A stretch of 64,000 nucleotides of DNA from contig CAYGTO010000001.1 in NCBI GenBank assembly GCA_964352815.1, forward strand, positions 154,820-218,819, in the 5' to 3' direction. Positions 1 through 64,000 of the stretch are shown piece after piece. The translations under genes and the position numbers were made by a program. Position 1 is the first letter of the stretch. Each line of letters begins with the position of its first letter. Below the pieces are notes generated by a model. That model was not told the DNA's origin and did no database searches. It saw only the letters and a program-made list of their open reading frames with translations. This DNA is from an uncultured Azospirillaceae bacterium. Lineage in GTDB: Bacteria; Pseudomonadota; Alphaproteobacteria; Rickettsiales; UBA3002.

Positions 1-1
1 A

Positions 2-709
2 AAGGCACTGACCGATGCGACGCATATTCTGATATCTGTGCCGCCTACGGAAACAGGGTGCCCCATTGCCGCATTATTTGAAGAATATGCGATGGAGCTA
101 CCGAACCTTACATGGCTGGGATATTTCTCTTCTACTGGCGTATATGGTGATGCTGGGGGAGAGTGGGTGGATGAAACGACGCCCGCGGCGCCTATTTCAG
201 AGCGCGGTAAACGGCGTGCAACGGCAGAACAGCAATGGCTTGGTCTATCAGAGAAAAACAGTGTTCCGTCCCATGTTTTTCGCCTGTCAGGGATTTATGG
301 CCCTGAACCTGGGCGTAATATTTTCTCGCGTATTGAACAAGGCAAGGTACAGCATATCTACGCACCGGGGCATTATATCTCGCGAATTCACGTTGATGAT
401 ATTGCGCAAGCCGTTCTTGCCTCCATGACGCAGCCAACACCAGGCGAGATCTATAATCTGGCAGATGATGCGCCAAGCCCAACGCATGAGGTGACGGAAG
501 ACGCCTATCAATTGTTGGGCCAAACGTTGCCGCCAAGGGTGTCAGTTCAAGACGCCGAGCTCTCTGATTTTGCCGCATCTATGTATGCGGTGAATAAGCG
601 TGTGTGCAGTGCAAAAGTTAAGAGAACCTTAAATATTGTATGGTATTATCCTTCTATACGTGACGGGCTGCGCGCCATTCATCAAGCTTTGCCCAAACAG
701 CCAGCATAG
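2..709 (+). CDS. NAD-dependent epimerase/dehydratase (SDR) family protein, 5' end cut by window edge
   Basis: The frame is open from nt 2 (KALTDATHILISVPPTETG...), so the tracked GTG at 38 is internal. C-terminal extended-SDR-like pattern (SGIYGP, SRIHVDDIAQAV, IYNLADD). Confidence 0.6.
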   Translation, partial: KALTDATHILISVPPTETGCPIAALFEEYAMELPNLTWLGYFSSTGVYGDAGGEWVDETTPAAPISERGKRRATAEQQWLGLSEKNSVPSHVFRLSGIYGPEPGRNIFSRIEQGKVQHIYAPGHYISRIHVDDIAQAVLASMTQPTPGEIYNLADDAPSPTHEVTEDAYQLLGQTLPPRVSVQDAELSDFAASMYAVNKRVCSAKVKRTLNIVWYYPSIRDGLRAIHQALPKQPA

Positions 710-743
710 GTTGTATTTAGCGCAAATTGTAAAGTGCTTGAGA

Positions 744-759
744 TGGCACAAGGATTGCT
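744..759 (+). promoter_or_regulatory. candidate sigma-54 (-24/-12) promoter
   Basis: TGGCAC-AAGGA-TTGCT matches TGGCAC-N5-TTGC(W). It lies in the intergenic region 76 nt upstream of the ATG at 835. Confidence 0.5.
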
Positions 760-834
760 ACTTAACTCATTCAAATAGGTTAAAATGCTGCCTGATTGCA
801 TGCCCTGAGCTGTGTCGGCAACCAAGGAGGAGTT

Positions 835-1332
835 ATGACGCCTTTTAAAATGATGGCAATTGTGCCAATAATTGTGCTGCTATCCGCCTGTCAGGGAGCG
901 GTTGATACGACTAGCAGTGTCGCTAAAGACGCGGCGCATAGCTTCAGCATTGCGACCAATGCGATTATTGACGCGTTTTCATATAATGAACCGCCTGAGA
1001 AAAAATTGCCGCCTAAGCGCTATTGCTACCGGGCTGATACTGACGTGGTGTGCTATAAAGAGCCGCGTTTCGAGAGCACGATGGGCAATTTGACGGGGGC
1101 GCAAGGCTATGATCGTGAAGGAGCCACCGCGCCAGGCGATCCAATCTTATACCCATCTACGGTGACGTACCGCGAACCTTTCATGGAGGACGATGTGGAG
1201 GATAGTATCGTGGTGACAGATAATGGTGTGCCAAGTGATGTGATTGAGCCGATGGGTGGCCCGCTTGAAGCGAATGCGGCTGATGATATTACTAATCCGG
1301 AAGAAGCACCTGTATCCTTGATGGGGTTTTAG
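835..1332 (+). CDS. hypothetical lipoprotein
   Basis: The ATG at 835 is preceded by AGGAGG (825-830). The N-terminus MTPFKMMAIVPIIVLLSAC has a lipobox (LLSAC). The rest is acidic with no recognisable family. Confidence 0.6.
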   Translation: MTPFKMMAIVPIIVLLSACQGAVDTTSSVAKDAAHSFSIATNAIIDAFSYNEPPEKKLPPKRYCYRADTDVVCYKEPRFESTMGNLTGAQGYDREGATAPGDPILYPSTVTYREPFMEDDVEDSIVVTDNGVPSDVIEPMGGPLEANAADDITNPEEAPVSLMGF

Positions 1333-2663
1333 GCAGTCAGCAAGGTGGATTCTGTGGCAGGGTTTTGCTGCTGCGAATGTTCTGCATGGCCCCAGACAAT
1401 GCTGTCGAAGCTATCACAGTGATCACATACCATCTGCCATTGCTCGTGAGACGTGCCACACTGGCTGCACAGCCATTGCTTATCACTCATTGCTCCTGCG
1501 GCCTTGGTTAGCCATTTTTCAGCGGCTTTATTATCGCCATGCTCCCCTTTCTCCACTGCTGCTAGCATCTGATAGATGCGCGCGGTTTTCTCTTTAGTCA
1601 GAGCAATTTTGAGGGCATTTCGTGCCTTCTCCCACTGCGCATTTTCAATGGCTACCATTGCTGTGGCAATATCACTTTCCCCATGCTCACTCGAGTAGGA
1701 GGTGAGTTTCTCGATCGCTTTCTCCTTTTTCTTAGGCGAAGCGTCTTGGAGCATATCCAGGTATAGTTCTGTCAGGGTAGGGTGCGGCTTATAGCGCCAT
1801 TGCGCATGGATGAGTTTCACAAATTTGCGGCGCTCATTTTGATCGGAAAGCAGCCTGGCATAGGCGATGGCAGCCGGGAGGAAATGTTTTTCCGACTTAA
1901 GCGCCTGCTGGAGATACTCTTCGGCGGCCATGAAATGCGTGCTTTTGATCGCTTCAGCTGAACGGTAGGTGTGCATCATCGCTTCGAGGTGGCGTCCCTC
2001 ATCTTTACTAATGGCTCGCGCGCGTACCGCAATGCGCACCCCTTCGGTGGCTTCGATCCATGCATGATTACGCAGCGCAATTTCGAGGAAGCTTTGCGCG
2101 ACCCAGCTATTATTGGGTTTTTGCGAAAAAGCTTCGCGCGCATGATGCAGCGCTTCCGCATATTTTTTCTCACGGACCAGTGAACGCGCTAAGCCGCACT
2201 GACCAAGAAAGGCGGCGCTCTCATGATGCGATAGCGCTTCGAGATACTGCTTGGTTTGTGAATTATCCTGATTTTTGTGTGAGAGCTGTGCATGCATGAG
2301 CAAGGTAGCAGGGTTCTCGGGGAGATATTTATCTGCTTTCGCAAGCGCGCTTTTCGCAGCTTTAACATCATGAGTGGCGAGTGCAATCATCGCATGGTTC
2401 ATTGCCTCAATGCCGCGCTGCTGGCGGACATATTTATAATGACGCTTGGTGCGGAACGGCGCCATCGCGACCGTTGATATCAGTGAGGATAGCGCCCAAA
2501 GCGCAAGGATCACACAGATAAGCATAAAGGCGAGTAACGCAGCCGGGGCTTCGATGCGATAGCCGAACCATTCGAAACGGACAATGCCAGGATTCTCCAC
2601 CATCCAGGATGCACCGTATATGGCAGGGATGAGTAAGAGGATGAGTGCAATGATACGAGACAT
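1329..2663 (-). CDS. HemY-like (heme biosynthesis HemY N-terminal domain) TPR membrane protein with C-terminal zinc-ribbon
   Basis: Two N-terminal TM helices and the VENPG..V.F.W.GY.IE motif typical of HemY_N. A TPR-like helical body follows, and the C-terminus has CSQCG...CDHC. It sits downstream of hemC-hemD. Confidence 0.7.
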   Translation of the reverse strand: MSRIIALILLLIPAIYGASWMVENPGIVRFEWFGYRIEAPAALLAFMLICVILALWALSSLISTVAMAPFRTKRHYKYVRQQRGIEAMNHAMIALATHDVKAAKSALAKADKYLPENPATLLMHAQLSHKNQDNSQTKQYLEALSHHESAAFLGQCGLARSLVREKKYAEALHHAREAFSQKPNNSWVAQSFLEIALRNHAWIEATEGVRIAVRARAISKDEGRHLEAMMHTYRSAEAIKSTHFMAAEEYLQQALKSEKHFLPAAIAYARLLSDQNERRKFVKLIHAQWRYKPHPTLTELYLDMLQDASPKKKEKAIEKLTSYSSEHGESDIATAMVAIENAQWEKARNALKIALTKEKTARIYQMLAAVEKGEHGDNKAAEKWLTKAAGAMSDKQWLCSQCGTSHEQWQMVCDHCDSFDSIVWGHAEHSQQQNPATESTLLTA

Positions 2664-2674
2664 GAGACTGCCCC

Positions 2675-3739
2675 TTATTCTTGCGGAGGAGATGGTGTAG
2701 CCGAACGCTGCAGCATTGCTGAGGCAAGTTCTTGATAGAGCTTCTCGGCAGCGAGATAGGCCTTGGCTTGCTCAAGCCACGCGTCAAACAAAGGCGCAGT
2801 CGGTTCAGAAAGCGCGCTTATCTCGGCAATGGCGTCAGAGAGGGTGCCATCCATCAACGCATTTTCTGCGCGTTGAATGAGCGCACTATCTGAGCTGCCT
2901 TCTGCATCAATTTTGCGGATTTTGACGAGCTTTGCGAGTGTATTGGCTTGCTCTTGCCACCAGCCTTCGCCTTCCACTTTAATCGCAAGTGCTTCATCGG
3001 ATGCGTCAACGAACCCACGTAAAAGCGCTTCCTTGCGGAATAGGATGACCGATTCTTTCTTCAAAAGGGCGATGGTTTTGAGTAATTCAGAATCTGCTTG
3101 CAACACGGCACTTAAGTCTGTAAGTGCGCGATTGAACGCCGCGGCAGATTGTTTCCGTGCGCGTTCGACCTTGTCCCACGCGATCAAACTGCGTAGCGCG
3201 TCGACATTGTTACTCATGGCGGGGGCGCGTTCGGATGCTATCCGTGTGCTGTTTTGCGCATTCTCTTTCAGTGTTGCAATCGCCGCGTCTTGTTCCGTAA
3301 GCTGAGTGCGCAGCGCGATAAGCTCTTTTTGTAATGCCGTAATCGCTTCATCAGACGCCTGCGCAGCCGGAGCATTGTTGGTAGTAATTGATGGCTCGTC
3401 GCTGATTGGCTGTGCCGCGATGGCTTCTTTTAGTGTTCTGATTTCTTCAAAGAGTGTTTCTGTTTGCAGTTCTTGATCTTCGAGTTGGCTGATCAGGAGT
3501 TCTACTTCTGTTACAATATCTTCGACTGTCGATGAGTCAAGAGTCGATTCATTCTGAGTAGGCGTTGGTTGTGGCAGCATCATCTGCTGGTAATACAGAT
3601 AACCAGAAAGGCCGCATGAAGCGAGGGCAAGGAGCAGTGCGAGCGTACCGACAAATGATGTCCGCCTGGCAGGCTTTTCAGGTGTCACATCGATGATGGT
3701 TGCATCATCAATGTCATCATTGTGTGAGTCGTCTCCCAT
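2675..3739 (-). CDS. Mic60/mitofilin-like (COG4223) inner-membrane coiled-coil protein
   Basis: One N-terminal TM helix (FVGTLALLLALASCGLSGYLYY), a long coiled coil, and a conserved C-terminal domain. It lies between hemD and the hemY-like gene, the position described for alphaproteobacterial Mic60. Confidence 0.6.
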   Translation of the reverse strand: MGDDSHNDDIDDATIIDVTPEKPARRTSFVGTLALLLALASCGLSGYLYYQQMMLPQPTPTQNESTLDSSTVEDIVTEVELLISQLEDQELQTETLFEEIRTLKEAIAAQPISDEPSITTNNAPAAQASDEAITALQKELIALRTQLTEQDAAIATLKENAQNSTRIASERAPAMSNNVDALRSLIAWDKVERARKQSAAAFNRALTDLSAVLQADSELLKTIALLKKESVILFRKEALLRGFVDASDEALAIKVEGEGWWQEQANTLAKLVKIRKIDAEGSSDSALIQRAENALMDGTLSDAIAEISALSEPTAPLFDAWLEQAKAYLAAEKLYQELASAMLQRSATPSPPQE

Positions 3740-3788
3740 AGATCGCTTATAGGGAATGGGAGCAGGGCTGTCAGCATAATTCTGAGGA

Positions 3789-4538
3789 TTATGAAGGGGC
3801 GTGGATGGCTTTTTTCAGGCTGTTAATCAAGCCCTTATTATTGGGGATGCTTGCTAGAAGGCGGCGCTCAAAGCCGGATTGCATGGCTTCTTTCGCAATA
3901 TTTGAACTTTGGCAGACGGCGATTATATCTTCGGGGTCGATATCATGTTTCTTGAGTAGGTGCGCACATAAGGACGCCATGCGCGGCGACGTCAAACAGA
4001 CGAATTGCACTTGTTTATCTTTGATCTTTTTGACCAACACATCGCTTAAATCGCTCGCGGCTTTTTGCTGATAGGTAATTTTTCGGTGCACATGAATATC
4101 GAGTTTCTCGAGTGGTTCGGTGATGTCGCGGCTAATATGTTCGCCGCTGAAATAGAGGACATCCGTGATTTTTGTGAAATGCGCCTCGTCGCGCTTTTTT
4201 TCGATAATTTCGAGTACATCATCGATGGTTGGCAGCATCATCAAGTAGCCCTTATGGCCTTGCTTTTGTAACATTGCTTCAGCGCGTGCTCCCACCGCGT
4301 AAGCAGGCATTTTCTTCAACGGTTCAACGAGTGAACAAAATTGTAGCGCATGCGGGCTTGAGATGAGGAGCGCGGTTTCGGGCTTGATCAGCGCCTTCTC
4401 GACCGCGGGACATTCCTTGGGCCCTTCAATGGTCATGACCGGCTCAACAAAGGGCGACATATCAATCGCTTTGACTTCCTTCGCGAACAGGCTGGCGCCA
4501 GGTTCGGGTTTGGGAATCCAACAGATATGCTCGCTCAT
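3789..4538 (-). CDS. hemD: uroporphyrinogen-III synthase
   Basis: About 249 aa from Met54 of the tracked ORF (MSEHICW...). This start lies 4 nt after the hemC stop. HemD-sized with two-lobe Rossmann-like repeats. The call rests largely on position after hemC. Confidence 0.6.
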   Translation of the reverse strand: MSEHICWIPKPEPGASLFAKEVKAIDMSPFVEPVMTIEGPKECPAVEKALIKPETALLISSPHALQFCSLVEPLKKMPAYAVGARAEAMLQKQGHKGYLMMLPTIDDVLEIIEKKRDEAHFTKITDVLYFSGEHISRDITEPLEKLDIHVHRKITYQQKAASDLSDVLVKKIKDKQVQFVCLTSPRMASLCAHLLKKHDIDPEDIIAVCQSSNIAKEAMQSGFERRLLASIPNNKGLINSLKKAIHAPS

Positions 4539-4542
4539 CAGC

Positions 4543-5484
4543 CTATGCCTTCCATCGTTTATAGCCTTTGCCTGCTTGTGAACGTAGCATATCTCCGACG
4601 CGAATGCCAAGCTGTTCCACCTCATCCATATGCAGGCTATGGGCGATGGCAATGCCGTCATAGCAGGGCAAGCCTGACGGGTGACACAGCCGGCCATGCA
4701 GCGTCATTTCATTATTCTCAATGGTTGCGTGCCCGGCAATGGGCGTGCGGCACGTGCCATCAAGCACTTTAAGCATGGCGCGTTCCGCATGGGTGCACAG
4801 CGCCGTTGGCGTGTCATTCAACGGTGCGAGCATGACACGCATCTCATGATCATCGGTTCGGCATGTTACCGCAATGGCGCCTTGAGCAACGGCAGGAATC
4901 ATGGTCATGAGTGGGTCGAACAGCTCTTTCGCTTCAGCTTCAAGGCCAAGGCGGCGAAGGCCCGCATAAGCGAGAAGGGTGGCGTCAACCTCTCCTTCAC
5001 CTAATTTCTTCAAACGCGTTTGCACATTGCCGCGAAACGGCACCACCTTAAGGTCAGGGCGCTTATATTTGATCTGGCTGCCGCGGCGCAGGGAGGCTGT
5101 GCCGATGGTGGCGCCTTCCGGGAGGGCCTCGAGGGATACATATTTCTCAGACAGAAACGCATCACGTACATCTTCACGTTCAAGCACCGCGCCAATGATA
5201 ATCCCTTCGGGAAGCTCGCTTGGCATGTCTTTCATCGAATGCACCGCAATGTCGACATCACCCTGAAGCAGCGCATCATCAATTTCTTTAGTAAACAAAC
5301 CCTTATAGCCCCACTTGGCAAGAGATTTCCCTTCTTGCTGATTATCACCCTTCGTGGTCATCAAATGTAGCTCGGAGGGGCAGTGGACATGGTCATCAAT
5401 CCATTCCGCCACTTGCCGTGCTTGCACTTGTGCAAGCTGGCTCGCGCGGCTGCCGATAATCACAGGGGTGGAACGCTCAATCAT
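4543..5484 (-). CDS. hemC: hydroxymethylbilane synthase (porphobilinogen deaminase)
   Basis: IGSRASQLAQVQA, DIAVHSMKDMP, IGTASLRR and the C-terminal GTCRTPIAG cofactor-Cys region. The start at Met11 has a purine-rich RBS; the ATG at 5514 is an alternative. Confidence 0.9.
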   Translation of the reverse strand: MIERSTPVIIGSRASQLAQVQARQVAEWIDDHVHCPSELHLMTTKGDNQQEGKSLAKWGYKGLFTKEIDDALLQGDVDIAVHSMKDMPSELPEGIIIGAVLEREDVRDAFLSEKYVSLEALPEGATIGTASLRRGSQIKYKRPDLKVVPFRGNVQTRLKKLGEGEVDATLLAYAGLRRLGLEAEAKELFDPLMTMIPAVAQGAIAVTCRTDDHEMRVMLAPLNDTPTALCTHAERAMLKVLDGTCRTPIAGHATIENNEMTLHGRLCHPSGLPCYDGIAIAHSLHMDEVEQLGIRVGDMLRSQAGKGYKRWKA

Positions 5485-5558
5485 AGCTCTCTTCTTTTTA
5501 TGAATTGCCACCATAGCAAAAAGGATGCATTTCGCATCTCTTTTGCTACAACCATCCT

Positions 5559-6620
5559 ATGAAAACTGTATTAGCCATTGAAACCAGCTGTGATGAGACG
5601 GCGGCCGCGGTGATCTGTGACCATGAGGATCGCGGGAAACGTATTCGCTCGAACGTGATTTACTCGCAGCTCGATGAGCATGAAATCTATGGTGGCGTAG
5701 TACCGGAAATCGCGGCGCGTGCCCATTTACAGAAGGTTCAAGAAGTGATTCGTAGCGCGTGTGATCAAGCGGAGTTTTCGCTTTCTGACATAGATGCGCT
5801 GGCAGTGACCGCTGGCCCCGGGCTGATTGGCGGGGTCATGGTCGGCGTAATGACGGCAAAAGCGATGGCTGCGTCGCTCAATACCCCGCTGCTGATGATC
5901 AATCATCTCGAGGGTCATGCGCTGACCGCGCGATTAACCGATGATGTTGCCTTTCCTTATTTGCTACTGCTTATTTCGGGCGGGCACTGCCAGTTCGTAA
6001 TCGCGCACGAGGTTGGGCATTATGAAACGATTGGTAGCACAATCGATGATGCACTAGGTGAGGCGTTTGATAAATGTGCGAAAATGATGGGGCTGCCCTA
6101 TCCGGGTGGCCCGCACATTGAGGCACTTGCCAAGCAAGGGGATGCAGCGCGGTTTGCTTTGCCAAAACCGCTTTGCGATAAACCCGGGTGTGACATGTCT
6201 TTCGCGGGATTGAAGACGGCAGTGCGCTACCAATTGCGAGAGCTTCAGGCAGCACAGGGGCAGCTAACGCAGCAGGATAAGTGCGATATGGCCGCGTCGT
6301 TCCAGCGCACAGTAAGCGAGGTGCTTGAACATAAGGTGGCGGCAGCCATGGCGCTGGCTAAAGAAAGCGTGCCAAAGATCGAACGCTTCGTCATTGCGGG
6401 AGGCGTGGCGGCGAATCAAGCGATTTCCCATGCGATGCGTACACTGTTCGTAAAGCATGGTTGGTCGCTGATTGTCCCGCCGCCTGGCTTATGCACGGAT
6501 AATGCGGCGATGATTGGCTGGGCGGCGATCGAACGGTTACGGCTCAATAAAATAGAAGCGATGGATGAGGCGTTAGCCTTCTCCCCTAGGGCGCGCTGGC
6601 CTCTGGCGGAGCTGGGATAG
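5559..6620 (+). CDS. tsaD: tRNA N6-adenosine threonylcarbamoyltransferase
   Basis: LAIETSCDETAAAV, HLEGH, SGGHC, GGVAAN motifs of the Kae1/TsaD family. Confidence 0.92.
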   Translation: MKTVLAIETSCDETAAAVICDHEDRGKRIRSNVIYSQLDEHEIYGGVVPEIAARAHLQKVQEVIRSACDQAEFSLSDIDALAVTAGPGLIGGVMVGVMTAKAMAASLNTPLLMINHLEGHALTARLTDDVAFPYLLLLISGGHCQFVIAHEVGHYETIGSTIDDALGEAFDKCAKMMGLPYPGGPHIEALAKQGDAARFALPKPLCDKPGCDMSFAGLKTAVRYQLRELQAAQGQLTQQDKCDMAASFQRTVSEVLEHKVAAAMALAKESVPKIERFVIAGGVAANQAISHAMRTLFVKHGWSLIVPPPGLCTDNAAMIGWAAIERLRLNKIEAMDEALAFSPRARWPLAELG

Positions 6621-7464
6621 GCAAGGTTTTTGGCTTATCCGGATGCGTCACGGGTAGGAAACCATATTTCGCAAAAATATCCTGTGCGGTTTCGCCTTTC
6701 AGATAGTTCAAGAAGCCGCGCGCCGCATCCATGTTATCACCTGCGACCACCGATGCTTGATAGACGATCGGGGAATAATAGTCTTGGGGAATGGTGTCCA
6801 CCACGCGCAAGGCAGGGTTGGTTAGGATATCGCTGAGATAGACCAGGCCCAGATTGTTACGAGCAATGATATTAGAGAGGTCCGTTGAATCTTGAAGAAT
6901 CACTAGGCGTGGTTCCACTTGCTTAAGCAAATTCATGTTCGAGAGCGCTTCAATGGAGTAGCCGCCCAACCCTTCATATTCAGCATCAATAATCGCGAAC
7001 GAAAAATCTGGGTTAATCGGCTCCATGGTGCTGGAAAGATCAGCCTTAGGTGAGCCATCTTCTTTCGGTGATAGGCTGAGGCGCATATCGTTTGTTGCTG
7101 ATGCTGCCAGCACCAAACGATTCTCGATGAATGAGCTGATCGAATAGACATCCAACAATCCCATATTATTCAGATCCACAATGCTTCGATGACGGTCGGT
7201 AAGAAAGACGTTTGCTTCCGCACCCTGTTCAATGAGCTCGAGCTGCTCCGGCACAGAAGAAAAAGATGCGGATACGGTAATGAAGTGATCGCGCGAATAA
7301 TGGCGGGTAATTTCGGTAATCGGCAGCGTCAGGCTCTTATCCGCCAGCACGGTGATAGAGCGCACCTCTTCTGTTTTGGCGCTGCCCACAGCGATGCTGG
7401 CACAACCTATAAGAAAGAGTATGAACGGTAATAGCGCATAACGGGTAAAAAGTGGATGATCCAT
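6586..7464 (-). CDS. ModA-like periplasmic substrate-binding protein (orphan, no permease or ATPase adjacent)
   Basis: Signal peptide or lipobox (LFLIGCAS). ModA-like pattern ITVLADKSL..., IEQGAEANVF, NRLVLAAS, YQASVVAG..A.GFLNYL. The 3' end overlaps tsaD convergently by 35 nt. Confidence 0.55.
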   Translation of the reverse strand: MDHPLFTRYALLPFILFLIGCASIAVGSAKTEEVRSITVLADKSLTLPITEITRHYSRDHFITVSASFSSVPEQLELIEQGAEANVFLTDRHRSIVDLNNMGLLDVYSISSFIENRLVLAASATNDMRLSLSPKEDGSPKADLSSTMEPINPDFSFAIIDAEYEGLGGYSIEALSNMNLLKQVEPRLVILQDSTDLSNIIARNNLGLVYLSDILTNPALRVVDTIPQDYYSPIVYQASVVAGDNMDAARGFLNYLKGETAQDIFAKYGFLPVTHPDKPKTLPIPAPPEASAP

Positions 7465-7510
7465 GAGTAACGCTGGTAATTTCTGAACATTATGATATGC
7501 GTGATAGCTA

Positions 7511-8206
7511 GTGAGTAAAAGAAAAAACATGACTCAATCAGAAAAAAATATGGAGCTTGATTACGCCTCTTCAAGGCAACCCGGCGAAGGCTTTTTTGTC
7601 CCTCTGCCGCGTGTCGGTGATATGGCTTTCGTCGAAACGCCCTATATCTTTGCACGCCTGTTCGGCTTCTTCTTCTGTATGCTTTGCATTGTGGCGCTGC
7701 CGTTTATTGTCGCCTTTACTTCAGGGGTCGCCAGCGCGGGCATTACCGCCGGTCTGCAAGTGCCGATTGAACAAAAGCCGTGGATGTATGTGCTGTTTGG
7801 TGTTGCGGCTGTGATGCTAGGGCGCCGCGGCATGGTGATTCTTCCCATCACTTGTTTATGCATGACCACGCTAGGCCAACTTCATGCGGCAGGCGGCGCC
7901 TATGCTATGCTCGATACTGTGGCCTATGGTGCACTGATTATTTTTGCTGCGGCTGCTACCATGGCGCGCAGTGTGCTCGTAGTGATTGGCATGGCGGCAG
8001 TAGGCGGGTTTTCCTACTTCACGGGAGCAGGGTTTTTACCTCAAGCACCGGAACTGGGCTACAACCTCTATTTCTTGCTCGGGAATTTGTCCGCAATTGC
8101 GTTGATGCTGCTTTCGGCGATGAGTTTTACCTTCACGCTGACTTGGCGCAACCAATGGCTGCACACGAAAGCTCGGGCCTTACCGGTAATTAGCCTGTTT
8201 TTTTAA
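7511..8206 (+). CDS. hypothetical multi-pass membrane protein
   Basis: About 5-6 hydrophobic helices and no recognisable motif. The GTG start is uncertain; ATGs at 7529 and 7550 are possible. Confidence 0.4.
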   Translation: MSKRKNMTQSEKNMELDYASSRQPGEGFFVPLPRVGDMAFVETPYIFARLFGFFFCMLCIVALPFIVAFTSGVASAGITAGLQVPIEQKPWMYVLFGVAAVMLGRRGMVILPITCLCMTTLGQLHAAGGAYAMLDTVAYGALIIFAAAATMARSVLVVIGMAAVGGFSYFTGAGFLPQAPELGYNLYFLLGNLSAIALMLLSAMSFTFTLTWRNQWLHTKARALPVISLFF

Positions 8207-9408
8207 GCCGCTTGAGCAAGCTTCATCGCATCAAACGCTCCGGCGAGGTCAGAGCGTAAATCTTCAATCGCTTCTAAGCCAATATGCAAGCGGACGATGT
8301 AGGTGTCGTCATTCCACTTTGACTTGGTGGCCGTGCGGATATGGGCTGGCTTATAGGCAATGACAAGGCTTTCATACCCGCCCCAGCTGAGGCCAATTCC
8401 GAAGAGCTTAAGCGCATTGACGAAGGCCGCGATCTGGTAACGCGAGTGATTCTCGAACACGACGCCAAACAGGCTGGCTGCGCCGGTAAAGTCGCGCTTC
8501 CAGAGCTCGTGCCCCGGCGCGCCTGGCAAGGCTGGGTAGAGCACTTCCGAGACTTCGGGGCGTTCTTTAATCCATCCCGCAATGTCGAGCGAGGCTTTCA
8601 TTTGCGCTTCCATACGCACGGCCATGGTCCGCAGGCCGCGCATGGCGAGAAAACAATTATCCCCGCTCGGGCATGCACCAATATTTTTGACCGTGCGATC
8701 CAGGGCAGGGACCAATGCTTCCGTGCAGGACACATACCCCATGAGCAAATCAGAATGGCCGGCAATATATTTCGTTGCGGATTGAATCGACACATCAATA
8801 CCCAAATCATACGGCTTGTAATGCAGTGGTGTACCCCAGGTATTGTCGCCAATCACAATGCAATCATGCTGGTGGGCGATATCGCAAATGCTGCGGACAT
8901 CCTGCACCTCAAAAGTTAGCGAGCCCGGAGATTCGAGGTAAATGACTTTCGTATTGTCTTTGATCAGTGATGCAATGCCGTCGCCAATTTCAGGATCATA
9001 ATAAGAGATTTCAACGCCCATGCGTGAAAGTTCATGATCGCAGAATTTGCGCGTTGGGCCATAGACGGTGTCGGCAATTAGCATGTGATCGCCACTTCCT
9101 ACAAAGGCGAGTAAGCAGACGGCAATCGCGCTGCAGCCAGATGCAAGCACCCAGCCCTTATGTGCCCCTTCGATATGGGCGAGGCTTTCTTCGAGCATGC
9201 GCGTGGTTTCGGTGCCCATCCGGCCATAGCCAGCGTTTGAAACAGGTTTACCCTGCTCATAGGCCTCAAACTCTTCAAAATCATTGAAGATGAGGGTCGA
9301 GGTGCGGTGAATCGGTGCGTTCACGGAGCCGCCACATGAAAGCGGGTCCCGTCCTAAGAGCGTTAGCCGCGTGGTCATATCCAGTGAATCAGAAATCTCA
9401 TGTGCCAT
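8203..9408 (-). CDS. metC: cystathionine beta-lyase (PLP-dependent)
   Basis: Cys/Met-metabolism PLP family with the SATKYIAGHSD lysine motif and an N-terminus (TRLT..GRD...GSVN.PI.R.ST) typical of MetC. Confidence 0.8.
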   Translation of the reverse strand: MAHEISDSLDMTTRLTLLGRDPLSCGGSVNAPIHRTSTLIFNDFEEFEAYEQGKPVSNAGYGRMGTETTRMLEESLAHIEGAHKGWVLASGCSAIAVCLLAFVGSGDHMLIADTVYGPTRKFCDHELSRMGVEISYYDPEIGDGIASLIKDNTKVIYLESPGSLTFEVQDVRSICDIAHQHDCIVIGDNTWGTPLHYKPYDLGIDVSIQSATKYIAGHSDLLMGYVSCTEALVPALDRTVKNIGACPSGDNCFLAMRGLRTMAVRMEAQMKASLDIAGWIKERPEVSEVLYPALPGAPGHELWKRDFTGAASLFGVVFENHSRYQIAAFVNALKLFGIGLSWGGYESLVIAYKPAHIRTATKSKWNDDTYIVRLHIGLEAIEDLRSDLAGAFDAMKLAQAA

Positions 9409-9428
9409 GGTGGCCTCTTGTTTTTAGG

Positions 9429-9896
9429 TTACGAAAAGGATTTCCAAGAAAGCCCGATAAGGAGGTGTGTGACTTCCCCATCCGGCTTTCCAAAGGGTAA
9501 CAGAGAAGAACGATATTTCACGATTCTCTGATTGTCACTGACAAATTTCCCCTCATGATACATTGGCTCTTTGCGCTTCACCGTTTCGTCGGCCTTCTTA
9601 ATAATGTGAGAACCTTTGAAGGCGACATTGTTCGGCTTAATCATTTTGCCTGATAAATCTTCGCCCGTTAACTCAGTCACCTTGTCGCCCATCAGCTTGC
9701 ACACGTAGATTTTTTTATCCACCGGCGAGGGTTGAACAGCGAGCACCATACATTGTGGCCACACATCCTCAAGGGCACTGGGTTGAATAGCCTCAAAACG
9801 CGGCAATATGTTTGCATCGGTGAGGAGTTTGTCCCAGTAATTGAGCAGGCGGGTGGTAAGGCGTTTATCGTTTTGCATGGATTCGGAAAGCTTCAT
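9429..9896 (-). CDS. PAS-fold protein, COG5388/DUF1457 family
   Basis: LLNYWDKL....ILPRFEAIQPSALEDVWPQCMVL...Y.CKLMGDKVTELTGEDLSGK matches the conserved pattern of this small alphaproteobacterial PAS family. Confidence 0.55.
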   Translation of the reverse strand: MKLSESMQNDKRLTTRLLNYWDKLLTDANILPRFEAIQPSALEDVWPQCMVLAVQPSPVDKKIYVCKLMGDKVTELTGEDLSGKMIKPNNVAFKGSHIIKKADETVKRKEPMYHEGKFVSDNQRIVKYRSSLLPFGKPDGEVTHLLIGLSWKSFS

Positions 9897-9977
9897 TTTC
9901 TTACTTGTACTAGCCCGTAGCTATGCGTATGCTGCGCGGCAAAGTCAATGAAACATTTGCTAAGGAAAAACAAGACC

Positions 9978-12900
9978 ATGAGCTATCCACAGGTGGAGCC
10001 CAACCCCAATTTTGTGAAACTCGAAGAAGAGGTGCTTGATTTCTGGGAAAAAGAGCAGGTGTTTCAGGTATCGGTTGAGCAGCGTTCGGCGCAAAAGGAT
10101 GGCAAAAATAACGAATTCGTTTTCTATGATGGGCCACCCTTTGCGAACGGTTTGCCGCATTATGGCCATTTGCTCACCGGTTACGTAAAAGACGCCTTTG
10201 CGCGCTATCAGACGATGAAGGGCAAGCGCGTCGAGCGCCGCTTCGGTTGGGATTGCCATGGGCTGCCCGCAGAGATGGGCGCGGAGAAAGAGCTGGGGGT
10301 TTCTGGCCGCGTCGCCATTACCGAGTATGGCATTGAGAAGTTCAATGCCCATTGCCGCGAATCAGTGATGAAATACCGTGATGCATGGCGTGACTATGTT
10401 ACCCGCCAGGCCCGCTGGGTCGATTTTGATAATGATTATAAAACCATGGACACCGACTTTATGGAGTCGGTGATCTGGGCGTTTAAGCAGCTCTTTGATA
10501 AGGGGTTGATCTATGAGTCCTACCGCGTCATGCCCTATAGCTGGGCCGCGGAAACGCCGGTCTCAAACTTTGAAACCAAGCTCGATAATGCGTATCGCGA
10601 GCGGGAAGATAAGGCTGTGACGGTGAAATTTAGACTGGACGAGCCGTTGGAAGTGTTGCCACGTGAAGTGAAAGAGCATATATCGAAAACCCATGCGCTC
10701 GCCTGGACCACCACGCCATGGACCTTGCCATCGAATTTGGCGCTCGCAGTGTCGTCGGAACTGTATTATGCGCCGATTGTGAAAGAGGGCGAAACCCATC
10801 TCATCGCCGCCTCATCAGTAAAACCTTATGCGAAGGAGCTGTTCGGCAAAGAGCAATTTGAAACCGCGCGCTGTATTCTGCGGCCATTCAACGAAGAGGA
10901 TGAAGCGCTGATGGTGTCGTTGCATACCAATACGGAGGTCATGGAAACGGTCAATGATGGGGTGCGCAGCGAAGAAGAAGCCAAGCAAGATCTGAAAGAC
11001 TCGATCAAACGTCAAAAGAAACATGGGTTTGACCAGTTCGCGGTGTTCCACAAAGAAAGCGGCGCCTTCATGGGCCGCGCCGGCTTGTCAATGATTGTGC
11101 AACGAGCGGATGGTGATGAAAAAGATCTAAAGCCAGTGTTGCGCGCTGCGTTGCTCCCTGACTTTTGGAAAGGTGGTTACGGCACAGAGCTATGCCGTTT
11201 CGTGACCATGCTCGGCTTCACACTCTGGGGCTATGATGAGGTGATTGCCGGGGCGCTCGAGAATAATCCGCCTAGCCACCGCATGATTGAGCGCGTTGGA
11301 TTTAAGAAAGTCGACACGGTCATGTATAAACGCATGATGGGTCCATTTTTTACCTGTTCAAAAGAAGATTTCTTCGCCGCGAGTTTGGTGAAGGGCAGCG
11401 ATCTGGTGGGCAAGGAATATGCGCCGCTTATGCCGTATTTTGCAGGCCATGAAAATGCGTTCCGCATTCTCGCCGGCGACTTTGTCGAAGAGGGAGAGGG
11501 AACAGGGATCGTCCATATGGCGCCGGCCTTCGGTGAGGATGACCAAAAGCTTTGTGAAGCGAGCGGCATTGCGCTGGTCTGCCCGGTCGATGAGAAGGGA
11601 CGCTACACTGAAGAGTTGCGCGCGGTTAAGAATGCACCCGAGCTGACCGGTATGCATGTCATCTGGGATGAGGCGAGTAATCATAAAGAAACGGGCAATG
11701 AAGCGGTCATTCAGTATTTGAAGTCGACAGGCCAGCTGCTGAAACAAGAGCAATATCTCCACAATTACCCGCATTGCTGGCGGACGGACACGCCGCTGAT
11801 TTACCGCGCCCTGTCGAGCTGGTATGTCAAGGTGACGGACATTAAAGACCGTATGGTCGAGAAGAATCAGAATATCAACTGGGTTCCGGGACATATTCGT
11901 GATGGCGCGATGGGCCATATGCTTGACACTGCGCCCGATTGGTCAGTCTCGCGCAACCGTTTCTGGGGGACGCCCGTGCCAGTGTGGCGCTCGGATAATC
12001 CGGAGAATGACGAACTGTATGTCTTTGGCTCGATCGCGGAGCTGGAAGATTTCTTCGGCAAGCAAGTGGTCGATCTGCACCGCCCCTATATTGATGAGCT
12101 GACTAAGCCCGATCCGCAGAATTCGGACTATACGATTCGCCGCGTCGAGGAAGTGTTCGATTGCTGGTTCGAATCCGGCTCCATGCCGTATGCGCAGGTA
12201 CATTACCCGTTTGAGAATAAGGACTGGTTCGAAACCCATTTCCCCGCGCAGTTCATCACCGAATATATCGGTCAGACGCGTGGCTGGTTTAACACGCTGA
12301 TCTCGCTTTCGACCGCGCTGTTTGACACCAATCCGTTCGAGAATTGCGTGTGTCACGGGGTGGTGATTGATGCGGAGACCGGGCTAAAATACTCCAAGCG
12401 CCTGAAGAATTATAAAGACCCGAAAGAAGTGTTCGATAGCTATGGCGCCGATGCGCTGCGCTGGATGATGCTAGCCTCGCCGGTGATGCGCGGCTCTGAC
12501 ATTGGCGTAGACCCGGAAGGTGCGTTTATTCGTGATGTCGTGCGGCTCTATATCAAGCCGTTCTGGAGCGCCTATCATTTCTTCACGCTCTATGCGAATT
12601 CGGATGGGTTGACCGGTTCGTTGGTGACAAACTCAGAGAATGTGCTCGATCGGTATATTTTAGCGAAGCTCAAGAGCACGGTCACGAAAATCGACGAATC
12701 ACTTGCGGCCTATGATTCGCCAACGGCCTGCACTGCAGCGAGCCAGTTTTTTGATGTGCTGAATAATTGGTATATTCGCCGCAGCCGCGAACGGTTCTGG
12801 TCGCCAGAAAAGAATGCCGATAAGCAAGCGGCTTACAATACGCTCTATACGGTATTGCATCATATGGCGGCAGCTCTTGCGCCACTTTTGCCGCTGGTGA

Positions 12901-13787
12901 GTGAGTCGGTCTATCGGGGATTGAAAGGTTTCGGGTCTCAGGTGTCAGGTTCCAGTGAAATCGTCCAGAAACCTGATCCCCGGAACCTGGAACCTAATAT
13001 ATCAGTTCACCTTATCGATTTTCCCGATGTTTCAGCGCTCTCGGACGAAACCGAACTGGTCACCGACATGGACCGGGTGCGCGACACCTGTAACACGATT
13101 CTCTCTATCCGTAACGAAACCAATATCCGCATTCGTCAGCCGCTGGCCTCGGCGACGCTCTATGGCGAAGGCGCGACGCGTCTCAAACCGTTCGAGCAGC
13201 TGATTGCCGATGAGGTGAATGTCAAAGCGGTGACCTTTTCCGATGATTTGGATGCGGTGGCGGAGCGATGCTTGAGTGTGAATTTCAAAGTTGCTGGGAA
13301 GCGCTTAGGCGCGAAAATGAAAGCGGTCGGCGCGGGTGCGAAGCAAGGCGATTGGCAGGTGAATGACCAAGGACAAATGGTAGTTGCGGGCGAGGTGCTT
13401 GAGCCGGAAGAATATAGCCTGACGCTCACGGCCAAAGGCGAGACCCAAGGCGCACAGGCGCTGGCGAGTAATGATGCGATCGTGGTACTCGACACAGACA
13501 TCAGCGCGGAACTCGCACGCGAAGGGCTCGCGCGGGATGTGGTGCGTGCAGTGCAGCAGGCACGTAAAGATGCGGGGCTGAATGTCGCCGATCGGATTAT
13601 TCTCTTCGCAGAGGCCGGAAGCGATGTTAGCAGCGCGATTGATACGCATCGTGATTATATCGCCGAACAAACCCTCGCGCATGCGATTGAGTTATCAGCC
13701 CCATCTGAAGAAGGGTTCAGCGCACAATCGCAGATCGGCAGCGAGTCGGTGACCCTTTACATCCATAAACATGCAGACGCTGCATGA
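9978..13787 (+). CDS. ileS: isoleucine--tRNA ligase, type 2 (long C-terminal extension), carrying an inserted GNAT domain
   Basis: PHYGH (HIGH), GWDCHGLP, TTTPWTLPSN, YPHCWR, DWSVSRNRFWGTP, and KYSKRLKN (KMSKS-type). The start is taken at MSYPQVEPNPNF (ATG 9978), 30 nt inside the tracked ORF. Confidence 0.93.
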   Translation: MSYPQVEPNPNFVKLEEEVLDFWEKEQVFQVSVEQRSAQKDGKNNEFVFYDGPPFANGLPHYGHLLTGYVKDAFARYQTMKGKRVERRFGWDCHGLPAEMGAEKELGVSGRVAITEYGIEKFNAHCRESVMKYRDAWRDYVTRQARWVDFDNDYKTMDTDFMESVIWAFKQLFDKGLIYESYRVMPYSWAAETPVSNFETKLDNAYREREDKAVTVKFRLDEPLEVLPREVKEHISKTHALAWTTTPWTLPSNLALAVSSELYYAPIVKEGETHLIAASSVKPYAKELFGKEQFETARCILRPFNEEDEALMVSLHTNTEVMETVNDGVRSEEEAKQDLKDSIKRQKKHGFDQFAVFHKESGAFMGRAGLSMIVQRADGDEKDLKPVLRAALLPDFWKGGYGTELCRFVTMLGFTLWGYDEVIAGALENNPPSHRMIERVGFKKVDTVMYKRMMGPFFTCSKEDFFAASLVKGSDLVGKEYAPLMPYFAGHENAFRILAGDFVEEGEGTGIVHMAPAFGEDDQKLCEASGIALVCPVDEKGRYTEELRAVKNAPELTGMHVIWDEASNHKETGNEAVIQYLKSTGQLLKQEQYLHNYPHCWRTDTPLIYRALSSWYVKVTDIKDRMVEKNQNINWVPGHIRDGAMGHMLDTAPDWSVSRNRFWGTPVPVWRSDNPENDELYVFGSIAELEDFFGKQVVDLHRPYIDELTKPDPQNSDYTIRRVEEVFDCWFESGSMPYAQVHYPFENKDWFETHFPAQFITEYIGQTRGWFNTLISLSTALFDTNPFENCVCHGVVIDAETGLKYSKRLKNYKDPKEVFDSYGADALRWMMLASPVMRGSDIGVDPEGAFIRDVVRLYIKPFWSAYHFFTLYANSDGLTGSLVTNSENVLDRYILAKLKSTVTKIDESLAAYDSPTACTAASQFFDVLNNWYIRRSRERFWSPEKNADKQAAYNTLYTVLHHMAAALAPLLPLVSESVYRGLKGFGSQVSGSSEIVQKPDPRNLEPNISVHLIDFPDVSALSDETELVTDMDRVRDTCNTILSIRNETNIRIRQPLASATLYGEGATRLKPFEQLIADEVNVKAVTFSDDLDAVAERCLSVNFKVAGKRLGAKMKAVGAGAKQGDWQVNDQGQMVVAGEVLEPEEYSLTLTAKGETQGAQALASNDAIVVLDTDISAELAREGLARDVVRAVQQARKDAGLNVADRIILFAEAGSDVSSAIDTHRDYIAEQTLAHAIELSAPSEEGFSAQSQIGSESVTLYIHKHADAA
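10863..11381 (+). other. in-frame RimJ/RimL-type GNAT N-acetyltransferase domain inserted within ileS
   Basis: ILRPFNEEDEALM..., FWKGGYGTELCRFV, ENNPPSHRMIERVGFKKV. Flanked by IleRS sequence ...KELFGKEQFE and SLVKGSDLVGKEYAPLMPYF. Confidence 0.75.
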
Positions 13788-14782
13788 GTAAGAACGTCCT
13801 ACAGTTCGGCATTGTCGGGGCCGGCGCTTGGGGAACGACATTAGCGATGCTCGCGACCCGTGCAGGGAGTCGCGCCATGCTCTGGTCACGCAATGAAAAT
13901 GTAGTCCAGGCGATTACCGATGAGCGCATGAATAGCGTGTATTTGCCTGGCGTGTATCTTGACCCATCGATTGAAATTACCAGTGAGCTAGGCGATCTGT
14001 CTGAATGCGATGTAATCATTATGGCGATTGCCTCACAGTCGCTGCGCGCGCAATGTATTGCTATGTCTGACCTTCTGCCGAGCAAAGTGCCGCTGATGAT
14101 CGCATGTAAGGGGATTGAGCGCGGCAGTTTGATGTTGATGCATGAGGTGGTGGAGACGATTCTGCCACAAAACCCGGTGGCGGTAATCTCGGGGCCCAAT
14201 TTCGCCAGTGAAATTGCGAAGGGACTGCCCGCGGCGACGGTGATTGCCTCGGCGCATCGGGACCTTTCAGAAAAGCTCTCCTATGCGATTGGTGGGCGCT
14301 ATTTCCGGCCCTATCTGACGGATGATGTGGCGGGGGTCGAAATGGGCGGCGCCATTAAGAATGTGATCGCGATCGGCGCGGGAATCGCGGCGGGACGTGA
14401 GCTGGGCGATAATGCCCGCGCGGCGATTATTACCCGTGGGGTGATGGAAATGCAGCGTTTGGCAGACATTAAAGGCGGGAGGCCTGAAACCCTGACCGGT
14501 TTGGCAGGGCTGGGAGATTTGATGCTCAGCTGTTCGTCGCTACAATCGCGGAACATGTCTCTGGGTTATCGTATTGGAAGAGAAGCCACGTCGAAAAGCA
14601 AAGAAAAGGGCACACAGGGGTTAACCGAAGGGGTGATTACCGCAGCATCGGTGGCTCAATTGGCGCAAAAACAAGGGGTTTCAGTACCTATTTGTGAAAT
14701 AGTGCACCGTATTTTGTCTGATGAGGTGAGTGTGGATCAGGCAATTCAACACCTTATTTCCCGCCCGTTTGTGGATGAATAG
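13784..14782 (+). CDS. gpsA: NAD(P)H-dependent glycerol-3-phosphate dehydrogenase
   Basis: N-terminal GAGAWGT, GPNFA.EIA, NVIAI..GI. The start ATG overlaps the ileS stop (ATGA). Confidence 0.9.
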   Translation: MSKNVLQFGIVGAGAWGTTLAMLATRAGSRAMLWSRNENVVQAITDERMNSVYLPGVYLDPSIEITSELGDLSECDVIIMAIASQSLRAQCIAMSDLLPSKVPLMIACKGIERGSLMLMHEVVETILPQNPVAVISGPNFASEIAKGLPAATVIASAHRDLSEKLSYAIGGRYFRPYLTDDVAGVEMGGAIKNVIAIGAGIAAGRELGDNARAAIITRGVMEMQRLADIKGGRPETLTGLAGLGDLMLSCSSLQSRNMSLGYRIGREATSKSKEKGTQGLTEGVITAASVAQLAQKQGVSVPICEIVHRILSDEVSVDQAIQHLISRPFVDE

Positions 14783-14950
14783 AGGTTAAATTACTGATAA
14801 ATATATGCTTTTTCTTCGGGCGAAGTGAGCGCCTTTCATTCACCTGCGACTAAGCATTATATATCAACTCGATACTCGATATCCTCGTTTCATACAATGC
14901 TAGTCTCAGAGAGATTTTCGTAAAAACGATTCTCAATCGTTTTTTCTCAA

Positions 14951-14967
14951 TCTTCATAAAACTGTCA
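14951..14967 (+). promoter_or_regulatory. shared upstream motif copy A (TCTTCATAAAACTGTCA) plus TATAAT 22 nt downstream
   Basis: Identical 17-mer to 26617-26633. TATAAT lies at 14990-14995, upstream of the ORF at 15017/15029. Confidence 0.45.
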
Positions 14968-15016
14968 CGTTTCTCCCTGCGTAGTTAGTTATAATAAGAC
15001 TATAGAAATGTAACTA

Positions 15017-16054
15017 TTGAACAGAATTATGGCATCGTTAGACGATAAATATGGCGGAGAAAACGCAGGCGCATTAAGGCGCTGGGCGAACTGGATCAAA
15101 AAGACCGGTAAAGCCATCAACCAATTCGGATTCATTATCCCATTTGCGAAAAGCATTGCGAATGGCTTTACTAGCTTATTTGGTGACGCAGCGATCAAGG
15201 CATCGGATGGATTTGGAACGCTGAGTGACTCCGCGCTTCGAGAAGTAGCAGATAGCGCTGGCCTCGAAGTTGCTGCAGATGCAACATCAGATCAGATTAA
15301 AAACGCTTTGACTGATGCAAGCCCTGAAATTCAGTCAGCATTTACTGAATCACTGCCAGATTTTGCTGGAATTACAGACGGAAGTTTCTTCGATACTGCC
15401 CTATTTGACTGGGCTGGGGCATCCGCGACGGCAGATGCTCTGAGTAAGTTGACTGGCATTGGTTTTGTGCTGGGTATTCTCCAAGCTGCGGCTGGATCCA
15501 TCTTTACCTTCGTTGGTAACGTCATGATCGGTGCTGATAATCTGATTAAAGGTCAATATAACAAGGCAATCAAGGAAGCGGTTGCTGGAACAGTAGAAAC
15601 TGGCATTGAAGCATCTTATGGTCTAGGAGCTGCATTCTTGAATATGCCAGGCATCAGCTGGGTGCCATGGGCGCTGAACTTGCCGAGTTTGATCGGTACC
15701 GGAAAATATGTATCAACCCACGCCTATGAAGCAACGATGGATGCGATGGACCATGTGGTGGGCAAAGACGAAACACAAGGCTCATTCATGGAGCGTAATT
15801 TCCCTGGTTTGTCTATGCAAAGCCTGCGTGCACAGCCCGCAGCGTTAGCGATGACGCCAGCGATGGCCGCTATTCCGGCCTATGCTGCGCCACAGCCAGC
15901 GCCAGGCTACGGCCCAACGCATTGGCAGCAACGCCGCGCGGATGAGCTGGGTATGGGGCTAGACCAACTCCAGCAGCAGCGTGGCATGACGGATTTACAG
16001 CAAGCCCGCGCCGCACGTGCAGAACAGCTTGCATTAGAGGAATCACGCGCTTAA
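15017..16054 (+). CDS. hypothetical protein with Gly/Ala-rich hydrophobic core and Gln/Arg-rich tail
   Basis: No recognisable family. The tracked start is TTG; the ATG at 15029 (MASLDD) is more likely. Glycine-zipper-like segment GIGFVLGILQAAAGSIFTFVGNVMIG. The C-terminus is Pro/Ala- then Gln/Arg-rich. Confidence 0.5.
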   Translation: MNRIMASLDDKYGGENAGALRRWANWIKKTGKAINQFGFIIPFAKSIANGFTSLFGDAAIKASDGFGTLSDSALREVADSAGLEVAADATSDQIKNALTDASPEIQSAFTESLPDFAGITDGSFFDTALFDWAGASATADALSKLTGIGFVLGILQAAAGSIFTFVGNVMIGADNLIKGQYNKAIKEAVAGTVETGIEASYGLGAAFLNMPGISWVPWALNLPSLIGTGKYVSTHAYEATMDAMDHVVGKDETQGSFMERNFPGLSMQSLRAQPAALAMTPAMAAIPAYAAPQPAPGYGPTHWQQRRADELGMGLDQLQQQRGMTDLQQARAARAEQLALEESRA

Positions 16055-16091
16055 GAGGTGTGACAAACAGACAATAATTCAGTAAACTAAT

Positions 16092-16640
16092 ATGGTAGAT
16101 ACAATGAATCAGGCAGCACACGACATGGCTCAATTAGAGCATAATTATTACGATATCAGCCAGCTTTATGATATGGCGGAGGAGCTTGCGGAGACGATTG
16201 ACCGTGCGCATGTTGCCGACCCTAAGGCACAGCTTGCGCTGATGGAGCCGCTCATTGAGCAGGTTAGCGAGTCAGCGGAAGTGCTGGAAGAAGAATATTT
16301 GACCCTCGCAGGCGGCAATGTTCGCCACAAAGCAAAGGTCAAAAGCAAAGTTGAAAGCGCGCTACGCAAAATTTTCACCGCGATTGATGCGTATGGACAA
16401 GCGGTTGGACGTGAAGCAGGTGAAGCGATTGATAATATTAAAAATGTTGCCGATCCGATTGTGCGCAAAATGAAGCGTCATATGGAAACCATTATTGGTC
16501 ATTTCCTAGCCCTTATTGACCTATCACTCGATATGGTCATGCATAAGAACGATATTGAAGAGCTGAAGCGCCGCCATTCACAGATTGCAGCGATGCTTCA
16601 CGCGGCGAGCCAAGGGCATGTGCCTGGGCAGCAGGTCTAA
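16092..16640 (+). CDS. hypothetical acidic all-helical protein
   Basis: Starts 37 nt downstream of the previous ORF. Highly acidic N-terminal half and predicted helical. No family recognised. Confidence 0.5.
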   Translation: MVDTMNQAAHDMAQLEHNYYDISQLYDMAEELAETIDRAHVADPKAQLALMEPLIEQVSESAEVLEEEYLTLAGGNVRHKAKVKSKVESALRKIFTAIDAYGQAVGREAGEAIDNIKNVADPIVRKMKRHMETIIGHFLALIDLSLDMVMHKNDIEELKRRHSQIAAMLHAASQGHVPGQQV

Positions 16641-16653
16641 TATGAAATGACAT

Positions 16654-16682
16654 AAAAAAGGGAGCCAATCGGCTCCCTTTTT
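16654..16682. terminator. bidirectional rho-independent terminator
   Basis: AAAAAA-GGGAGCC-aatc-GGCTCCC-TTTTT between convergent genes (16640 end and glnA end 16704). Confidence 0.8.
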
Positions 16683-16703
16683 CGTTTATGTGATTTAGCG
16701 TAA

Positions 16704-18119
16704 CTACACTGAATAATACATCGCGAATTCGACAGGGCTTGGAGTTTGATCCAAGCGCGCTACTTCTTCTTCCTTCAGCTCAATATAGCCATCGATTAGC
16801 TCGTCATTGAACACACCACCGGCTTTCAGGAACTCACGATCTTCATCGAGTGCTTTCAGCGCCTGACGCAGGGAGCTACAAATCGCGGGAATATCTTTAG
16901 TCTCTTCTTTCGACAGAGAATACAGATCTTTTTCAAGCGCTTCACCTGGGTCGATCTTATTCTTAATCCCGTCAAGGCCAGCCATCAGCAGCGCGCTGAA
17001 GGTGAGGTATGGGTTACCCGCAGAATCCGGGAAACGGGTTTCCAAACGTTTCGCTTTCGGGCTCGCCACATGCGGAATCCGGATCGATGCCGAACGATTC
17101 CGCGATGAGTAGCAGAGGAGTGTCGGCGCTTCATAGCCTGGCACCAAGCGCTTATAGCTGTTGGTTGAGGCATTCGTGAACGCATTGAGTGCGCGCGCAT
17201 GCTTGATCACGCCGCCAATGTAGTGCAGGCACATGTCAGACAGGCCCGCATATTTATCACCTGCAAAAAGTGGTGTATTACCTTTCCAGATCGACTGGTG
17301 CACATGCATTCCTGATCCATTATCATTTGCAACAGGTTTCGGCATAAAGGTCGCCGTTTTGCCAAATTCATGCGCGACCATTTGCACGACATATTTATAT
17401 TTTTGAACATTATCAGCAGTTTGCACCAATGTGCTAAAGTTAATTCCGAGCTCATTCTGTGCTGGTGCCACCTCATGGTGGTGCAACACAGGTTCAATGC
17501 CCACTTCCGCTAAGCGGCGCAAACATTCCGAACGTAGCTCCGCCATCGAATCCACTGGAGGTACGGGGAAATAGCCACCTTTAATACCAGGGCGGTGACC
17601 CATATTACCGAAGTCGAAATCCTTACCAGTGTTGATTGGCGACTCTTCCGCATCGAGGCGGTAGAAGCTACCCATCATGCCAAGATCGTAACGCACATCG
17701 TCAAAGACGAAGAATTCAAGCTCAGGGCCAAAAAATGCTTTATCACCAATACCAGTCTCTTTCAGATAAGCTTCCGCACGCAGTGCAGTCGAACGGGCAT
17801 CACGCTCATAGGCTTTTCCGTCCGATGGTTCAATCACATCGCAAAATACGATCGCCGTTGGGTGGCTGGCGAATGGGTCCATAAACGCCGTGTTGCCATC
17901 TGGCATTAGAATCATGTCAGATTCGTTAATATCTTTCCACCCTGCGATCGAGGAGCCGTCAAACATGATGCCATCTTTCATCAGATCTTCGTCGACTTGG
18001 TTGACGTAGTATGTGGTGTGCTGCCATTTCCCGCGTGGATCAGTGAAGCGGAAATCAACGAATTCTGCGTTATTTTCTTTTAAAAGTGAGAAAAATCGGG
18101 TTGTACCGTCTTTCGACAT
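16704..18119 (-). CDS. glnA: glutamine synthetase, type I
   Basis: 471 aa; FDGSSI.GW, ELEFF.FD, KP...DNGSGMH.H.S, and the NLYDLP-like region (KDLYSLS) characteristic of GSI. Confidence 0.93.
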
Positions 18120-18365
18120 GTGGAAAGCTCCATAATAATTTACATTCTCCGGCTAAATTCATGGAGTTATACTGGCATTGCTGCGCCTGCGAAAGGACGG
18201 AGTGGTTTTTGTCCTCAGTCTGTGGATTAAATTCATAATATATTGATTTATATGTTTTTACTTAAATAGGCGATGAAGAGGTGGCCAGCAGGCGGCCTTT
18301 TGGGTCGATGGAGGCGTTAAGCGCATCGCATAAACCGAAAAGCCGAGCAAAAGCAGCCATAAATG

Positions 18366-18379
18366 TCATCAAACTGTCA
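18366..18379 (+). promoter_or_regulatory. shared upstream motif copy C (TCATCAAACTGTCA) plus TACATT 22 nt downstream
   Basis: 13/14 match to the core of copies A and B. TACATT lies at 18402-18407, upstream of the ORF at 18447. Confidence 0.4.
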
Positions 18380-18446
18380 TCCACTTATGCGCTCAGAATG
18401 GTACATTAAGTGATTAGGAAATAATGATTTCAGTGGTTTAAGGTAT

Positions 18447-19781
18447 ATGCCTAGAGAGATTCAGATTCAACCTACCGAACGCGAACGTGGCTATCTAGCT
18501 AGCCCCAAAACGGACGCGATTGGCAAATTTGCCAAAGGTCTGCTCAATCTCGTTCGTAATTATGCGGGTATGACGCGAAATGGCACTGTTGCCGATGCGG
18601 CAAGGGGTTTGACGGGCTTACTTCATGAAAATGACTTCATGGTGGAGCCTGAAATTGTGTATGCGTGGCTTTTGGGGCAGGATATTCCACGTGATACATT
18701 AAAAGATGCGGTGGCGAGTTCGATGCCGCTCAATGGAGTTCTGGGGTATTATGAAACCTCTTATGAGAATGCGGCAGCATCGCTGATGGATGCGGAAGGG
18801 AAGTGGCCAGGGATTGAAATTATTCCGGTGGATGAAGGAAAGGCGAGAGCCAGAGCTGAGGGGAGCCGCTCTGTGGACACAAAGCGTTCGCGCAGAGGTG
18901 TGCATGATCGCATCAAAGACCGGCCAAGTTTGCCACCAAGACGCCACCAAGGCAATATATTATATCGTGAGCTTCTAGATACAGAAATTGAAGACATGAT
19001 TAATGGGCCAAAGGGTGTGGCCACAGAGAACTTTTTTGAGCTTATTACCTGTATGGTTCGGCGTGATTACGAGAGCAATGCAGAAGCAGCGGATAATCTA
19101 GAACCAGAAAGTTGGGCGAATCATGATGATCGTGACTCAGCACTTGGAGAGTATATTAGAGGAGAAAAATTCCCGCCATTATCGCTTCGCAATGTAATGA
19201 GACAAAAGCTCTGCAAGAATGATGCGGAGCGGTCTAGGTTCGATCAGCTCTGGCTTGGAAATATAAAACGAGTGCTCTCAGATCCTTCGTGCGATAGTTA
19301 TACATTCAGCTCTATCCTAACTACTTTAGAAAAAGAGTACTTTATAAAAGCCCTTGATATTGTCCGCATACAAAGCGAAGAAGGTATTGAGCAAGAAGAA
19401 ATATTATACTTCTTACCACGTTCTCAAGGAGAATATCTGAAATATGTGCGCTATGCTAACGGTATTGGTAGGTCTGAAGTAGCTCACGAAACTGGTTGTG
19501 CTGAAACCACCATCGGAGACGCTGAGAATCTACATAAATCTTACTCGGTCGAAGATAACATCAGGCGACGTCTTTGCACGTTTTATCGGGAACGTGACGC
19601 CGCTCAAGGACGGGGAGTGTTTTTTGAAGAAGCGTATCAATCACTACCAGGTTGTCTGCCCAAAGCACAGAAAAAGTCTAAAGAAAGAGTGGGGTTAGAG
19701 GACGTGCCAGGCTCAATTGCCGTCCAAGCCGCAGAGCTACAAGGCTTTGCCAGTGACGTCCTCGCCTCACGTGCGATCTAA
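18447..19781 (+). CDS. hypothetical protein, possible degenerate HTH modules
   Basis: 444 aa with no clear family. The C-terminal part (GEYLKYVRYANGIGRSEVAHETGCAETTIGDAEN) resembles an XRE-type helix-turn-helix. Confidence 0.45.
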   Translation: MPREIQIQPTERERGYLASPKTDAIGKFAKGLLNLVRNYAGMTRNGTVADAARGLTGLLHENDFMVEPEIVYAWLLGQDIPRDTLKDAVASSMPLNGVLGYYETSYENAAASLMDAEGKWPGIEIIPVDEGKARARAEGSRSVDTKRSRRGVHDRIKDRPSLPPRRHQGNILYRELLDTEIEDMINGPKGVATENFFELITCMVRRDYESNAEAADNLEPESWANHDDRDSALGEYIRGEKFPPLSLRNVMRQKLCKNDAERSRFDQLWLGNIKRVLSDPSCDSYTFSSILTTLEKEYFIKALDIVRIQSEEGIEQEEILYFLPRSQGEYLKYVRYANGIGRSEVAHETGCAETTIGDAENLHKSYSVEDNIRRRLCTFYRERDAAQGRGVFFEEAYQSLPGCLPKAQKKSKERVGLEDVPGSIAVQAAELQGFASDVLASRAI

Positions 19782-21101
19782 CTACGCCGCCTTACTTCCA
19801 GGCGTGCCATTCTCGCCAAACGGATCGGTCATCAGCATCGTATCTTCGCGGCGCGGGCTGGTGGAGACCAGCGCAACCTCGCAGCCGATCAGCGTTTCGA
19901 TGCGTTTAATGTAGGCCACCGCATTGGCCGGCATATCGCTGAGTGATTGAATCCCCTCGGTCACCGACTTCCAGCCCGGCATGCTCTCATAGATCGGCGT
20001 GACTTCCGCTTGCAGCGCCTCGGCAGAAGGGAGGTAGTCATAGCGTTCGCCGTTAATTTCATAGCCGGTGCAAATCTTGATTTCGTCACACTCATCGAGC
20101 ACGTCAATCTTCGTCAGGGCGATGCCGTGAATGCCCGAAATGGTCACGGCTTGGCGCACAAGCACTGCATCGAACCAGCCACAGCGGCGTTTACGCGCCG
20201 TAACAGTGCCGAACTCGTGCCCCCGTTTCCCAAGAAGTTCACCAATGTCGTTATCTTGTTCGGTTGGGAATGGGCCGCTACCAACGCGCGTGCTGTAGGC
20301 TTTAGTAATGCCGAGCACATAGTCCACGGCTGACATCGGGCTGCCTGAGCCGGTCGTGGCGGCGCCTGCCATCGTGTTGGACGAGGTCACATAAGGGTAC
20401 GTGCCGTAATCGACATCCAGCATGATGCCTTGCGCCCCTTCATAAAGGATACGTTTGCCATCACTGCGCGCTTCCTCAAGTAGGCGCCAGACTGGGGTGG
20501 CAAAGGGCAGAATTTGTGGCGCAAGCACAAGTAATTCTTGAAGCAGATTATGCACGCTAAACTCTTCCAAACCCGAAGCACGCAGTAGCGCATTATGATG
20601 AGAAAGCATGTTCCGAAGCTTGGCTTCGAGCACGTCTTTATCCACCAGATCACAAATCCGAATGGCGCGGCGAGCAATCTTATCTTCATAGGCGGGGCCA
20701 ATGCCGCGGCCGGTCGTGCCGATTTTTTCTTTTCCGCGCAGCGCTTCGGCGGCGGCATCAAGCTGCGGGTGGACGGGGAGAATCAGTGTGCAATTCTCAG
20801 CGATCTTTAGATTATCCGGGGTGATGGTAACGCCCTGCTCGGTGAGCTTATCGATTTCTTTCAGAAGCGCGACAGGGTCGACGACGACGCCATTACCGAT
20901 CACACTGATTTTTCCGGGGCGCACGATGCCTGATGGAAGCAGGCTGAGTTTATAGGTAACGCCGTCAATGACCAGCGTATGCCCGGCATTATGCCCGCCT
21001 TGAAACCGCACGACGACATCGGCGCGTTCAGACAGCCAATCGACGATTTTCCCTTTTCCTTCATCTCCCCATTGGGAGCCGATGACGGCTACATTTCGCA
21101 T
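19782..21101 (-). CDS. purA: adenylosuccinate synthase
   Basis: [28 protein letters not shown], and the TKIDVLD-type motif. Confidence 0.93.
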
Positions 21102-21103
21102 AA

Positions 21104-22054
21104 TTATCCTTTGGTTGCAGTGTGTTCGATGAGATCATCCAAATAAACGGTGAGCCCGGTTGCCGGGTCGCCATACGGGCTGATATAGCGACCGCCACGG
21201 CCAAGTTCGCGGTGGAAGCCTTCCATGAGTAGCGCGAAGCTGAGATCGGTGTGATAACCATAGCCAGAGCTATCGAGCGGGTCGAGGGTAATGCGTAGCT
21301 TCGTGTTTTTGAGCGCGCTCGTGAGGGCGTCAAGCATGGCCAGGCATGTCTCGATCGTATCTGAAAGTGTGGTGCTGTCCTTTTGATAGCGGGTTAGCAG
21401 CTGCACGCCTTCGTCGCATGGCCCGGAGAAGAGGAGCAAAGCGCGATAGTCGCCATAGCCAGCCGCCTCCAACTGAGAAACCGATTTGCGCGCAATGGCT
21501 TCGCTGAGTGTATGGGCGTGTGCTGGGTCGCATGATTTTAGCAATGCGTTGGTTAAAGAGGGAAGCGAAAGAGCGAGGGTGAACGCCGCATCAGGCTGGA
21601 TACGCTGAAGCCCGTCGATCACCGTGTTGATCACGCGTGCATCTTCGGCAACCTCATGTGTGCCAAAAGATTCAAGCCCCACTTGCGTGACCTGGCGGCG
21701 CGTATCGAGCGTGTCGGCCTTCATGCGCAGGTTCGTTCCGCCATAGCTGAGGCGAAGTGGACGTGCTTCTTTTTTAAGTAAGGTGCCGGCAATGCGCGCC
21801 ACTTGCATGGTCATGTCGCCGCGCAACGCAAGAGTTTTGTGTGACAGCGGGTCCACGGCGCGGAACACCGTCTTGCCGTAATGATCGCCGGTGCCTTGGC
21901 AGAGCGAGTCTTCAAACTCCATCATCGCCGGGAAGGTTTCGCCAAAGCCTGCCTCGTCAAACGCCGAGAGCAATGACGCCATCATCACACGCCGGGTTTT
22001 CGCCAGCGGCGGCGTAAGGTCCGAAAAGCCGGATGGGAGTAAGGGCGTCGTCAT
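21104..22054 (-). CDS. hisZ: ATP phosphoribosyltransferase regulatory subunit
   Basis: HisRS-paralogue pattern (P.G..D..P, LRGDMT.QVARI, GGRY) and the conserved hisZ-purA adjacency. Shorter (316 aa) than typical. Confidence 0.7.
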
Positions 22055-22239
22055 AACCTATTGACATTCCATGTGTTGATGGCAAGAAGCTGTTATAGGC
22101 GAGGGGAGGCGGCGCGTCAAGTGTGGAGATGGTCTAAAGCCCCGGGTTTCCCTTGAGAATTCATTGCTTTCTGATTACCCACAAGTAACTAGCGCATGAT
22201 GGCGGCATCCGTTATAGTGGCGCCAAGATTGAGGAATAT

Positions 22240-23454
22240 ATGTCTGATTATAGCCCCCGCCAGAGTAGAAAAAAGAAAGAACGCGTTGTGTTTATTGCCA
22301 TGATCATGGTGATTGGGCTCGCGCTGTGGTTCGGCTCATCCTTGGTGATTGCGCCTTCGCGTGACGATGATGAAACGATCGACACGATTGATTCCAAAGC
22401 GAAGTTGGAATCGATTCTGACGGTTGAGCAGGTGAATGGCGAGCCACACCGTAGGATTATTCGGATCAATGGTGAGACCGAAGCCAGCAGGATGGTCGCG
22501 CTTTTAGCGGAGACATCGGGCAAAGTGGTTGAAATTCCAGTAAAAGAGGGCCAATCCGTTACCAAAGGCACAGTGATTTTTAAGATTGATGAGCGTGATC
22601 GTCGGGCACAGTTGAAACGTGCGCAGGCTTCGCTAAAGCAGCGGCAGATTCAGTATAGTGCCGCAAAAAAGCTGCAAGAGCAGGGCTTTCAGAGTGAAGT
22701 GCGTTTGGCAGAGTCCTTTGCCAATTTGGAGTTTGCTAAGGCGGAGCTTGAGAATATTCAGCAAGATCTTGACTTCACGCGCTTGAAAGCACCGTTTGAC
22801 GGGGTGATTGAGGCGATCGATGTCGAAGTTGGCGATTTTGTCTTCGCGGGTGCGCCGGGGAATATTCCAAGCGGTGCGCCGGTAACCATTATCGATATGG
22901 ATCCGATGATCGTGAAAGGCTTTATCTCTGAGAATGACCGCGCGCTGGTGAGTGTGGGTGATATTGCCAAAGTCGAATTTAGCGATGGCCGTGTGCTGGA
23001 AGGAACGATTGCCTATCTCGCATCGGCGTCTGAGACGGCAAGTCGCAGCTTTCGTATTGAGATTGAGCTCGCAAATGCGGATGGTAGGGTGGCATCGGGT
23101 GTGACCGCGACGCTGCTAGTGCCGACTGAAGAGATGACCGCATATAAGGTCTCCTCATCGGTGTTGTCGCTTGATGATCAGGGCAGCGTAGGCGTCAAAC
23201 ATTTGAACAGCCAAAATGAGGTGGTGTTTAGCCGCATTGAAATCATTGAAGAGGTGAAAGGCGGCGTCTGGGTGACCGGGCTGCCAGGCCAAGTGCGGTT
23301 GATTACCGGCGGGCATGCCTTTGTCAATAAAGGGCAAAAAATTCCGAATGATCTGATCAGTGAAATCGAAACGACGCCTACCATAGCCGCAACACCTATG
23401 GAGCCAGCGGTGTTACCCGTCATGCTCGAATCGACCTCGAATGCGGCGGAGTAA
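22240..23454 (+). CDS. RND efflux periplasmic adaptor (membrane fusion protein)
   Basis: N-terminal TM helix, then lipoyl, coiled-coil hairpin and beta-barrel pattern (G.V..I.VKEGQSV.KG..I..ID, APFDGVI). Immediately upstream of the RND pump. Confidence 0.85.
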   Translation: MSDYSPRQSRKKKERVVFIAMIMVIGLALWFGSSLVIAPSRDDDETIDTIDSKAKLESILTVEQVNGEPHRRIIRINGETEASRMVALLAETSGKVVEIPVKEGQSVTKGTVIFKIDERDRRAQLKRAQASLKQRQIQYSAAKKLQEQGFQSEVRLAESFANLEFAKAELENIQQDLDFTRLKAPFDGVIEAIDVEVGDFVFAGAPGNIPSGAPVTIIDMDPMIVKGFISENDRALVSVGDIAKVEFSDGRVLEGTIAYLASASETASRSFRIEIELANADGRVASGVTATLLVPTEEMTAYKVSSSVLSLDDQGSVGVKHLNSQNEVVFSRIEIIEEVKGGVWVTGLPGQVRLITGGHAFVNKGQKIPNDLISEIETTPTIAATPMEPAVLPVMLESTSNAAE

Positions 23455-23457
23455 CCC

Positions 23458-26400
23458 ATGGTAAGTGCCCTGATTGATGCCGCTGTTGATCGCTGGCGCA
23501 CAGTGCTCATGATGCTTGGCTTTATCTTGGTGATGGGCAGCGCGTCCTACGTGTTGATTCCAAAAGAGGCGGCGCCGGACATTAATATTCCGCTAATATA
23601 CGTATCCGTTACGCTCGAGGGGATTTCCGCTGAAGATGCGGAACGGCTGCTAGTGCGCCCGCTTGAGAAAGAGCTCAGCTCCGTCGATAATGTGAAGGAG
23701 ATGCGTGCTGAGTCAATTCTTGGCTTTGCCTCAGTGACGCTGGAGTTTGAAGCCGGCTTTGATGCGGACACTGCGCTGAATGATGTGCGCGCGGCGGTGG
23801 ATCTCGCGAAGCCGGAACTTCCTGAGGATGCTGATGAGCCGAAAGTGACCGAGCTCAACTTCAGTACCTTTCCGATTCTGAATATCAATCTGACCGGTGA
23901 TGTTGCGGAGCGTACCTTGCTGCGCACCGCGCGCCGGCTTCAAGATCGCCTAGAAACCATCAATAGCGTACTGGAAGTCAAAATTCTTGGCGACCGCGAG
24001 GAGATGCTCGAGATTGTCATCGATCCGCGCACGCTCGAATCGTATAATCTCTCGCCGGAAGATGTGTTCGCCTTTGTACAGAACAACAACATTCTGGTCG
24101 CAGCGGGAAATCTGGATACGGGGAATGGTCGGTTTGCGGTCAAGATTCCAGGGTTGATCGAGACGCTGCGTGATATTTGGGATGTGCCGGTCAAGATTAC
24201 GGATAGCAAAGTGGTGACGCTGAAAGAGATTGCCTCGATTCGTCGGACGTTCAAAGATCGCGAAACCACGGCGCGGGTGAATGAGAAGCCAGGCCTGATT
24301 CTAGCGGTGTCTAAGCGTACCGGCGCGAATATTATTGAGACGGTTGAGGCGGTGCGCGCGATGGTCGAGGAAGAGCGTGCCTTCTGGCCTAGCGGCATGG
24401 AGGTGATTTACTCGCAGGATAATTCGAGCGAGATCATGACGCGCCTAACTGATTTGCAGAATAATATCATGCTCGCCATTTTCTTGGTGATGATCGTACT
24501 GCTCGTCACGCTTGGCGCGCGTTCGGCGTTTCTTGTCTCCTTCGCCATTCCGGGTGCTTTCCTGTTTGGCGTGCTCTTGCTCGCCGTGTCCGGCTTTACC
24601 ATGAATATTGTGGTGCTGTTTGCGCTGATTCTCTCGGTTGGGATGTTGGTCGATTCTGCCATTGTTGTTGCAGAATATGCCGCGCGATTAGTCAGCCAAG
24701 GTGTGCCGCCACGCCTCGCCTATCCGCAGGCGGCCAAACGCATGGCCTGGCCGATCATTGCCTCGACGGCAACGACATTGGTGGTGTTTATGCCGCTGCT
24801 ATTCTGGCCAGGGATGGTGGGGCAGTTCATGCGCTATATGCCATTGACCTTGATCATGACATTGGCCGGCTCACTGCTGATGGCGCTGATTTTTCTACCG
24901 ACGCTCGGCATTCGCCTGACGCCGAAGTCACAGCGTGATCGTGGAACAGTGCACTCATTCGATGAGATTCCGCCCGAGGCAATGGACCAAAGCGAGAAGC
25001 CGGGTGCATTCTCCATGGCCTATGCGGGCTTGCTCGATCGGCTGCTGCATATTCCTGGCCGCGTTGCTGCCGTGATTTTCCTGATTGTGGTTGGGTTGAT
25101 GGTTAGCTTCAGCATGTTCGGCAAAGGCGTGGAGTTTTTCCCAAAAATTGACCCGGAAGTGTCCCAAGTGTTGATCAAAGCGCGTGGCAATCTCTCGGTC
25201 GATGAGAAGGACGCGCTCCTAAAGCAAGTGGAAGCGCGCATTCGCGATATGAAAGAGCTGAAAGTGCGTTCAGCGCGGGCAGGGGCGTTGCCGCGCCGTG
25301 AAATCACCGAAGATACGGTGGCGATCATTGGTATTGAGTTTGTCGATTGGCGCGACCGGCCGAAGGCGGATGTGGTCTTAGAAGAAATCCGCAAACGCAC
25401 GCGCGACATTCCGGGCATTATGATTGAAACGAAAAAACAGGAGAAAGGCCCGCCCGTCGGTAAAGCGCTTCAGCTCGAATTTACCTCGAATAATCCGGAA
25501 GTGCTTGAAGATACGGTGGCGAAAGTGAGCGAAGGGCTTGAGCAAGTAGGTGGTTTTATCAATATTGAAGACACACGGCCGATCCCGCAGATCGAGTGGG
25601 AGTATAAGGTCGATCGCGAGCTGGCAGCGCAATATGGCATCGATATAAATAAGATTGGTCAGGTGGTGCGCATGGTGACCAATGGCTTGATCGTCAACGA
25701 ATATCGCCCGGATGATGCGGATGACGAGCTCGACATTGTTGTGCGGTTCCCCGAGGAATATCGGACGCTAACGCAATTGCAACAGCTGCGCGTGTTTAGC
25801 GGCGGTCAGCAAGTACCGATTAGCCAATATGTTGAGCGGATTCCTAAGCCGAGCGTTGGCACGATCTACAAGATTGAAGGTAAGCGCGTGATGGAGCTGA
25901 AGGCCGATGTTGAACCTGGTTTGGTCGCAGATAAAAAGGTTGGCGAGCTGAAAGCATGGCTGGAAGAGAATATGGAGTTTGACCCGCGCGTTAATGTGGC
26001 GTTTGGCGGAGAAGATGAAGAACAAAAAGAGGCCGGAATCTTCCTTGCAACCGCTTTCTTGATCGCGCTGTTCTCGATGGCGCTGATCATCGTCACGCAG
26101 TTCAATAGCCTCTATGATATGGTGGTGATTATGAGTGCGGTGTTCTTCTCAACCGGAGGGGTGTTGCTTGGGTTGCTCGTGACTGGTCAGCCCTTTGGCA
26201 TAGTGATGTGCGGTGTGGGGGTGATCTCGCTCGCGGGGATTGTGGTGAATAATAACATTATCTTCATCGATACCTATCATATCTTGCTCAAGCAGGGAAT
26301 GAGTGTCCGTGAAGCGCTGATTTACACCGGGATGCAGCGTTTGCGGCCGATTCTATTGACCGCCGGAACAACGGTGCTTGGGTTGCTGCCGATGGTGCTT

Positions 26401-26625
26401 GGGATGAATCTGAATTTCGTCACGCGTGAAGTGACGTTTGGTTCGCCTTCGAGTCAATGGTGGACCCAGCTTTCAACTGCCATTGCTGGCGGGCTGACCT
26501 TTTCGACCGTTTTGACGCTGCTCTTCACCCCATGCCTCATTATGCTATGGCATCGCATTGCGGAGTGGCGTAATAATATGAAAAGTAATAATAATTTAGG
26601 CTCTCCGCCACCGGTTTCTTCATAA
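23458..26625 (+). CDS. RND family efflux permease (AcrB/AcrD/AcrF family)
   Basis: 1055 aa with 12-TM topology and two large periplasmic loops. Typical GMLVDSAIVV and GIVVNNNIIFID motifs. Confidence 0.9.
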   Translation: MVSALIDAAVDRWRTVLMMLGFILVMGSASYVLIPKEAAPDINIPLIYVSVTLEGISAEDAERLLVRPLEKELSSVDNVKEMRAESILGFASVTLEFEAGFDADTALNDVRAAVDLAKPELPEDADEPKVTELNFSTFPILNINLTGDVAERTLLRTARRLQDRLETINSVLEVKILGDREEMLEIVIDPRTLESYNLSPEDVFAFVQNNNILVAAGNLDTGNGRFAVKIPGLIETLRDIWDVPVKITDSKVVTLKEIASIRRTFKDRETTARVNEKPGLILAVSKRTGANIIETVEAVRAMVEEERAFWPSGMEVIYSQDNSSEIMTRLTDLQNNIMLAIFLVMIVLLVTLGARSAFLVSFAIPGAFLFGVLLLAVSGFTMNIVVLFALILSVGMLVDSAIVVAEYAARLVSQGVPPRLAYPQAAKRMAWPIIASTATTLVVFMPLLFWPGMVGQFMRYMPLTLIMTLAGSLLMALIFLPTLGIRLTPKSQRDRGTVHSFDEIPPEAMDQSEKPGAFSMAYAGLLDRLLHIPGRVAAVIFLIVVGLMVSFSMFGKGVEFFPKIDPEVSQVLIKARGNLSVDEKDALLKQVEARIRDMKELKVRSARAGALPRREITEDTVAIIGIEFVDWRDRPKADVVLEEIRKRTRDIPGIMIETKKQEKGPPVGKALQLEFTSNNPEVLEDTVAKVSEGLEQVGGFINIEDTRPIPQIEWEYKVDRELAAQYGIDINKIGQVVRMVTNGLIVNEYRPDDADDELDIVVRFPEEYRTLTQLQQLRVFSGGQQVPISQYVERIPKPSVGTIYKIEGKRVMELKADVEPGLVADKKVGELKAWLEENMEFDPRVNVAFGGEDEEQKEAGIFLATAFLIALFSMALIIVTQFNSLYDMVVIMSAVFFSTGGVLLGLLVTGQPFGIVMCGVGVISLAGIVVNNNIIFIDTYHILLKQGMSVREALIYTGMQRLRPILLTAGTTVLGLLPMVLGMNLNFVTREVTFGSPSSQWWTQLSTAIAGGLTFSTVLTLLFTPCLIMLWHRIAEWRNNMKSNNNLGSPPPVSS

Positions 26626-26633
26626 AACTGTCA
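26617..26633 (+). promoter_or_regulatory. shared upstream motif copy B (TCTTCATAAAACTGTCA) plus TACACT 22 nt downstream
   Basis: Identical 17-mer to 14951-14967. It overlaps the RND gene stop codon. TACACT lies at 26656-26661, and GAGGA (26669-26673) precedes the ATG at 26685. Confidence 0.45.
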
Positions 26634-26684
26634 TAATTTTGTGCCGTAACTCTGATACACTGGAGGATGAGGATATGTAATTTT

Positions 26685-27482
26685 ATGACGATAAGCCCTA
26701 TACAAGCAAGCCAACATGTTCCAGGCCCTGTGAGAGATTTTCTGTCTCACATGAAGGAAAAAATGTTCCCCGAGGTGGGCAAGGCGGGAGAAGCATTACA
26801 TTTGGCTGAGCTCTCCAAAGAAGAGATGTGTAAACATATTCGAGACTATTTGGATAGTTCGGGCATTACGGCGAGTGAGTCTAAAATTGAACTATTAGAA
26901 GCCCTGATTGGTAGAGAGTACCTTTCGCTAAGTGATAAGCCGCTAGAAAGCGCTATTGAAGAAGCGGCTAAGCAATTCCTCAAATTACATGAAAAACTGG
27001 GCAGAGGCGGAATGTCCTTATGTGACACTATTGGACAAGAATTCGCAGGTGAAACATTCACAATCAAAGCGTTTTTAGAAGCAGCAAAAAACCCAGAATC
27101 AGAAATAGCTCAAAAGTGGCGCGCGCTTATCCCTGAATTTGAAGGGAAAATAGCGAATATGACGAATCAGAGCGATGGGCTGATCGCGTTCCGTTCTGCG
27201 GAAAATACGTGGATGGGATTGTGTCATATCTTCAACCCGATCAGTCGCGGGGCAGACGGTGTTTCTTACAGCCCGCTTGGCAAACTCATGGCGTATGGCG
27301 GGGCGTATCTGACCGTTTCCGGCGCGGTTGATTTACTGTTTGGTGAGCGGAATGAAGAAACGGGTAAAGTCGAGGTGGATATTGGTCATGAACTTCCTAA
27401 GACATTGGCTGGAATAGGCCTCATTGCGCTCGCGCTGGGCATGTATGGCCGAAACGCCCCTGGTTTGATGCGCCACCAGTAA
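26685..27482 (+). CDS. hypothetical protein with C-terminal hydrophobic segments
   Basis: No recognisable family. The start is chosen at ATG 26685 (MTISPIQ) because GGAGG abuts the tracked ATG at 26667 with no spacer. Confidence 0.45.
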   Translation: MTISPIQASQHVPGPVRDFLSHMKEKMFPEVGKAGEALHLAELSKEEMCKHIRDYLDSSGITASESKIELLEALIGREYLSLSDKPLESAIEEAAKQFLKLHEKLGRGGMSLCDTIGQEFAGETFTIKAFLEAAKNPESEIAQKWRALIPEFEGKIANMTNQSDGLIAFRSAENTWMGLCHIFNPISRGADGVSYSPLGKLMAYGGAYLTVSGAVDLLFGERNEETGKVEVDIGHELPKTLAGIGLIALALGMYGRNAPGLMRHQ

Positions 27483-27546
27483 TCACTCTACGAAAAACGC
27501 TTGCCAGCGTCGTTCAATCTCAGTACATCTCACATCTATTCTTTAT

Positions 27547-27624
27547 GGCGGGTGTAGCTCAGTTGGTTAGAGCGCCAGTTTGTGGCACTGGAGGCCGTGG
27601 GTTCAATCCCCATCACTCGCCCCA
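27547..27624 (+). tRNA. tRNA-His (anticodon GTG)
   Basis: Hand-folded cloverleaf: G-1, acceptor GCGGGTG/CACTCGC, D arm GCTC-AGTTGGTTA-GAGC, anticodon stem CCAGT/ACTGG with loop TTGTGGC (GTG at 27582-27584), T arm GTGGG-TTCAATC-CCCAT, C73, and encoded CCA. Confidence 0.9.
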
Positions 27625-27644
27625 CTCCTTACGATAAGTGATCG

Positions 27645-28253
27645 TTACTTCACACCCAGCGCGTGGCGCGCTTCTTCCACCTGCTCATTGAGAACACGCA
27701 GCCCTTCTTCGTCGCCATCGAGCGATTTCGCGCGCTTGTGATAGATTGCGGTGACATCATCCGGGGTGGCGCTTGGGCCAAGGCCAAGATAGGTCATCCA
27801 TTCGGGCAGCTCGTAATTGGATGACGTGCTCGCTGCGGCGGCAACACTGTCTTTGCTAAACCCAGCAAAGAGCTGGGGTGTGGTTGCGATGTGCCATTTC
27901 TCACAATTATGCAGTTGGCGCAGCACCATATGCAGCGCATAAACATTTTGTTCAGGAAGCTGCCAATGACTGCTCACCAGCGTGAATTCTTGCTGGTTTA
28001 TTGTGAGAGATATAGCAAAGGCCGAGTCTTTTCTAGACTGGCTACGCTGACGCGGGTTTTTCACATCGTCAAAATAGCTATAGATGGTCGCCTTGCTTAC
28101 CGGCAATGCGCGAATTTCATCTTCAAGATAGGTAAGCGCTTCTTCCAGCGTTAAGCTATTTGAGATATCAGGCGAATACGCACGCTGATTCTGCGAAATA
28201 AACCCAGCGGTGAGTGCTTCGGGAATCGATGATTTGTAAAAAATGTCATGCAT
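27645..28253 (-). CDS. hypothetical protein with J-domain-like C-terminus lacking HPD
   Basis: Start at Met39 (MHDIFYK) with an AGAGGA RBS. The C-terminus WMTYLGLGPSATPDDVTAIYHKRAKSLDGDEE resembles the first helices of a DnaJ J-domain, but the HPD tripeptide is absent. Confidence 0.35.
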   Translation of the reverse strand: MHDIFYKSSIPEALTAGFISQNQRAYSPDISNSLTLEEALTYLEDEIRALPVSKATIYSYFDDVKNPRQRSQSRKDSAFAISLTINQQEFTLVSSHWQLPEQNVYALHMVLRQLHNCEKWHIATTPQLFAGFSKDSVAAAASTSSNYELPEWMTYLGLGPSATPDDVTAIYHKRAKSLDGDEEGLRVLNEQVEEARHALGVK

Positions 28254-28488
28254 GGGCTCATATCCTCTGTGGATATAGTTGTACCACCGAATGGGGGAAT
28301 GTGCAAGGCGTTGTAAATTAAACGAAATTAATGCGCACTGAATGGCTTTTGAACAAGATTGCGTCAAAAATTAAGAAATCATCAACCAAACAAAATTATA
28401 CTGAAAAGAGTCTCTTCATAGCTAACGCTTGGCAATCTGTGCCATTTTAGGCTATAACAAACCTATAATAATAAAAGAAAAGGCGCAT

Positions 28489-30477
28489 ATGTCCGATATG
28501 CCACAGGGAGAAGGTAAACCGTCTTCGAACAAAAAGACCATGAGCATGGAAGAAGAGTTCTTCCAGATGATTCAGGATGCCGTGTCGGAAGAGCCTGAAC
28601 ATTCGGCTGAAGAAGCCCAACCTCAAGCCGAAGCCCAATCGGTTAGTGATGATATTCTCGGAGAATTAGAAAAATTGGCCGGAGAGGCACCGGACCAAGA
28701 GATTGAGCCTGCACCACAGGAGGCGGCTCCTGAGCAGCCCGCTCCAGCGCCTACCGCACATGCGAGTGATGATCCTTCACAAGGGGAGGTGAAAAAGCCT
28801 AAGCGTCTCGGCGAACAGCTCATGGATTTGGGCTTAATCGCACAAGATCAGCTTGAGGTGGCGCTGTTAGAGCAGCGGAATAATAAGAAGCTTCTCGGAA
28901 CGATTCTTGTCGATATGGGCTTCATCACCGAGTCAGCGCTTGGTGAGGTGCTCGCGGAATCGTCGGGAACGGAAAAGTTTGATCCAAAGAATGTCCGGGT
29001 TGACCCGACATTGTTAGCAGAAATTCCTCAAGAAGTGTGTCAGCGTAACAAGGTCCTGCCGGTTTCGAAAGAAGAGGATGGCAGTGTGAAACTCGCCATG
29101 GCAGACGTCTATAACGTCCTCGCGATTGACCAGGTGCGCCGCTATCTCGATAAATCCGCAAAGATTATCCCGCTCTATGCGACCGAAGCGGAGATCATGG
29201 AGCAGCTCGATCGCTATTATAAATATGAGATGTCGATTGATGGTATTTTGCGTGAAATCGAGACAGGGATTCGCGATAATAGTCAGCTCGACGGGCGCGA
29301 AGAGGGCTATGTGAACCCGACGGTGCGTTTGGTTGATGCGCTGCTGATTGACTCGGTGAAGCAAAGCGCATCAGATTTACACTTTGAGCCAGAAGGAACA
29401 TTTCTTCGACTGCGTTACCGGATTGATGGTAAGCTAGAGCAAGTGCGCAGTTTCCACCGCGATTATTGGGCGGCGATGCTGGTGCGTTTGAAGATCATGT
29501 CTGGGATGAACATTGCAGAGACGCGACATGCGCAAGATGGCCGGATCAGTTTCAATGTTATGGGTAAGGAAGTCGACTTTCGTGTGGCAACCCAACCAAC
29601 GGTACATGGTGAGAATGTGGTGCTACGCTTGCTTGATAAATCAAAGGCACTGATCTCGCTCGATAGACTAGGTTTTTCAGAGCATAACCTGAATCTCCTT
29701 AAGCGCTGCCTTAAGCGGCCAGAGGGAATTATTATAGTGACCGGTCCGACCGGTAGCGGTAAGACGACGACGCTTTATTCTGTGCTAAGCTTCATTAACT
29801 CGATCGACGTCAATATCATGACCCTAGAGGATCCGGTGGAATATAGGCTGCCGTTGATTCGCCAGACGCACGTCAAAGAGGGGACGATGGATTTTGCGGG
29901 AGGGATTAAATCGCTCTTGCGTCAAGATCCGGATATTATCTTCATCGGGGAGGTGCGCGACGAAGAAACCGCGATCAATGCGGTGCGTGCGGCGCTCACT
30001 GGTCACCAGGTCTTTACCACGCTGCACACGAACGATGCGCTTGGCGCGATTCCACGTTTAGGTGATATTGGGGTGCCAGCACACATGTTGTCTGGCTCGT
30101 TGATTTGTTGTATGGCGCAGCGCTTGGCGCGAAAGCTCTGCCCAAGCTGCAAAGAGCCCTACACAGCGAGCGAAGACGAATGCCGCATTATGGCGGTGGA
30201 CCCCGCAAACCCTCCGACGATATACAAAGCTGTCGGTTGTGAGGAGTGCAACGGCAAGGGGCATAAGGGCCGTGTTGCGATTGTAGAGATTTTGCGGATC
30301 GATGATGGGATGGATGAACTCATTGCAACCCATGCAACGCGCGCGCAAATGATGGAATATGCGACTGAGAACGAATTTGTGGATATGGCGCAAGACGGGA
30401 TCGATAAGGTGTTGGCGGGCGTTATTGATCTTGATGATCTGATGAAGCGCGTCGATTTAACAGAGCGTTTGAATTAG
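28489..30477 (+). CDS. pilB: GspE/PilB-family pilus assembly ATPase (MshE-like N-terminus)
   Basis: Walker A GPTGSGKTTT, Asp box, Walker B IIFIGEVRD, His box, and tetracysteine CPSC...CEEC. The N-terminus has tandem RLGxxLxxxGLI....L...L..Q motifs. About 105 aa of acidic/Pro-rich leader precede them. Start taken at ATG 28489. Confidence 0.88.
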   Translation: MSDMPQGEGKPSSNKKTMSMEEEFFQMIQDAVSEEPEHSAEEAQPQAEAQSVSDDILGELEKLAGEAPDQEIEPAPQEAAPEQPAPAPTAHASDDPSQGEVKKPKRLGEQLMDLGLIAQDQLEVALLEQRNNKKLLGTILVDMGFITESALGEVLAESSGTEKFDPKNVRVDPTLLAEIPQEVCQRNKVLPVSKEEDGSVKLAMADVYNVLAIDQVRRYLDKSAKIIPLYATEAEIMEQLDRYYKYEMSIDGILREIETGIRDNSQLDGREEGYVNPTVRLVDALLIDSVKQSASDLHFEPEGTFLRLRYRIDGKLEQVRSFHRDYWAAMLVRLKIMSGMNIAETRHAQDGRISFNVMGKEVDFRVATQPTVHGENVVLRLLDKSKALISLDRLGFSEHNLNLLKRCLKRPEGIIIVTGPTGSGKTTTLYSVLSFINSIDVNIMTLEDPVEYRLPLIRQTHVKEGTMDFAGGIKSLLRQDPDIIFIGEVRDEETAINAVRAALTGHQVFTTLHTNDALGAIPRLGDIGVPAHMLSGSLICCMAQRLARKLCPSCKEPYTASEDECRIMAVDPANPPTIYKAVGCEECNGKGHKGRVAIVEILRIDDGMDELIATHATRAQMMEYATENEFVDMAQDGIDKVLAGVIDLDDLMKRVDLTERLN

Positions 30478-30545
30478 ATCGTTTCTTTCCAGCACATTTT
30501 TTTGTATACTACCTAAAAATAACAATCACTTATATGTAGGGAGCG

Positions 30546-31748
30546 ATGCCAACTTACAATTATGCTGCGATCAATGATTTCGGGCGCCGTATTCGCGGGA
30601 ATATTGCGGCAGATAATGAAATTGATCTTGAGTCGCGCCTGAAAGAAATCGGTCTCGATCTCGTCAATTACCGTGAGGTGCGCCCGAAGAAAGCGGGGTT
30701 TGGTTCGCGTGTAAAACTCAAAGATTTGATTATCATGATGCTGCATATGGAGCAGCTCGATCGCGCTGGAGTGCCGCTGCATGATGCGCTTGCTGATGTG
30801 CGTGATGCTACCGAATCACTCAAGCTGCGCGACATTATGATGGATGTTTCTGAGACGGTGAAATCCGGAACCGTGTTTTCGCAGGCACTTGCAAAATATC
30901 CTGCGATTTTTAACGATGTCTTTGTCGGTCTCATTGCGGCGGGTGAGAAAACCGGTAATCTTGCGGAAGCGTTCGCACATATCACCGACCATATGAAATG
31001 GACGGCAGAGCTGCGTCGTAAGGTGCGTAAAGCACTTGCGTATCCGCTCGTAGTTTTCTTCTTGATGGTTGGAGTGATTACTGTCCTCATGCTTTTCGTG
31101 GTGCCACAATTGATTGATTTTATTGTGAGTCAAGGGTTCGAAATTCCGATTCACACACGCGCATTGATCTGGACATCCGAAGCCTTCCAAGAAAGCTGGT
31201 ATGTTATTATCGGTGTCCCAATTGGACTTTTTATTCTGCATAAAGCACTATACCGATTATTCGAGGGCTATGCCTACAATACGGATGCGCTGACATTGAA
31301 GTTGCCGGTGTTAGGCCCCACTATGCGTAAGATTGATTTGGCCCGGTTTGTGCACTTCTTTGCGATCATGTTCCGTAGCGGAATCGACATTCTTGATTCG
31401 CTAGACGCAGCCAATGGCGTTGTGAATAATCGCGTTATTAAACAGGCAATTCACACAGCAAGGCGTAGTATTGAGGAGGGTAATTCTCTTACCGTGTCGC
31501 TTCGTTTGTCGAGTCAATTTCCAAATCTTGTGATTCGCATGTTTAAGGTGGGTGAAGATAGCGGTAATGTGAATGACGCGCTTGAGAATATTACCTTTTT
31601 CTATAACCGCGAGGTGAATGACGCGGTGGATGGAATGGTCGGCATGGTGCAACCTACCATGACGGCGTTAATGGGAGGGTTGATCTTCTGGGTGATCGCC
31701 GCTGTCTTTGGCCCGCTTTATCAATCGTTCCAGAATATGAATTTTTAA
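30546..31748 (+). CDS. pilC: type IV pilus / T2SS platform protein (GspF/PilC family)
   Basis: 400 aa with a duplicated T2SSF domain and three TM segments. Typical AG.E.TG.L and GE.SG.L motifs. Confidence 0.88.
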   Translation: MPTYNYAAINDFGRRIRGNIAADNEIDLESRLKEIGLDLVNYREVRPKKAGFGSRVKLKDLIIMMLHMEQLDRAGVPLHDALADVRDATESLKLRDIMMDVSETVKSGTVFSQALAKYPAIFNDVFVGLIAAGEKTGNLAEAFAHITDHMKWTAELRRKVRKALAYPLVVFFLMVGVITVLMLFVVPQLIDFIVSQGFEIPIHTRALIWTSEAFQESWYVIIGVPIGLFILHKALYRLFEGYAYNTDALTLKLPVLGPTMRKIDLARFVHFFAIMFRSGIDILDSLDAANGVVNNRVIKQAIHTARRSIEEGNSLTVSLRLSSQFPNLVIRMFKVGEDSGNVNDALENITFFYNREVNDAVDGMVGMVQPTMTALMGGLIFWVIAAVFGPLYQSFQNMNF

Positions 31749-31769
31749 GTGTAGGGTGCCATATAGGCC

Positions 31770-33470
31770 ATGATTGGACGAAAACAGAATTCTGCATCAA
31801 GCGATTCACGTAATAGCAATGCGGGGGTGGTTGAAAAAGGCAAAGGGAAATTCGTTCTTCTCCTGGGCGATGAGGGAGCTATTCTTATCCTCACGCACAA
31901 GAAAAAAGTGGTGCGCCGTCTATATACAAACGATGCAGAGCCTGAACATGTAAAGTCGCTTGTTGAGCTGATGGAGAGTCATCCGAAATGTTCGGTATCC
32001 ATCCTCCTTGATGTGCTTGATCAATCCTATACACGCCATACCATGCCGCCAGTGAGCGCGTTGAGTGTGAACCAATTGGTGGCGAAGCGCTTGGAGAGGG
32101 ATTTCTCTCCCGAAGATATTAAGGGTTATATCCCGTTAGGGCGCGAAAAGACTGGCCGAAAGGATTGGAACTTTCTTCTGATCTCGATTCATCAGTCGGA
32201 TCTTTTAAAAAAATGGCTCGATATCATTCTTGAGCTCCCGAACCCATTTGATGGGGTATATTTAACGCCGGTCGAAGGTCAGAATTATGTGAAGCAAATC
32301 CACTCGCGCTTGCCAAAGCTTGAGGGTGGAGAGACGCCAAGCTGGCAGATGCTTGTGAGCCATAATAAAGTGGGAGGCTTCCGGCAAATCGTGCTGCATG
32401 AAGGGAAGCTGTTTTTTACCCGGGTTGCCCAAGCCTCCGAGGATGATGCGCCTGCTGTAACGGCAGGTAATATTGAGCAAGAGATCATGAATACGATTGA
32501 ATATCTCCGACGAATGGGATTTGGAGAGCAAGACGGGCTAGAGCTATTTATTGTCACCTCGCAAGAAATTAAAGAATGTGTTGATAATAATAAATTTGGT
32601 GCCGTGCGTGCAGAAGTGTTCACGCCTAATGAGGTCTCTGATTTGCTGGGCTTTCAGCAAGCGGCACTCTCAGGCGATCGCTATGGCGATATTGTAATGG
32701 GAACGACATTCTCGTCTCTTGGTAAGCGTGTTTTGAAGCTCAAACTACCCTATGCGGAAACATTGGCTAAGCTGTCTATGGGGCGTATGGCCTTGCGTGC
32801 TGCATCGGTCTTGATCGTGCTGGGTTCCATTGCCTTCTCGGCATTGGGGGTGGTGGATTATTTCTCGATGACGTCTAAGGTGGATGGGTTTACAAACCAA
32901 GAGAGTAGCAAGCGTTCAGAGCTTCAGCGAATTCAACAAATCTCTGCTGAGCTGCCTGCCGATGCAGGTCAGATCTCTGAACTTGTATCCATATGGCAAG
33001 CCTTGCATGAGAGAAAGCCTGAGCCTCCGATAAGTTTTCTGCGACAGATTGCGAAACTAAAACAAGAAAATGTGCGTATCACACAGTTTGAGTGGGATGC
33101 GAAAACCGCACTTGATCAGGCGGCTCCTCCTACGCAACAAAATCGAAACCTTAATGCGCAAACCCAGACTCAAGATGTGGGAGCGAACGCTGATGTGGTG
33201 GCAAAAATTACCCTTCAGTTCGTGCTCGAGGACCCAAGCGAAGAGGTGTTCATTCAAGAAGCGCAAGCCTATCAAGAGAAAGCGAGCGAATTGTTTAGTC
33301 AGTATGTTGTGACCTATGAGCGACCTTTGACCACAGAAAGCGAAGAGCCGCAGAGCATCGAAGTGAATTTTGATGAAATGCCGGATGGAAAGAAGATGCT
33401 AGCAGCCGATGAGCTTAGCATCACGATGGTAATTACTGGGCCGAAACCAGAAGAACCGGCACAGGGATAA
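31770..33470 (+). CDS. bitopic pilus-alignment protein candidate (PilM-PilN / GspL / MshI-like architecture)
   Basis: About 330 aa cytoplasmic domain, a single TM helix (ALRAASVLIVLGSIAFSALGVV), then a periplasmic coiled-coil domain. The call comes from position after pilC and from topology, not from sequence motifs. Confidence 0.4.
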   Translation: MIGRKQNSASSDSRNSNAGVVEKGKGKFVLLLGDEGAILILTHKKKVVRRLYTNDAEPEHVKSLVELMESHPKCSVSILLDVLDQSYTRHTMPPVSALSVNQLVAKRLERDFSPEDIKGYIPLGREKTGRKDWNFLLISIHQSDLLKKWLDIILELPNPFDGVYLTPVEGQNYVKQIHSRLPKLEGGETPSWQMLVSHNKVGGFRQIVLHEGKLFFTRVAQASEDDAPAVTAGNIEQEIMNTIEYLRRMGFGEQDGLELFIVTSQEIKECVDNNKFGAVRAEVFTPNEVSDLLGFQQAALSGDRYGDIVMGTTFSSLGKRVLKLKLPYAETLAKLSMGRMALRAASVLIVLGSIAFSALGVVDYFSMTSKVDGFTNQESSKRSELQRIQQISAELPADAGQISELVSIWQALHERKPEPPISFLRQIAKLKQENVRITQFEWDAKTALDQAAPPTQQNRNLNAQTQTQDVGANADVVAKITLQFVLEDPSEEVFIQEAQAYQEKASELFSQYVVTYERPLTTESEEPQSIEVNFDEMPDGKKMLAADELSITMVITGPKPEEPAQG

Positions 33471-33474
33471 TGAT

Positions 33475-34125
33475 ATGAGAAAGGACAAACAGCTCAAAAA
33501 AGCACTGATCAAGGACGGAGCTGTCACGGCGGTGATATTACTTGTCTTTGGAGGTGTTGCGTTTGGCGTGAGCATGATGGTCGGTGGTATGGCTGAAGAG
33601 GTGAAGAAAAAAGAATCGAATATTCGTCAAATCGAATCACAGATCAGCTCTATCAAGCGTAACTATGAGCAAGCGAATGTATCCATTGAATTGTTCCAGA
33701 ACATCAGCAATAAGGTAGCGGAGAATGCTCTTGAAATAGATTCCGAAGCATTACGCGAAGTGCTTATTCGTCTGCGTGATGAATATCGTTTGAGCAGACT
33801 CAGTCTCAAATACGAGCCTGTCTCAACCGAGCAAAACCCTTCGCTGAAAAATGTGCAAGGCGTTGACATGGAATATAATAAGGTGTTGCTTGAAGTAGGG
33901 GGAATTTCAGACGCGCATATCATTGGGTTTGTCGAAGCACTTAAGAGTGAGCTGAAAGGAATCAAACAATTCGATAATTTCTCTGTAGTCCGAAAAGAGG
34001 CATTTGGCAGTGATCTCTTTTACCGTATTAGTCAAGGCGCGACCCCCGAGATGGTAAGCGGCCAGATCAATTTTTACTGGATTGGAATTACCGAGAAAAA
34101 GCCCGCTGAAGGAGAAACCGGATGA
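33475..34125 (+). CDS. bitopic membrane protein, PilO/GspM/MshJ-like by topology
   Basis: Short cytoplasmic N-terminus, one TM helix (AVTAVILLVFGGVAFGVSMMVGG), and a coiled coil. Starts 4 nt after the upstream gene and overlaps the downstream gene by 4 nt. Confidence 0.35.
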   Translation: MRKDKQLKKALIKDGAVTAVILLVFGGVAFGVSMMVGGMAEEVKKKESNIRQIESQISSIKRNYEQANVSIELFQNISNKVAENALEIDSEALREVLIRLRDEYRLSRLSLKYEPVSTEQNPSLKNVQGVDMEYNKVLLEVGGISDAHIIGFVEALKSELKGIKQFDNFSVVRKEAFGSDLFYRISQGATPEMVSGQINFYWIGITEKKPAEGETG

Positions 34126-35078
34126 TGCTGCGCTTTGCTTCGTACATCGGCGTTTGGCTTCTCATGGTGGTTCCTGTATGGGGCCAAGAGGCAGTTGAAG
34201 AGGAGCCGTTAGAAGCGCTCCAATCTGAACAACTGGTGACAGCGCAGCGCACCCAAATATCCATGGGAGAGAATTTGCCTTCTATTCTCTACATGGATGA
34301 AGACATTAATATGCTGCGTAAGGTGCTATCAGTCTATGAACTTGACGCTGATTATGATTTATCTTCGATCACACCAATCGGTGAGATTGATACGCAAACT
34401 ACGGAAGACGGAGAGGTGCGAATCGCGTCACCACTTCCTAATTTCTATTTTAGCTCGATGATATACCGTAATGCGAGTGACTGGGCAGCATGGATCAACG
34501 GGCAGCGTTATTCACCGCAATCAGAGCGCCTTGATTTCAAAGTAGAACTATTAGAAAAAGATTTGCTGCAGATCGCATGGAAACCCGAAGCGCAACTGCC
34601 CGAAGTAATTGAAATATGGCAGAAGCGTAATGAGCGCACGGTTGGTTCTGATATAACACATCGTACGGCAATCATGTCAAAAAATGTCATGTTCAATATT
34701 ACCGAAGGCGTCTTGACGTTTACCTTGCGTCCAAACCAAACGTTTGTAACACCAGCATTAAAGGTAATCGAAGGGGCGTATAACTCTCCCTCGCTTGCCG
34801 TTGGAGATGGAGGACGAAGAGATGAAGCAATGCAAAGCCCTGTAGATGTCGGCTTAACGCTACCCATTAGCAATGCTACCCCTCCATCCCAGCTTACATC
34901 GCAAGCACAGCAGCTCCAGACGCTTATTCAACAAAGCTTGGCAGCACAAGGAAAAGCGAATACCGCGCCACCGCCACCACCTGAGAATCCGCCTCAGCAG
35001 CAGCCTGTCATGCAGCAGCAGATGCTCGACGCAATTCAAGAACAGGTGTTGCAGAACTTATTTGCACCACAAAACTAG
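34122..35078 (+). CDS. secreted/periplasmic protein with Gln/Pro-rich C-terminus (PilP/MshK position)
   Basis: Signal peptide MMLRFASYIGVWLLMVVPVWGQEA. The C-terminal tail has PPPPPENPPQQQP. Too short (318 aa) and lacks the features of a secretin. Confidence 0.35.
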   Translation: MMLRFASYIGVWLLMVVPVWGQEAVEEEPLEALQSEQLVTAQRTQISMGENLPSILYMDEDINMLRKVLSVYELDADYDLSSITPIGEIDTQTTEDGEVRIASPLPNFYFSSMIYRNASDWAAWINGQRYSPQSERLDFKVELLEKDLLQIAWKPEAQLPEVIEIWQKRNERTVGSDITHRTAIMSKNVMFNITEGVLTFTLRPNQTFVTPALKVIEGAYNSPSLAVGDGGRRDEAMQSPVDVGLTLPISNATPPSQLTSQAQQLQTLIQQSLAAQGKANTAPPPPPENPPQQQPVMQQQMLDAIQEQVLQNLFAPQN

Positions 35079-35152
35079 AGATGGGATGGATCGCGCCTTA
35101 GGCTTGAAAAGCGGAGTTTTGTTGTTATTTTCACAATGAGAAAGAGAGTGTC

Positions 35153-35881
35153 ATGGTAGAAACAAACGCGTCCCCTTTATCCATTAAAAGTCTCAGTAAA
35201 ACATTTGGAAAACAGACTGTTTTGTGTGACGTATCATTAGATCTGAAACAAGGTGAGATCTTTGGTTTGATTGGATTGAACGGGGTAGGTAAAACCACCA
35301 TGATCAAAGCCATGCTTGATCTTCTGAAGGCCGATGGTGGCGAGATTTATATGCATGGCGTGCGATCAACGGAAGTGGCGGCACGGAAACATATTTCTTA
35401 TTTACCTGAAAAATTCCAGCCGCCGCGCCAGCTGAAAGGCACCGAATATCTTTCTTTGGCACTGTCTTACTACAAGCGCAAACTCGATGTAGCGCGCGCG
35501 CGCGAAATGGCGTCGATGCTTGATCTTGACCCCGAGAAATTAAGTCAAAAAATTGGCACCTATTCCAAGGGAATGGGGCAAAAGCTTGGGCTGGTCGGTG
35601 CGTTTATGGTGGATCAGCCTTTCCTGATTCTTGATGAACCGATGAGTGGCCTAGACCCGAGCGCGCGTATTAAGCTGAAGAATATGATGCTGGAGATGCG
35701 TAAAGAAGGAAAAACGATTTTCTTTAGTTCGCACATCCTTGCAGATATTGATGAAATTTGTGATCGTATTGGGGTGATTCATGATGCGAAGCTGATTTAT
35801 GTGGGCACCCCGTCGGAGTTTAAACCGACTTACAAAGAAGAGTCACTCGAGCGTGCCTTCTTAAAAGCGATTGCTGCATAA
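35153..35881 (+). CDS. ABC transporter ATP-binding protein (no cognate permease adjacent)
   Basis: Walker A GLNGVGKTT, signature SKGMGQKL, Walker B FLILDEP, and H-loop SSHIL. Confidence 0.88.
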   Translation: MVETNASPLSIKSLSKTFGKQTVLCDVSLDLKQGEIFGLIGLNGVGKTTMIKAMLDLLKADGGEIYMHGVRSTEVAARKHISYLPEKFQPPRQLKGTEYLSLALSYYKRKLDVARAREMASMLDLDPEKLSQKIGTYSKGMGQKLGLVGAFMVDQPFLILDEPMSGLDPSARIKLKNMMLEMRKEGKTIFFSSHILADIDEICDRIGVIHDAKLIYVGTPSEFKPTYKEESLERAFLKAIAA

Positions 35882-37009
35882 TTAATAGATATCGTCTTCA
35901 CTCTCTGACACGCGAATATCTTTGGCGTGTGCGGCGCCCTGTTCTTGACGAATCCGCAGGCGCACATTGGCCGGGTTGTCAGCCTGAGCAATCGCGACCT
36001 CTTCGGTAATTTCACCGGATTGTGACAGCGCAAAGAGCGCTTGGTCAAAGCTTTGCATACCAACATCAGCGTTACGTTCAATCAGCTCTTTCAATTTACG
36101 GATGCTACCTTCTTCAATGAGCTGTTTGATCGCGCCTTCGTTCAACAAGATCTCTAGGGCTAGCGAACGATTGCCCTGTATATTGTTCACCAAACGCTGT
36201 GCCACAATGGCCTTCAGATTGAGTGACAAAGTGAGCAGCACTTGGTGCTGCTTTTCCTCTGGGAAAAAACTCACGATACGCTCGATGGCTTGGTTCGAGT
36301 TATTCGCATGCAGTGTGGCAAAGACGAGGTGGCCGGTTTCCGAGAAATTAACCGCATGTTCCATGGTTTCACGGTCTCGAATTTCACCGATCAAAAGCAC
36401 ATCTGGTCGTTGGCGTAGTGCGTTCTTGAGTGCCATACCATAGGAATAGGTGTCGATGCCAACATCACGCTGCGTAATGATACATCCTTGATGTGCATGA
36501 ACAAATTCGATCGGATCTTCAATCGTGATAATATGGCCAGAGCCGTGTAGATTACGATGGCCAATTAGTGATGCAAGTGTTGTCGATTTACCGCTACCGG
36601 TTCCGCCTACGATCAAAATCAGGCCGCGTTCCGCCATGGCCAGATCACCTAGCAGGGAAGGAAGTTTTAGCTCCTCAAGCGTGGGAATATCCGTGTTGAT
36701 CCGGCGCAAGACGATCCCTGTGTTCATTTGCTGGCGAAACACATTCACCCGGAAACGGGAGTTACTGTCAGGTTGAATCGCAGAATTGAATTCAAGAGTA
36801 TCTTCAAATTCACCGCGTTGTTCATCATCAAGCAGTTCGTTTAAAAATGTCTCGATATGCTCATCGGTCAAGAGATCCGGGTTTGCAGACACAATCTTGT
36901 TATCGATGCGCAGGCTTGGTGGGCATCCGACTGTGAGGTACAAATCAGACGCATGATGCTTTTCCATCAAGATCAGATACTCGGATAAGAGCGGATAGTC
37001 TTGGCTCAT
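35882..37009 (-). CDS. pilU: PilT/PilU-family pilus retraction ATPase (PilU-like)
   Basis: Walker A GGTGSGKSTT, Walker B LLIGEIRD, and His box GHLVFATLHA. It lacks the AIRNLIRE signature (has AIKQLIEEG), as PilU paralogues do. Confidence 0.75.
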   Translation of the reverse strand: MSQDYPLLSEYLILMEKHHASDLYLTVGCPPSLRIDNKIVSANPDLLTDEHIETFLNELLDDEQRGEFEDTLEFNSAIQPDSNSRFRVNVFRQQMNTGIVLRRINTDIPTLEELKLPSLLGDLAMAERGLILIVGGTGSGKSTTLASLIGHRNLHGSGHIITIEDPIEFVHAHQGCIITQRDVGIDTYSYGMALKNALRQRPDVLLIGEIRDRETMEHAVNFSETGHLVFATLHANNSNQAIERIVSFFPEEKQHQVLLTLSLNLKAIVAQRLVNNIQGNRSLALEILLNEGAIKQLIEEGSIRKLKELIERNADVGMQSFDQALFALSQSGEITEEVAIAQADNPANVRLRIRQEQGAAHAKDIRVSESEDDIY

Positions 37010-37024
37010 AAGGCCACCTTTTCC

Positions 37025-38119
37025 CTAGAAGCCCGACGCTTGGCGCTTCATGCCGCCAGTGCTAGTTGATTTTTTCTCATCATCATCGTCATTCGCTGCA
37101 TTGATCGCAGTTTTCGCGGCTTCGGCCGTGATCACTTCATTTTCAAGTAGCTGGTAAACGGAATCTTTCATTGTCGACATGCCCAGTTTTGATCCCATCT
37201 GCATGATGGAATAAATTTGCGGAACTTTGGCCTCACGAATCAGGTTACGCACTGCCGGGGTGGCCAGTAGCACTTCATGGGCAGCGACACGCCCGCTACC
37301 ATCGGCTTTCTTAATCAGAGTTTGCGTGATGATCGCTTCCAGCGAAACCGAAAGCATGGCACGCACCATTTCTTTTTCGCCAGCAGGGAAGACATCAATA
37401 ATACGGTCGATGGTTTTCGGCGCTGAACTTGTGTGCAAAGTCCCCATTACTAAGTGACCAGTTTCGGCCGCGGTCATGGCAAGTTGAATCGTTTCCATAT
37501 CGCGCATCTCACCAACGAGAATAATATCGGGATCTTCGCGGAGTGCGCTTTTCAAGGCACGGGCAAAAGAGGTCGTACTGGCGCCAACCTCGCGGTGGTT
37601 AATTAGCGATTGTTTCGAGGTATGTACGAATTCCACCGGGTCTTCAATGGTCAGAATATGTTTGGCGTAATTCGCATTGATGTGGTCAACCATCGATGCA
37701 AGAGTTGTCGATTTACCGCTTCCGGTCGGACCAGTAACCAGAATAAGGCCTTTATTAAGTTCACACAGCTCTTTGAAATTTGCCGGTGCGCCGACTTGCT
37801 CTAGGGTTAGGATTTCGGTGGGGATCACACGGAAAACGGCTGCGGGGCCATTGATCGTATGAAATGCATTCACACGAAAGCGCATTTCTTCACCAAAGGC
37901 GAGGGAGAAATCAATCTCAAGTTCGCTCTCATAGCGTGAGCGTTGGTCTTCCGTCATGATAGCAAAGAGCATCTGTTTCAGCTGATCTGCCTCAAGAGGG
38001 GGGCATTTCACATAAACAATGTCACCATTCACCCGCATCACAGGCGGGTTTTTCACGGTGATGTGAAGGTCAGACGCTTTGTTCTTCGTCGTCGCGACCA
38101 ATAAATCGGTAATTTCCAT
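37025..38119 (-). CDS. pilT: type IV pilus twitching-motility retraction ATPase
   Basis: Walker A GPTGSGKSTT, ILVGEMRD, GHLVMGTLHT, and the PilT signature AVRNLIREAK. Start at MEITDLL (GGGAGAAG RBS). Confidence 0.88.
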   Translation of the reverse strand: MEITDLLVATTKNKASDLHITVKNPPVMRVNGDIVYVKCPPLEADQLKQMLFAIMTEDQRSRYESELEIDFSLAFGEEMRFRVNAFHTINGPAAVFRVIPTEILTLEQVGAPANFKELCELNKGLILVTGPTGSGKSTTLASMVDHINANYAKHILTIEDPVEFVHTSKQSLINHREVGASTTSFARALKSALREDPDIILVGEMRDMETIQLAMTAAETGHLVMGTLHTSSAPKTIDRIIDVFPAGEKEMVRAMLSVSLEAIITQTLIKKADGSGRVAAHEVLLATPAVRNLIREAKVPQIYSIMQMGSKLGMSTMKDSVYQLLENEVITAEAAKTAINAANDDDDEKKSTSTGGMKRQASGF

Positions 38120-38197
38120 AGCTTCTCCCTGTGCCAAAGAATCATGCATTTCAAGGCATTAGAATGAGTCCTTATCGGGGAGCCGCAACCACGCCTT

Positions 38198-39709
38198 TTA
38201 TGTCTTGTTAGCCTTATTAGACGCGATAAAGGTTAATCTTTCCTGAATATCATCCACATTTGCAGGAATTTTTTGACCTTGAAGCGATGCACGAATTAAT
38301 GAGACGTAGAGTTGTTGGGCTCCCCGGTAATCTTCTTGCTCGTCTAAAATGACAGCATAATTATACCGGTAGACAAGATTCTCGGGCTCAAGCAGGACGG
38401 CACGTGCAATCGCATTGCGTGCATCTTCATAGCGCCCAATTCGTTGATATACCATAGCAATTTGGGCGTATCCAGGGGCAAATTCAGGGTTAGATGCGAG
38501 TAATTTCCCCAGGTATGGCAGCGCTTCTTCCGGAGATTCCTCTGCGACTAATGCAAGGAAGTTATTCACCCCTTCCTTGTGGTGGTGATTGATGCGAAGC
38601 AATGTGCCATAAAATTCTTTCGCCTGTGGGATATTCCCTAGGCGTTGATAGAGTGTCGCCAGCCCAAAAAGGGCGTCTTGGTTGCGAGGCGCATTCTTCA
38701 ATACATCTTGATAGATGAGGGTTGCGAGTGCGGTGTCGCCAGCAAGAATAGCGTTATAGGCGCGCTGTAGTTCAGAGTTTACACTGTATGGCTGCTTACG
38801 TACTGCGATGGACATGCCCAAACTATCCGTGCGTGCCACTTCTTCTTCCGCATCCCCAAGTTCAGTGAGTGACGTCACATCTGGTGTGACCCGGTCGATC
38901 GCGACAGGGCCGCTAGGTCCTCTCTGATTATGTGGCTGAATCAAGCGCGGGAGCTTCGAAAGGATCGTTTGCGTTTGATCATCGAGTTTACTGACGGGCT
39001 CAGCCTGGCCGAGCCGCATTTCTTCTGCCACAGAGGGAACATCGGTCCCTTCCATGCTGTATTCTTTTGGGGCGTCCACAACACTCATCGTTGCTTTCGG
39101 GGTGTCACCATCTAAAGTAGGCGTACTATTCAACAGTGCATCCACCATCTCAGGGCCGTTCTGGGGCTGGAATGTCACCGGTCGTTGAAATGATTCAGGT
39201 GGCTGCTCGAGCGGTATTCGCCGTTCTTCGGCAACAGCTCTCGCTTGTGCACGGACTTGTTCGATACGTTCCTGGCTAATCACCGGAGGTGTTGGCGCAG
39301 GGCCAGGCTCAACATCTTGATAAGTGGGGCGGTAGCTATATTGCGGTGTGCTTGGCTGGGTTGCGGGGACGGATGGGCCTATTCCTCCTTCAAATACATA
39401 CTCATTTTGTGCAGGTTGCGTATTCGTGAAACTCTCACCGGAAGGGGTATAGGTGGGGGCGTTATAGAGTGGCTGAATCGGCGGCAGCGATGGGGTACGG
39501 CTCGGAGCCACGTAACCCGGTGTGTTAGGGGAGGCGGAGTAAGGGTTCGCACCGGCGCGGCGCTGAACATACGGGGATTGCTGATAATTATAGCCCTGGG
39601 AATAGGATAGATCTGGGTATGTCGAGGCGAGCGCTGTGAGCGAGATGCAGGCTACCAGTGGTGAAACCGATCCCTTTTTAAGCCACAGTGTTTGCTGTTT
39701 TTTCAGCAC
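38198..39709 (-). CDS. secreted Pro-rich / TPR-repeat protein (PilF or MshN-like role possible)
   Basis: N-terminal signal sequence, about 300 aa of Pro/Gln/Tyr-rich low-complexity sequence, and C-terminal TPR repeats (ALFGLATLYQRLGN..A, GYAQIAMVYQRIGRYEDA). First gene of the operon with pilT-pilU. Confidence 0.6.
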   Translation of the reverse strand: MLKKQQTLWLKKGSVSPLVACISLTALASTYPDLSYSQGYNYQQSPYVQRRAGANPYSASPNTPGYVAPSRTPSLPPIQPLYNAPTYTPSGESFTNTQPAQNEYVFEGGIGPSVPATQPSTPQYSYRPTYQDVEPGPAPTPPVISQERIEQVRAQARAVAEERRIPLEQPPESFQRPVTFQPQNGPEMVDALLNSTPTLDGDTPKATMSVVDAPKEYSMEGTDVPSVAEEMRLGQAEPVSKLDDQTQTILSKLPRLIQPHNQRGPSGPVAIDRVTPDVTSLTELGDAEEEVARTDSLGMSIAVRKQPYSVNSELQRAYNAILAGDTALATLIYQDVLKNAPRNQDALFGLATLYQRLGNIPQAKEFYGTLLRINHHHKEGVNNFLALVAEESPEEALPYLGKLLASNPEFAPGYAQIAMVYQRIGRYEDARNAIARAVLLEPENLVYRYNYAVILDEQEDYRGAQQLYVSLIRASLQGQKIPANVDDIQERLTFIASNKANKT

Positions 39710-39818
39710 AGTAATGATGTTCCTAGCCCCGATATATCTTATATAGTATAAGAAATATTCCTATACCCCAATATATAGATGCCCTGAAAAGGGCGATTTC
39801 ATCCAGTGCTCTCAGCCT

Positions 39819-39863
39819 CTTATCCCCACCGGATCGTCTGAATGTGTACAAGCTGGGGATAAG
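39819..39863. promoter_or_regulatory. perfect 10-bp inverted repeat CTTATCCCCA-N25-TGGGGATAAG (candidate enhancer/operator)
   Basis: Read directly. It lies in the divergent intergenic region, ending 16 nt upstream of the sigma-54 -24 element. Confidence 0.45.
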
Positions 39864-39878
39864 TAAGCGGCGTGTTTC

Positions 39879-39893
39879 TGGCACGATGATTGC
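39879..39893 (+). promoter_or_regulatory. candidate sigma-54 (-24/-12) promoter
   Basis: CTGGCACG-ATGA-TTGC matches YTGGCACGrNNNTTGC. It ends 52 nt upstream of the ATG at 39946. Confidence 0.55.
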
Positions 39894-39945
39894 GAGTTTT
39901 TCTCCATAAAAGATTAATAAGGGCTAGATAGACAAAGGAGGCGCC

Positions 39946-40992
39946 ATGAGACAATCTCACGTAAAAGCGGCGCATATTGCACTGATTATACTAAGTTATT
40001 TTGCCTTTTCGCCGGCTCAAGCTCAGGCGCAGACACCCTTTATGCCGACTCAAAACTCACGTGCCACCGCGCTCTCAGGTAAGACATTTTTGCCGGCAGC
40101 GCAGTGGATGGCGGCACAAGGAGAGGCGCAACGTCAAACCACTAGCGCGCCTGCGACCCCGCAGCCAGCGACTGTAACAACTGGCCCATCGGTTGATGCA
40201 TCCGATACGCCGCTTTCTGAGAATGATCAGTTTATGTATCAAGGTCGCAAGTTTATGGCACTGCGCCCGAATAAGGTGCTGCGTCAGAAGAAAGCGCGAG
40301 GCTATCCACGCCGTTACACGGAAAAAGACATCGAACAGGCGACTGAAAAATCAAACTTTTCTGAGTTTGCGCCGCGAAACGACCCGTTTGGTCTGCAGGA
40401 CAGTGTAAACCCCTTCTTTCAGACCAATCCGAATGCGATGCCTGCCGGGGTGCCAAGCCAGAAGCCAGAGCATGTGGGTTCGATGAAACCTAAAGAGCAG
40501 AGCATGTTTTTACCCAGAATGAAGCAAAGCGAGGCGCTGGTTGCGAATGTTGAGAGCCATCATAGTTGGCCGATCGATGAAGCGCAGGTGCAGCGTGTAA
40601 GCTCGGCCTTTGGCCCACGCGAAGACCCGTTCACGGGTAATATGGCATTTCATGCCGGGATTGATATTGCCGCAAAGGCTGGTACGCCGGTGAAGGCGAC
40701 GATGGATGGAACAGTCTATGCGACGGGTGAGCATCCGCGCCTTGGTCGCTATGTTCGCATCGATCATCCGGATGGCACCTATAGTCTCTATGGTCATCTA
40801 AGGGATTGGAATGTAACGGATAAGCAAGTTGTGCTCAAAGGAGAAACCATTGGTGTCGTGGGTTCAACGGGCCGCTCAACAGGCGCGCATCTCGATTACT
40901 CGCTTCGGAAAGACCAAATGCCGATGGATCCGATGAAGGTGTTATCGATTCCCGACCACCTAACAACCCTTGAAATTTCGTCAAATCACTAG
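39946..40992 (+). CDS. M23 family metallopeptidase (peptidoglycan endopeptidase)
   Basis: Signal peptide. The C-terminal LytM domain has HAGIDIAA..GTPV, DGTV, GHL, and GSTGRSTGAHLDY. Confidence 0.85.
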   Translation: MRQSHVKAAHIALIILSYFAFSPAQAQAQTPFMPTQNSRATALSGKTFLPAAQWMAAQGEAQRQTTSAPATPQPATVTTGPSVDASDTPLSENDQFMYQGRKFMALRPNKVLRQKKARGYPRRYTEKDIEQATEKSNFSEFAPRNDPFGLQDSVNPFFQTNPNAMPAGVPSQKPEHVGSMKPKEQSMFLPRMKQSEALVANVESHHSWPIDEAQVQRVSSAFGPREDPFTGNMAFHAGIDIAAKAGTPVKATMDGTVYATGEHPRLGRYVRIDHPDGTYSLYGHLRDWNVTDKQVVLKGETIGVVGSTGRSTGAHLDYSLRKDQMPMDPMKVLSIPDHLTTLEISSNH

Positions 40993-41007
40993 CATAAACT
41001 GGGGGCC

Positions 41008-42057
41008 ATGGACTGGTATCCCACATTCAAACCGCTGCTGCATAGCCTCCCGCCTGAGACGGCGCACAATCTCGCTGTGTTCGCGCTTCGGAAACATCTT
41101 ATTCCTGAGTCCCATGCGCGCGAATATCCGCGCTTGCAGCAAACACTGTGGAAGCTAACGTTTGATAATCCGGTCGGTTTGGCCGCAGGCTTTGATAAGA
41201 ATGCTGAAGTGACTGACCCGCTTCTCGCACAAGGCTTTGGTTTTGTCGAAGCGGGAACCTGCACGGTTTATCCGCAAAAGGGTAATCCGAAGCCGCGCAT
41301 GTTTCGTATTCCTAAAGAAGAGGCGGTGATTAATCGGCTTGGTTTTAATAATAAAGGCATGGATGTGTTTTCGGAGAATCTTCGTGTACGCCAGTCGACA
41401 GGGATCGTCGGTGCGAATATCGGTAAGAATAAAGACAGCACCAACGCGATTAATGATTACACGCAGCTGCTCGAGAAAGTGTCGCCTTTCGCGAGCTATA
41501 TTACGATCAATATTTCGTCGCCAAATACCGAAGGGCTCCGTGATTTGCAGGCAAAAGAGATGTTGCGTGAGCTATGCGATCAGCTTATTGCCATGCGTGC
41601 CTCGATCAGCTTTAAGCGCCCGATCCTGATTAAGATTGCGCCGGATCTATCATTGAAACAAACACGTGACCTAGCGGAAGTTGCGTTGGAGAAGGCGATC
41701 GACGGGTTGATTGTGTCGAACACGACCATCGAGCGGCCATCCATACTTCCCGAGCGTTTCCAGAATGAGGCAGGCGGTTTGAGTGGTCCGCCTGTGTTTG
41801 AGCGATCGACGGCGCTACTGAAAGAAATCTATAAATTTACTGAAGGGCGCATTCCTCTGATTGGTGTGGGCGGTATTGATTCGCCCGAAGCGGCTTATGC
41901 GAAAATCCGAGCCGGTGCTTCGTTAGTGCAGCTATACACGGGGCTAATCTATCACGGCTTTCACTTGGTTCATCGGATCAATGCAGGGCTGGAAACCTTC
42001 CTCACCGAAGATGGCTTCACCTCCATCCGTGATGCGGTTGGGGTGGATGTGCATTAG
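41008..42057 (+). CDS. pyrD: dihydroorotate dehydrogenase (quinone), class 2
   Basis: NPVGLAAGFDKNA, GFGFVE.GT.T, NRLGFNN.G, NISSPNT.GLR, GVGGI. Confidence 0.92.
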   Translation: MDWYPTFKPLLHSLPPETAHNLAVFALRKHLIPESHAREYPRLQQTLWKLTFDNPVGLAAGFDKNAEVTDPLLAQGFGFVEAGTCTVYPQKGNPKPRMFRIPKEEAVINRLGFNNKGMDVFSENLRVRQSTGIVGANIGKNKDSTNAINDYTQLLEKVSPFASYITINISSPNTEGLRDLQAKEMLRELCDQLIAMRASISFKRPILIKIAPDLSLKQTRDLAEVALEKAIDGLIVSNTTIERPSILPERFQNEAGGLSGPPVFERSTALLKEIYKFTEGRIPLIGVGGIDSPEAAYAKIRAGASLVQLYTGLIYHGFHLVHRINAGLETFLTEDGFTSIRDAVGVDVH

Positions 42058-42069
42058 CGTAATTCCGTC

Positions 42070-42141
42070 ATTCTCGACCGCACTGCTGTGCGTGTCGGGA
42101 ATCTGTCTCGAGAAGATCCCCGAGATCGGCTAGGCCGACTC
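42070..42141. repeat. two strong GC-rich stem-loops in a convergent intergenic region (terminator or REP-like)
   Basis: Hairpin 1 (42070-42102): 14 bp with a 1-nt bulge and loop TGCT. Hairpin 2 (42122-42141): 8 bp with one bulge and loop TAG. Neither has a U-tract. Confidence 0.4.
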
Positions 42142-42153
42142 GATGATGATACC

Positions 42154-42816
42154 CTAGAAACACCCTTTCAAAAACGTTAGTGCAATGTCAATCCCTTCGG
42201 GGTCAATGCCATGGCCAAGGCCGGGGCGAGTATGGGTTTCAATGGAGAAACCAGCGCCACTTAGCTGTTCTTCCGCCATCGCCATCGCTTGAAATGGCAC
42301 CACATCATCAGCATCGCCATGAATCAAACAAACAGGCGGCTTAGCGGTCAGCTCATCCGGGTTCGCATTAAGCAGCGCGCCCGAAAAACCAACAATCCCC
42401 GCCAGTGGCTCGCTACGGCGCGGCGCGACATGCAAACTGGTCATGGTGCCTTGTGAGAAGCCGACCAGTGCGACCTGCTTTGGCGTGAGGCTAAAGCGTT
42501 CCATTTGTTGGTCGAGAAAACTATCCACCATCGGCGCCACCTGACGCACGCCTTCTTCCATCTTCACCGGATTGCGGTCCATCAGCGAAAACCACTGATA
42601 GCTATTCGGGTAGCCGGGAGGCGCCATGTCGCACGCATAGGGTGCGTTTGGGGAAATAAACTGCGCATTCGGAAACTGATCCGCCATCATGGGCGCAAGG
42701 CCGAGCAAATCCATCCCGTTGGCGCCCACGCCATGCAGAAAGATGATGAGTTGTTCGGGTGCGCTGCCCGAGGCAGGCGGAAGTTCAGGGCCGGCAAGTG
42801 AGGGAGGGATATCCAT
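42154..42816 (-). CDS. alpha/beta hydrolase, phospholipase/carboxylesterase family
   Basis: GFSQG nucleophile elbow, HG.AD.VVP, and a C-terminal His region. About 220 aa, typical size. Confidence 0.8.
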   Translation of the reverse strand: MDIPPSLAGPELPPASGSAPEQLIIFLHGVGANGMDLLGLAPMMADQFPNAQFISPNAPYACDMAPPGYPNSYQWFSLMDRNPVKMEEGVRQVAPMVDSFLDQQMERFSLTPKQVALVGFSQGTMTSLHVAPRRSEPLAGIVGFSGALLNANPDELTAKPPVCLIHGDADDVVPFQAMAMAEEQLSGAGFSIETHTRPGLGHGIDPEGIDIALTFLKGCF

Positions 42817-42821
42817 GATAA

Positions 42822-42908
42822 GTCTTTAGTTGTTAGTCGTTGGTCGTTAGTAGTTGGATGAAACATACGCATTCCTATGGTAATTGCAAATAACTAACGA
42901 CTAAAGAC
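42822..42908. repeat. 15/16 inverted repeat flanking heptanucleotide tandem repeat in divergent promoter region
   Basis: GTCTTTAGTTGTTAGT (42822-42837) pairs with ACTAACGACTAAAGAC (42893-42908). Five GTTRGTN-type heptads occupy 42825-42859. Confidence 0.5.
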
Positions 42909-42910
42909 AT

Positions 42911-45745
42911 ATGACTAAAGACGGCGCGAAACGCCTTATTCTTGTCGATGGCTCGGGCTATATTTTTCGGGCCTATCACGCGCTGCCGCCGCTGACGCGC
43001 AAGGATGGTACGGCGGTTGGGGCGGTCTATGGTTATTGCAGCATGCTGACGCGGTTGCTCGAGCAATATCCAGATGACCATTTCGCGGTGATTTTTGATG
43101 CGGGGCGGGTGACATTCCGCAATGAAATTTACCCGGACTATAAAGCGAATCGGGATGCGCCACCGGAAGATTTGATTCCGCAATTCGGCCTCATCCGTGA
43201 GGCGACGAACGCGTTTAATCTGCCATGCATTGAGCTGGAGGGCTATGAAGCGGATGATCTGATCGCCTCTTATGCGAAGAGTGGCCGGGCGGAAGGCTAT
43301 CATGTGACGATCGTCTCCTCGGACAAGGATTTGATGCAGCTGATGCAGGATGAGGTCGTGCTGTATGATCCGATGAAGCAGAAGGATATGACGCTGGCTG
43401 ACGTTGAGAAAAAGTTTGGCGTGACGCCCGATAAGGTGACCGAAGTGCAGGCGCTGATGGGGGATTCGGTCGATAACATCCCCGGCGTGCCTGGGATTGG
43501 ACCAAAGACGGCAGCGCAGTTGATTATGGAGTATGGGGATTTGGAAACGCTGCTGGAGCGCGCGAATGAGATTAAACAAAATAAGCGCCGCGAGAACCTT
43601 ATTGCTCATGCGGAGGATGCGCGCATGTCGTTCAAGCTGGTGACGCTCGATGAAGAGGTGGCGCTGCCTGAGCCGATTGAAGGGTTTGCGCGCAAGGCGA
43701 TTGACACGTCGGTGTTGGTGCCGTTCCTGCGCGAGCAGAATTTCAATTCGATGGTGAAGAAATGGGATGCGCGTGGGGAAGATGCTGGCGTCATTTCGAA
43801 CGGTGCGAGTGCATCGGAAAAATCTCACCAAAACAGAGGAGATTCCTCGTCGGCCAAAGGCCTCGCTCGGAATGACGGTGTGAAGAACTATACGCTTGTT
43901 CAGGACGAAGCGGCGCTCGATGCATGGGTGAAGAAGATTGAAGCCAAAGGCGTGGTCGCGTTTGATACCGAAACAACGGGGCTGGATGCGACGCAGGCGA
44001 GGCTGGTCGGCATCTCGCTCGCCGTCGATCCGTTCGAGGCGTGTTACATCCCGATCAACCATGTGAAAGAAGGCGGCGGCGGCGCTGCAGACTTATTTGG
44101 CGATAGTCGGGAGCCAGAACTCCAAGACGCTCAACTGAGTGAAGCGATGGTACTCAAGCTGCTGAAACCGCTGCTCGAAGATTCGGCGATTCTGAAAATT
44201 GGCCAGAACATTAAATATGATCTGAACATCATGCGCCGCTATGACGTTGCGGTGGCGCCGGTTGCGGATACGATGCTGATGTCCTATGCGTGCAATGCCG
44301 GGCTGCATGCGCATAATATGGATGAGTTGGCGCAGCGCTATCTTGAGGAAACGCCGATCGCCTATAAAGAGGTGGTGGGCACGGGCAAGGCGCAAAAGGG
44401 TTTTGCTGAGATTGAGCTCGAGAAGGCCAAGGATTATGCCGCCGAAGATGCGGACATCACCCTGCGGCTCTATCATACGCTGTTGCCCGAACTGGTCGCA
44501 AAGCGCGTCATGTCGGTGTATGAACGGATCGAGCGGCCGTTAGTCTCGGTGATTGCGCAGATGGAATCGGAGGGCATCAAGATTGATCCCGACGTGCTCA
44601 AGCAGATGTCGAACCAATTCGCGCAGGATATGGCCGGGCTGGAGACACATATCCACGGGCTGTCAGGCCGCGAGTTTAATATTGGCTCGCCCAAGCAGCT
44701 CGGAGAGATTCTGTTTGATGAGATGAGTATTGAAGGCGGCAAGAAATCTTCCAAGACCGGCGCCTATTCGACTGGCGCAGAGATTCTCGAAGATTTGGCA
44801 GGGCAGGGCTATGAGATTGCCGAGAAGGTGCTGGAATGGCGACAGCTCTCGAAGCTGAAAAGCACCTATACCGACGCGCTGCAAGAGCAAGTGAACCCGG
44901 AAACCGGCCGGGTGCATACGAGTTTCTCGATGGCCGCGACCACGACGGGGCGGCTATCATCATCGGATCCGAATTTGCAGAATATTCCGATTCGCACCGA
45001 AGCCGGGCGCAAAATTCGCACCGCCTTTATTGCGGAGCCGGGGCATGTGCTAATCAGCGCCGATTATTCGCAGATTGAGCTGCGACTTCTCGCCGATATG
45101 GCAGAAATTGAAGTGCTGCGCGATGCGTTTAAGCATGGCCGCGACATTCACGCAACCACGGCGAGTCAGATGTTTGGTGTGCCGATTGATGCGGTGGAGA
45201 GCGACCTGCGCCGTAAAGCCAAGACGATTAATTTCGGAATTATCTATGGCATTTCCGCGCATGGCCTGTCGACGCGCCTCGGTATTGGCCGCAAGGAGGC
45301 GGCGGATTATATCGAAACCTATTTCGAGCAATATCCCGGCATTCGCAAATATATGGAGTGCACGAAGGAGTTCGCCCGCGAGCATGGTTATGTCGAGACG
45401 CTGTTTGGCCGCAAGGTGCATACGAAAGACATCAATGCGAAAAACCCGAACCTGCGCGCCTTCTCTGAACGTGCGGCGATCAATGCGCCCCTGCAAGGGA
45501 CGGCGGCGGACATCATTAAACGTGCGATGGTGAAGTGCGCGGCGCTGACCGACAAAGAAGCCGATGCGCGGATGCTGCTCCAAGTCCATGATGAATTGAT
45601 CTTTGAAGTGCAGGAAGACAAGGCGGAAGCGTTTGCTGAGAAGGTGAAGCGGGTGATGTCAAAAGCGGCCGAGCCGGTGGTGCAACTATCGGTTCCCCTT
45701 GATGTCGAAGCGGGCATTGGTAACAATTGGGGTGAGAGTCATTAG
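42911..45745 (+). CDS. polA: DNA polymerase I
   Basis: 5'-nuclease (LILVDGS.YIFRA), 3'-5' exonuclease (FDTETTGLD), and polymerase motifs A (ADYSQIELR), B (RR.AK.INFG..YG) and C (QVHDE). Confidence 0.95.
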   Translation: MTKDGAKRLILVDGSGYIFRAYHALPPLTRKDGTAVGAVYGYCSMLTRLLEQYPDDHFAVIFDAGRVTFRNEIYPDYKANRDAPPEDLIPQFGLIREATNAFNLPCIELEGYEADDLIASYAKSGRAEGYHVTIVSSDKDLMQLMQDEVVLYDPMKQKDMTLADVEKKFGVTPDKVTEVQALMGDSVDNIPGVPGIGPKTAAQLIMEYGDLETLLERANEIKQNKRRENLIAHAEDARMSFKLVTLDEEVALPEPIEGFARKAIDTSVLVPFLREQNFNSMVKKWDARGEDAGVISNGASASEKSHQNRGDSSSAKGLARNDGVKNYTLVQDEAALDAWVKKIEAKGVVAFDTETTGLDATQARLVGISLAVDPFEACYIPINHVKEGGGGAADLFGDSREPELQDAQLSEAMVLKLLKPLLEDSAILKIGQNIKYDLNIMRRYDVAVAPVADTMLMSYACNAGLHAHNMDELAQRYLEETPIAYKEVVGTGKAQKGFAEIELEKAKDYAAEDADITLRLYHTLLPELVAKRVMSVYERIERPLVSVIAQMESEGIKIDPDVLKQMSNQFAQDMAGLETHIHGLSGREFNIGSPKQLGEILFDEMSIEGGKKSSKTGAYSTGAEILEDLAGQGYEIAEKVLEWRQLSKLKSTYTDALQEQVNPETGRVHTSFSMAATTTGRLSSSDPNLQNIPIRTEAGRKIRTAFIAEPGHVLISADYSQIELRLLADMAEIEVLRDAFKHGRDIHATTASQMFGVPIDAVESDLRRKAKTINFGIIYGISAHGLSTRLGIGRKEAADYIETYFEQYPGIRKYMECTKEFAREHGYVETLFGRKVHTKDINAKNPNLRAFSERAAINAPLQGTAADIIKRAMVKCAALTDKEADARMLLQVHDELIFEVQEDKAEAFAEKVKRVMSKAAEPVVQLSVPLDVEAGIGNNWGESH

Positions 45746-46131
45746 CCGTTGTTACTGTGCGCTTTTAGCCATTCCGCGAGCGCGTCTTCCGTCAACTCAC
45801 CCGCCCCTAATTTAAGAAAGGTGAGATAACACTCTTCCAAACTTGCCGTTATGTGATGTCCGTTCATCTCTAAAAAGACGAAACATACAACGAGTGCCGT
45901 GCGTTTGTTGCCGTCTAAAAAAGGGTGATTACGCGAAATCCCATAAGCATAGGATGCGGCGAGCTGAATCATATCTCCATTGCCATAATGAAACTGATTC
46001 TTGGGCTTATCTAACGCCGAGGATAAGAGTGAATGATCGCGAACGCCGTCTAAGCCGCCATGGCGCGCAATCTGAGAACGGTGGATGGCGTGTACCAGCT
46101 CATCTGGTATCCAGATCGGTTCTTCTGTCAC
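45742..46131 (-). CDS. doc: death-on-curing (Doc, Fic-fold) toxin
   Basis: HGG..G.RD..LL.SAL..P, and HPF.DGNKRTA. Confidence 0.85.
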   Translation of the reverse strand: MTEEPIWIPDELVHAIHRSQIARHGGLDGVRDHSLLSSALDKPKNQFHYGNGDMIQLAASYAYGISRNHPFLDGNKRTALVVCFVFLEMNGHHITASLEECYLTFLKLGAGELTEDALAEWLKAHSNNG

Positions 46132-46355
46132 TATTCTGCCAACCGTTTGAGCACATCGCGATAATCATCCATAACGCGCTCAGCAATTTCCATTTGTTTG
46201 GCAAATTCAGGGTCATAGGCGGTGAGTTCGATTCCGTTAGGCGTCTCTACCGCATATAGCTTGTCACCTTTACCTACTCGCAATTTCGCAAGGATTTCTT
46301 TCGATAAAATAACGCCGGTGGAATTACCAATGGCGCTAAGTCGTAATTCAGTCAT
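46131..46355 (-). CDS. AbrB/MazE/SpoVT-type antitoxin
   Basis: 74 aa with a swapped-hairpin pattern (IGNSTGVILSKEILAKLRVGKGDKL). Its stop overlaps the doc start by 1 nt. Confidence 0.8.
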   Translation of the reverse strand: MTELRLSAIGNSTGVILSKEILAKLRVGKGDKLYAVETPNGIELTAYDPEFAKQMEIAERVMDDYRDVLKRLAE

Positions 46356-46376
46356 ATAGGCTCCTTTTTATGTAAG

Positions 46377-46392
46377 TATAACATATGTTATA
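46377..46392. promoter_or_regulatory. perfect 16-bp palindrome TATAACATATGTTATA, candidate toxin-antitoxin operator
   Basis: Read directly, 22 nt upstream of the antitoxin start codon. Confidence 0.5.
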
Positions 46393-46535
46393 ACAGCAAC
46401 GCAAGTGCCATATTCTATGTCTTCAACCCTTGCGGAATAACCCTCAACTTTCCCTTGGCATTTGTGCGTGGTTTGTTACATTCCCGCAATTATTAGAAAA
46501 TCTATAAAAACTGTGCATAACGCGCGGGGTTAAGG

Positions 46536-47954
46536 GTGTTGCAGACGGTGTCATTTACAGAAAAATTTAAGCCGGTAGTGCTTTCGGGCAAGGAAGTGCT
46601 GCCGATCGTTGAAGGTGGTAAAGGCATTGGCGCGACCAATGGCCGGAGCGCGGGCGCATTTGCTGCGGCCGGTGCGGTCGGAACTTTTTCTGGCGTGAAT
46701 GCCGACAGCTATGATGAAGATGGTAATGTGATTCCGGTTGTCTATCATGGCAAGACCCGCCGTGAGCGCCATGAAGAGCTGGTGCAAATGGGGATTGATG
46801 GTGCGCTACAGCAAGCGCGGATGGCGCATGAGCTGTCGAATGGCGAAGGCCGTATCCATATGAATGTGCTATGGGAAATGGGCGGCGCGGAGCAGATTCT
46901 CGAAGGAGTGCTCGAACGGGCGCAAGGCATCATCCATGGGGTGACCTGCGGCGCGGGGATGCCCTATAAACTCTCTGAAATTGCTGAGAAACATGGCCTG
47001 TATTATCATCCCATCGTCTCGTCTATGCGCGCCTTTCGTGCGCTATGGAAGCGTGCCTACCGCAAGTCAGAAAAGCTCCTTGGTAGCGTGGTGTATGAAG
47101 ATCCGTGGCTGGCGGGCGGGCATAATGGCCTGTCGAACAGCGAAGACCCGAAAGTACCGCAAGACCCGTATCCGCGCGTGCGCGAGCTACGCACCTTTAT
47201 GAATGAGGTAGGACTGCATAACACGCCGATCATCATGGCGGGTGGCGCATGGCATTTGAAAGATTGGGAGCATTGGCTTGATAATCCAGAAATTGGCCCC
47301 ATCGCCTTCCAGTTCGGCACACGGCCACTTTTAACGCAAGAAAGCCCGATTCCGGAGAACTGGAAAGCGCGTTTGACGACGCTGAAAAAGGGCGACGTGT
47401 TCCTTAACAAGTTCAGCCCGACCGGCTTCTATTCTTCCGCCGTGAATAATGACTTCATTAAAGAGCTGCGCGGCCGTGAAGAGCGCCAAGTGTCCTATAG
47501 CACTGAGCCGGAAGGCTATCAGACCGAGCCATACCCGTTTGGCCCGCGTAAACGTCCGGTTTATGTTTCGCCGGAAGATCTCGCACGTATTCGTGATTGG
47601 GAAGGGCTGGGCTATGACGAGCCGATGAAAACGCCGGACAGCACGCTCATGTTTGTGAGCAAAGAAAAGGCAGAACAGATTCATATTGATCAGGTCGAAT
47701 GTATGGGCTGTCTGTCGCATTGCCGTTTTTCAAACTGGAAAGACCATGATGATTACACCACCGGCAAGAAAGCGGACCCAAGAAGTTTCTGCATTCAGAA
47801 GTCGCTGCAAAATATTATACGCGGCAAAGATGTGGAGAATGAGCTGATGTTCTCTGGTCATAATGCCTATAAATTTGCGGATGATCCGTTTTATGCGAAC
47901 GGGAATATCCCCACGGTTGCAGATCTCATCGAGAAAATTAAGATCGGCGAATAA
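46536..47954 (+). CDS. nitronate monooxygenase / 2-nitropropane dioxygenase-like flavoprotein (long form)
   Basis: TIM-barrel NMO-like pattern (PIVEGGKGIG, GAGMP, MAGGAWH) plus a Cys-rich C-terminal extension (CMGCLSHC). Family assignment is tentative, and the start is GTG. Confidence 0.5.
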   Translation: MLQTVSFTEKFKPVVLSGKEVLPIVEGGKGIGATNGRSAGAFAAAGAVGTFSGVNADSYDEDGNVIPVVYHGKTRRERHEELVQMGIDGALQQARMAHELSNGEGRIHMNVLWEMGGAEQILEGVLERAQGIIHGVTCGAGMPYKLSEIAEKHGLYYHPIVSSMRAFRALWKRAYRKSEKLLGSVVYEDPWLAGGHNGLSNSEDPKVPQDPYPRVRELRTFMNEVGLHNTPIIMAGGAWHLKDWEHWLDNPEIGPIAFQFGTRPLLTQESPIPENWKARLTTLKKGDVFLNKFSPTGFYSSAVNNDFIKELRGREERQVSYSTEPEGYQTEPYPFGPRKRPVYVSPEDLARIRDWEGLGYDEPMKTPDSTLMFVSKEKAEQIHIDQVECMGCLSHCRFSNWKDHDDYTTGKKADPRSFCIQKSLQNIIRGKDVENELMFSGHNAYKFADDPFYANGNIPTVADLIEKIKIGE

Positions 47955-48080
47955 GCCCCTCTCTTTACATTTGAAATTTGGTTATATTGCAGGTGCGAAG
48001 CTGCAAGATTAAATATTGTACATGATTCAACAGATACGATACTATTAAGGAAGTCGAAGGCGCATTCGTGGAGGAATCGT

Positions 48081-48578
48081 ATGCCCTATAATGCCTGGTG
48101 GGATATGAGCATGGAGGAGATATCTGACATGCTTCGTAATGCTGGTTTGAGACCAACCCGGCAGCGCTTGGCTATTGGCCGATTCCTCTGGTTCAATGTT
48201 CCTAACCAACATATTACGGCCGAAAAACTGCACCATAAAACGCAAAGTGAGAATGAACCGGTGTCGCTCGCGACGGTCTATAATACGCTGCACCAATTCA
48301 CCGATGCGGGCCTACTGCGCGAAGTGGTGATCGATGGCCAGCGTTCCTATTTCGACACGCATGTCGAGCCGCATTATCATTTCTACTGTGAAGAGACACG
48401 TAATCTCGTGGATATTCCGTTTGAGTCGGTTGATCTCGGGACGTTACCCACGCCGCCAGAAGGCTCAAATGTTGCTGCGGTGGATGTGATTATTCGCCTA
48501 CGCCAATGTAATTTGACGGATAATGACCCCAAAGTATCGAATCAGATGACGGATGCGTCACGCGTGCTCAATCACTGA
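48081..48578 (+). CDS. irr: Fur-family iron response regulator (Irr type)
   Basis: GLRPTRQR, VSLATVYNTLHQFTDAGLLREV, and YFDTHVEPHYHFY closely follow the rhizobial Irr pattern. The start could be one of the downstream Met codons. Confidence 0.7.
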   Translation: MPYNAWWDMSMEEISDMLRNAGLRPTRQRLAIGRFLWFNVPNQHITAEKLHHKTQSENEPVSLATVYNTLHQFTDAGLLREVVIDGQRSYFDTHVEPHYHFYCEETRNLVDIPFESVDLGTLPTPPEGSNVAAVDVIIRLRQCNLTDNDPKVSNQMTDASRVLNH

Positions 48579-49099
48579 CGAATCGTTTCGTCGTTATACA
48601 CCCCCCACACCTTATGTCGTTCGATCCAGGCTTTGCGGCTTCGGAAAGAAAGCTGACACCACTCTTCCTGGCAATTAATCACATGACCAATGGTTCCCGC
48701 TTCCGCACGCACCAAGGCGGGAGATGTCGCATCGGGCTGTGCGTAGAGCGTGTGCGTTTCATGGGTAATCATAGCGGTTCGGCTGCCAGAGAGGAGCGCT
48801 TTATGCACCCAGCCTGTCTCCCCTTGATGATCGCGAATTTTGCGCCAATGCGAGAATTCCTCAATCACTTCCACTGGCAGATTGGCCCGTTGATAAACCC
48901 AGCGAATCGGGTAGCGCGTGCCCGGCCCAACGCGAACATTCACCTCGTTTGATTTAAGCGAGACAAAACGCGGAATGGGTAGGCCCGAATTGTTGAAAAT
49001 GGCTTCATCGGCGAATGTAGCTATTGGTGCCGCGAACAGAACAAGGCATATGAAGAGCCTATGTAATGCTGAGCGAGTATGATATATAAAGTGTGTCAT
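48572..49099 (-). CDS. SH3 domain-containing periplasmic protein (COG3807)
   Basis: Signal peptide. GLPIPRFVSLKS.EVN.R.GPG..YPI.WVY....PVEVI.E...WRKIRD..G..GW.H is typical of this family. Start moved to Met11 to avoid overlap with the divergent ORF. Confidence 0.6.
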   Translation of the reverse strand: MTHFIYHTRSALHRLFICLVLFAAPIATFADEAIFNNSGLPIPRFVSLKSNEVNVRVGPGTRYPIRWVYQRANLPVEVIEEFSHWRKIRDHQGETGWVHKALLSGSRTAMITHETHTLYAQPDATSPALVRAEAGTIGHVINCQEEWCQLSFRSRKAWIERHKVWGVYNDETIRQ

Positions 49100-49127
49100 A
49101 TGAAACATTCGATGAGGTGTATTAAAC

Positions 49128-49493
49128 ATGAATCAAATTAACAATCAAGAAGCTGTGAAGAATCGCACCCCCTACCTTTTCTGTGCGAAAGGAATAGCCG
49201 TTGCATCGATATTGGGAGTTTTAACAATAAATTCTCCGGCAGAGGCAAAAGAACAGCGGTGGATTTGCAAATACCCTAAAGGTGGCGTATCCACGACAAT
49301 TATTTTTGGTGATACATCCAATGGAACGGCATGCGAACACAACAAAGTTAAAGGAGAAATTCAGGGCGGCAAATGCGTGACTAACGATAAGGTGATCTCA
49401 TTTGTTGGAGGTAAGCAAGGTGTTTCGGTTTTAAGGCAAACGACAGGCGAAACCTTTACGCCAAAGTTCTGTAAAGAAGTGCAGCTGCCATAA
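49128..49493 (+). CDS. small secreted Cys-containing hypothetical protein
   Basis: Signal peptide ending AEA and five cysteines. No family recognised. Confidence 0.4.
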   Translation: MNQINNQEAVKNRTPYLFCAKGIAVASILGVLTINSPAEAKEQRWICKYPKGGVSTTIIFGDTSNGTACEHNKVKGEIQGGKCVTNDKVISFVGGKQGVSVLRQTTGETFTPKFCKEVQLP

Positions 49494-49502
49494 AAATGGT
49501 AG

Positions 49503-50213
49503 TTATAGCTGAGCAATTCGGAATTGATTGTTTAAGCAATCAACGCTGAGTAATTTTCCTAAGAGCGCTGTTTCTTTACCGAGTAGGCATTTAATCGTTT
49601 CCAGCGCCTGCAAGCTCCCCATGATGCCAGCCATCGGGCCAAGGACTCCTACCTCATTGCAGTTATTCGGCTCATTGGGGGCTTCGGGCATGAAGTCGTG
49701 ATAGGTGATGGTGCCTTGATGCGGCGCAAAGATGGTAATGTAGCCTTTGAATCCGGTGACCGCGGCATGCACGAGCGGAACCTTGAGTCTTTCGCTTGTT
49801 TCAGCAATCAGCATGCGACTCTCAAAATTATCGGTCCCATCCAAGATGATGTCATAGCGCGATAGAATGGCATTGGCATTTTCTTGGCGGATGCGCTGTG
49901 GGTAAAGGTCAACATGGCATTCAGGATTCAGCTCAGATAAGCGATCGGCGGCGCTTTCGACTTTCAGCCGGCCAATATCGCCCTGCTCATGAATGATCTG
50001 GCGCTGTAGGTTAGATAATTCGACATGGTCATGATCAACGATGCCAAGACGCCCAACACCGGCAGCGGCAAGGTAGGTGAGAGCGGCAGAGCCAAGGCCA
50101 CCGGCGCCAACAACAAGCGCAGAGCTGTTCAGGAGTTTTTCTTGTCCCGCTTCCCCGAAATCATCCAGCATGATATGGCGCGCATAGCGCCGTTTCTGCT
50201 CATCGGTCAGCAT
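49503..50213 (-). CDS. HesA/MoeB/ThiF-family adenylyltransferase (short form)
   Basis: RY.RH..L...G..GQ.KL, GAGGLGS glycine-rich loop, and DHD.V..SNLQRQ. No C-terminal rhodanese or Zn-ribbon part. Confidence 0.75.
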   Translation of the reverse strand: MLTDEQKRRYARHIMLDDFGEAGQEKLLNSSALVVGAGGLGSAALTYLAAAGVGRLGIVDHDHVELSNLQRQIIHEQGDIGRLKVESAADRLSELNPECHVDLYPQRIRQENANAILSRYDIILDGTDNFESRMLIAETSERLKVPLVHAAVTGFKGYITIFAPHQGTITYHDFMPEAPNEPNNCNEVGVLGPMAGIMGSLQALETIKCLLGKETALLGKLLSVDCLNNQFRIAQL

Positions 50214-50216
50214 GGG

Positions 50217-51170
50217 TTATTCAAACAGGTCAGTGGAAAGGTAGCGCTCGGCCATGGAGGCGATAATCACGACAATGTTTTTGCCTTTCATCTCGGCGCG
50301 CGCGCCGACTTTCAGCGCAGCGGCGAGCGTAGCGCCAGATGAAATCCCTGCAGGAATCCCTTCGACTTGAGCCGCTTTACGCGCCATGGCAAAGGCTTCG
50401 TCATTCTCAATTTTTATCACCTCATCGATGCTATCGCGCGCGAGCACTTCAGGAATAAAGCCCGCGCCAATCCCCTGAATTTTATGAGGCCCTGGGTTGC
50501 CGCCTGAAAGCACGGGGCTATCAGTTGGCTCGACGGCGATGGCGCTGAGTTCGGGGTTAGCTTCTTTGAGCACTTTGCTCGTGCCTGTGATTGTGCCGCC
50601 TGTGCCGACCCCCGCAATGAACGCATCGACCTTACCATCAAGGTCCGCCAGAATTTCACGTGCGGTGGTGCTTTCATGAATTGCTGGATTAGCTGGGTTT
50701 TGGAATTGTTGCAGCATCACTGCATTCGGGTTCCCTGCGACAATTTCTTCCGCTTTTTCAATCGAGCCACGCATGCCTTTCGCAGCAGGTGTTAGCTCAA
50801 GGTTAGCGCCAAGAAGCGCAAGCATCTTACGACGTTCGAGCGACATGCTTTCTGGCATCGTTAGAATCAGCGGATAGCCACGTGCCGCGCATACAAAGGC
50901 AAGAGCAATTCCGGTGTTCCCTGAGGTTGGCTCCACTAGAATCGAATCTTTCGTGAGTTCTCCCGAGGCTTCCGCGGCATCCACCATGGAACGCGCAATC
51001 CGGTCTTTTACTGAGGCCAAAGGATTAAAAAATTCAAGCTTGGCGTAGATGTTGGCAACGCATCCAGCGTCTTCCGCGAGGCGCTGTAGTTTCACCATGG
51101 GAGTATTGCCGATCGTATCGAGAATCGAATCATACACGCGGCCACGGCCTTCGGTGTGATAAGGTTCCAT
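50217..51170 (-). CDS. cysK: cysteine synthase A (O-acetylserine sulfhydrylase)
   Basis: IGNTPMV, NP..SVKDR PLP lysine, SGNTG, GTGGT. Start at MEPYHTE with a GGAAGGAG RBS. Confidence 0.9.
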   Translation of the reverse strand: MEPYHTEGRGRVYDSILDTIGNTPMVKLQRLAEDAGCVANIYAKLEFFNPLASVKDRIARSMVDAAEASGELTKDSILVEPTSGNTGIALAFVCAARGYPLILTMPESMSLERRKMLALLGANLELTPAAKGMRGSIEKAEEIVAGNPNAVMLQQFQNPANPAIHESTTAREILADLDGKVDAFIAGVGTGGTITGTSKVLKEANPELSAIAVEPTDSPVLSGGNPGPHKIQGIGAGFIPEVLARDSIDEVIKIENDEAFAMARKAAQVEGIPAGISSGATLAAALKVGARAEMKGKNIVVIIASMAERYLSTDLFE

Positions 51171-51211
51171 TTGATGCTCCTTCCGTGTTGCCGGTGCTGC
51201 CATAGGGGGGC

Positions 51212-51658
51212 CTAAATCGTATAATCCGCGACGCTGCTATCGGAATGTTTCGCAATTTTTTGATCTGCGGCGTCTTGGCAGAGCTCTGCGATCGTGCGGT
51301 CTTGCATGAGCTCAACCATTTCATCATTCCAACGATAGCGCGCGGGCTTCACCACTTGCACACCAAGCGGGTGCGCTGGGGTGTATTGCATGCGTAGCTG
51401 GCCGTCTTCCTCGAGTGCTTTGATCACATCTTTAATCGAGATTTCCGAAGGTTCTCGTCCTAAACTATACCCACCACCAGGGCCGCGGGAACTTTCAAGA
51501 ATTTGATGACGCACGAGCCGCTGAAAGACCGGTTCAAGATAGCGCGCGGGCAAGCCAAGCGAGCTTTCCACTTCGCGGCTGCGGTGTTTCTGTTCACTAT
51601 TAAAAGCGATAAAGACCACGGCTTCGATCGAGACGAGAAGTTTTTCAGAGAGAAGCAT
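51212..51658 (-). CDS. Rrf2-family transcriptional regulator
   Basis: The N-terminal winged helix (YLE.V.Q.L....ILES.RG.GGGY.L) is typical of Rrf2. No three-Cys cluster ligand set was seen. Confidence 0.75.
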   Translation of the reverse strand: MLLSEKLLVSIEAVVFIAFNSEQKHRSREVESSLGLPARYLEPVFQRLVRHQILESSRGPGGGYSLGREPSEISIKDVIKALEEDGQLRMQYTPAHPLGVQVVKPARYRWNDEMVELMQDRTIAELCQDAADQKIAKHSDSSVADYTI

Positions 51659-51702
51659 GTAAGGTCCTTACGATTAAGATAATTGCGAGTGGATGGAGAT
51701 GG

Positions 51703-52152
51703 TTATCCCATCGTTCCAGTAGAGCCAAACCCGCCATCGGCACGTTCGGTTTCAGGAAGTTCACTCACTGAAAGCCATGTGGCACGTTCATATTGGTTCA
51801 ACACAAGCTGCGCAATACGCATACCCCGTGTGATCACAAATGGCTCTTGGCTCAGATTGATCATGATGACCCCAATCTCACCGCGATAGTCGGTGTCGAT
51901 GGTGCCGGGGGTGTTGACGATGCTCAACCCATGTTTTAGCGCGAGTCCAGAGCGTGGGCGTACCTGCGCTTCATAGCCTTCAGGCAGGGCAATCGAGATG
52001 CCCGTTGGAATCAGTTGACGCTCGAGCGGTGCAAGCGGCACATCATGATCAATGGCGGCGACCAGGTCTGCTCCGGCACTATCAAGCGTGCCATACTCAG
52101 GCAATGGCAGGTCTTTCGCATGTTCAAGCACTTTAATCGGTACGTTAGGCAT
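51703..52152 (-). CDS. dut: dUTP diphosphatase
   Basis: SAGADL, RPRSGLA, GTID.DYRGE, and C-terminal R...GFGSTG. Confidence 0.92.
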
Positions 52153-52161
52153 AAATTCTCC

Positions 52162-53418
52162 TTATGACTTAGCAAGCGAGAGTGAATGTTGGTCTTCTGT
52201 ATCGCTGACTTGGCCTTCTTTTGCAAGTGTTTCAGCAATGTGGGTCACAAGTTTCCGCGCGACTTCCGTCTTACGCATATGAGGCCATTGCTCCTGTTTC
52301 CCTTGTGAAATGCACACCACTTCATTGCTGTCTTCGCCAAACACCTCTCGGCTGACATCATTCGCCAGTACAATATCGCAGCCTTTGCGCTCGCGCTTTT
52401 GGCTGGCAAAATCAATGAGATTCCCCGTTTCTGCCGCAAATCCGACCACAATTTCTGGGCGCGGGCGCGCCTCTTTACTGATCCATGCGAGAATATCGGG
52501 TGTTTCAATCAGCATCAGCTCGGGCGTGCCGCCGGTTTCGGTTTTTTTCAATTTCTCTCGGTGCGGTTTGGATACCGACCAATCGGACACGGCTGCGGCG
52601 CAGACAGCAATGTCACACGGCATTGCCTCTTGGCAGGCTTTGAGCATCTCATCGGTATTTTCAACATGGATGGTTTTTACATGCCCTGGGTCGGGGAGGG
52701 CGACGGGCCCGGTGACCAGCGTCACCTCGGCGCCTTGGCGCGCTAGTTCAATGGCCACTGCGTGGCCTTGTTTGCCGGATGAGCGGTTGCCGATATAGCG
52801 CACCGGGTCGATTGCTTCATAGGTCGGGCCGCTTGTGACCAGGGCTTTCTTACCGATCAGCGGTTTTTTTTTACCAAAAAACTGCAATATCCATTCGCGA
52901 ATATCTTCGGGCTGCGCCATGCGCCCTGTACCTGTTTCACCGCATGCTAAATCACCGCTATCGGGCTGCATGATATGAATGCCGTCATTGATGAGGGTTT
53001 GAATATTTCGCTGCGTTGCCGGATGACCCCACATTTTATGATTCATCCCCGGCGCGATCATTACCGGCGTGTCGGTTGCGAGTAGCACTGTGCTTGCGAG
53101 ATCATCGCATACTCCGTTCGCCATTTTCGCCATGAGATCGCACGAAGCGGGTACCACTGCGATCAGATCAGCCTCACGCGATAGGCGGATATGGCCCATC
53201 TCGGTTTCGTCTTTGAGCGAGAACAAATCGGTGTAGCATGGATTTCCCGAGAGAGAAGCAACGGAAAGCGGGGTGATGAATTGCTGGCCGCCATGGGTGA
53301 GAATGCCGGTGAATTCCACATGATCGCCGCGCATCAGGCGAATCAAATTCAGCGCCTTATAGGCGGCGATACTACCCGAAATAATGAGTGTGATTTTGCG
53401 TGTTTCTGCGTTGCTCAT
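52162..53418 (-). CDS. coaBC: bifunctional phosphopantothenoylcysteine decarboxylase / phosphopantothenate--cysteine ligase
   Basis: N-terminal flavoprotein (GSIAAYK, PAS.D..AK.A.G..DD) and C-terminal CoaB (T.GPT.E.IDPVR...N.SSGK.G, AAVSD). Confidence 0.92.
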   Translation of the reverse strand: MSNAETRKITLIISGSIAAYKALNLIRLMRGDHVEFTGILTHGGQQFITPLSVASLSGNPCYTDLFSLKDETEMGHIRLSREADLIAVVPASCDLMAKMANGVCDDLASTVLLATDTPVMIAPGMNHKMWGHPATQRNIQTLINDGIHIMQPDSGDLACGETGTGRMAQPEDIREWILQFFGKKKPLIGKKALVTSGPTYEAIDPVRYIGNRSSGKQGHAVAIELARQGAEVTLVTGPVALPDPGHVKTIHVENTDEMLKACQEAMPCDIAVCAAAVSDWSVSKPHREKLKKTETGGTPELMLIETPDILAWISKEARPRPEIVVGFAAETGNLIDFASQKRERKGCDIVLANDVSREVFGEDSNEVVCISQGKQEQWPHMRKTEVARKLVTHIAETLAKEGQVSDTEDQHSLSLAKS

Positions 53419-53525
53419 ACGGCCTCCTCAGCGTCGCCGTAGCCTACTGTTCTTGTGGTAGAGTGACAAGACAATAATGTTCTATGCTGCAAGTTCTGTT
53501 ATAGTGCGAAAAAAAGGAGTGTGAG

Positions 53526-54005
53526 ATGGAACAGTTTCAAGAAGGACCGAAGCCACCAAAAAAAGAAGTACCAACATCAATATCTCAAGAGAATATGAGC
53601 TATGTAGGTTTTTGGGTGCGTTTCTTAGCGGCCATCATTGATAGCATTGTATTTATAGTGCTGAGCATTCCACTCTATTTCTTTTTCACTGGCGGATTAT
53701 CGGCCATGGCAGATCCTACATTGGAACAAGATGCGATAACCCAGCTTTTATATTTTATAGCTGTTATTGCGCTCTGGGTGAAATTTAGTGCGACGCCAGG
53801 AAAGATGCTGTTTAAGGCGGTTATTGTCGATAAACGAACACTTGGAAAACCATCTGTTGGACAGTTGATCGGTCGCTATTTCTCTTATTTTATTTCAGTG
53901 ATTCCACTGTGTCTTGGGATCTTCTGGATCGCCTTTGATCCAAAAAAACGCGGCTGGCATGATTTGCTCGCCGGGACATTGGTGGTGTATGAGGATAGGG
54001 ATTAG
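53526..54005 (+). CDS. RDD family membrane protein
   Basis: GFW.RF.A..ID, three TM helices, and the C-terminal R.WHD.LAGT.VV motif. Confidence 0.75.
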   Translation: MEQFQEGPKPPKKEVPTSISQENMSYVGFWVRFLAAIIDSIVFIVLSIPLYFFFTGGLSAMADPTLEQDAITQLLYFIAVIALWVKFSATPGKMLFKAVIVDKRTLGKPSVGQLIGRYFSYFISVIPLCLGIFWIAFDPKKRGWHDLLAGTLVVYEDRD

Positions 54006-54138
54006 GCATTGGGACTTAGGCGTTAGGTTAAGGGGAGCGGATTCGTCATCCTGAGGAGCGCGTTAGCGCGACGTGAGGATCTAAGATTTCTCCACTGCTT
54101 CGCCAATAGCTATGCAGTGTTCGAAATGACGAAAAATG

Positions 54139-55683
54139 TTACCCAAACACTTCAACCAACAAAATCCCCGATAAAATCAACAATGCTGCCCAAGCAAACT
54201 TAAGCCAAGGGCCGCGGCGGCGGGCTTGCTCGGTGAAGACGGCGATGGTGTCGGGGTGGAGCGACAGGCCACCAGAATTGAACTTATCAAGTGTCTGTTC
54301 CATTTCCTTCACGACTTTGGGTAGCTTCTGAAGCGCTTCGATTCCTTGCTCAGCGGTGCGGCGAATCCGCGCGCGCGGGCCGAGATGATAGATCCCCCAT
54401 TGTTTGATTAGCGGCTCAGCCGTCTCCCACATATTAATGTTGGGGTTGAGCATCCGGCCGATCCCTTCCGCGAGCATCAGCGTTTTTTGAAGCAACAGAA
54501 GCTGCGGCTGAAGCTGCATCTCAAAGCTCTGTGCGACATGGAACAGCTGGCCCAGCAGCCGCGCGACGGAAATTTCATTCACCGGCTTACCCATGATGGG
54601 TTTGCCAATCGCGCGGCAGGCTTGCGCGAACGAGCTAGCGTTGAAATGCGAAGGGACAATGCCGCGCTCAATGTGAATTTTGGCGACATATTCATAGTCT
54701 TCGCGGAACATCCCCCACAGCACCTCGGCAAGAAACAGCTGATTATCGTGGTCAATCCGGCCCATAATGCCGAAATCGATCACGCCAATCCGGCCATCGG
54801 GCATGACGAAAAGATTGCCCGGATGCAGGTCGGCATGAAAAAAACCATCCTGGAACACAGAGCGGAAAATGCCTTCTGCTGAGAAGCGCACCAGCGCATC
54901 CGTATCGTGGCCAGCCGCTTTCACCGCGTCGACATCACTGATCTTAATACCATGGATGCGCTCGAGGGTCAGGACACGGCCCGCGGTTCGCACCCAATCA
55001 ATCTCTGGAATATAAAAATTCGTGTCTTCTTTGAAATTTGCTTTCAGCTCTTCAGCCGCAGCCGCTTCGTATCGTAAATCAAGTTCCATCAACATCGATT
55101 CGCTCAATGTACGCACCACTTCAAGCGGCTTCAAACGACGCAAATGCGGTGCTCGCTCATCCACGATTTCCGCCATCCACTGAAAGAGCTGAATGTCGCT
55201 CGCGAATTTTTCTTCAATCCCCGGGCGAAGGATTTTGACAGCGACTTCTTTGCCGTCTTTTGTGACCGCGAAATGCACCTGTGCAATCGAGGCGGCGGCG
55301 ACAGGCTCTTCATCAAAAGATGAAAAGAAATCTTCAACCTTTCCTTCAAGCTCCTCGGCGACAATCTGGCGCGCATGCGAGGTAGAGAATGGAGGGATAC
55401 GGTCGCGCAGATAGGATAAATCACGCGCAATGTCTTCACCGACGAGGTCGGAGCGGGTCGAAAGCATTTGCCCTAGCTTAATGTAGGTCGGACCAAGCTC
55501 TTCGAGCGCGCGGGCAAGGCGCTGCCCCTTGCGCAGGCCTGTTTGGCGCTTGGCGAGCAGTTTTGAAAACGCCACCACCGTCGGTGACGCATCGAGCGCT
55601 TCTAGGCCGAACAACGCATCATGTTTTGCGAAGGTCAGGCCAATCTTTAGCAGCTTAGCGGTGTTACTTAGATTGCGGATCAT
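54139..55683 (-). CDS. ubiB: ubiquinone biosynthesis regulatory kinase-like protein UbiB (ABC1/AarF family)
   Basis: LG.TYIKLGQ.LS.R.D, AAASIAQVH, HADLHPGN, and a C-terminal TM helix. Adjacent to ubiE. Confidence 0.9.
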   Translation of the reverse strand: MIRNLSNTAKLLKIGLTFAKHDALFGLEALDASPTVVAFSKLLAKRQTGLRKGQRLARALEELGPTYIKLGQMLSTRSDLVGEDIARDLSYLRDRIPPFSTSHARQIVAEELEGKVEDFFSSFDEEPVAAASIAQVHFAVTKDGKEVAVKILRPGIEEKFASDIQLFQWMAEIVDERAPHLRRLKPLEVVRTLSESMLMELDLRYEAAAAEELKANFKEDTNFYIPEIDWVRTAGRVLTLERIHGIKISDVDAVKAAGHDTDALVRFSAEGIFRSVFQDGFFHADLHPGNLFVMPDGRIGVIDFGIMGRIDHDNQLFLAEVLWGMFREDYEYVAKIHIERGIVPSHFNASSFAQACRAIGKPIMGKPVNEISVARLLGQLFHVAQSFEMQLQPQLLLLQKTLMLAEGIGRMLNPNINMWETAEPLIKQWGIYHLGPRARIRRTAEQGIEALQKLPKVVKEMEQTLDKFNSGGLSLHPDTIAVFTEQARRRGPWLKFAWAALLILSGILLVEVFG

Positions 55684-56436
55684 CTATAGCTTCCATCCGC
55701 TATGAATCGCAACGATCCCACCGCTAAGCGTGTGGTGCGATGTCTGCTCGAAGCCGGCGTGCTTCACCATCGCTTCAAAATCATGACGATTCGGGAAGCG
55801 GCGGATGGACTCCACCAAATATTGGTAGGAATCCTTATCTTTCGCAAGCATACCGCCCAACACCGGAATCACATTGAAAGAATAGCGATCATAGATGGGC
55901 TGCAATGAGGCGCTCACTTCGGGCGTGAATTCAAGACAATAAAAACGGCCTCCATAGTTTAGGCTGCGGTAAGCATCGTTTAGCGCGGCTTGCACATCGG
56001 TGACATTGCGAATGCCAAACGCGATCGTATAGGCATGATAATGGTTCGATGGGACGGGAAGGGTTTGCGCATCGCCGGTGACCCATTCCAAATGGCTGCG
56101 GTCGACGGAGTGATCAATCGCACGGTTGTGGCCCTCGCGCAGCATCTGTTCATTGATGTCGCAGATGGTGATATGCGCGCCTGGTGCGGCCTTGCTCATC
56201 GCAAAGGCAATATCACCGGTGCCGCCCGCAACATCTAAGATACGTTCATGACTTTGCGGCGCGACCTTAGCGACGAAATGCTTCTTCCAGAGGCGGTGCA
56301 CACCCAAGCTCATCGCATCATTCATCAAATCATAATTGCTTGCGACGTTATTGAATACGCTACGTACCATGCCTTCTTTTTGGTCGGTGTTGACCTCTTG
56401 ATAGCCAAAATGCGTCGTGTGTGATGGTGATGCCAT
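55684..56436 (-). CDS. ubiE: demethylmenaquinone / 2-methoxy-6-polyprenyl-1,4-benzoquinol methyltransferase
   Basis: YDLMND..S.G.HR.WK, DVAGGTGD SAM motif, FG.RNV, GGR...LEF. Confidence 0.92.
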   Translation of the reverse strand: MASPSHTTHFGYQEVNTDQKEGMVRSVFNNVASNYDLMNDAMSLGVHRLWKKHFVAKVAPQSHERILDVAGGTGDIAFAMSKAAPGAHITICDINEQMLREGHNRAIDHSVDRSHLEWVTGDAQTLPVPSNHYHAYTIAFGIRNVTDVQAALNDAYRSLNYGGRFYCLEFTPEVSASLQPIYDRYSFNVIPVLGGMLAKDKDSYQYLVESIRRFPNRHDFEAMVKHAGFEQTSHHTLSGGIVAIHSGWKL

Positions 56437-56524
56437 AAGTTCCTTGCTTCAATTGCCTCTTTGCATAAGCGTTTTTCTGCCTTAGGTAAAGGATGAAACA
56501 ACGAAACCCCATGACCTTTCTGTA

Positions 56525-57349
56525 ATGCCTGAGCTCCCTGAAGTTGAAACCGTGAAAGCGGGCCTTGCACCGGTGATGGAAGGCCGGCGGATTGAGGAGG
56601 TGGTGATTCATCGCTATGATCTCCGTCAACCGGTGCCGCAAGATTTTGCTGACATTGTGACGGGTGCAACGATTGAACAGATTGATCGACGGGCGAAGTA
56701 TCTCCTGTTTCACTTAGATAATGCGCATACCGTTATCGGCCATTTGGGGATGTCGGGGCGGATGACGCACCTGTCGGCCACTCATTATGAATGGGTGAAG
56801 CATGACCATATGGAGTGGCATCTGGATGATGGTCATGCGTTTATCTTCCATGACCCGCGCCGCTTTGGGCTGATATTGCTCTCTGAAACCAATGCGCTGG
56901 GTGCGCACCCGCTATTGGCTTCTTTAGGGCCGGAACCGCTGAGTGAGGCGTTTGATGTAGCCTATTTGTATAAACGACTTAAGGGTAAAAATACCAACAT
57001 TAAAGCCGCGATCATGGATAGCCATATCGTGGTCGGGGTCGGCAATATCTACGCGTCTGAGGCGTTGTTTCGATCTAAGATACATCCTGAAACGCGGGCA
57101 GGTAACGTGTCTAAGGCAAGAGTCGCTTTGCTAGTGGAGTCGATTAAGCAGGTCCTTGCAGAAGCCATCACATCGGGCGGCTCTACGCTGCGAGATTATG
57201 TGCGTTCCAGCGGTGATATAGGATATTTCCAACATCGGTTCCAAACCTATGGGCGCGAAGGTGAGCCTTGTGTTACGTGTAGTGAATCGATCCTCAAAAT
57301 CGTACAATCGAACCGTTCAACCTACTTTTGTCCTGAGTGCCAAAAATAA
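56525..57349 (+). CDS. mutM: formamidopyrimidine-DNA glycosylase
   Basis: N-terminal MPELPEVE, H2TH region, and C-terminal zinc finger C.TC...S.R.TYFCP.CQ. Confidence 0.93.
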   Translation: MPELPEVETVKAGLAPVMEGRRIEEVVIHRYDLRQPVPQDFADIVTGATIEQIDRRAKYLLFHLDNAHTVIGHLGMSGRMTHLSATHYEWVKHDHMEWHLDDGHAFIFHDPRRFGLILLSETNALGAHPLLASLGPEPLSEAFDVAYLYKRLKGKNTNIKAAIMDSHIVVGVGNIYASEALFRSKIHPETRAGNVSKARVALLVESIKQVLAEAITSGGSTLRDYVRSSGDIGYFQHRFQTYGREGEPCVTCSESILKIVQSNRSTYFCPECQK

Positions 57350-57580
57350 TTATACACATTGGGGCTGTGGTTTTTTGACCGATGATTCAATAGCCAGATT
57401 ATTTCTCACGATTTTTCAGTAACACACCCTAAACTATCCCCGGAATTTTGTGGAAAAACGGTGCGTGATGTGTTTTTTAAAAAACGATTTTTTTTAAGCC
57501 TTAAACCCTTGCTGAGCATGGTTTGTAGCGTCAAGCGGATAAAAGTTATTTTTTTGCCCCAAATCGGCTTGACTATCCAA

Positions 57581-57589
57581 TTATCCACA
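57581..57589 (+). promoter_or_regulatory. perfect DnaA box TTATCCACA within a 366-bp AT-rich intergenic region
   Basis: Read directly. Weaker boxes in the same region: TGTGGAAAA (57449-57457, 8/9, opposite orientation) and AGCGGATAA (57534-57542, 7/9). Confidence 0.6.
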
Positions 57590-57715
57590 GATAGGGTGCA
57601 TATCTCTTCAGGGCGCAAACACAAGCCCAGTAACGAAGACAGAAAATTACAGATTTACGACGTTACAAATATGTAACAGGTAAATTAGAAGAATTATAAA
57701 CAAGGATGACACCAC

Positions 57716-57988
57716 ATGGCAAACCATGCATCGTCAAAGAAACGAATTAGACAGATCGAACGTCGCACTGCGGTAAATCGCGCGCGTGTCGGTCGTATCC
57801 GTACTTTCATTAAGAAAGTTGAAAAAGAAATCGCTGGGGGTAATGCAGACGCTGCTCGTGACGCTCTTAAGAGTGCGCAGCCTGAAATTATGCGCGGTGT
57901 AACTAAAGGCGTGTTGAAGAAAGGGACTGCGTCCCGGAAGATCAGCCGTCTTTCTCATCGTGTGAAGGCTTTGGCGTCCGCCGCTTAA
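57716..57988 (+). CDS. rpsT: 30S ribosomal protein S20
   Basis: [16 protein letters not shown]...N, 90 aa, basic helical. Confidence 0.92.
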
Positions 57989-58114
57989 AGACGACACACA
58001 CCTACTAAAGTTTGATACTGATATACTGTTTTCGGGCAATCCGGAGCTGCGTCTCCTATTGTCTAAACAATTAACTGCTAGGCCGTTAAGGCTCGCGTCT
58101 GAAGGGGAGAGAAG

Positions 58115-58591
58115 ATGCACGCAGCGCTGTCAACTGATGAGATGTTCGCGCAAGCCGCCGAACAGAAACAGCATCCGGATTATGCCGGAGAGTTGACCGC
58201 CGCTCAGGCCTACACCATCCTTGGAAATATCCAATCTGCGACCTTAGTCGATGTCCGCACGATGCCCGAATGGCAATTTGCGGGAACGGCTAATCTTGAA
58301 GAAATCCAAAAAGAACCGATACCCCTTTCATGGCGATTCTACCCCACCATGGAGGAAAACACTGACTTTGTTCAGCAACTGAGCGCTAAGATTCAGGAAC
58401 CTACAACACCACTTCTGTTTATCTGTCGAACCGGAGCGCGTTCACTCGATGCAGCAATCGCAATGACTGGAGCAGGCTATCAGCGCTGCTTTAACATCAC
58501 TGATGGGTTTGAGGGGCCCAAAGATGATGAAGGTCGCCGCGGTACTGTGGCTGGGTGGAAGGCTTCACAACTACCTTGGGAGCAAGCATAA
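58115..58591 (+). CDS. rhodanese-like domain protein
   Basis: LVDVRT..E, active-site loop ICRTGARS, and C-terminal GW....LPW. Confidence 0.75.
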
Positions 58592-58593
58592 CA

Positions 58594-60030
58594 ATGGTAT
58601 TACCTCAACACATCAAGAAGATGAGCCCAGCAGAGCGCAAAGCGCGCCAAATTCAACAGTGGGCCCGCATACAAGACCGATTAAAATCGGCCTTTGGTGA
58701 AGCCGTCTACAATAGCTGGTTGCAGCATTTGCAGCTCGCTGACATTAAGAACGGCCAGGTGATGATTACTGTGCCAACGCGTTTCATGCGTGAATGGATT
58801 ATTTCGAACTATCTCGATTACATTTTGCGTTTGTGGAATAGCGAAGATAATAGCGTGCATTCTGTCGACATCTTTGTCCGTGCGGTACAAAACCCGCCAG
58901 CACAGGCCAACCCGAATACGGGCATTGGTTACATTGCGAACCAGAACCAGCCTCAAACGGTGCGTGAAGAAGACATCTCGATTGAAGATGATACGCCGCT
59001 TTCATCACCGCTCGATCCGCGTTACACATTCGAGAACTTTGTCGTGGGTAAGCCGAATGAATTGGCATTCGCTGCTGCGCAGCGTGTTGGTTCCGCAGAA
59101 GGCGTCGTTGCTGGCTGTAACCCACTCTTTATCTATGGCGGCGTTGGCCTTGGTAAAACCCATTTGATGCATGCGATCGCCTGGCATATCCGTCAGAATC
59201 AGCCGGAACGTAAAGTACTGTATATCTCGGCAGAGAAGTTCATGTACCAGTTTGTCCGTGCGCTGCGTCATAATAAGATGATCGACTTCAAAGAGCAGTT
59301 CCGCTCGGTTGATGTGCTGATGATCGATGATGTGCAATTCATTAGCGGCAAGGATTCAACGCAGGAAGAATTTTTCCATACATTCAATGCGTTGATTGAT
59401 CAGAACAAACAGCTGGTGATTTCGGGTGACCGTTCGCCATCAGATCTTGAGGGCATTGAGGAGCGGATTCGTTCACGCCTTGGTTGGGGTTTGGTTGCCG
59501 ATGTGCATGCGACGAGCTATGAGCTGCGCCTTGGTATTTTGCAGTCGAAAGTTGAGAAAATGCAGGGTGCGCGCGTGCCGCAAAAAGTGATCGAATTCTT
59601 GGCGCATAAGATTACGTCGAACATTCGCGAGTTGGAAGGTGCGCTGAATCGTGTGGTCGCTCATGCGACGTTGGTCAACACGCCGATCACGCTAGAGAGC
59701 ACGCAAGAAGTGTTGCATGATCTGCTCCGTGCCAATGACCGCCGCATCACGATTGATGACATTCAGAAAAAGGTCGCATCACACTTTAATATCAAGGTGA
59801 CGGACATGCACTCCGCCCGCCGTAGCGTAGCGATTGCACGCCCGCGCCAAGTGGCGATGTATCTTGCGAAAAAGCTTACATCGAAAAGCTTGCCAGAGAT
59901 TGGCCGTAAGTTTGGCGGGAAAGATCACACGACCGTCATGCACGCGGTGAAGCGCATCGAATCCTTGGCTGCGCAAGATCAGGAGCTGGCGGAGGATGTT
60001 GAACTACTCATGCGTATGCTGCAAAGTTAA
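58594..60030 (+). CDS. dnaA: chromosomal replication initiator protein
   Basis: F.NFV.G..N..A, Walker [16 protein letters not shown], and C-terminal [12 protein letters not shown]. Start taken at ATG 58594, 2 nt after the rhodanese stop; ATG 58621 is possible. Confidence 0.93.
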
Positions 60031-60039
60031 TGATCCACC

Positions 60040-60123
60040 TCAATGGGCTGCTTGTGGTGTCGTTTTTCGTCTTGTGTAGTGCGGCTACACGTCGCCTCGA
60101 ACTCCTAGCACTCAGCCCATTGA
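60040..60123. repeat. nested stem-loop in the dnaA-dnaN intergenic region
   Basis: Perfect 11-bp inverted repeat TCAATGGGCTG (60040-60050) / CAGCCCATTGA (60113-60123), enclosing hairpin GTGTAG-tgcgg-CTACAC (60074-60090). A further hairpin CCCCGCA-N9-TGCGGGG lies at 60185-60207. Confidence 0.5.
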
Positions 60124-60256
60124 TCTGAATCATAGGTATGGTAATCGGGGTGATATATTAAAACCTCTTTACAATTGTGCATAACCCCGCAGAAACCGTT
60201 TGCGGGGGTGTGCTTTCCCTAGTAAAACCCTACTATTAACGCTATCAGAGGGTTTC

Positions 60257-61369
60257 ATGAAATTTTCAATCGACCGCGCCATCTTCCTAAAAGTTCTCGG
60301 GCATGTTCAGTCCGTTGTCGAACGTCGCGGAACCATTCCTATTCTATCTAATATTCGTGTCGATGCAAAGGGCGGCAAGCTTAGCCTGACGGCGACTGAC
60401 ATGGATATTGCGGTGGTGGACAGCACGGAAGCGCAGATTGATGAAGAGGGGTCCACAACGATCCCCGCGCACACGCTATATGACATTATTCGTAAGTTGC
60501 CAGATAGTGCGAACGTATCTATGGAGCAAGAAAAGGAAGGTAAAATTGCGATCAAAGCCGGTTCTTCTCGGTTCCTCATCTCAAGTTTACCGGTAGATGA
60601 TTTCCCGGTGATGGCCGAGGGTGAGTTGCCATTTAGCTTTACGTTAAAAGGTAAGGAATGCCAGGCGTTGATTGATAAAACGAGATTTGCGATTTCAACG
60701 GAAGAAACTCGTTACTACCTAAACGGTGTGTATCTTCATGTTGCGAACCACGATGGATCGAGCGTGTTGCGTGCGGTTGCGACGGACGGTCACCGTTTGG
60801 CGCGTATTGAGGTTCCTGTGCCTGATGGTGCAGCGGATATGCCAGCCATCATTATTCCGCGCAAGACCATCAATGAGCTGTCAAAGTTGATCGAAGGCGC
60901 GGATGAAGTTAAAATTTCTCTTTCTGATAGCAAGGTGCGCTTCGAATGTGGCAATGCAACGCTTGTGTCAAAATTGATTGATGGTACCTTCCCAGATTAT
61001 GAACGTGTGATTCCTCACGGTAACGATAAGATTCTCGAACTTGATAGCAAAGCCTTTGCTAATGCGGTGGATCGTGTCTCGGTTATTGCGTCTGAAAAAT
61101 CGCGCGGCATCAAACTGGATATTAATACAGGCCGCGTGGCGATGTCTGCAAGTAGTGCAGAGCAAGGCAATGCATCGGAAGAGCTAGAGGTGAATTACGG
61201 TGCAGAGCCGGTAGAAATTGGTTTCAACGCGCGTTATTTGATTGAAGTGATGCAGCAGATTGAAGGCGACACGGCCCAGTTTGTGTTGTCTGAGTCCGCC
61301 TCGCCGGCGCTGGTGCGCGATCCGGCAGATGTGGGCGCGCTCTACGTTGTGATGCCAATGCGCGTGTGA
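60257..61369 (+). CDS. dnaN: DNA polymerase III beta sliding clamp
   Basis: MKFSI.R..FLK.L.HVQ.VVERR.TIPILSN, three-domain length (370 aa), and C-terminal MPMRV. Start at ATG 60257. Confidence 0.93.
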   Translation: MKFSIDRAIFLKVLGHVQSVVERRGTIPILSNIRVDAKGGKLSLTATDMDIAVVDSTEAQIDEEGSTTIPAHTLYDIIRKLPDSANVSMEQEKEGKIAIKAGSSRFLISSLPVDDFPVMAEGELPFSFTLKGKECQALIDKTRFAISTEETRYYLNGVYLHVANHDGSSVLRAVATDGHRLARIEVPVPDGAADMPAIIIPRKTINELSKLIEGADEVKISLSDSKVRFECGNATLVSKLIDGTFPDYERVIPHGNDKILELDSKAFANAVDRVSVIASEKSRGIKLDINTGRVAMSASSAEQGNASEELEVNYGAEPVEIGFNARYLIEVMQQIEGDTAQFVLSESASPALVRDPADVGALYVVMPMRV

Positions 61370-61471
61370 TTTCCGATGAGCTAGCACTGTTTCTATTCAT
61401 CGTACTTAAAATAACGCTGTGTTCCGGGTTACACACCCCATGATCTTCACAGCCGCATGAGCGGAAATTGT

Positions 61472-62689
61472 ATGTTACGTATCTCACAGCTTACGCTCAC
61501 CAACTTTCGAAATTATCCGTTCCTAGAACTCAAAACGGATGCGTTGTTCAACGTGGTTGTTGGGCATAATGGTGCGGGCAAAACCAATATTCTTGAAGCG
61601 ATCTCTTTTCTGACTGCGGGGAGGGGGCTGCGTAATGCGGTCCTGTCTGAAATTGACTCTTTTCGTCATCCTGTGAATTACCCTAGTAATTGCGCAGGAT
61701 CTGTAGAGATAGATTCTGTGCAAACGGTCAGTACCGTTTCACAAAATGACATAGGTCCTTGGGTGGTTGCTGCCAGCATTCATAAAACAGATGAACATCT
61801 TACGATTGGTACGGGCCGTGACCCGATGGCAGCAGGTGAAAAGCGTCTCGTCAAAATCAATGGCAAAAAGGCGGTGTCGCAAACAAAACTCGGCGAATAC
61901 CTTTCTATTGTTTGGCTCACCCCAGCGATGGACGGGCTGTTCCGCGATAGTGACGGCACGCGCCGCCGTTTCCTTGATCGGCTTGCCTATAGCCGCTTTC
62001 CGCGCCATGCGTATCATACGAGCGCTTACGAAAAACAAATGCGCGAGCGGAATCGGCTGCTCAAAGACGGGGCGCATGAGCCAAGCTGGTATAACGCTCT
62101 CGAACAATCGATGGCCGAACATGCCGCGCCGATTCTAAAAGCCCGTCATGAAACATTGGACGCGCTGAATCATTTTATCGCGGAAGAAGTCGGTGATTTT
62201 CCAAAAGGGAACCTCATGCTTGAAGGCCTTGCCGATGATGCGTTTCGTATGGCACCCGAAGATATCCAATCTTCTTACGCCGACATGCTGAGCCAGGCGC
62301 GCGCGCAGGATCGCCGAGCGGGCCGAACGTTAAAAGGATTACACACTTCTAGGCTCCATGTTATCTACAGTAATAAGAAGATGCCAGCGGCGCAATGTTC
62401 GACCGGTGAACAAAAGGCATTGCTAATCTCGATTCTACTTGCCCATGCGCGCGCACAGCGGGAAACCATGGAAAGTGCTCCGATTTTACTGCTCGATGAA
62501 GTGGTGGCGCATCTCGATGAAAGCCGCCGCCGTTCATTGTTTGAGGTGTTAGAGCAGCTGAATACACAGGTCTGGATGACTGGTACCGATGCGGCAGATT
62601 TCTCTTCCGCGCCATCACGCTCTACTTGGTTCGAAGTCAAAGATGGCGCTGTTTGCACATCTATGTTTGCCGCCCTCGAAACATCGTAA
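61472..62689 (+). CDS. recF: DNA replication and repair protein RecF
   Basis: L.L.NFRNY, Walker A GHNGAGKTNILEA, signature SGEQK-like STGEQKALL, and Walker B LLLDEV. Contains an extra ~35 aa after the Walker A region. Confidence 0.88.
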   Translation: MLRISQLTLTNFRNYPFLELKTDALFNVVVGHNGAGKTNILEAISFLTAGRGLRNAVLSEIDSFRHPVNYPSNCAGSVEIDSVQTVSTVSQNDIGPWVVAASIHKTDEHLTIGTGRDPMAAGEKRLVKINGKKAVSQTKLGEYLSIVWLTPAMDGLFRDSDGTRRRFLDRLAYSRFPRHAYHTSAYEKQMRERNRLLKDGAHEPSWYNALEQSMAEHAAPILKARHETLDALNHFIAEEVGDFPKGNLMLEGLADDAFRMAPEDIQSSYADMLSQARAQDRRAGRTLKGLHTSRLHVIYSNKKMPAAQCSTGEQKALLISILLAHARAQRETMESAPILLLDEVVAHLDESRRRSLFEVLEQLNTQVWMTGTDAADFSSAPSRSTWFEVKDGAVCTSMFAALETS

Positions 62690-62705
62690 AAAAACCCGCC
62701 GGACC

Positions 62706-62714
62706 CGTGGATAA
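62706..62714 (-). promoter_or_regulatory. DnaA-box-like element (CGTGGATAA; reverse complement TTATCCACG, 8/9)
   Basis: Read directly in the recF-gyrB intergenic region. Confidence 0.3.
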
Positions 62715-62807
62715 GTGCGGATTTTATTAGGCGATTGGAGTGATTTCAGCTATGTAGAGAGCCATGAAAATGAATAACGAAAACAAGAGATTAATGAGCT
62801 TAACATT

Positions 62808-64000
62808 ATGGCTGAAGTAGCAGAAAAAATGGATCCAGTGAACGTCGATATAGCGGGGAACGCAACCCAAGATTATGGCGCAAGTTCTATCAAAGTGCTC
62901 AAGGGCTTAGAGGCGGTTCGTAAGCGTCCTGGCATGTATATTGGCGACACGGACGATGGCTCTGGCTTGCACCATATGGTCTATGAGGTGGTCGATAATG
63001 CGATCGATGAATCGCTCGCGGGCCATTGCGATTTGGTGACCGTATCAATCAATGCCGATGGTTCAGTCAGCGTGAGTGATAATGGGCGCGGAATCCCCGT
63101 TGAGATGCATGAGGGTGAGGGCATGTCGGCGGCGGAAGTGATTATGACGCAGCTTCATGCTGGCGGTAAGTTTGATCAAAATTCCTACAAAGTGTCTGGC
63201 GGCTTGCATGGTGTTGGGGTGTCGGTCGTAAACGCATTGTCGGAATGGCTTGAACTCCGCATTTGGCGCGATGGCAAAGAGCATCATATGCGTTTTGAGC
63301 TCGGCGAAACCACGAAGAAGCTCGAAGTGGCGGGAGATGCGAATGGACAGAAAGGTACGGAAGTCACTTTCTTCCCATCGGATACGATTTTCACTAACAT
63401 TAATTTTGATTATGAAATACTTGAGCGGCGTTTGCGTGAGCTGGCCTTCTTGAATTCGGGAACGCGGATTTTATTGTCCGACATGCGCCCCGAAGAGCCG
63501 ATTTCTATTGAACTTTATTACGAAGGCGGCACACTAGCCTATGTCGATTACCTTGATCGTAACAAGCAGGCGCTGCACGAGCCGCTAATGATTATGGGCG
63601 AAAAGTCGGACATTGGCGTGGAAATGGCCCTACAATGGAACGACTCTTATCACGAAAATGTGCTTTGTTTCACGAACAATATTCGTCAACGTGACGGTGG
63701 GACACACTTACAAGGCTTTCGTGCTGCGCTCACGCGGGTGATCAATAATTATGCGACCTCGACAGGATTGTCGAAAAAAGAGAAAATCTCACTTACCGGT
63801 GATGACGCACGCGAAGGACTAACCTGTGTGTTGTCTGTCAAAGTGCCCGATCCGAAATTTTCGTCGCAAACCAAAGATAAACTGGTTTCCTCTGAAGTGC
63901 GGACGGCAGTGGAAGGGCTTGCATATGAGAAACTGGCGCAGTGGTTTGAGGAACATCCGAATGATGCGCGGATTATTGTAGGAAAGATTGTTGAAGCCGC
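62808..64000 (+). CDS. gyrB: DNA gyrase subunit B, 3' end beyond window
   Basis: Open frame from ATG 62808 to the window edge; it is absent from the ORF track because it has no stop in the window. [47 protein letters not shown]. Confidence 0.93.

Follow-up and report, generated by a model that had tools for sequence, protein, structure and literature searches.

Three loci in a 64-kb window (the whole stretch of DNA analysed here) from an uncultured alphaproteobacterium share a short motif, which lies at the same distance from a −10-like hexamer and shortly 5′ of an open reading frame of no recognised family. This raises the question of what the motif is, which protein would read it and what kind of genes it would control.

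A repeated motif at a fixed distance from the −10 hexamer

The 17-mer TCTTCATAAAACTGTCA occurs in two identical copies, at 14951–14967 and 26617–26633, and a third copy, TCATCAAACTGTCA, is found at 18366–18379. A gap of 22 nt leads from each copy to a hexamer (TATAAT at 14990, TACATT at 18402 and TACACT at 26656). These observations of the initial annotation were all reproduced, as were the coordinates of the start codons it had listed (15017/15029, 18447 and 26685); its caution that a lone identical pair of 17-mers is not improbable by itself was fair. Three repeated loci of at least 17 nt are present in the window, and the other two lie within coding sequence. The exact 9-mer AAACTGTCA has only three occurrences in the window, all on the + strand and located in the short gaps 5′ of the orphan ORFs, and N22 TANNNT follows every one of the three. 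When the window was scanned with a weight matrix, the sites at 14951, 26617 and 18363 scored 39.5, 32.9 and 23.4 bits, respectively, against 10.4 bits for the next best position and maxima of 8–20.5 bits in 20 shuffles. The full pattern, three sites together with their spacing, is not due to chance.

The shared motif has the sequence of a Pho box

The three sites, extended to 22 bp, are as follows.

14951..14972, + strand: Pho box 1, 22 bp, TCTTCATAAAA CTGTCACGTTT, two 11-bp direct-repeat units; 15 of 18 positions match CTGTCATAWAWCTGTCAY; 39.5 bits
18363..18384, + strand: Pho box 2, ATGTCATCAAA CTGTCATCCAC; 16 of 18 positions match CTGTCATAWAWCTGTCAY; 23.4 bits
26617..26638, + strand: Pho box 3, TCTTCATAAAA CTGTCATAATT; 15 of 18 positions match CTGTCATAWAWCTGTCAY; 32.9 bits

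Here CTGTCATAWAWCTGTCAY is the E. coli-derived Pho-box consensus used for the 18-position match counts. The first unit of Pho box 3 includes the stop codon (26623–26625) of an RND pump gene (23458–26625).

By definition a Pho box spans 22 bp and consists of two 11-bp units (PMC4415409), and the E. coli consensus reads CTGTCAT-A(AT)A(TA)-CTGT(CA)A(CT) (PMC3465305). All three sites contain two 7-bp direct repeats near CTGTCAT that are 11 bp apart from centre to centre. The promoter-proximal repeat is perfect at every site in the window; the distal repeat reads TTGTCAT and TTGTCAC in the sites of o1 homologues (see below). The A/T-rich 4-bp tracts of the 22-bp definition are present as AAAA/GTTT, CAAA/CCAC and AAAA/AATT at sites 1, 2 and 3, the first tract being A-rich at all three and the second A/T-rich at two of the three (ATTT in the consensus of related loci). 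The pstS box of E. coli is CTGTCATAAAACTGTCAT (PMC3465305), and the 14-mer singled out by the initial annotation is found exactly inside it. PhoB ChIP-seq in Caulobacter yielded the motif YGTCAYR, an A-rich 4-nt spacer and YGTCAYR (bioRxiv 10.1101/741363). The exact 17-mer is also the box directly 5′ of phoB in an enterobacterial-type contig (L013) and occurs 5′ of pstB in Sutterella (L025/L074). By its sequence, the shared motif is a Pho box, the site class of PhoB, and hence an already known element rather than a new one. It had been stated that the motif matches no sigma-70 −35, sigma-54, EcfG or CtrA consensus, which is true but beside the point for a Pho box.

A site of the ExsA, PmrA or CpxR type was considered and dropped because the 11-bp direct repeat fits the Pho box. 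A gammaproteobacterial, Legionella-like origin of the DNA was likewise abandoned, as the relatives of its DnaA and GlnA proved to be alphaproteobacterial MAGs (metagenome-assembled genomes).

The boxes precede orphan genes

The boxes are followed by four genes, o1–o4, the first two of which form an operon.

15029..16054, + strand: o1, 341 aa; very small family confined to uncultured-organism assemblies
16092..16640, + strand: o2, 182 aa, acidic, predicted helical; second gene of the o1-o2 operon
16655..16682, no strand assigned: intrinsic terminator acting in both directions, at the end of o1-o2 and of the convergent glnA; 12–13 bp stem, T runs on both strands
18447..19781, + strand: o3, 444 aa
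26685..27482, + strand: o4, 265 aa, no family

A homologue search with o1 gave seven matches among 1.84 billion representatives, and the search with o3 returned only the identical self sequence among 5.8 billion clusters. The o2 protein is 67% identical to the product of the gene that comes after an o1 homologue in one locus (L132). The homologues place the start of o1 at a conserved ATGGCA at 15029, which displaces the TTG at 15017 that had also been listed as a candidate; the start of o4 stays at 26685, the ATG at 26667 being too close to the −10. The GC3 of o4 is 0.46, compared with 0.57–0.65 for most neighbouring housekeeping genes. No Pfam, NCBIfam, PHROG or PADLOC family was assigned to any of o1–o4, and a PDB sequence search was also negative. 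The orphan proteins are related neither to one another nor to the downstream proteins of loci from metagenome-assembled genomes (MAGs), and single-sequence AlphaFold models had pLDDT values of 40 (o4) and 49 (o2).

The same holds beyond the window. Of 36 ORFs (o2 and 35 directly 3′ of a site), none reached the Pfam gathering threshold and none was a canonical Pho gene; most of the sites in this sample had been collected because they match one 17-mer exactly, a procedure that may under-represent canonical genes. The classical Pho regulon (PstS, PhoX, Phn, Ugp) is made of well-known families, and a Pfam content of zero in 36 is unexpected for targets of PhoB. Neither the window nor the alphaproteobacterial loci examined contain phoB, phoR, pstSCAB or phoU; tblastn with PhoB, Sutterella pstB, phoB and neighbouring ORFs likewise detected no pho or pst gene in the alphaproteobacterial loci.

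Box and spacing are conserved in homologues and related loci

Conservation of the motif upstream of homologues, which the initial annotation had proposed to examine, held for the o1 family. In four promoters of this family both box and −10 are kept, with 22 nt between them, while the spacer has diverged (the proteins are 36–44% identical to o1); TAT..T is invariant, and so is a G two bases 5′ of the hexamer (4/4). Together with the same architecture across alphaproteobacterial MAG loci, this supports the proposal that the motif is a common activator site for a small regulon of lineage-specific proteins.

A fourth site in the same genome lies about 0.9 kb past the left edge of the window (L130 13581), giving a density of four sites per ~66 kb of the source genome. 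Some loci of relatives and other alphaproteobacterial MAGs hold three to four sites per 8–21 kb, and a metagenome scan with the extended motif found four loci. The sites are unusually uniform, with about 25 nt (aaTCTTCAYAAAACTGTCAcATTTCT) recurring across genomes; such uniformity between genomes counts against PhoB. Gene order around glnA is not conserved between relatives and the window. Three strain variants (L001–L003) are 100% identical to the window and so carry no footprint information.

Compared with E. coli, the boxes are shifted upstream by one helical turn

The hexamers and the predicted transcription starts are listed below.

14990..14995, + strand: −10 of the o1 promoter, TATAAT, 22 nt after TGTCA; predicted transcription start ~15002
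18399..18407, + strand: extended −10 of the o3 promoter, TGgTACATT, 22 nt after TGTCA; predicted transcription start ~18414
26653..26661, + strand: extended −10 of the o4 promoter, TGaTACACT, 22 nt after TGTCA; predicted transcription start ~26668

The −10 has the form TAnnnT at all three promoters and is preceded by TGn at two of them, and a −35/−10 consensus scan gave no −35 match at any of the three. This is the arrangement of activator-dependent sigma-70 promoters, a TAnnnT −10 with TGn and without a recognisable −35. In the window, 21 nt separate the end of the 18-bp box from the −10, whereas this distance is 10 nt at phoA of E. coli and at enterobacterial phoB; the boxes in the window are located exactly 11 bp, one helical turn, farther upstream than E. 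coli boxes. The E. coli-type position, with the box in place of the −35 and ending 10 nt 5′ of the −10, is therefore not the one used here. That position defines the E. coli subtype and not the Pho-box family, because upstream placement is known from both P. aeruginosa and S. meliloti. Measured after TGTCA, the spacing departs from the 11 nt of E. coli phoA and phoB, a difference that does not favour PhoB.

Across 37 sites, drawn from the window and 22 alphaproteobacterial MAG loci of which some were shown to be relatives, TANNNT occurs 22 nt after TGTCA at 8 sites, 23 nt at 11 and 11 nt at 5, where chance would give ~0.3 per offset. Two classes of offset that differ by one helical turn are compatible with an activator that has to face one side of the helix, not with a sigma −35 element. 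A degenerate third half-site was sought in the 21-nt gap; CTCCCTG, TTATGCG and TTGTGCC match at only 2–3 of 7 positions and are unconvincing.

A PhoB-type activator as the probable regulator

These features are probably best explained by activator-dependent sigma-70 promoters whose activator is PhoB, or a regulator of its family close to it, and which control clade-specific accessory genes. Judged from the motif, the regulator is very probably PhoB itself or a response regulator from the PhoB family that is close to it, and the PhoB orthologue is the presumed binder. In the 22-bp box, two head-to-tail 11-bp units, each a 7-mer of the (C/T)TGTCA(C/T) type plus an A/T-rich 4-mer, would be bound in tandem by a phosphorylated PhoB dimer or by that of a very closely related winged-helix response regulator of the PhoB family. 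The promoter-proximal repeat would then fall at about −40 to −34, the place taken by the distal repeat in E. coli promoters. Promoters without a −35 hexamer would depend on the activator, which in its bound state would recruit sigma-70 holoenzyme, so that transcripts should begin ~17–33 nt 5′ of o1-o2, o3 and o4. Phosphate limitation would be the inducing signal, a cue that we infer, and the products would be fast-evolving accessory proteins found only in the same group of uncultured organisms.

Alternatively, the site might be read by a paralogue of PhoB, or by a different response regulator of the OmpR family with Pho-box-like specificity, that serves only a large group of accessory or effector-like genes and answers a non-phosphate cue such as contact with host or prey. 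Legionella and Coxiella offer a precedent in PmrA, an OmpR-family regulator of many lineage-specific effector genes, and such a regulator would suit the 36 ORFs with neither a Pfam family nor a canonical Pho gene, the density of sites here and in some other loci, and the near-invariance of the extended site between genomes. It is nevertheless unlikely: the motif fits the PhoB consensus of E. coli and Caulobacter and that of no other characterised OmpR-family regulator, equal specificity would mean cross-talk with PhoB sites, and canonical genes may be missed when sites are sampled by one exact 17-mer. PhoB controls virulence and secretion genes in several pathogens (PMC12351708); the orphan targets therefore need no different regulator and are compatible with PhoB itself.

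It is highly improbable that the motif is a −35-type element of an alternative sigma factor and not an activator site. The fixed distance to a −10-like hexamer and the conserved cATTTCT just downstream could be read in this way, but the 22-nt gap is outside the 15–19 nt range of sigma-70-family spacers, the motif is found at two offsets (11 and 22/23), it is a direct repeat with an 11-bp period, and the −10 is sigma-70-like (TATAAT, TGnTAnnnT). Chance similarity, or a remnant of a repeated or mobile element without a regulatory role, is effectively refuted even though a lone 17-mer pair is not improbable in 64 kb and the 17-mer belongs to a contig-end repeat in a Crocosphaera MAG, since similarity within the window ends at the motif, the three sites are far above the score background, the motif is kept 5′ of homologues whose flanks have diverged, and the −10 offsets are strongly peaked.

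Comparison with known regulons

The E. coli Pho promoters (pstS, phoA and phoB; PhoB/PhoR) have the same pair of TGTCA-type 7-mers with an 11-bp period and an A-rich spacer, and they too have no −35 hexamer and hence depend on an activator. They differ in the gap between box and hexamer (10 nt, versus 21 nt in the window) and in their targets, which serve phosphate acquisition, whereas those in the window are orphan proteins. At P. aeruginosa pdtA/phdA, pho-box repeats are located at −40/−45 and −50/−56, upstream of the −35 (PMC4971064). The box of these PUMA3 promoters (PhoB plus the ECF sigma VreI) thus occupies the position predicted for the window, and their targets are virulence-type accessory genes. 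Their ECF sigma has its own −35 and −10, whereas the window has a sigma-70-like −10, its promoters showing no separate −35 that is conserved and fits a known sigma. Most Pho boxes of S. meliloti are likewise upstream of the promoter (PMC3131613). The PhoB regulons of Caulobacter crescentus and Sinorhizobium meliloti, also Alphaproteobacteria, use the same motif (YGTCAYR/A-rich 4 nt/YGTCAYR), but they are led by pstS, pstCAB-phoUB and phnCDE, none of which was among the 36 ORFs tested in the present loci.

The PmrA regulon of Legionella and Coxiella, which comprises Dot/Icm effectors, uses a tandem-repeat site with constant spacing to the −10, before many family-less lineage-specific genes. It differs from the window in its cTTAATatT-type repeat and in belonging to Gammaproteobacteria; moreover, the orphan proteins of the window are known from sequence alone, not as secreted effectors.

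A broader reading, which we put forward tentatively, is that in this clade of uncultured Alphaproteobacteria, whose MAGs carry the labels Rickettsiales, Alphaproteobacteria or Rhodospirillales bacterium, a PhoB-type regulator may have come to govern, as a master switch, a large and rapidly evolving collection of orphan genes. Their expression would depend on a promoter geometry peculiar to the clade, with a near-invariant 25-nt box one helical turn 5′ of where E. coli has it. The genes under this switch could be effector-like or involved in interaction with a host or prey. If true, the system would resemble that of PmrA and its Dot/Icm effectors in Legionella, but with the phosphate sensor as its basis. 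The motif provides a testable handle on genes without any annotation and predicts that o1-o2, o3, o4 and the fourth gene just outside the window are co-activated, probably by phosphate limitation. Should the regulon be almost wholly family-less, the box could list the accessory or effector repertoire of the clade by sequence alone; dozens of comparable orphan genes in the genomes of uncultured relatives are flagged by it.

Shared sites in front of family-less genes

The sequence TCTTCATAAAACTGTCA is present in exact copies at 14951-14967 and 26617-26633, and a third copy, the 14-mer TCATCAAACTGTCA, lies at 18366-18379. Exactly 22 nt past the final A of each stands a hexamer (TATAAT at 14990, TACATT at 18402 and TACACT at 26656), and the ORFs behind the sites start on the + strand at 15017/15029, 18447 and 26685; all of these coordinates from the initial annotation proved correct on re-examination of the window.

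ORFs behind the three sites (o2 is the second gene of an o1-o2 operon; none of the four has a Pfam, NCBIfam, PHROG or PADLOC family)
15029-16054, + strand, o1
16092-16640, + strand, o2
18447-19781, + strand, o3
26685-27482, + strand, o4

The 9-mer AAACTGTCA has only three exact copies in the window, all on the + strand, in short gaps 5' of the orphan ORFs and each followed by N22 and TANNNT. Repeats of at least 17 nt occupy just three loci; two of them, besides the shared 17-mer, are coding, one in paralogous PilT-type genes. The initial caution about a single 17-mer pair was fair. A weight matrix derived from related sites scored the three at 39.5, 32.9 and 23.4 bits, against 10.4 bits for the next-best window position and maxima of 8-20.5 bits in 20 shuffles. 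The pattern taken as a whole is not due to chance. At 26617-26625 the end of an RND efflux pump gene (23458-26625) overlaps the third box, the TAA stop lying within the first of its two repeat units, and the whole promoter fits into a 59-nt intergenic gap.

The motif corresponds to the Pho box

Judged by its sequence, the motif is the well-known Pho box and not a new element. Each site consists of two head-to-tail TGTCA-type 7-mers with an A-rich 4-nt spacer between them.

The three sites in 11-bp register
Site 1: tCTTCATAAAA-CTGTCACGTTT
Site 2: aTGTCATCAAA-CTGTCATCCAC
Site 3: tCTTCATAAAA-CTGTCATAATT

The window sites agree at 15, 16 and 15 positions with the 18-bp consensus of E. coli, CTGTCAT-A(AT)A(TA)-CTGT(CA)A(CT) (PMC3465305); the current definition comprises 22 bp in two 11-bp units, in each of which 7 positions are conserved and 4 are A/T-rich (PMC4415409). 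E. coli boxes include CTGTCATAAAACTGTCAT at pstS, which contains the 14-mer exactly, and TTTTCATAAATCTGTCAT in the phoB region (PMC3465305). The motif holds in Alphaproteobacteria, where PhoB ChIP-seq in Caulobacter gave YGTCAYR, an A-rich 4-nt spacer and YGTCAYR (bioRxiv 10.1101/741363).

Species-representative genomes were scanned for the exact 17-mer, which turned up in settings already recognised for the Pho box. Among the matches listed, it lies directly 5' of phoB in the enterobacterial-type contig L013, 5' of pstB in Sutterella (L025/L074, where the locus also encodes a phoB homologue), and 5' of a putative glycosyltransferase-like ORF in several Thalassolituus species. L013 (NZ_JBQPOM010000067.1) is recorded as Vagococcus sp. 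WN89Y; at 4040-4805 its phoB has a promoter of enterobacterial type, and the encoded PhoB is 95.6% identical to an E. coli PhoB query. Since this enterobacterial gene sits in a Firmicute assembly, contamination is suggested. Crocosphaera sp. MO_202.B2 (L007, L012, L016, L027 and ∼20 more loci) carries the 17-mer 20-45 nt from many contig ends, embedded in an identical longer repeat (gttatatctgacggataagaacgtcTCTTCATAAAACTGTCAtaaaaactt...), probably one end of a mobile element present in many copies and unrelated to the Pho box.

Promoter architecture

The promoter consensus scan found no -35 match in any of the three promoters. The -10 elements read TATAAT, TGgTACATT and TGaTACACT, two of the three having an extended -10 TGn. 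With the hexamer set at -12 to -7, the proximal CTGTCAY occupies -40 to -34 and the distal repeat -51 to -45. Relative to E. coli, the boxes are thus displaced upstream by exactly one helical turn of 11 bp. In E. coli, 10 nt separate the end of the 18-bp box from the -10: phoA reads CTGTCATAAAGTTGTCAC, 10 nt and TATAGT, and enterobacterial phoB the exact 17-mer, T, 10 nt and CATAAT. The window proximal repeat takes the position of the E. coli distal repeat, on which, as reportedly described by Blanco et al. in 2011, sigma region 4 sits beside PhoB; if so, the contact could be kept at the window promoters. Precedents for the upstream position are P. aeruginosa pdtA/phdA, with repeats at -40/-45 and -50/-56, upstream of -35 (PMC4971064), and S. 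meliloti, in which the majority of boxes are placed on the upstream side of the promoter (PMC3131613).

Conservation of box and spacing

The o1 family is very small, with 7 matches among 1.84 billion representatives. Three homologues (43%, 44% and 36% identical; one adjoins gpsA, as o1 does) are preceded by TTGTCATAGAACTGTCAC, gTTCATAAAACTGTCAC or TTGTCACAAAATTGTCAT, and exactly 22 nt behind each box stands TATACT, TATTAT or TATAAT. In an ungapped alignment of the o1-family promoters the box, G-n-TAT..T and the start ATGGCA are invariant and the spacer has diverged. Conservation upstream of orthologues, a check proposed in the initial annotation, is thus seen before all three homologues, and the retention of motif, 22-nt spacing and -10 supports its proposal of a common activator site that defines a small lineage-specific regulon.

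Across MAG loci of Alphaproteobacteria the site takes the form aaTCTTCAYAAAACTGTCAcATTTCT. The window and 22 such loci together contain 37 sites with no more than two mismatches, and TANNNT follows at offsets of 22 (8 sites), 23 (11) and 11 (5), the chance expectation being ∼0.3 per offset. This one-turn-upstream geometry, fixed across related uncultured alphaproteobacterial genomes, is modestly unusual. A fourth site, gaTTGTCATAAAACTGTCACATTTCT, lies in the same genome ∼0.9 kb left of the window, before a 329-aa ORF with only sub-threshold similarity to GDSL lipases.

Proposed regulation of the accessory genes

The sites are probably PhoB-dependent sigma-70 promoters of accessory genes, with phosphate limitation as the expected cue: PhoB at the box would drive sigma-70 transcription. 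The main alternative, less likely, is that the genes have a dedicated regulator of identical specificity, either a paralogue of PhoB or another member of the OmpR family, which answers a different cue. The window contains no pho/pst genes, and the alphaproteobacterial loci searched yielded no pst or phoB locus of the clade. Orphan targets alone are no argument against PhoB, since PhoB is well known to control genes for virulence and secretion in several pathogens (PMC12351708). An alternative sigma factor using the motif as its -35 element is very improbable, because the offset classes 22/23 and 11 differ by one helical turn, as would suit an activator bound to one face of the helix; the peaked offsets, the weight-matrix scores (23.4 bits or more against 10.4) and the o1-family footprint disfavour this and, with hardly any probability left to it, chance or a repeat remnant. 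A tentative proposal is that a PhoB-type regulator may act as master switch for a regulon of orphan or effector-like genes.

The orphan genes behind the sites

Pfam gathering thresholds were reached by 0 of 10 and then 0 of 22 further ORFs behind sites in related loci, and by none of 36 overall, o2 included, in a biased sample: one exact 17-mer supplied most of the sites, and some of the short ORFs are perhaps spurious. Even so, the contrast with the classical Pho regulon is striking, and a target set of family-less proteins only is modestly unusual. For o3, the sole one of the four compared with PDB sequences, there was no match, and 5.8 billion clusters yielded only the identical sequence. 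GC3 is 0.41-0.50 in o1-o4 versus 0.57-0.65 in most neighbouring housekeeping genes, and o1-o2 ends at a bidirectional terminator shared with glnA.

The o2 product is 67% identical to that of the gene after the 43%-identical o1 homologue in L132. Behind that pair lies a PhoH-family ATPase gene (Pfam PF02562; 4602-5720); no box was found before it, so the adjacency may be meaningless. In L015 (MAG SOY_31_metabat_223), two adjacent box-preceded ORFs (1557-3452 and 3546-5069), paralogous by eye, have a common proline-rich C-terminus (…IPGLEPSILDDIKTNGIPRTGDALPPPTNGERTAITGP…). Their N-terminal …GWL.GID.PE… resembles …AWLLGQDIPRD… of o3 by eye only, with no significant alignment found.

Organism and other genes of the window

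The window probably lies near the replication origin, since it holds dnaA-dnaN-recF, together with ordinary housekeeping genes. The closest DnaA and GlnA relatives (70-77% identity) belong to MAGs labelled Rickettsiales, Alphaproteobacteria or Rhodospirillales bacterium, which makes the source an uncultured alphaproteobacterium; it is present, 100% identical to the window, in Logan assemblies of ERR3534985, ERR3535001 and ERR3535002.

A 1279-aa isoleucyl-tRNA synthetase (9948-13787, + strand), nearest to the MupA/MupB-like type, is interrupted at residues 308-453 by a GNAT acetyltransferase domain. With 293 bits it falls far short of the 1999-bit cut-off of the NCBIfam IleRS-with-GNAT model and so may represent a separate fusion. 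After a tRNA-His gene (27548-27624) comes a minus-strand ORF of 240 aa (27645-28367) without a Pho box, which matches phage protein family phrog_9210 of unknown function (E = 5e-15); 27548-28367 may represent a small phage remnant next to the tRNA.

The cluster at 28429-35078 (+ strand) encodes an MshE-type ATPase, a T2SS-F-type membrane protein and three family-less ORFs (566, 216 and 318 aa), followed by two PilT-like ATPase genes on the opposite strand at 35882-38149. The exact 18-mer ATGGAGCAGCTCGATCGC (29197-29214 and 30747-30764, + strand), common to the neighbouring ATPase and T2SS-F-type genes, may be a chance repeat in two unrelated protein genes. The order of ATPase, F protein and next family-less ORF is repeated in L125 (18273-21407), from a MAG with a 71%-identical GlnA, which suggests a pilus or secretion system common to the group.
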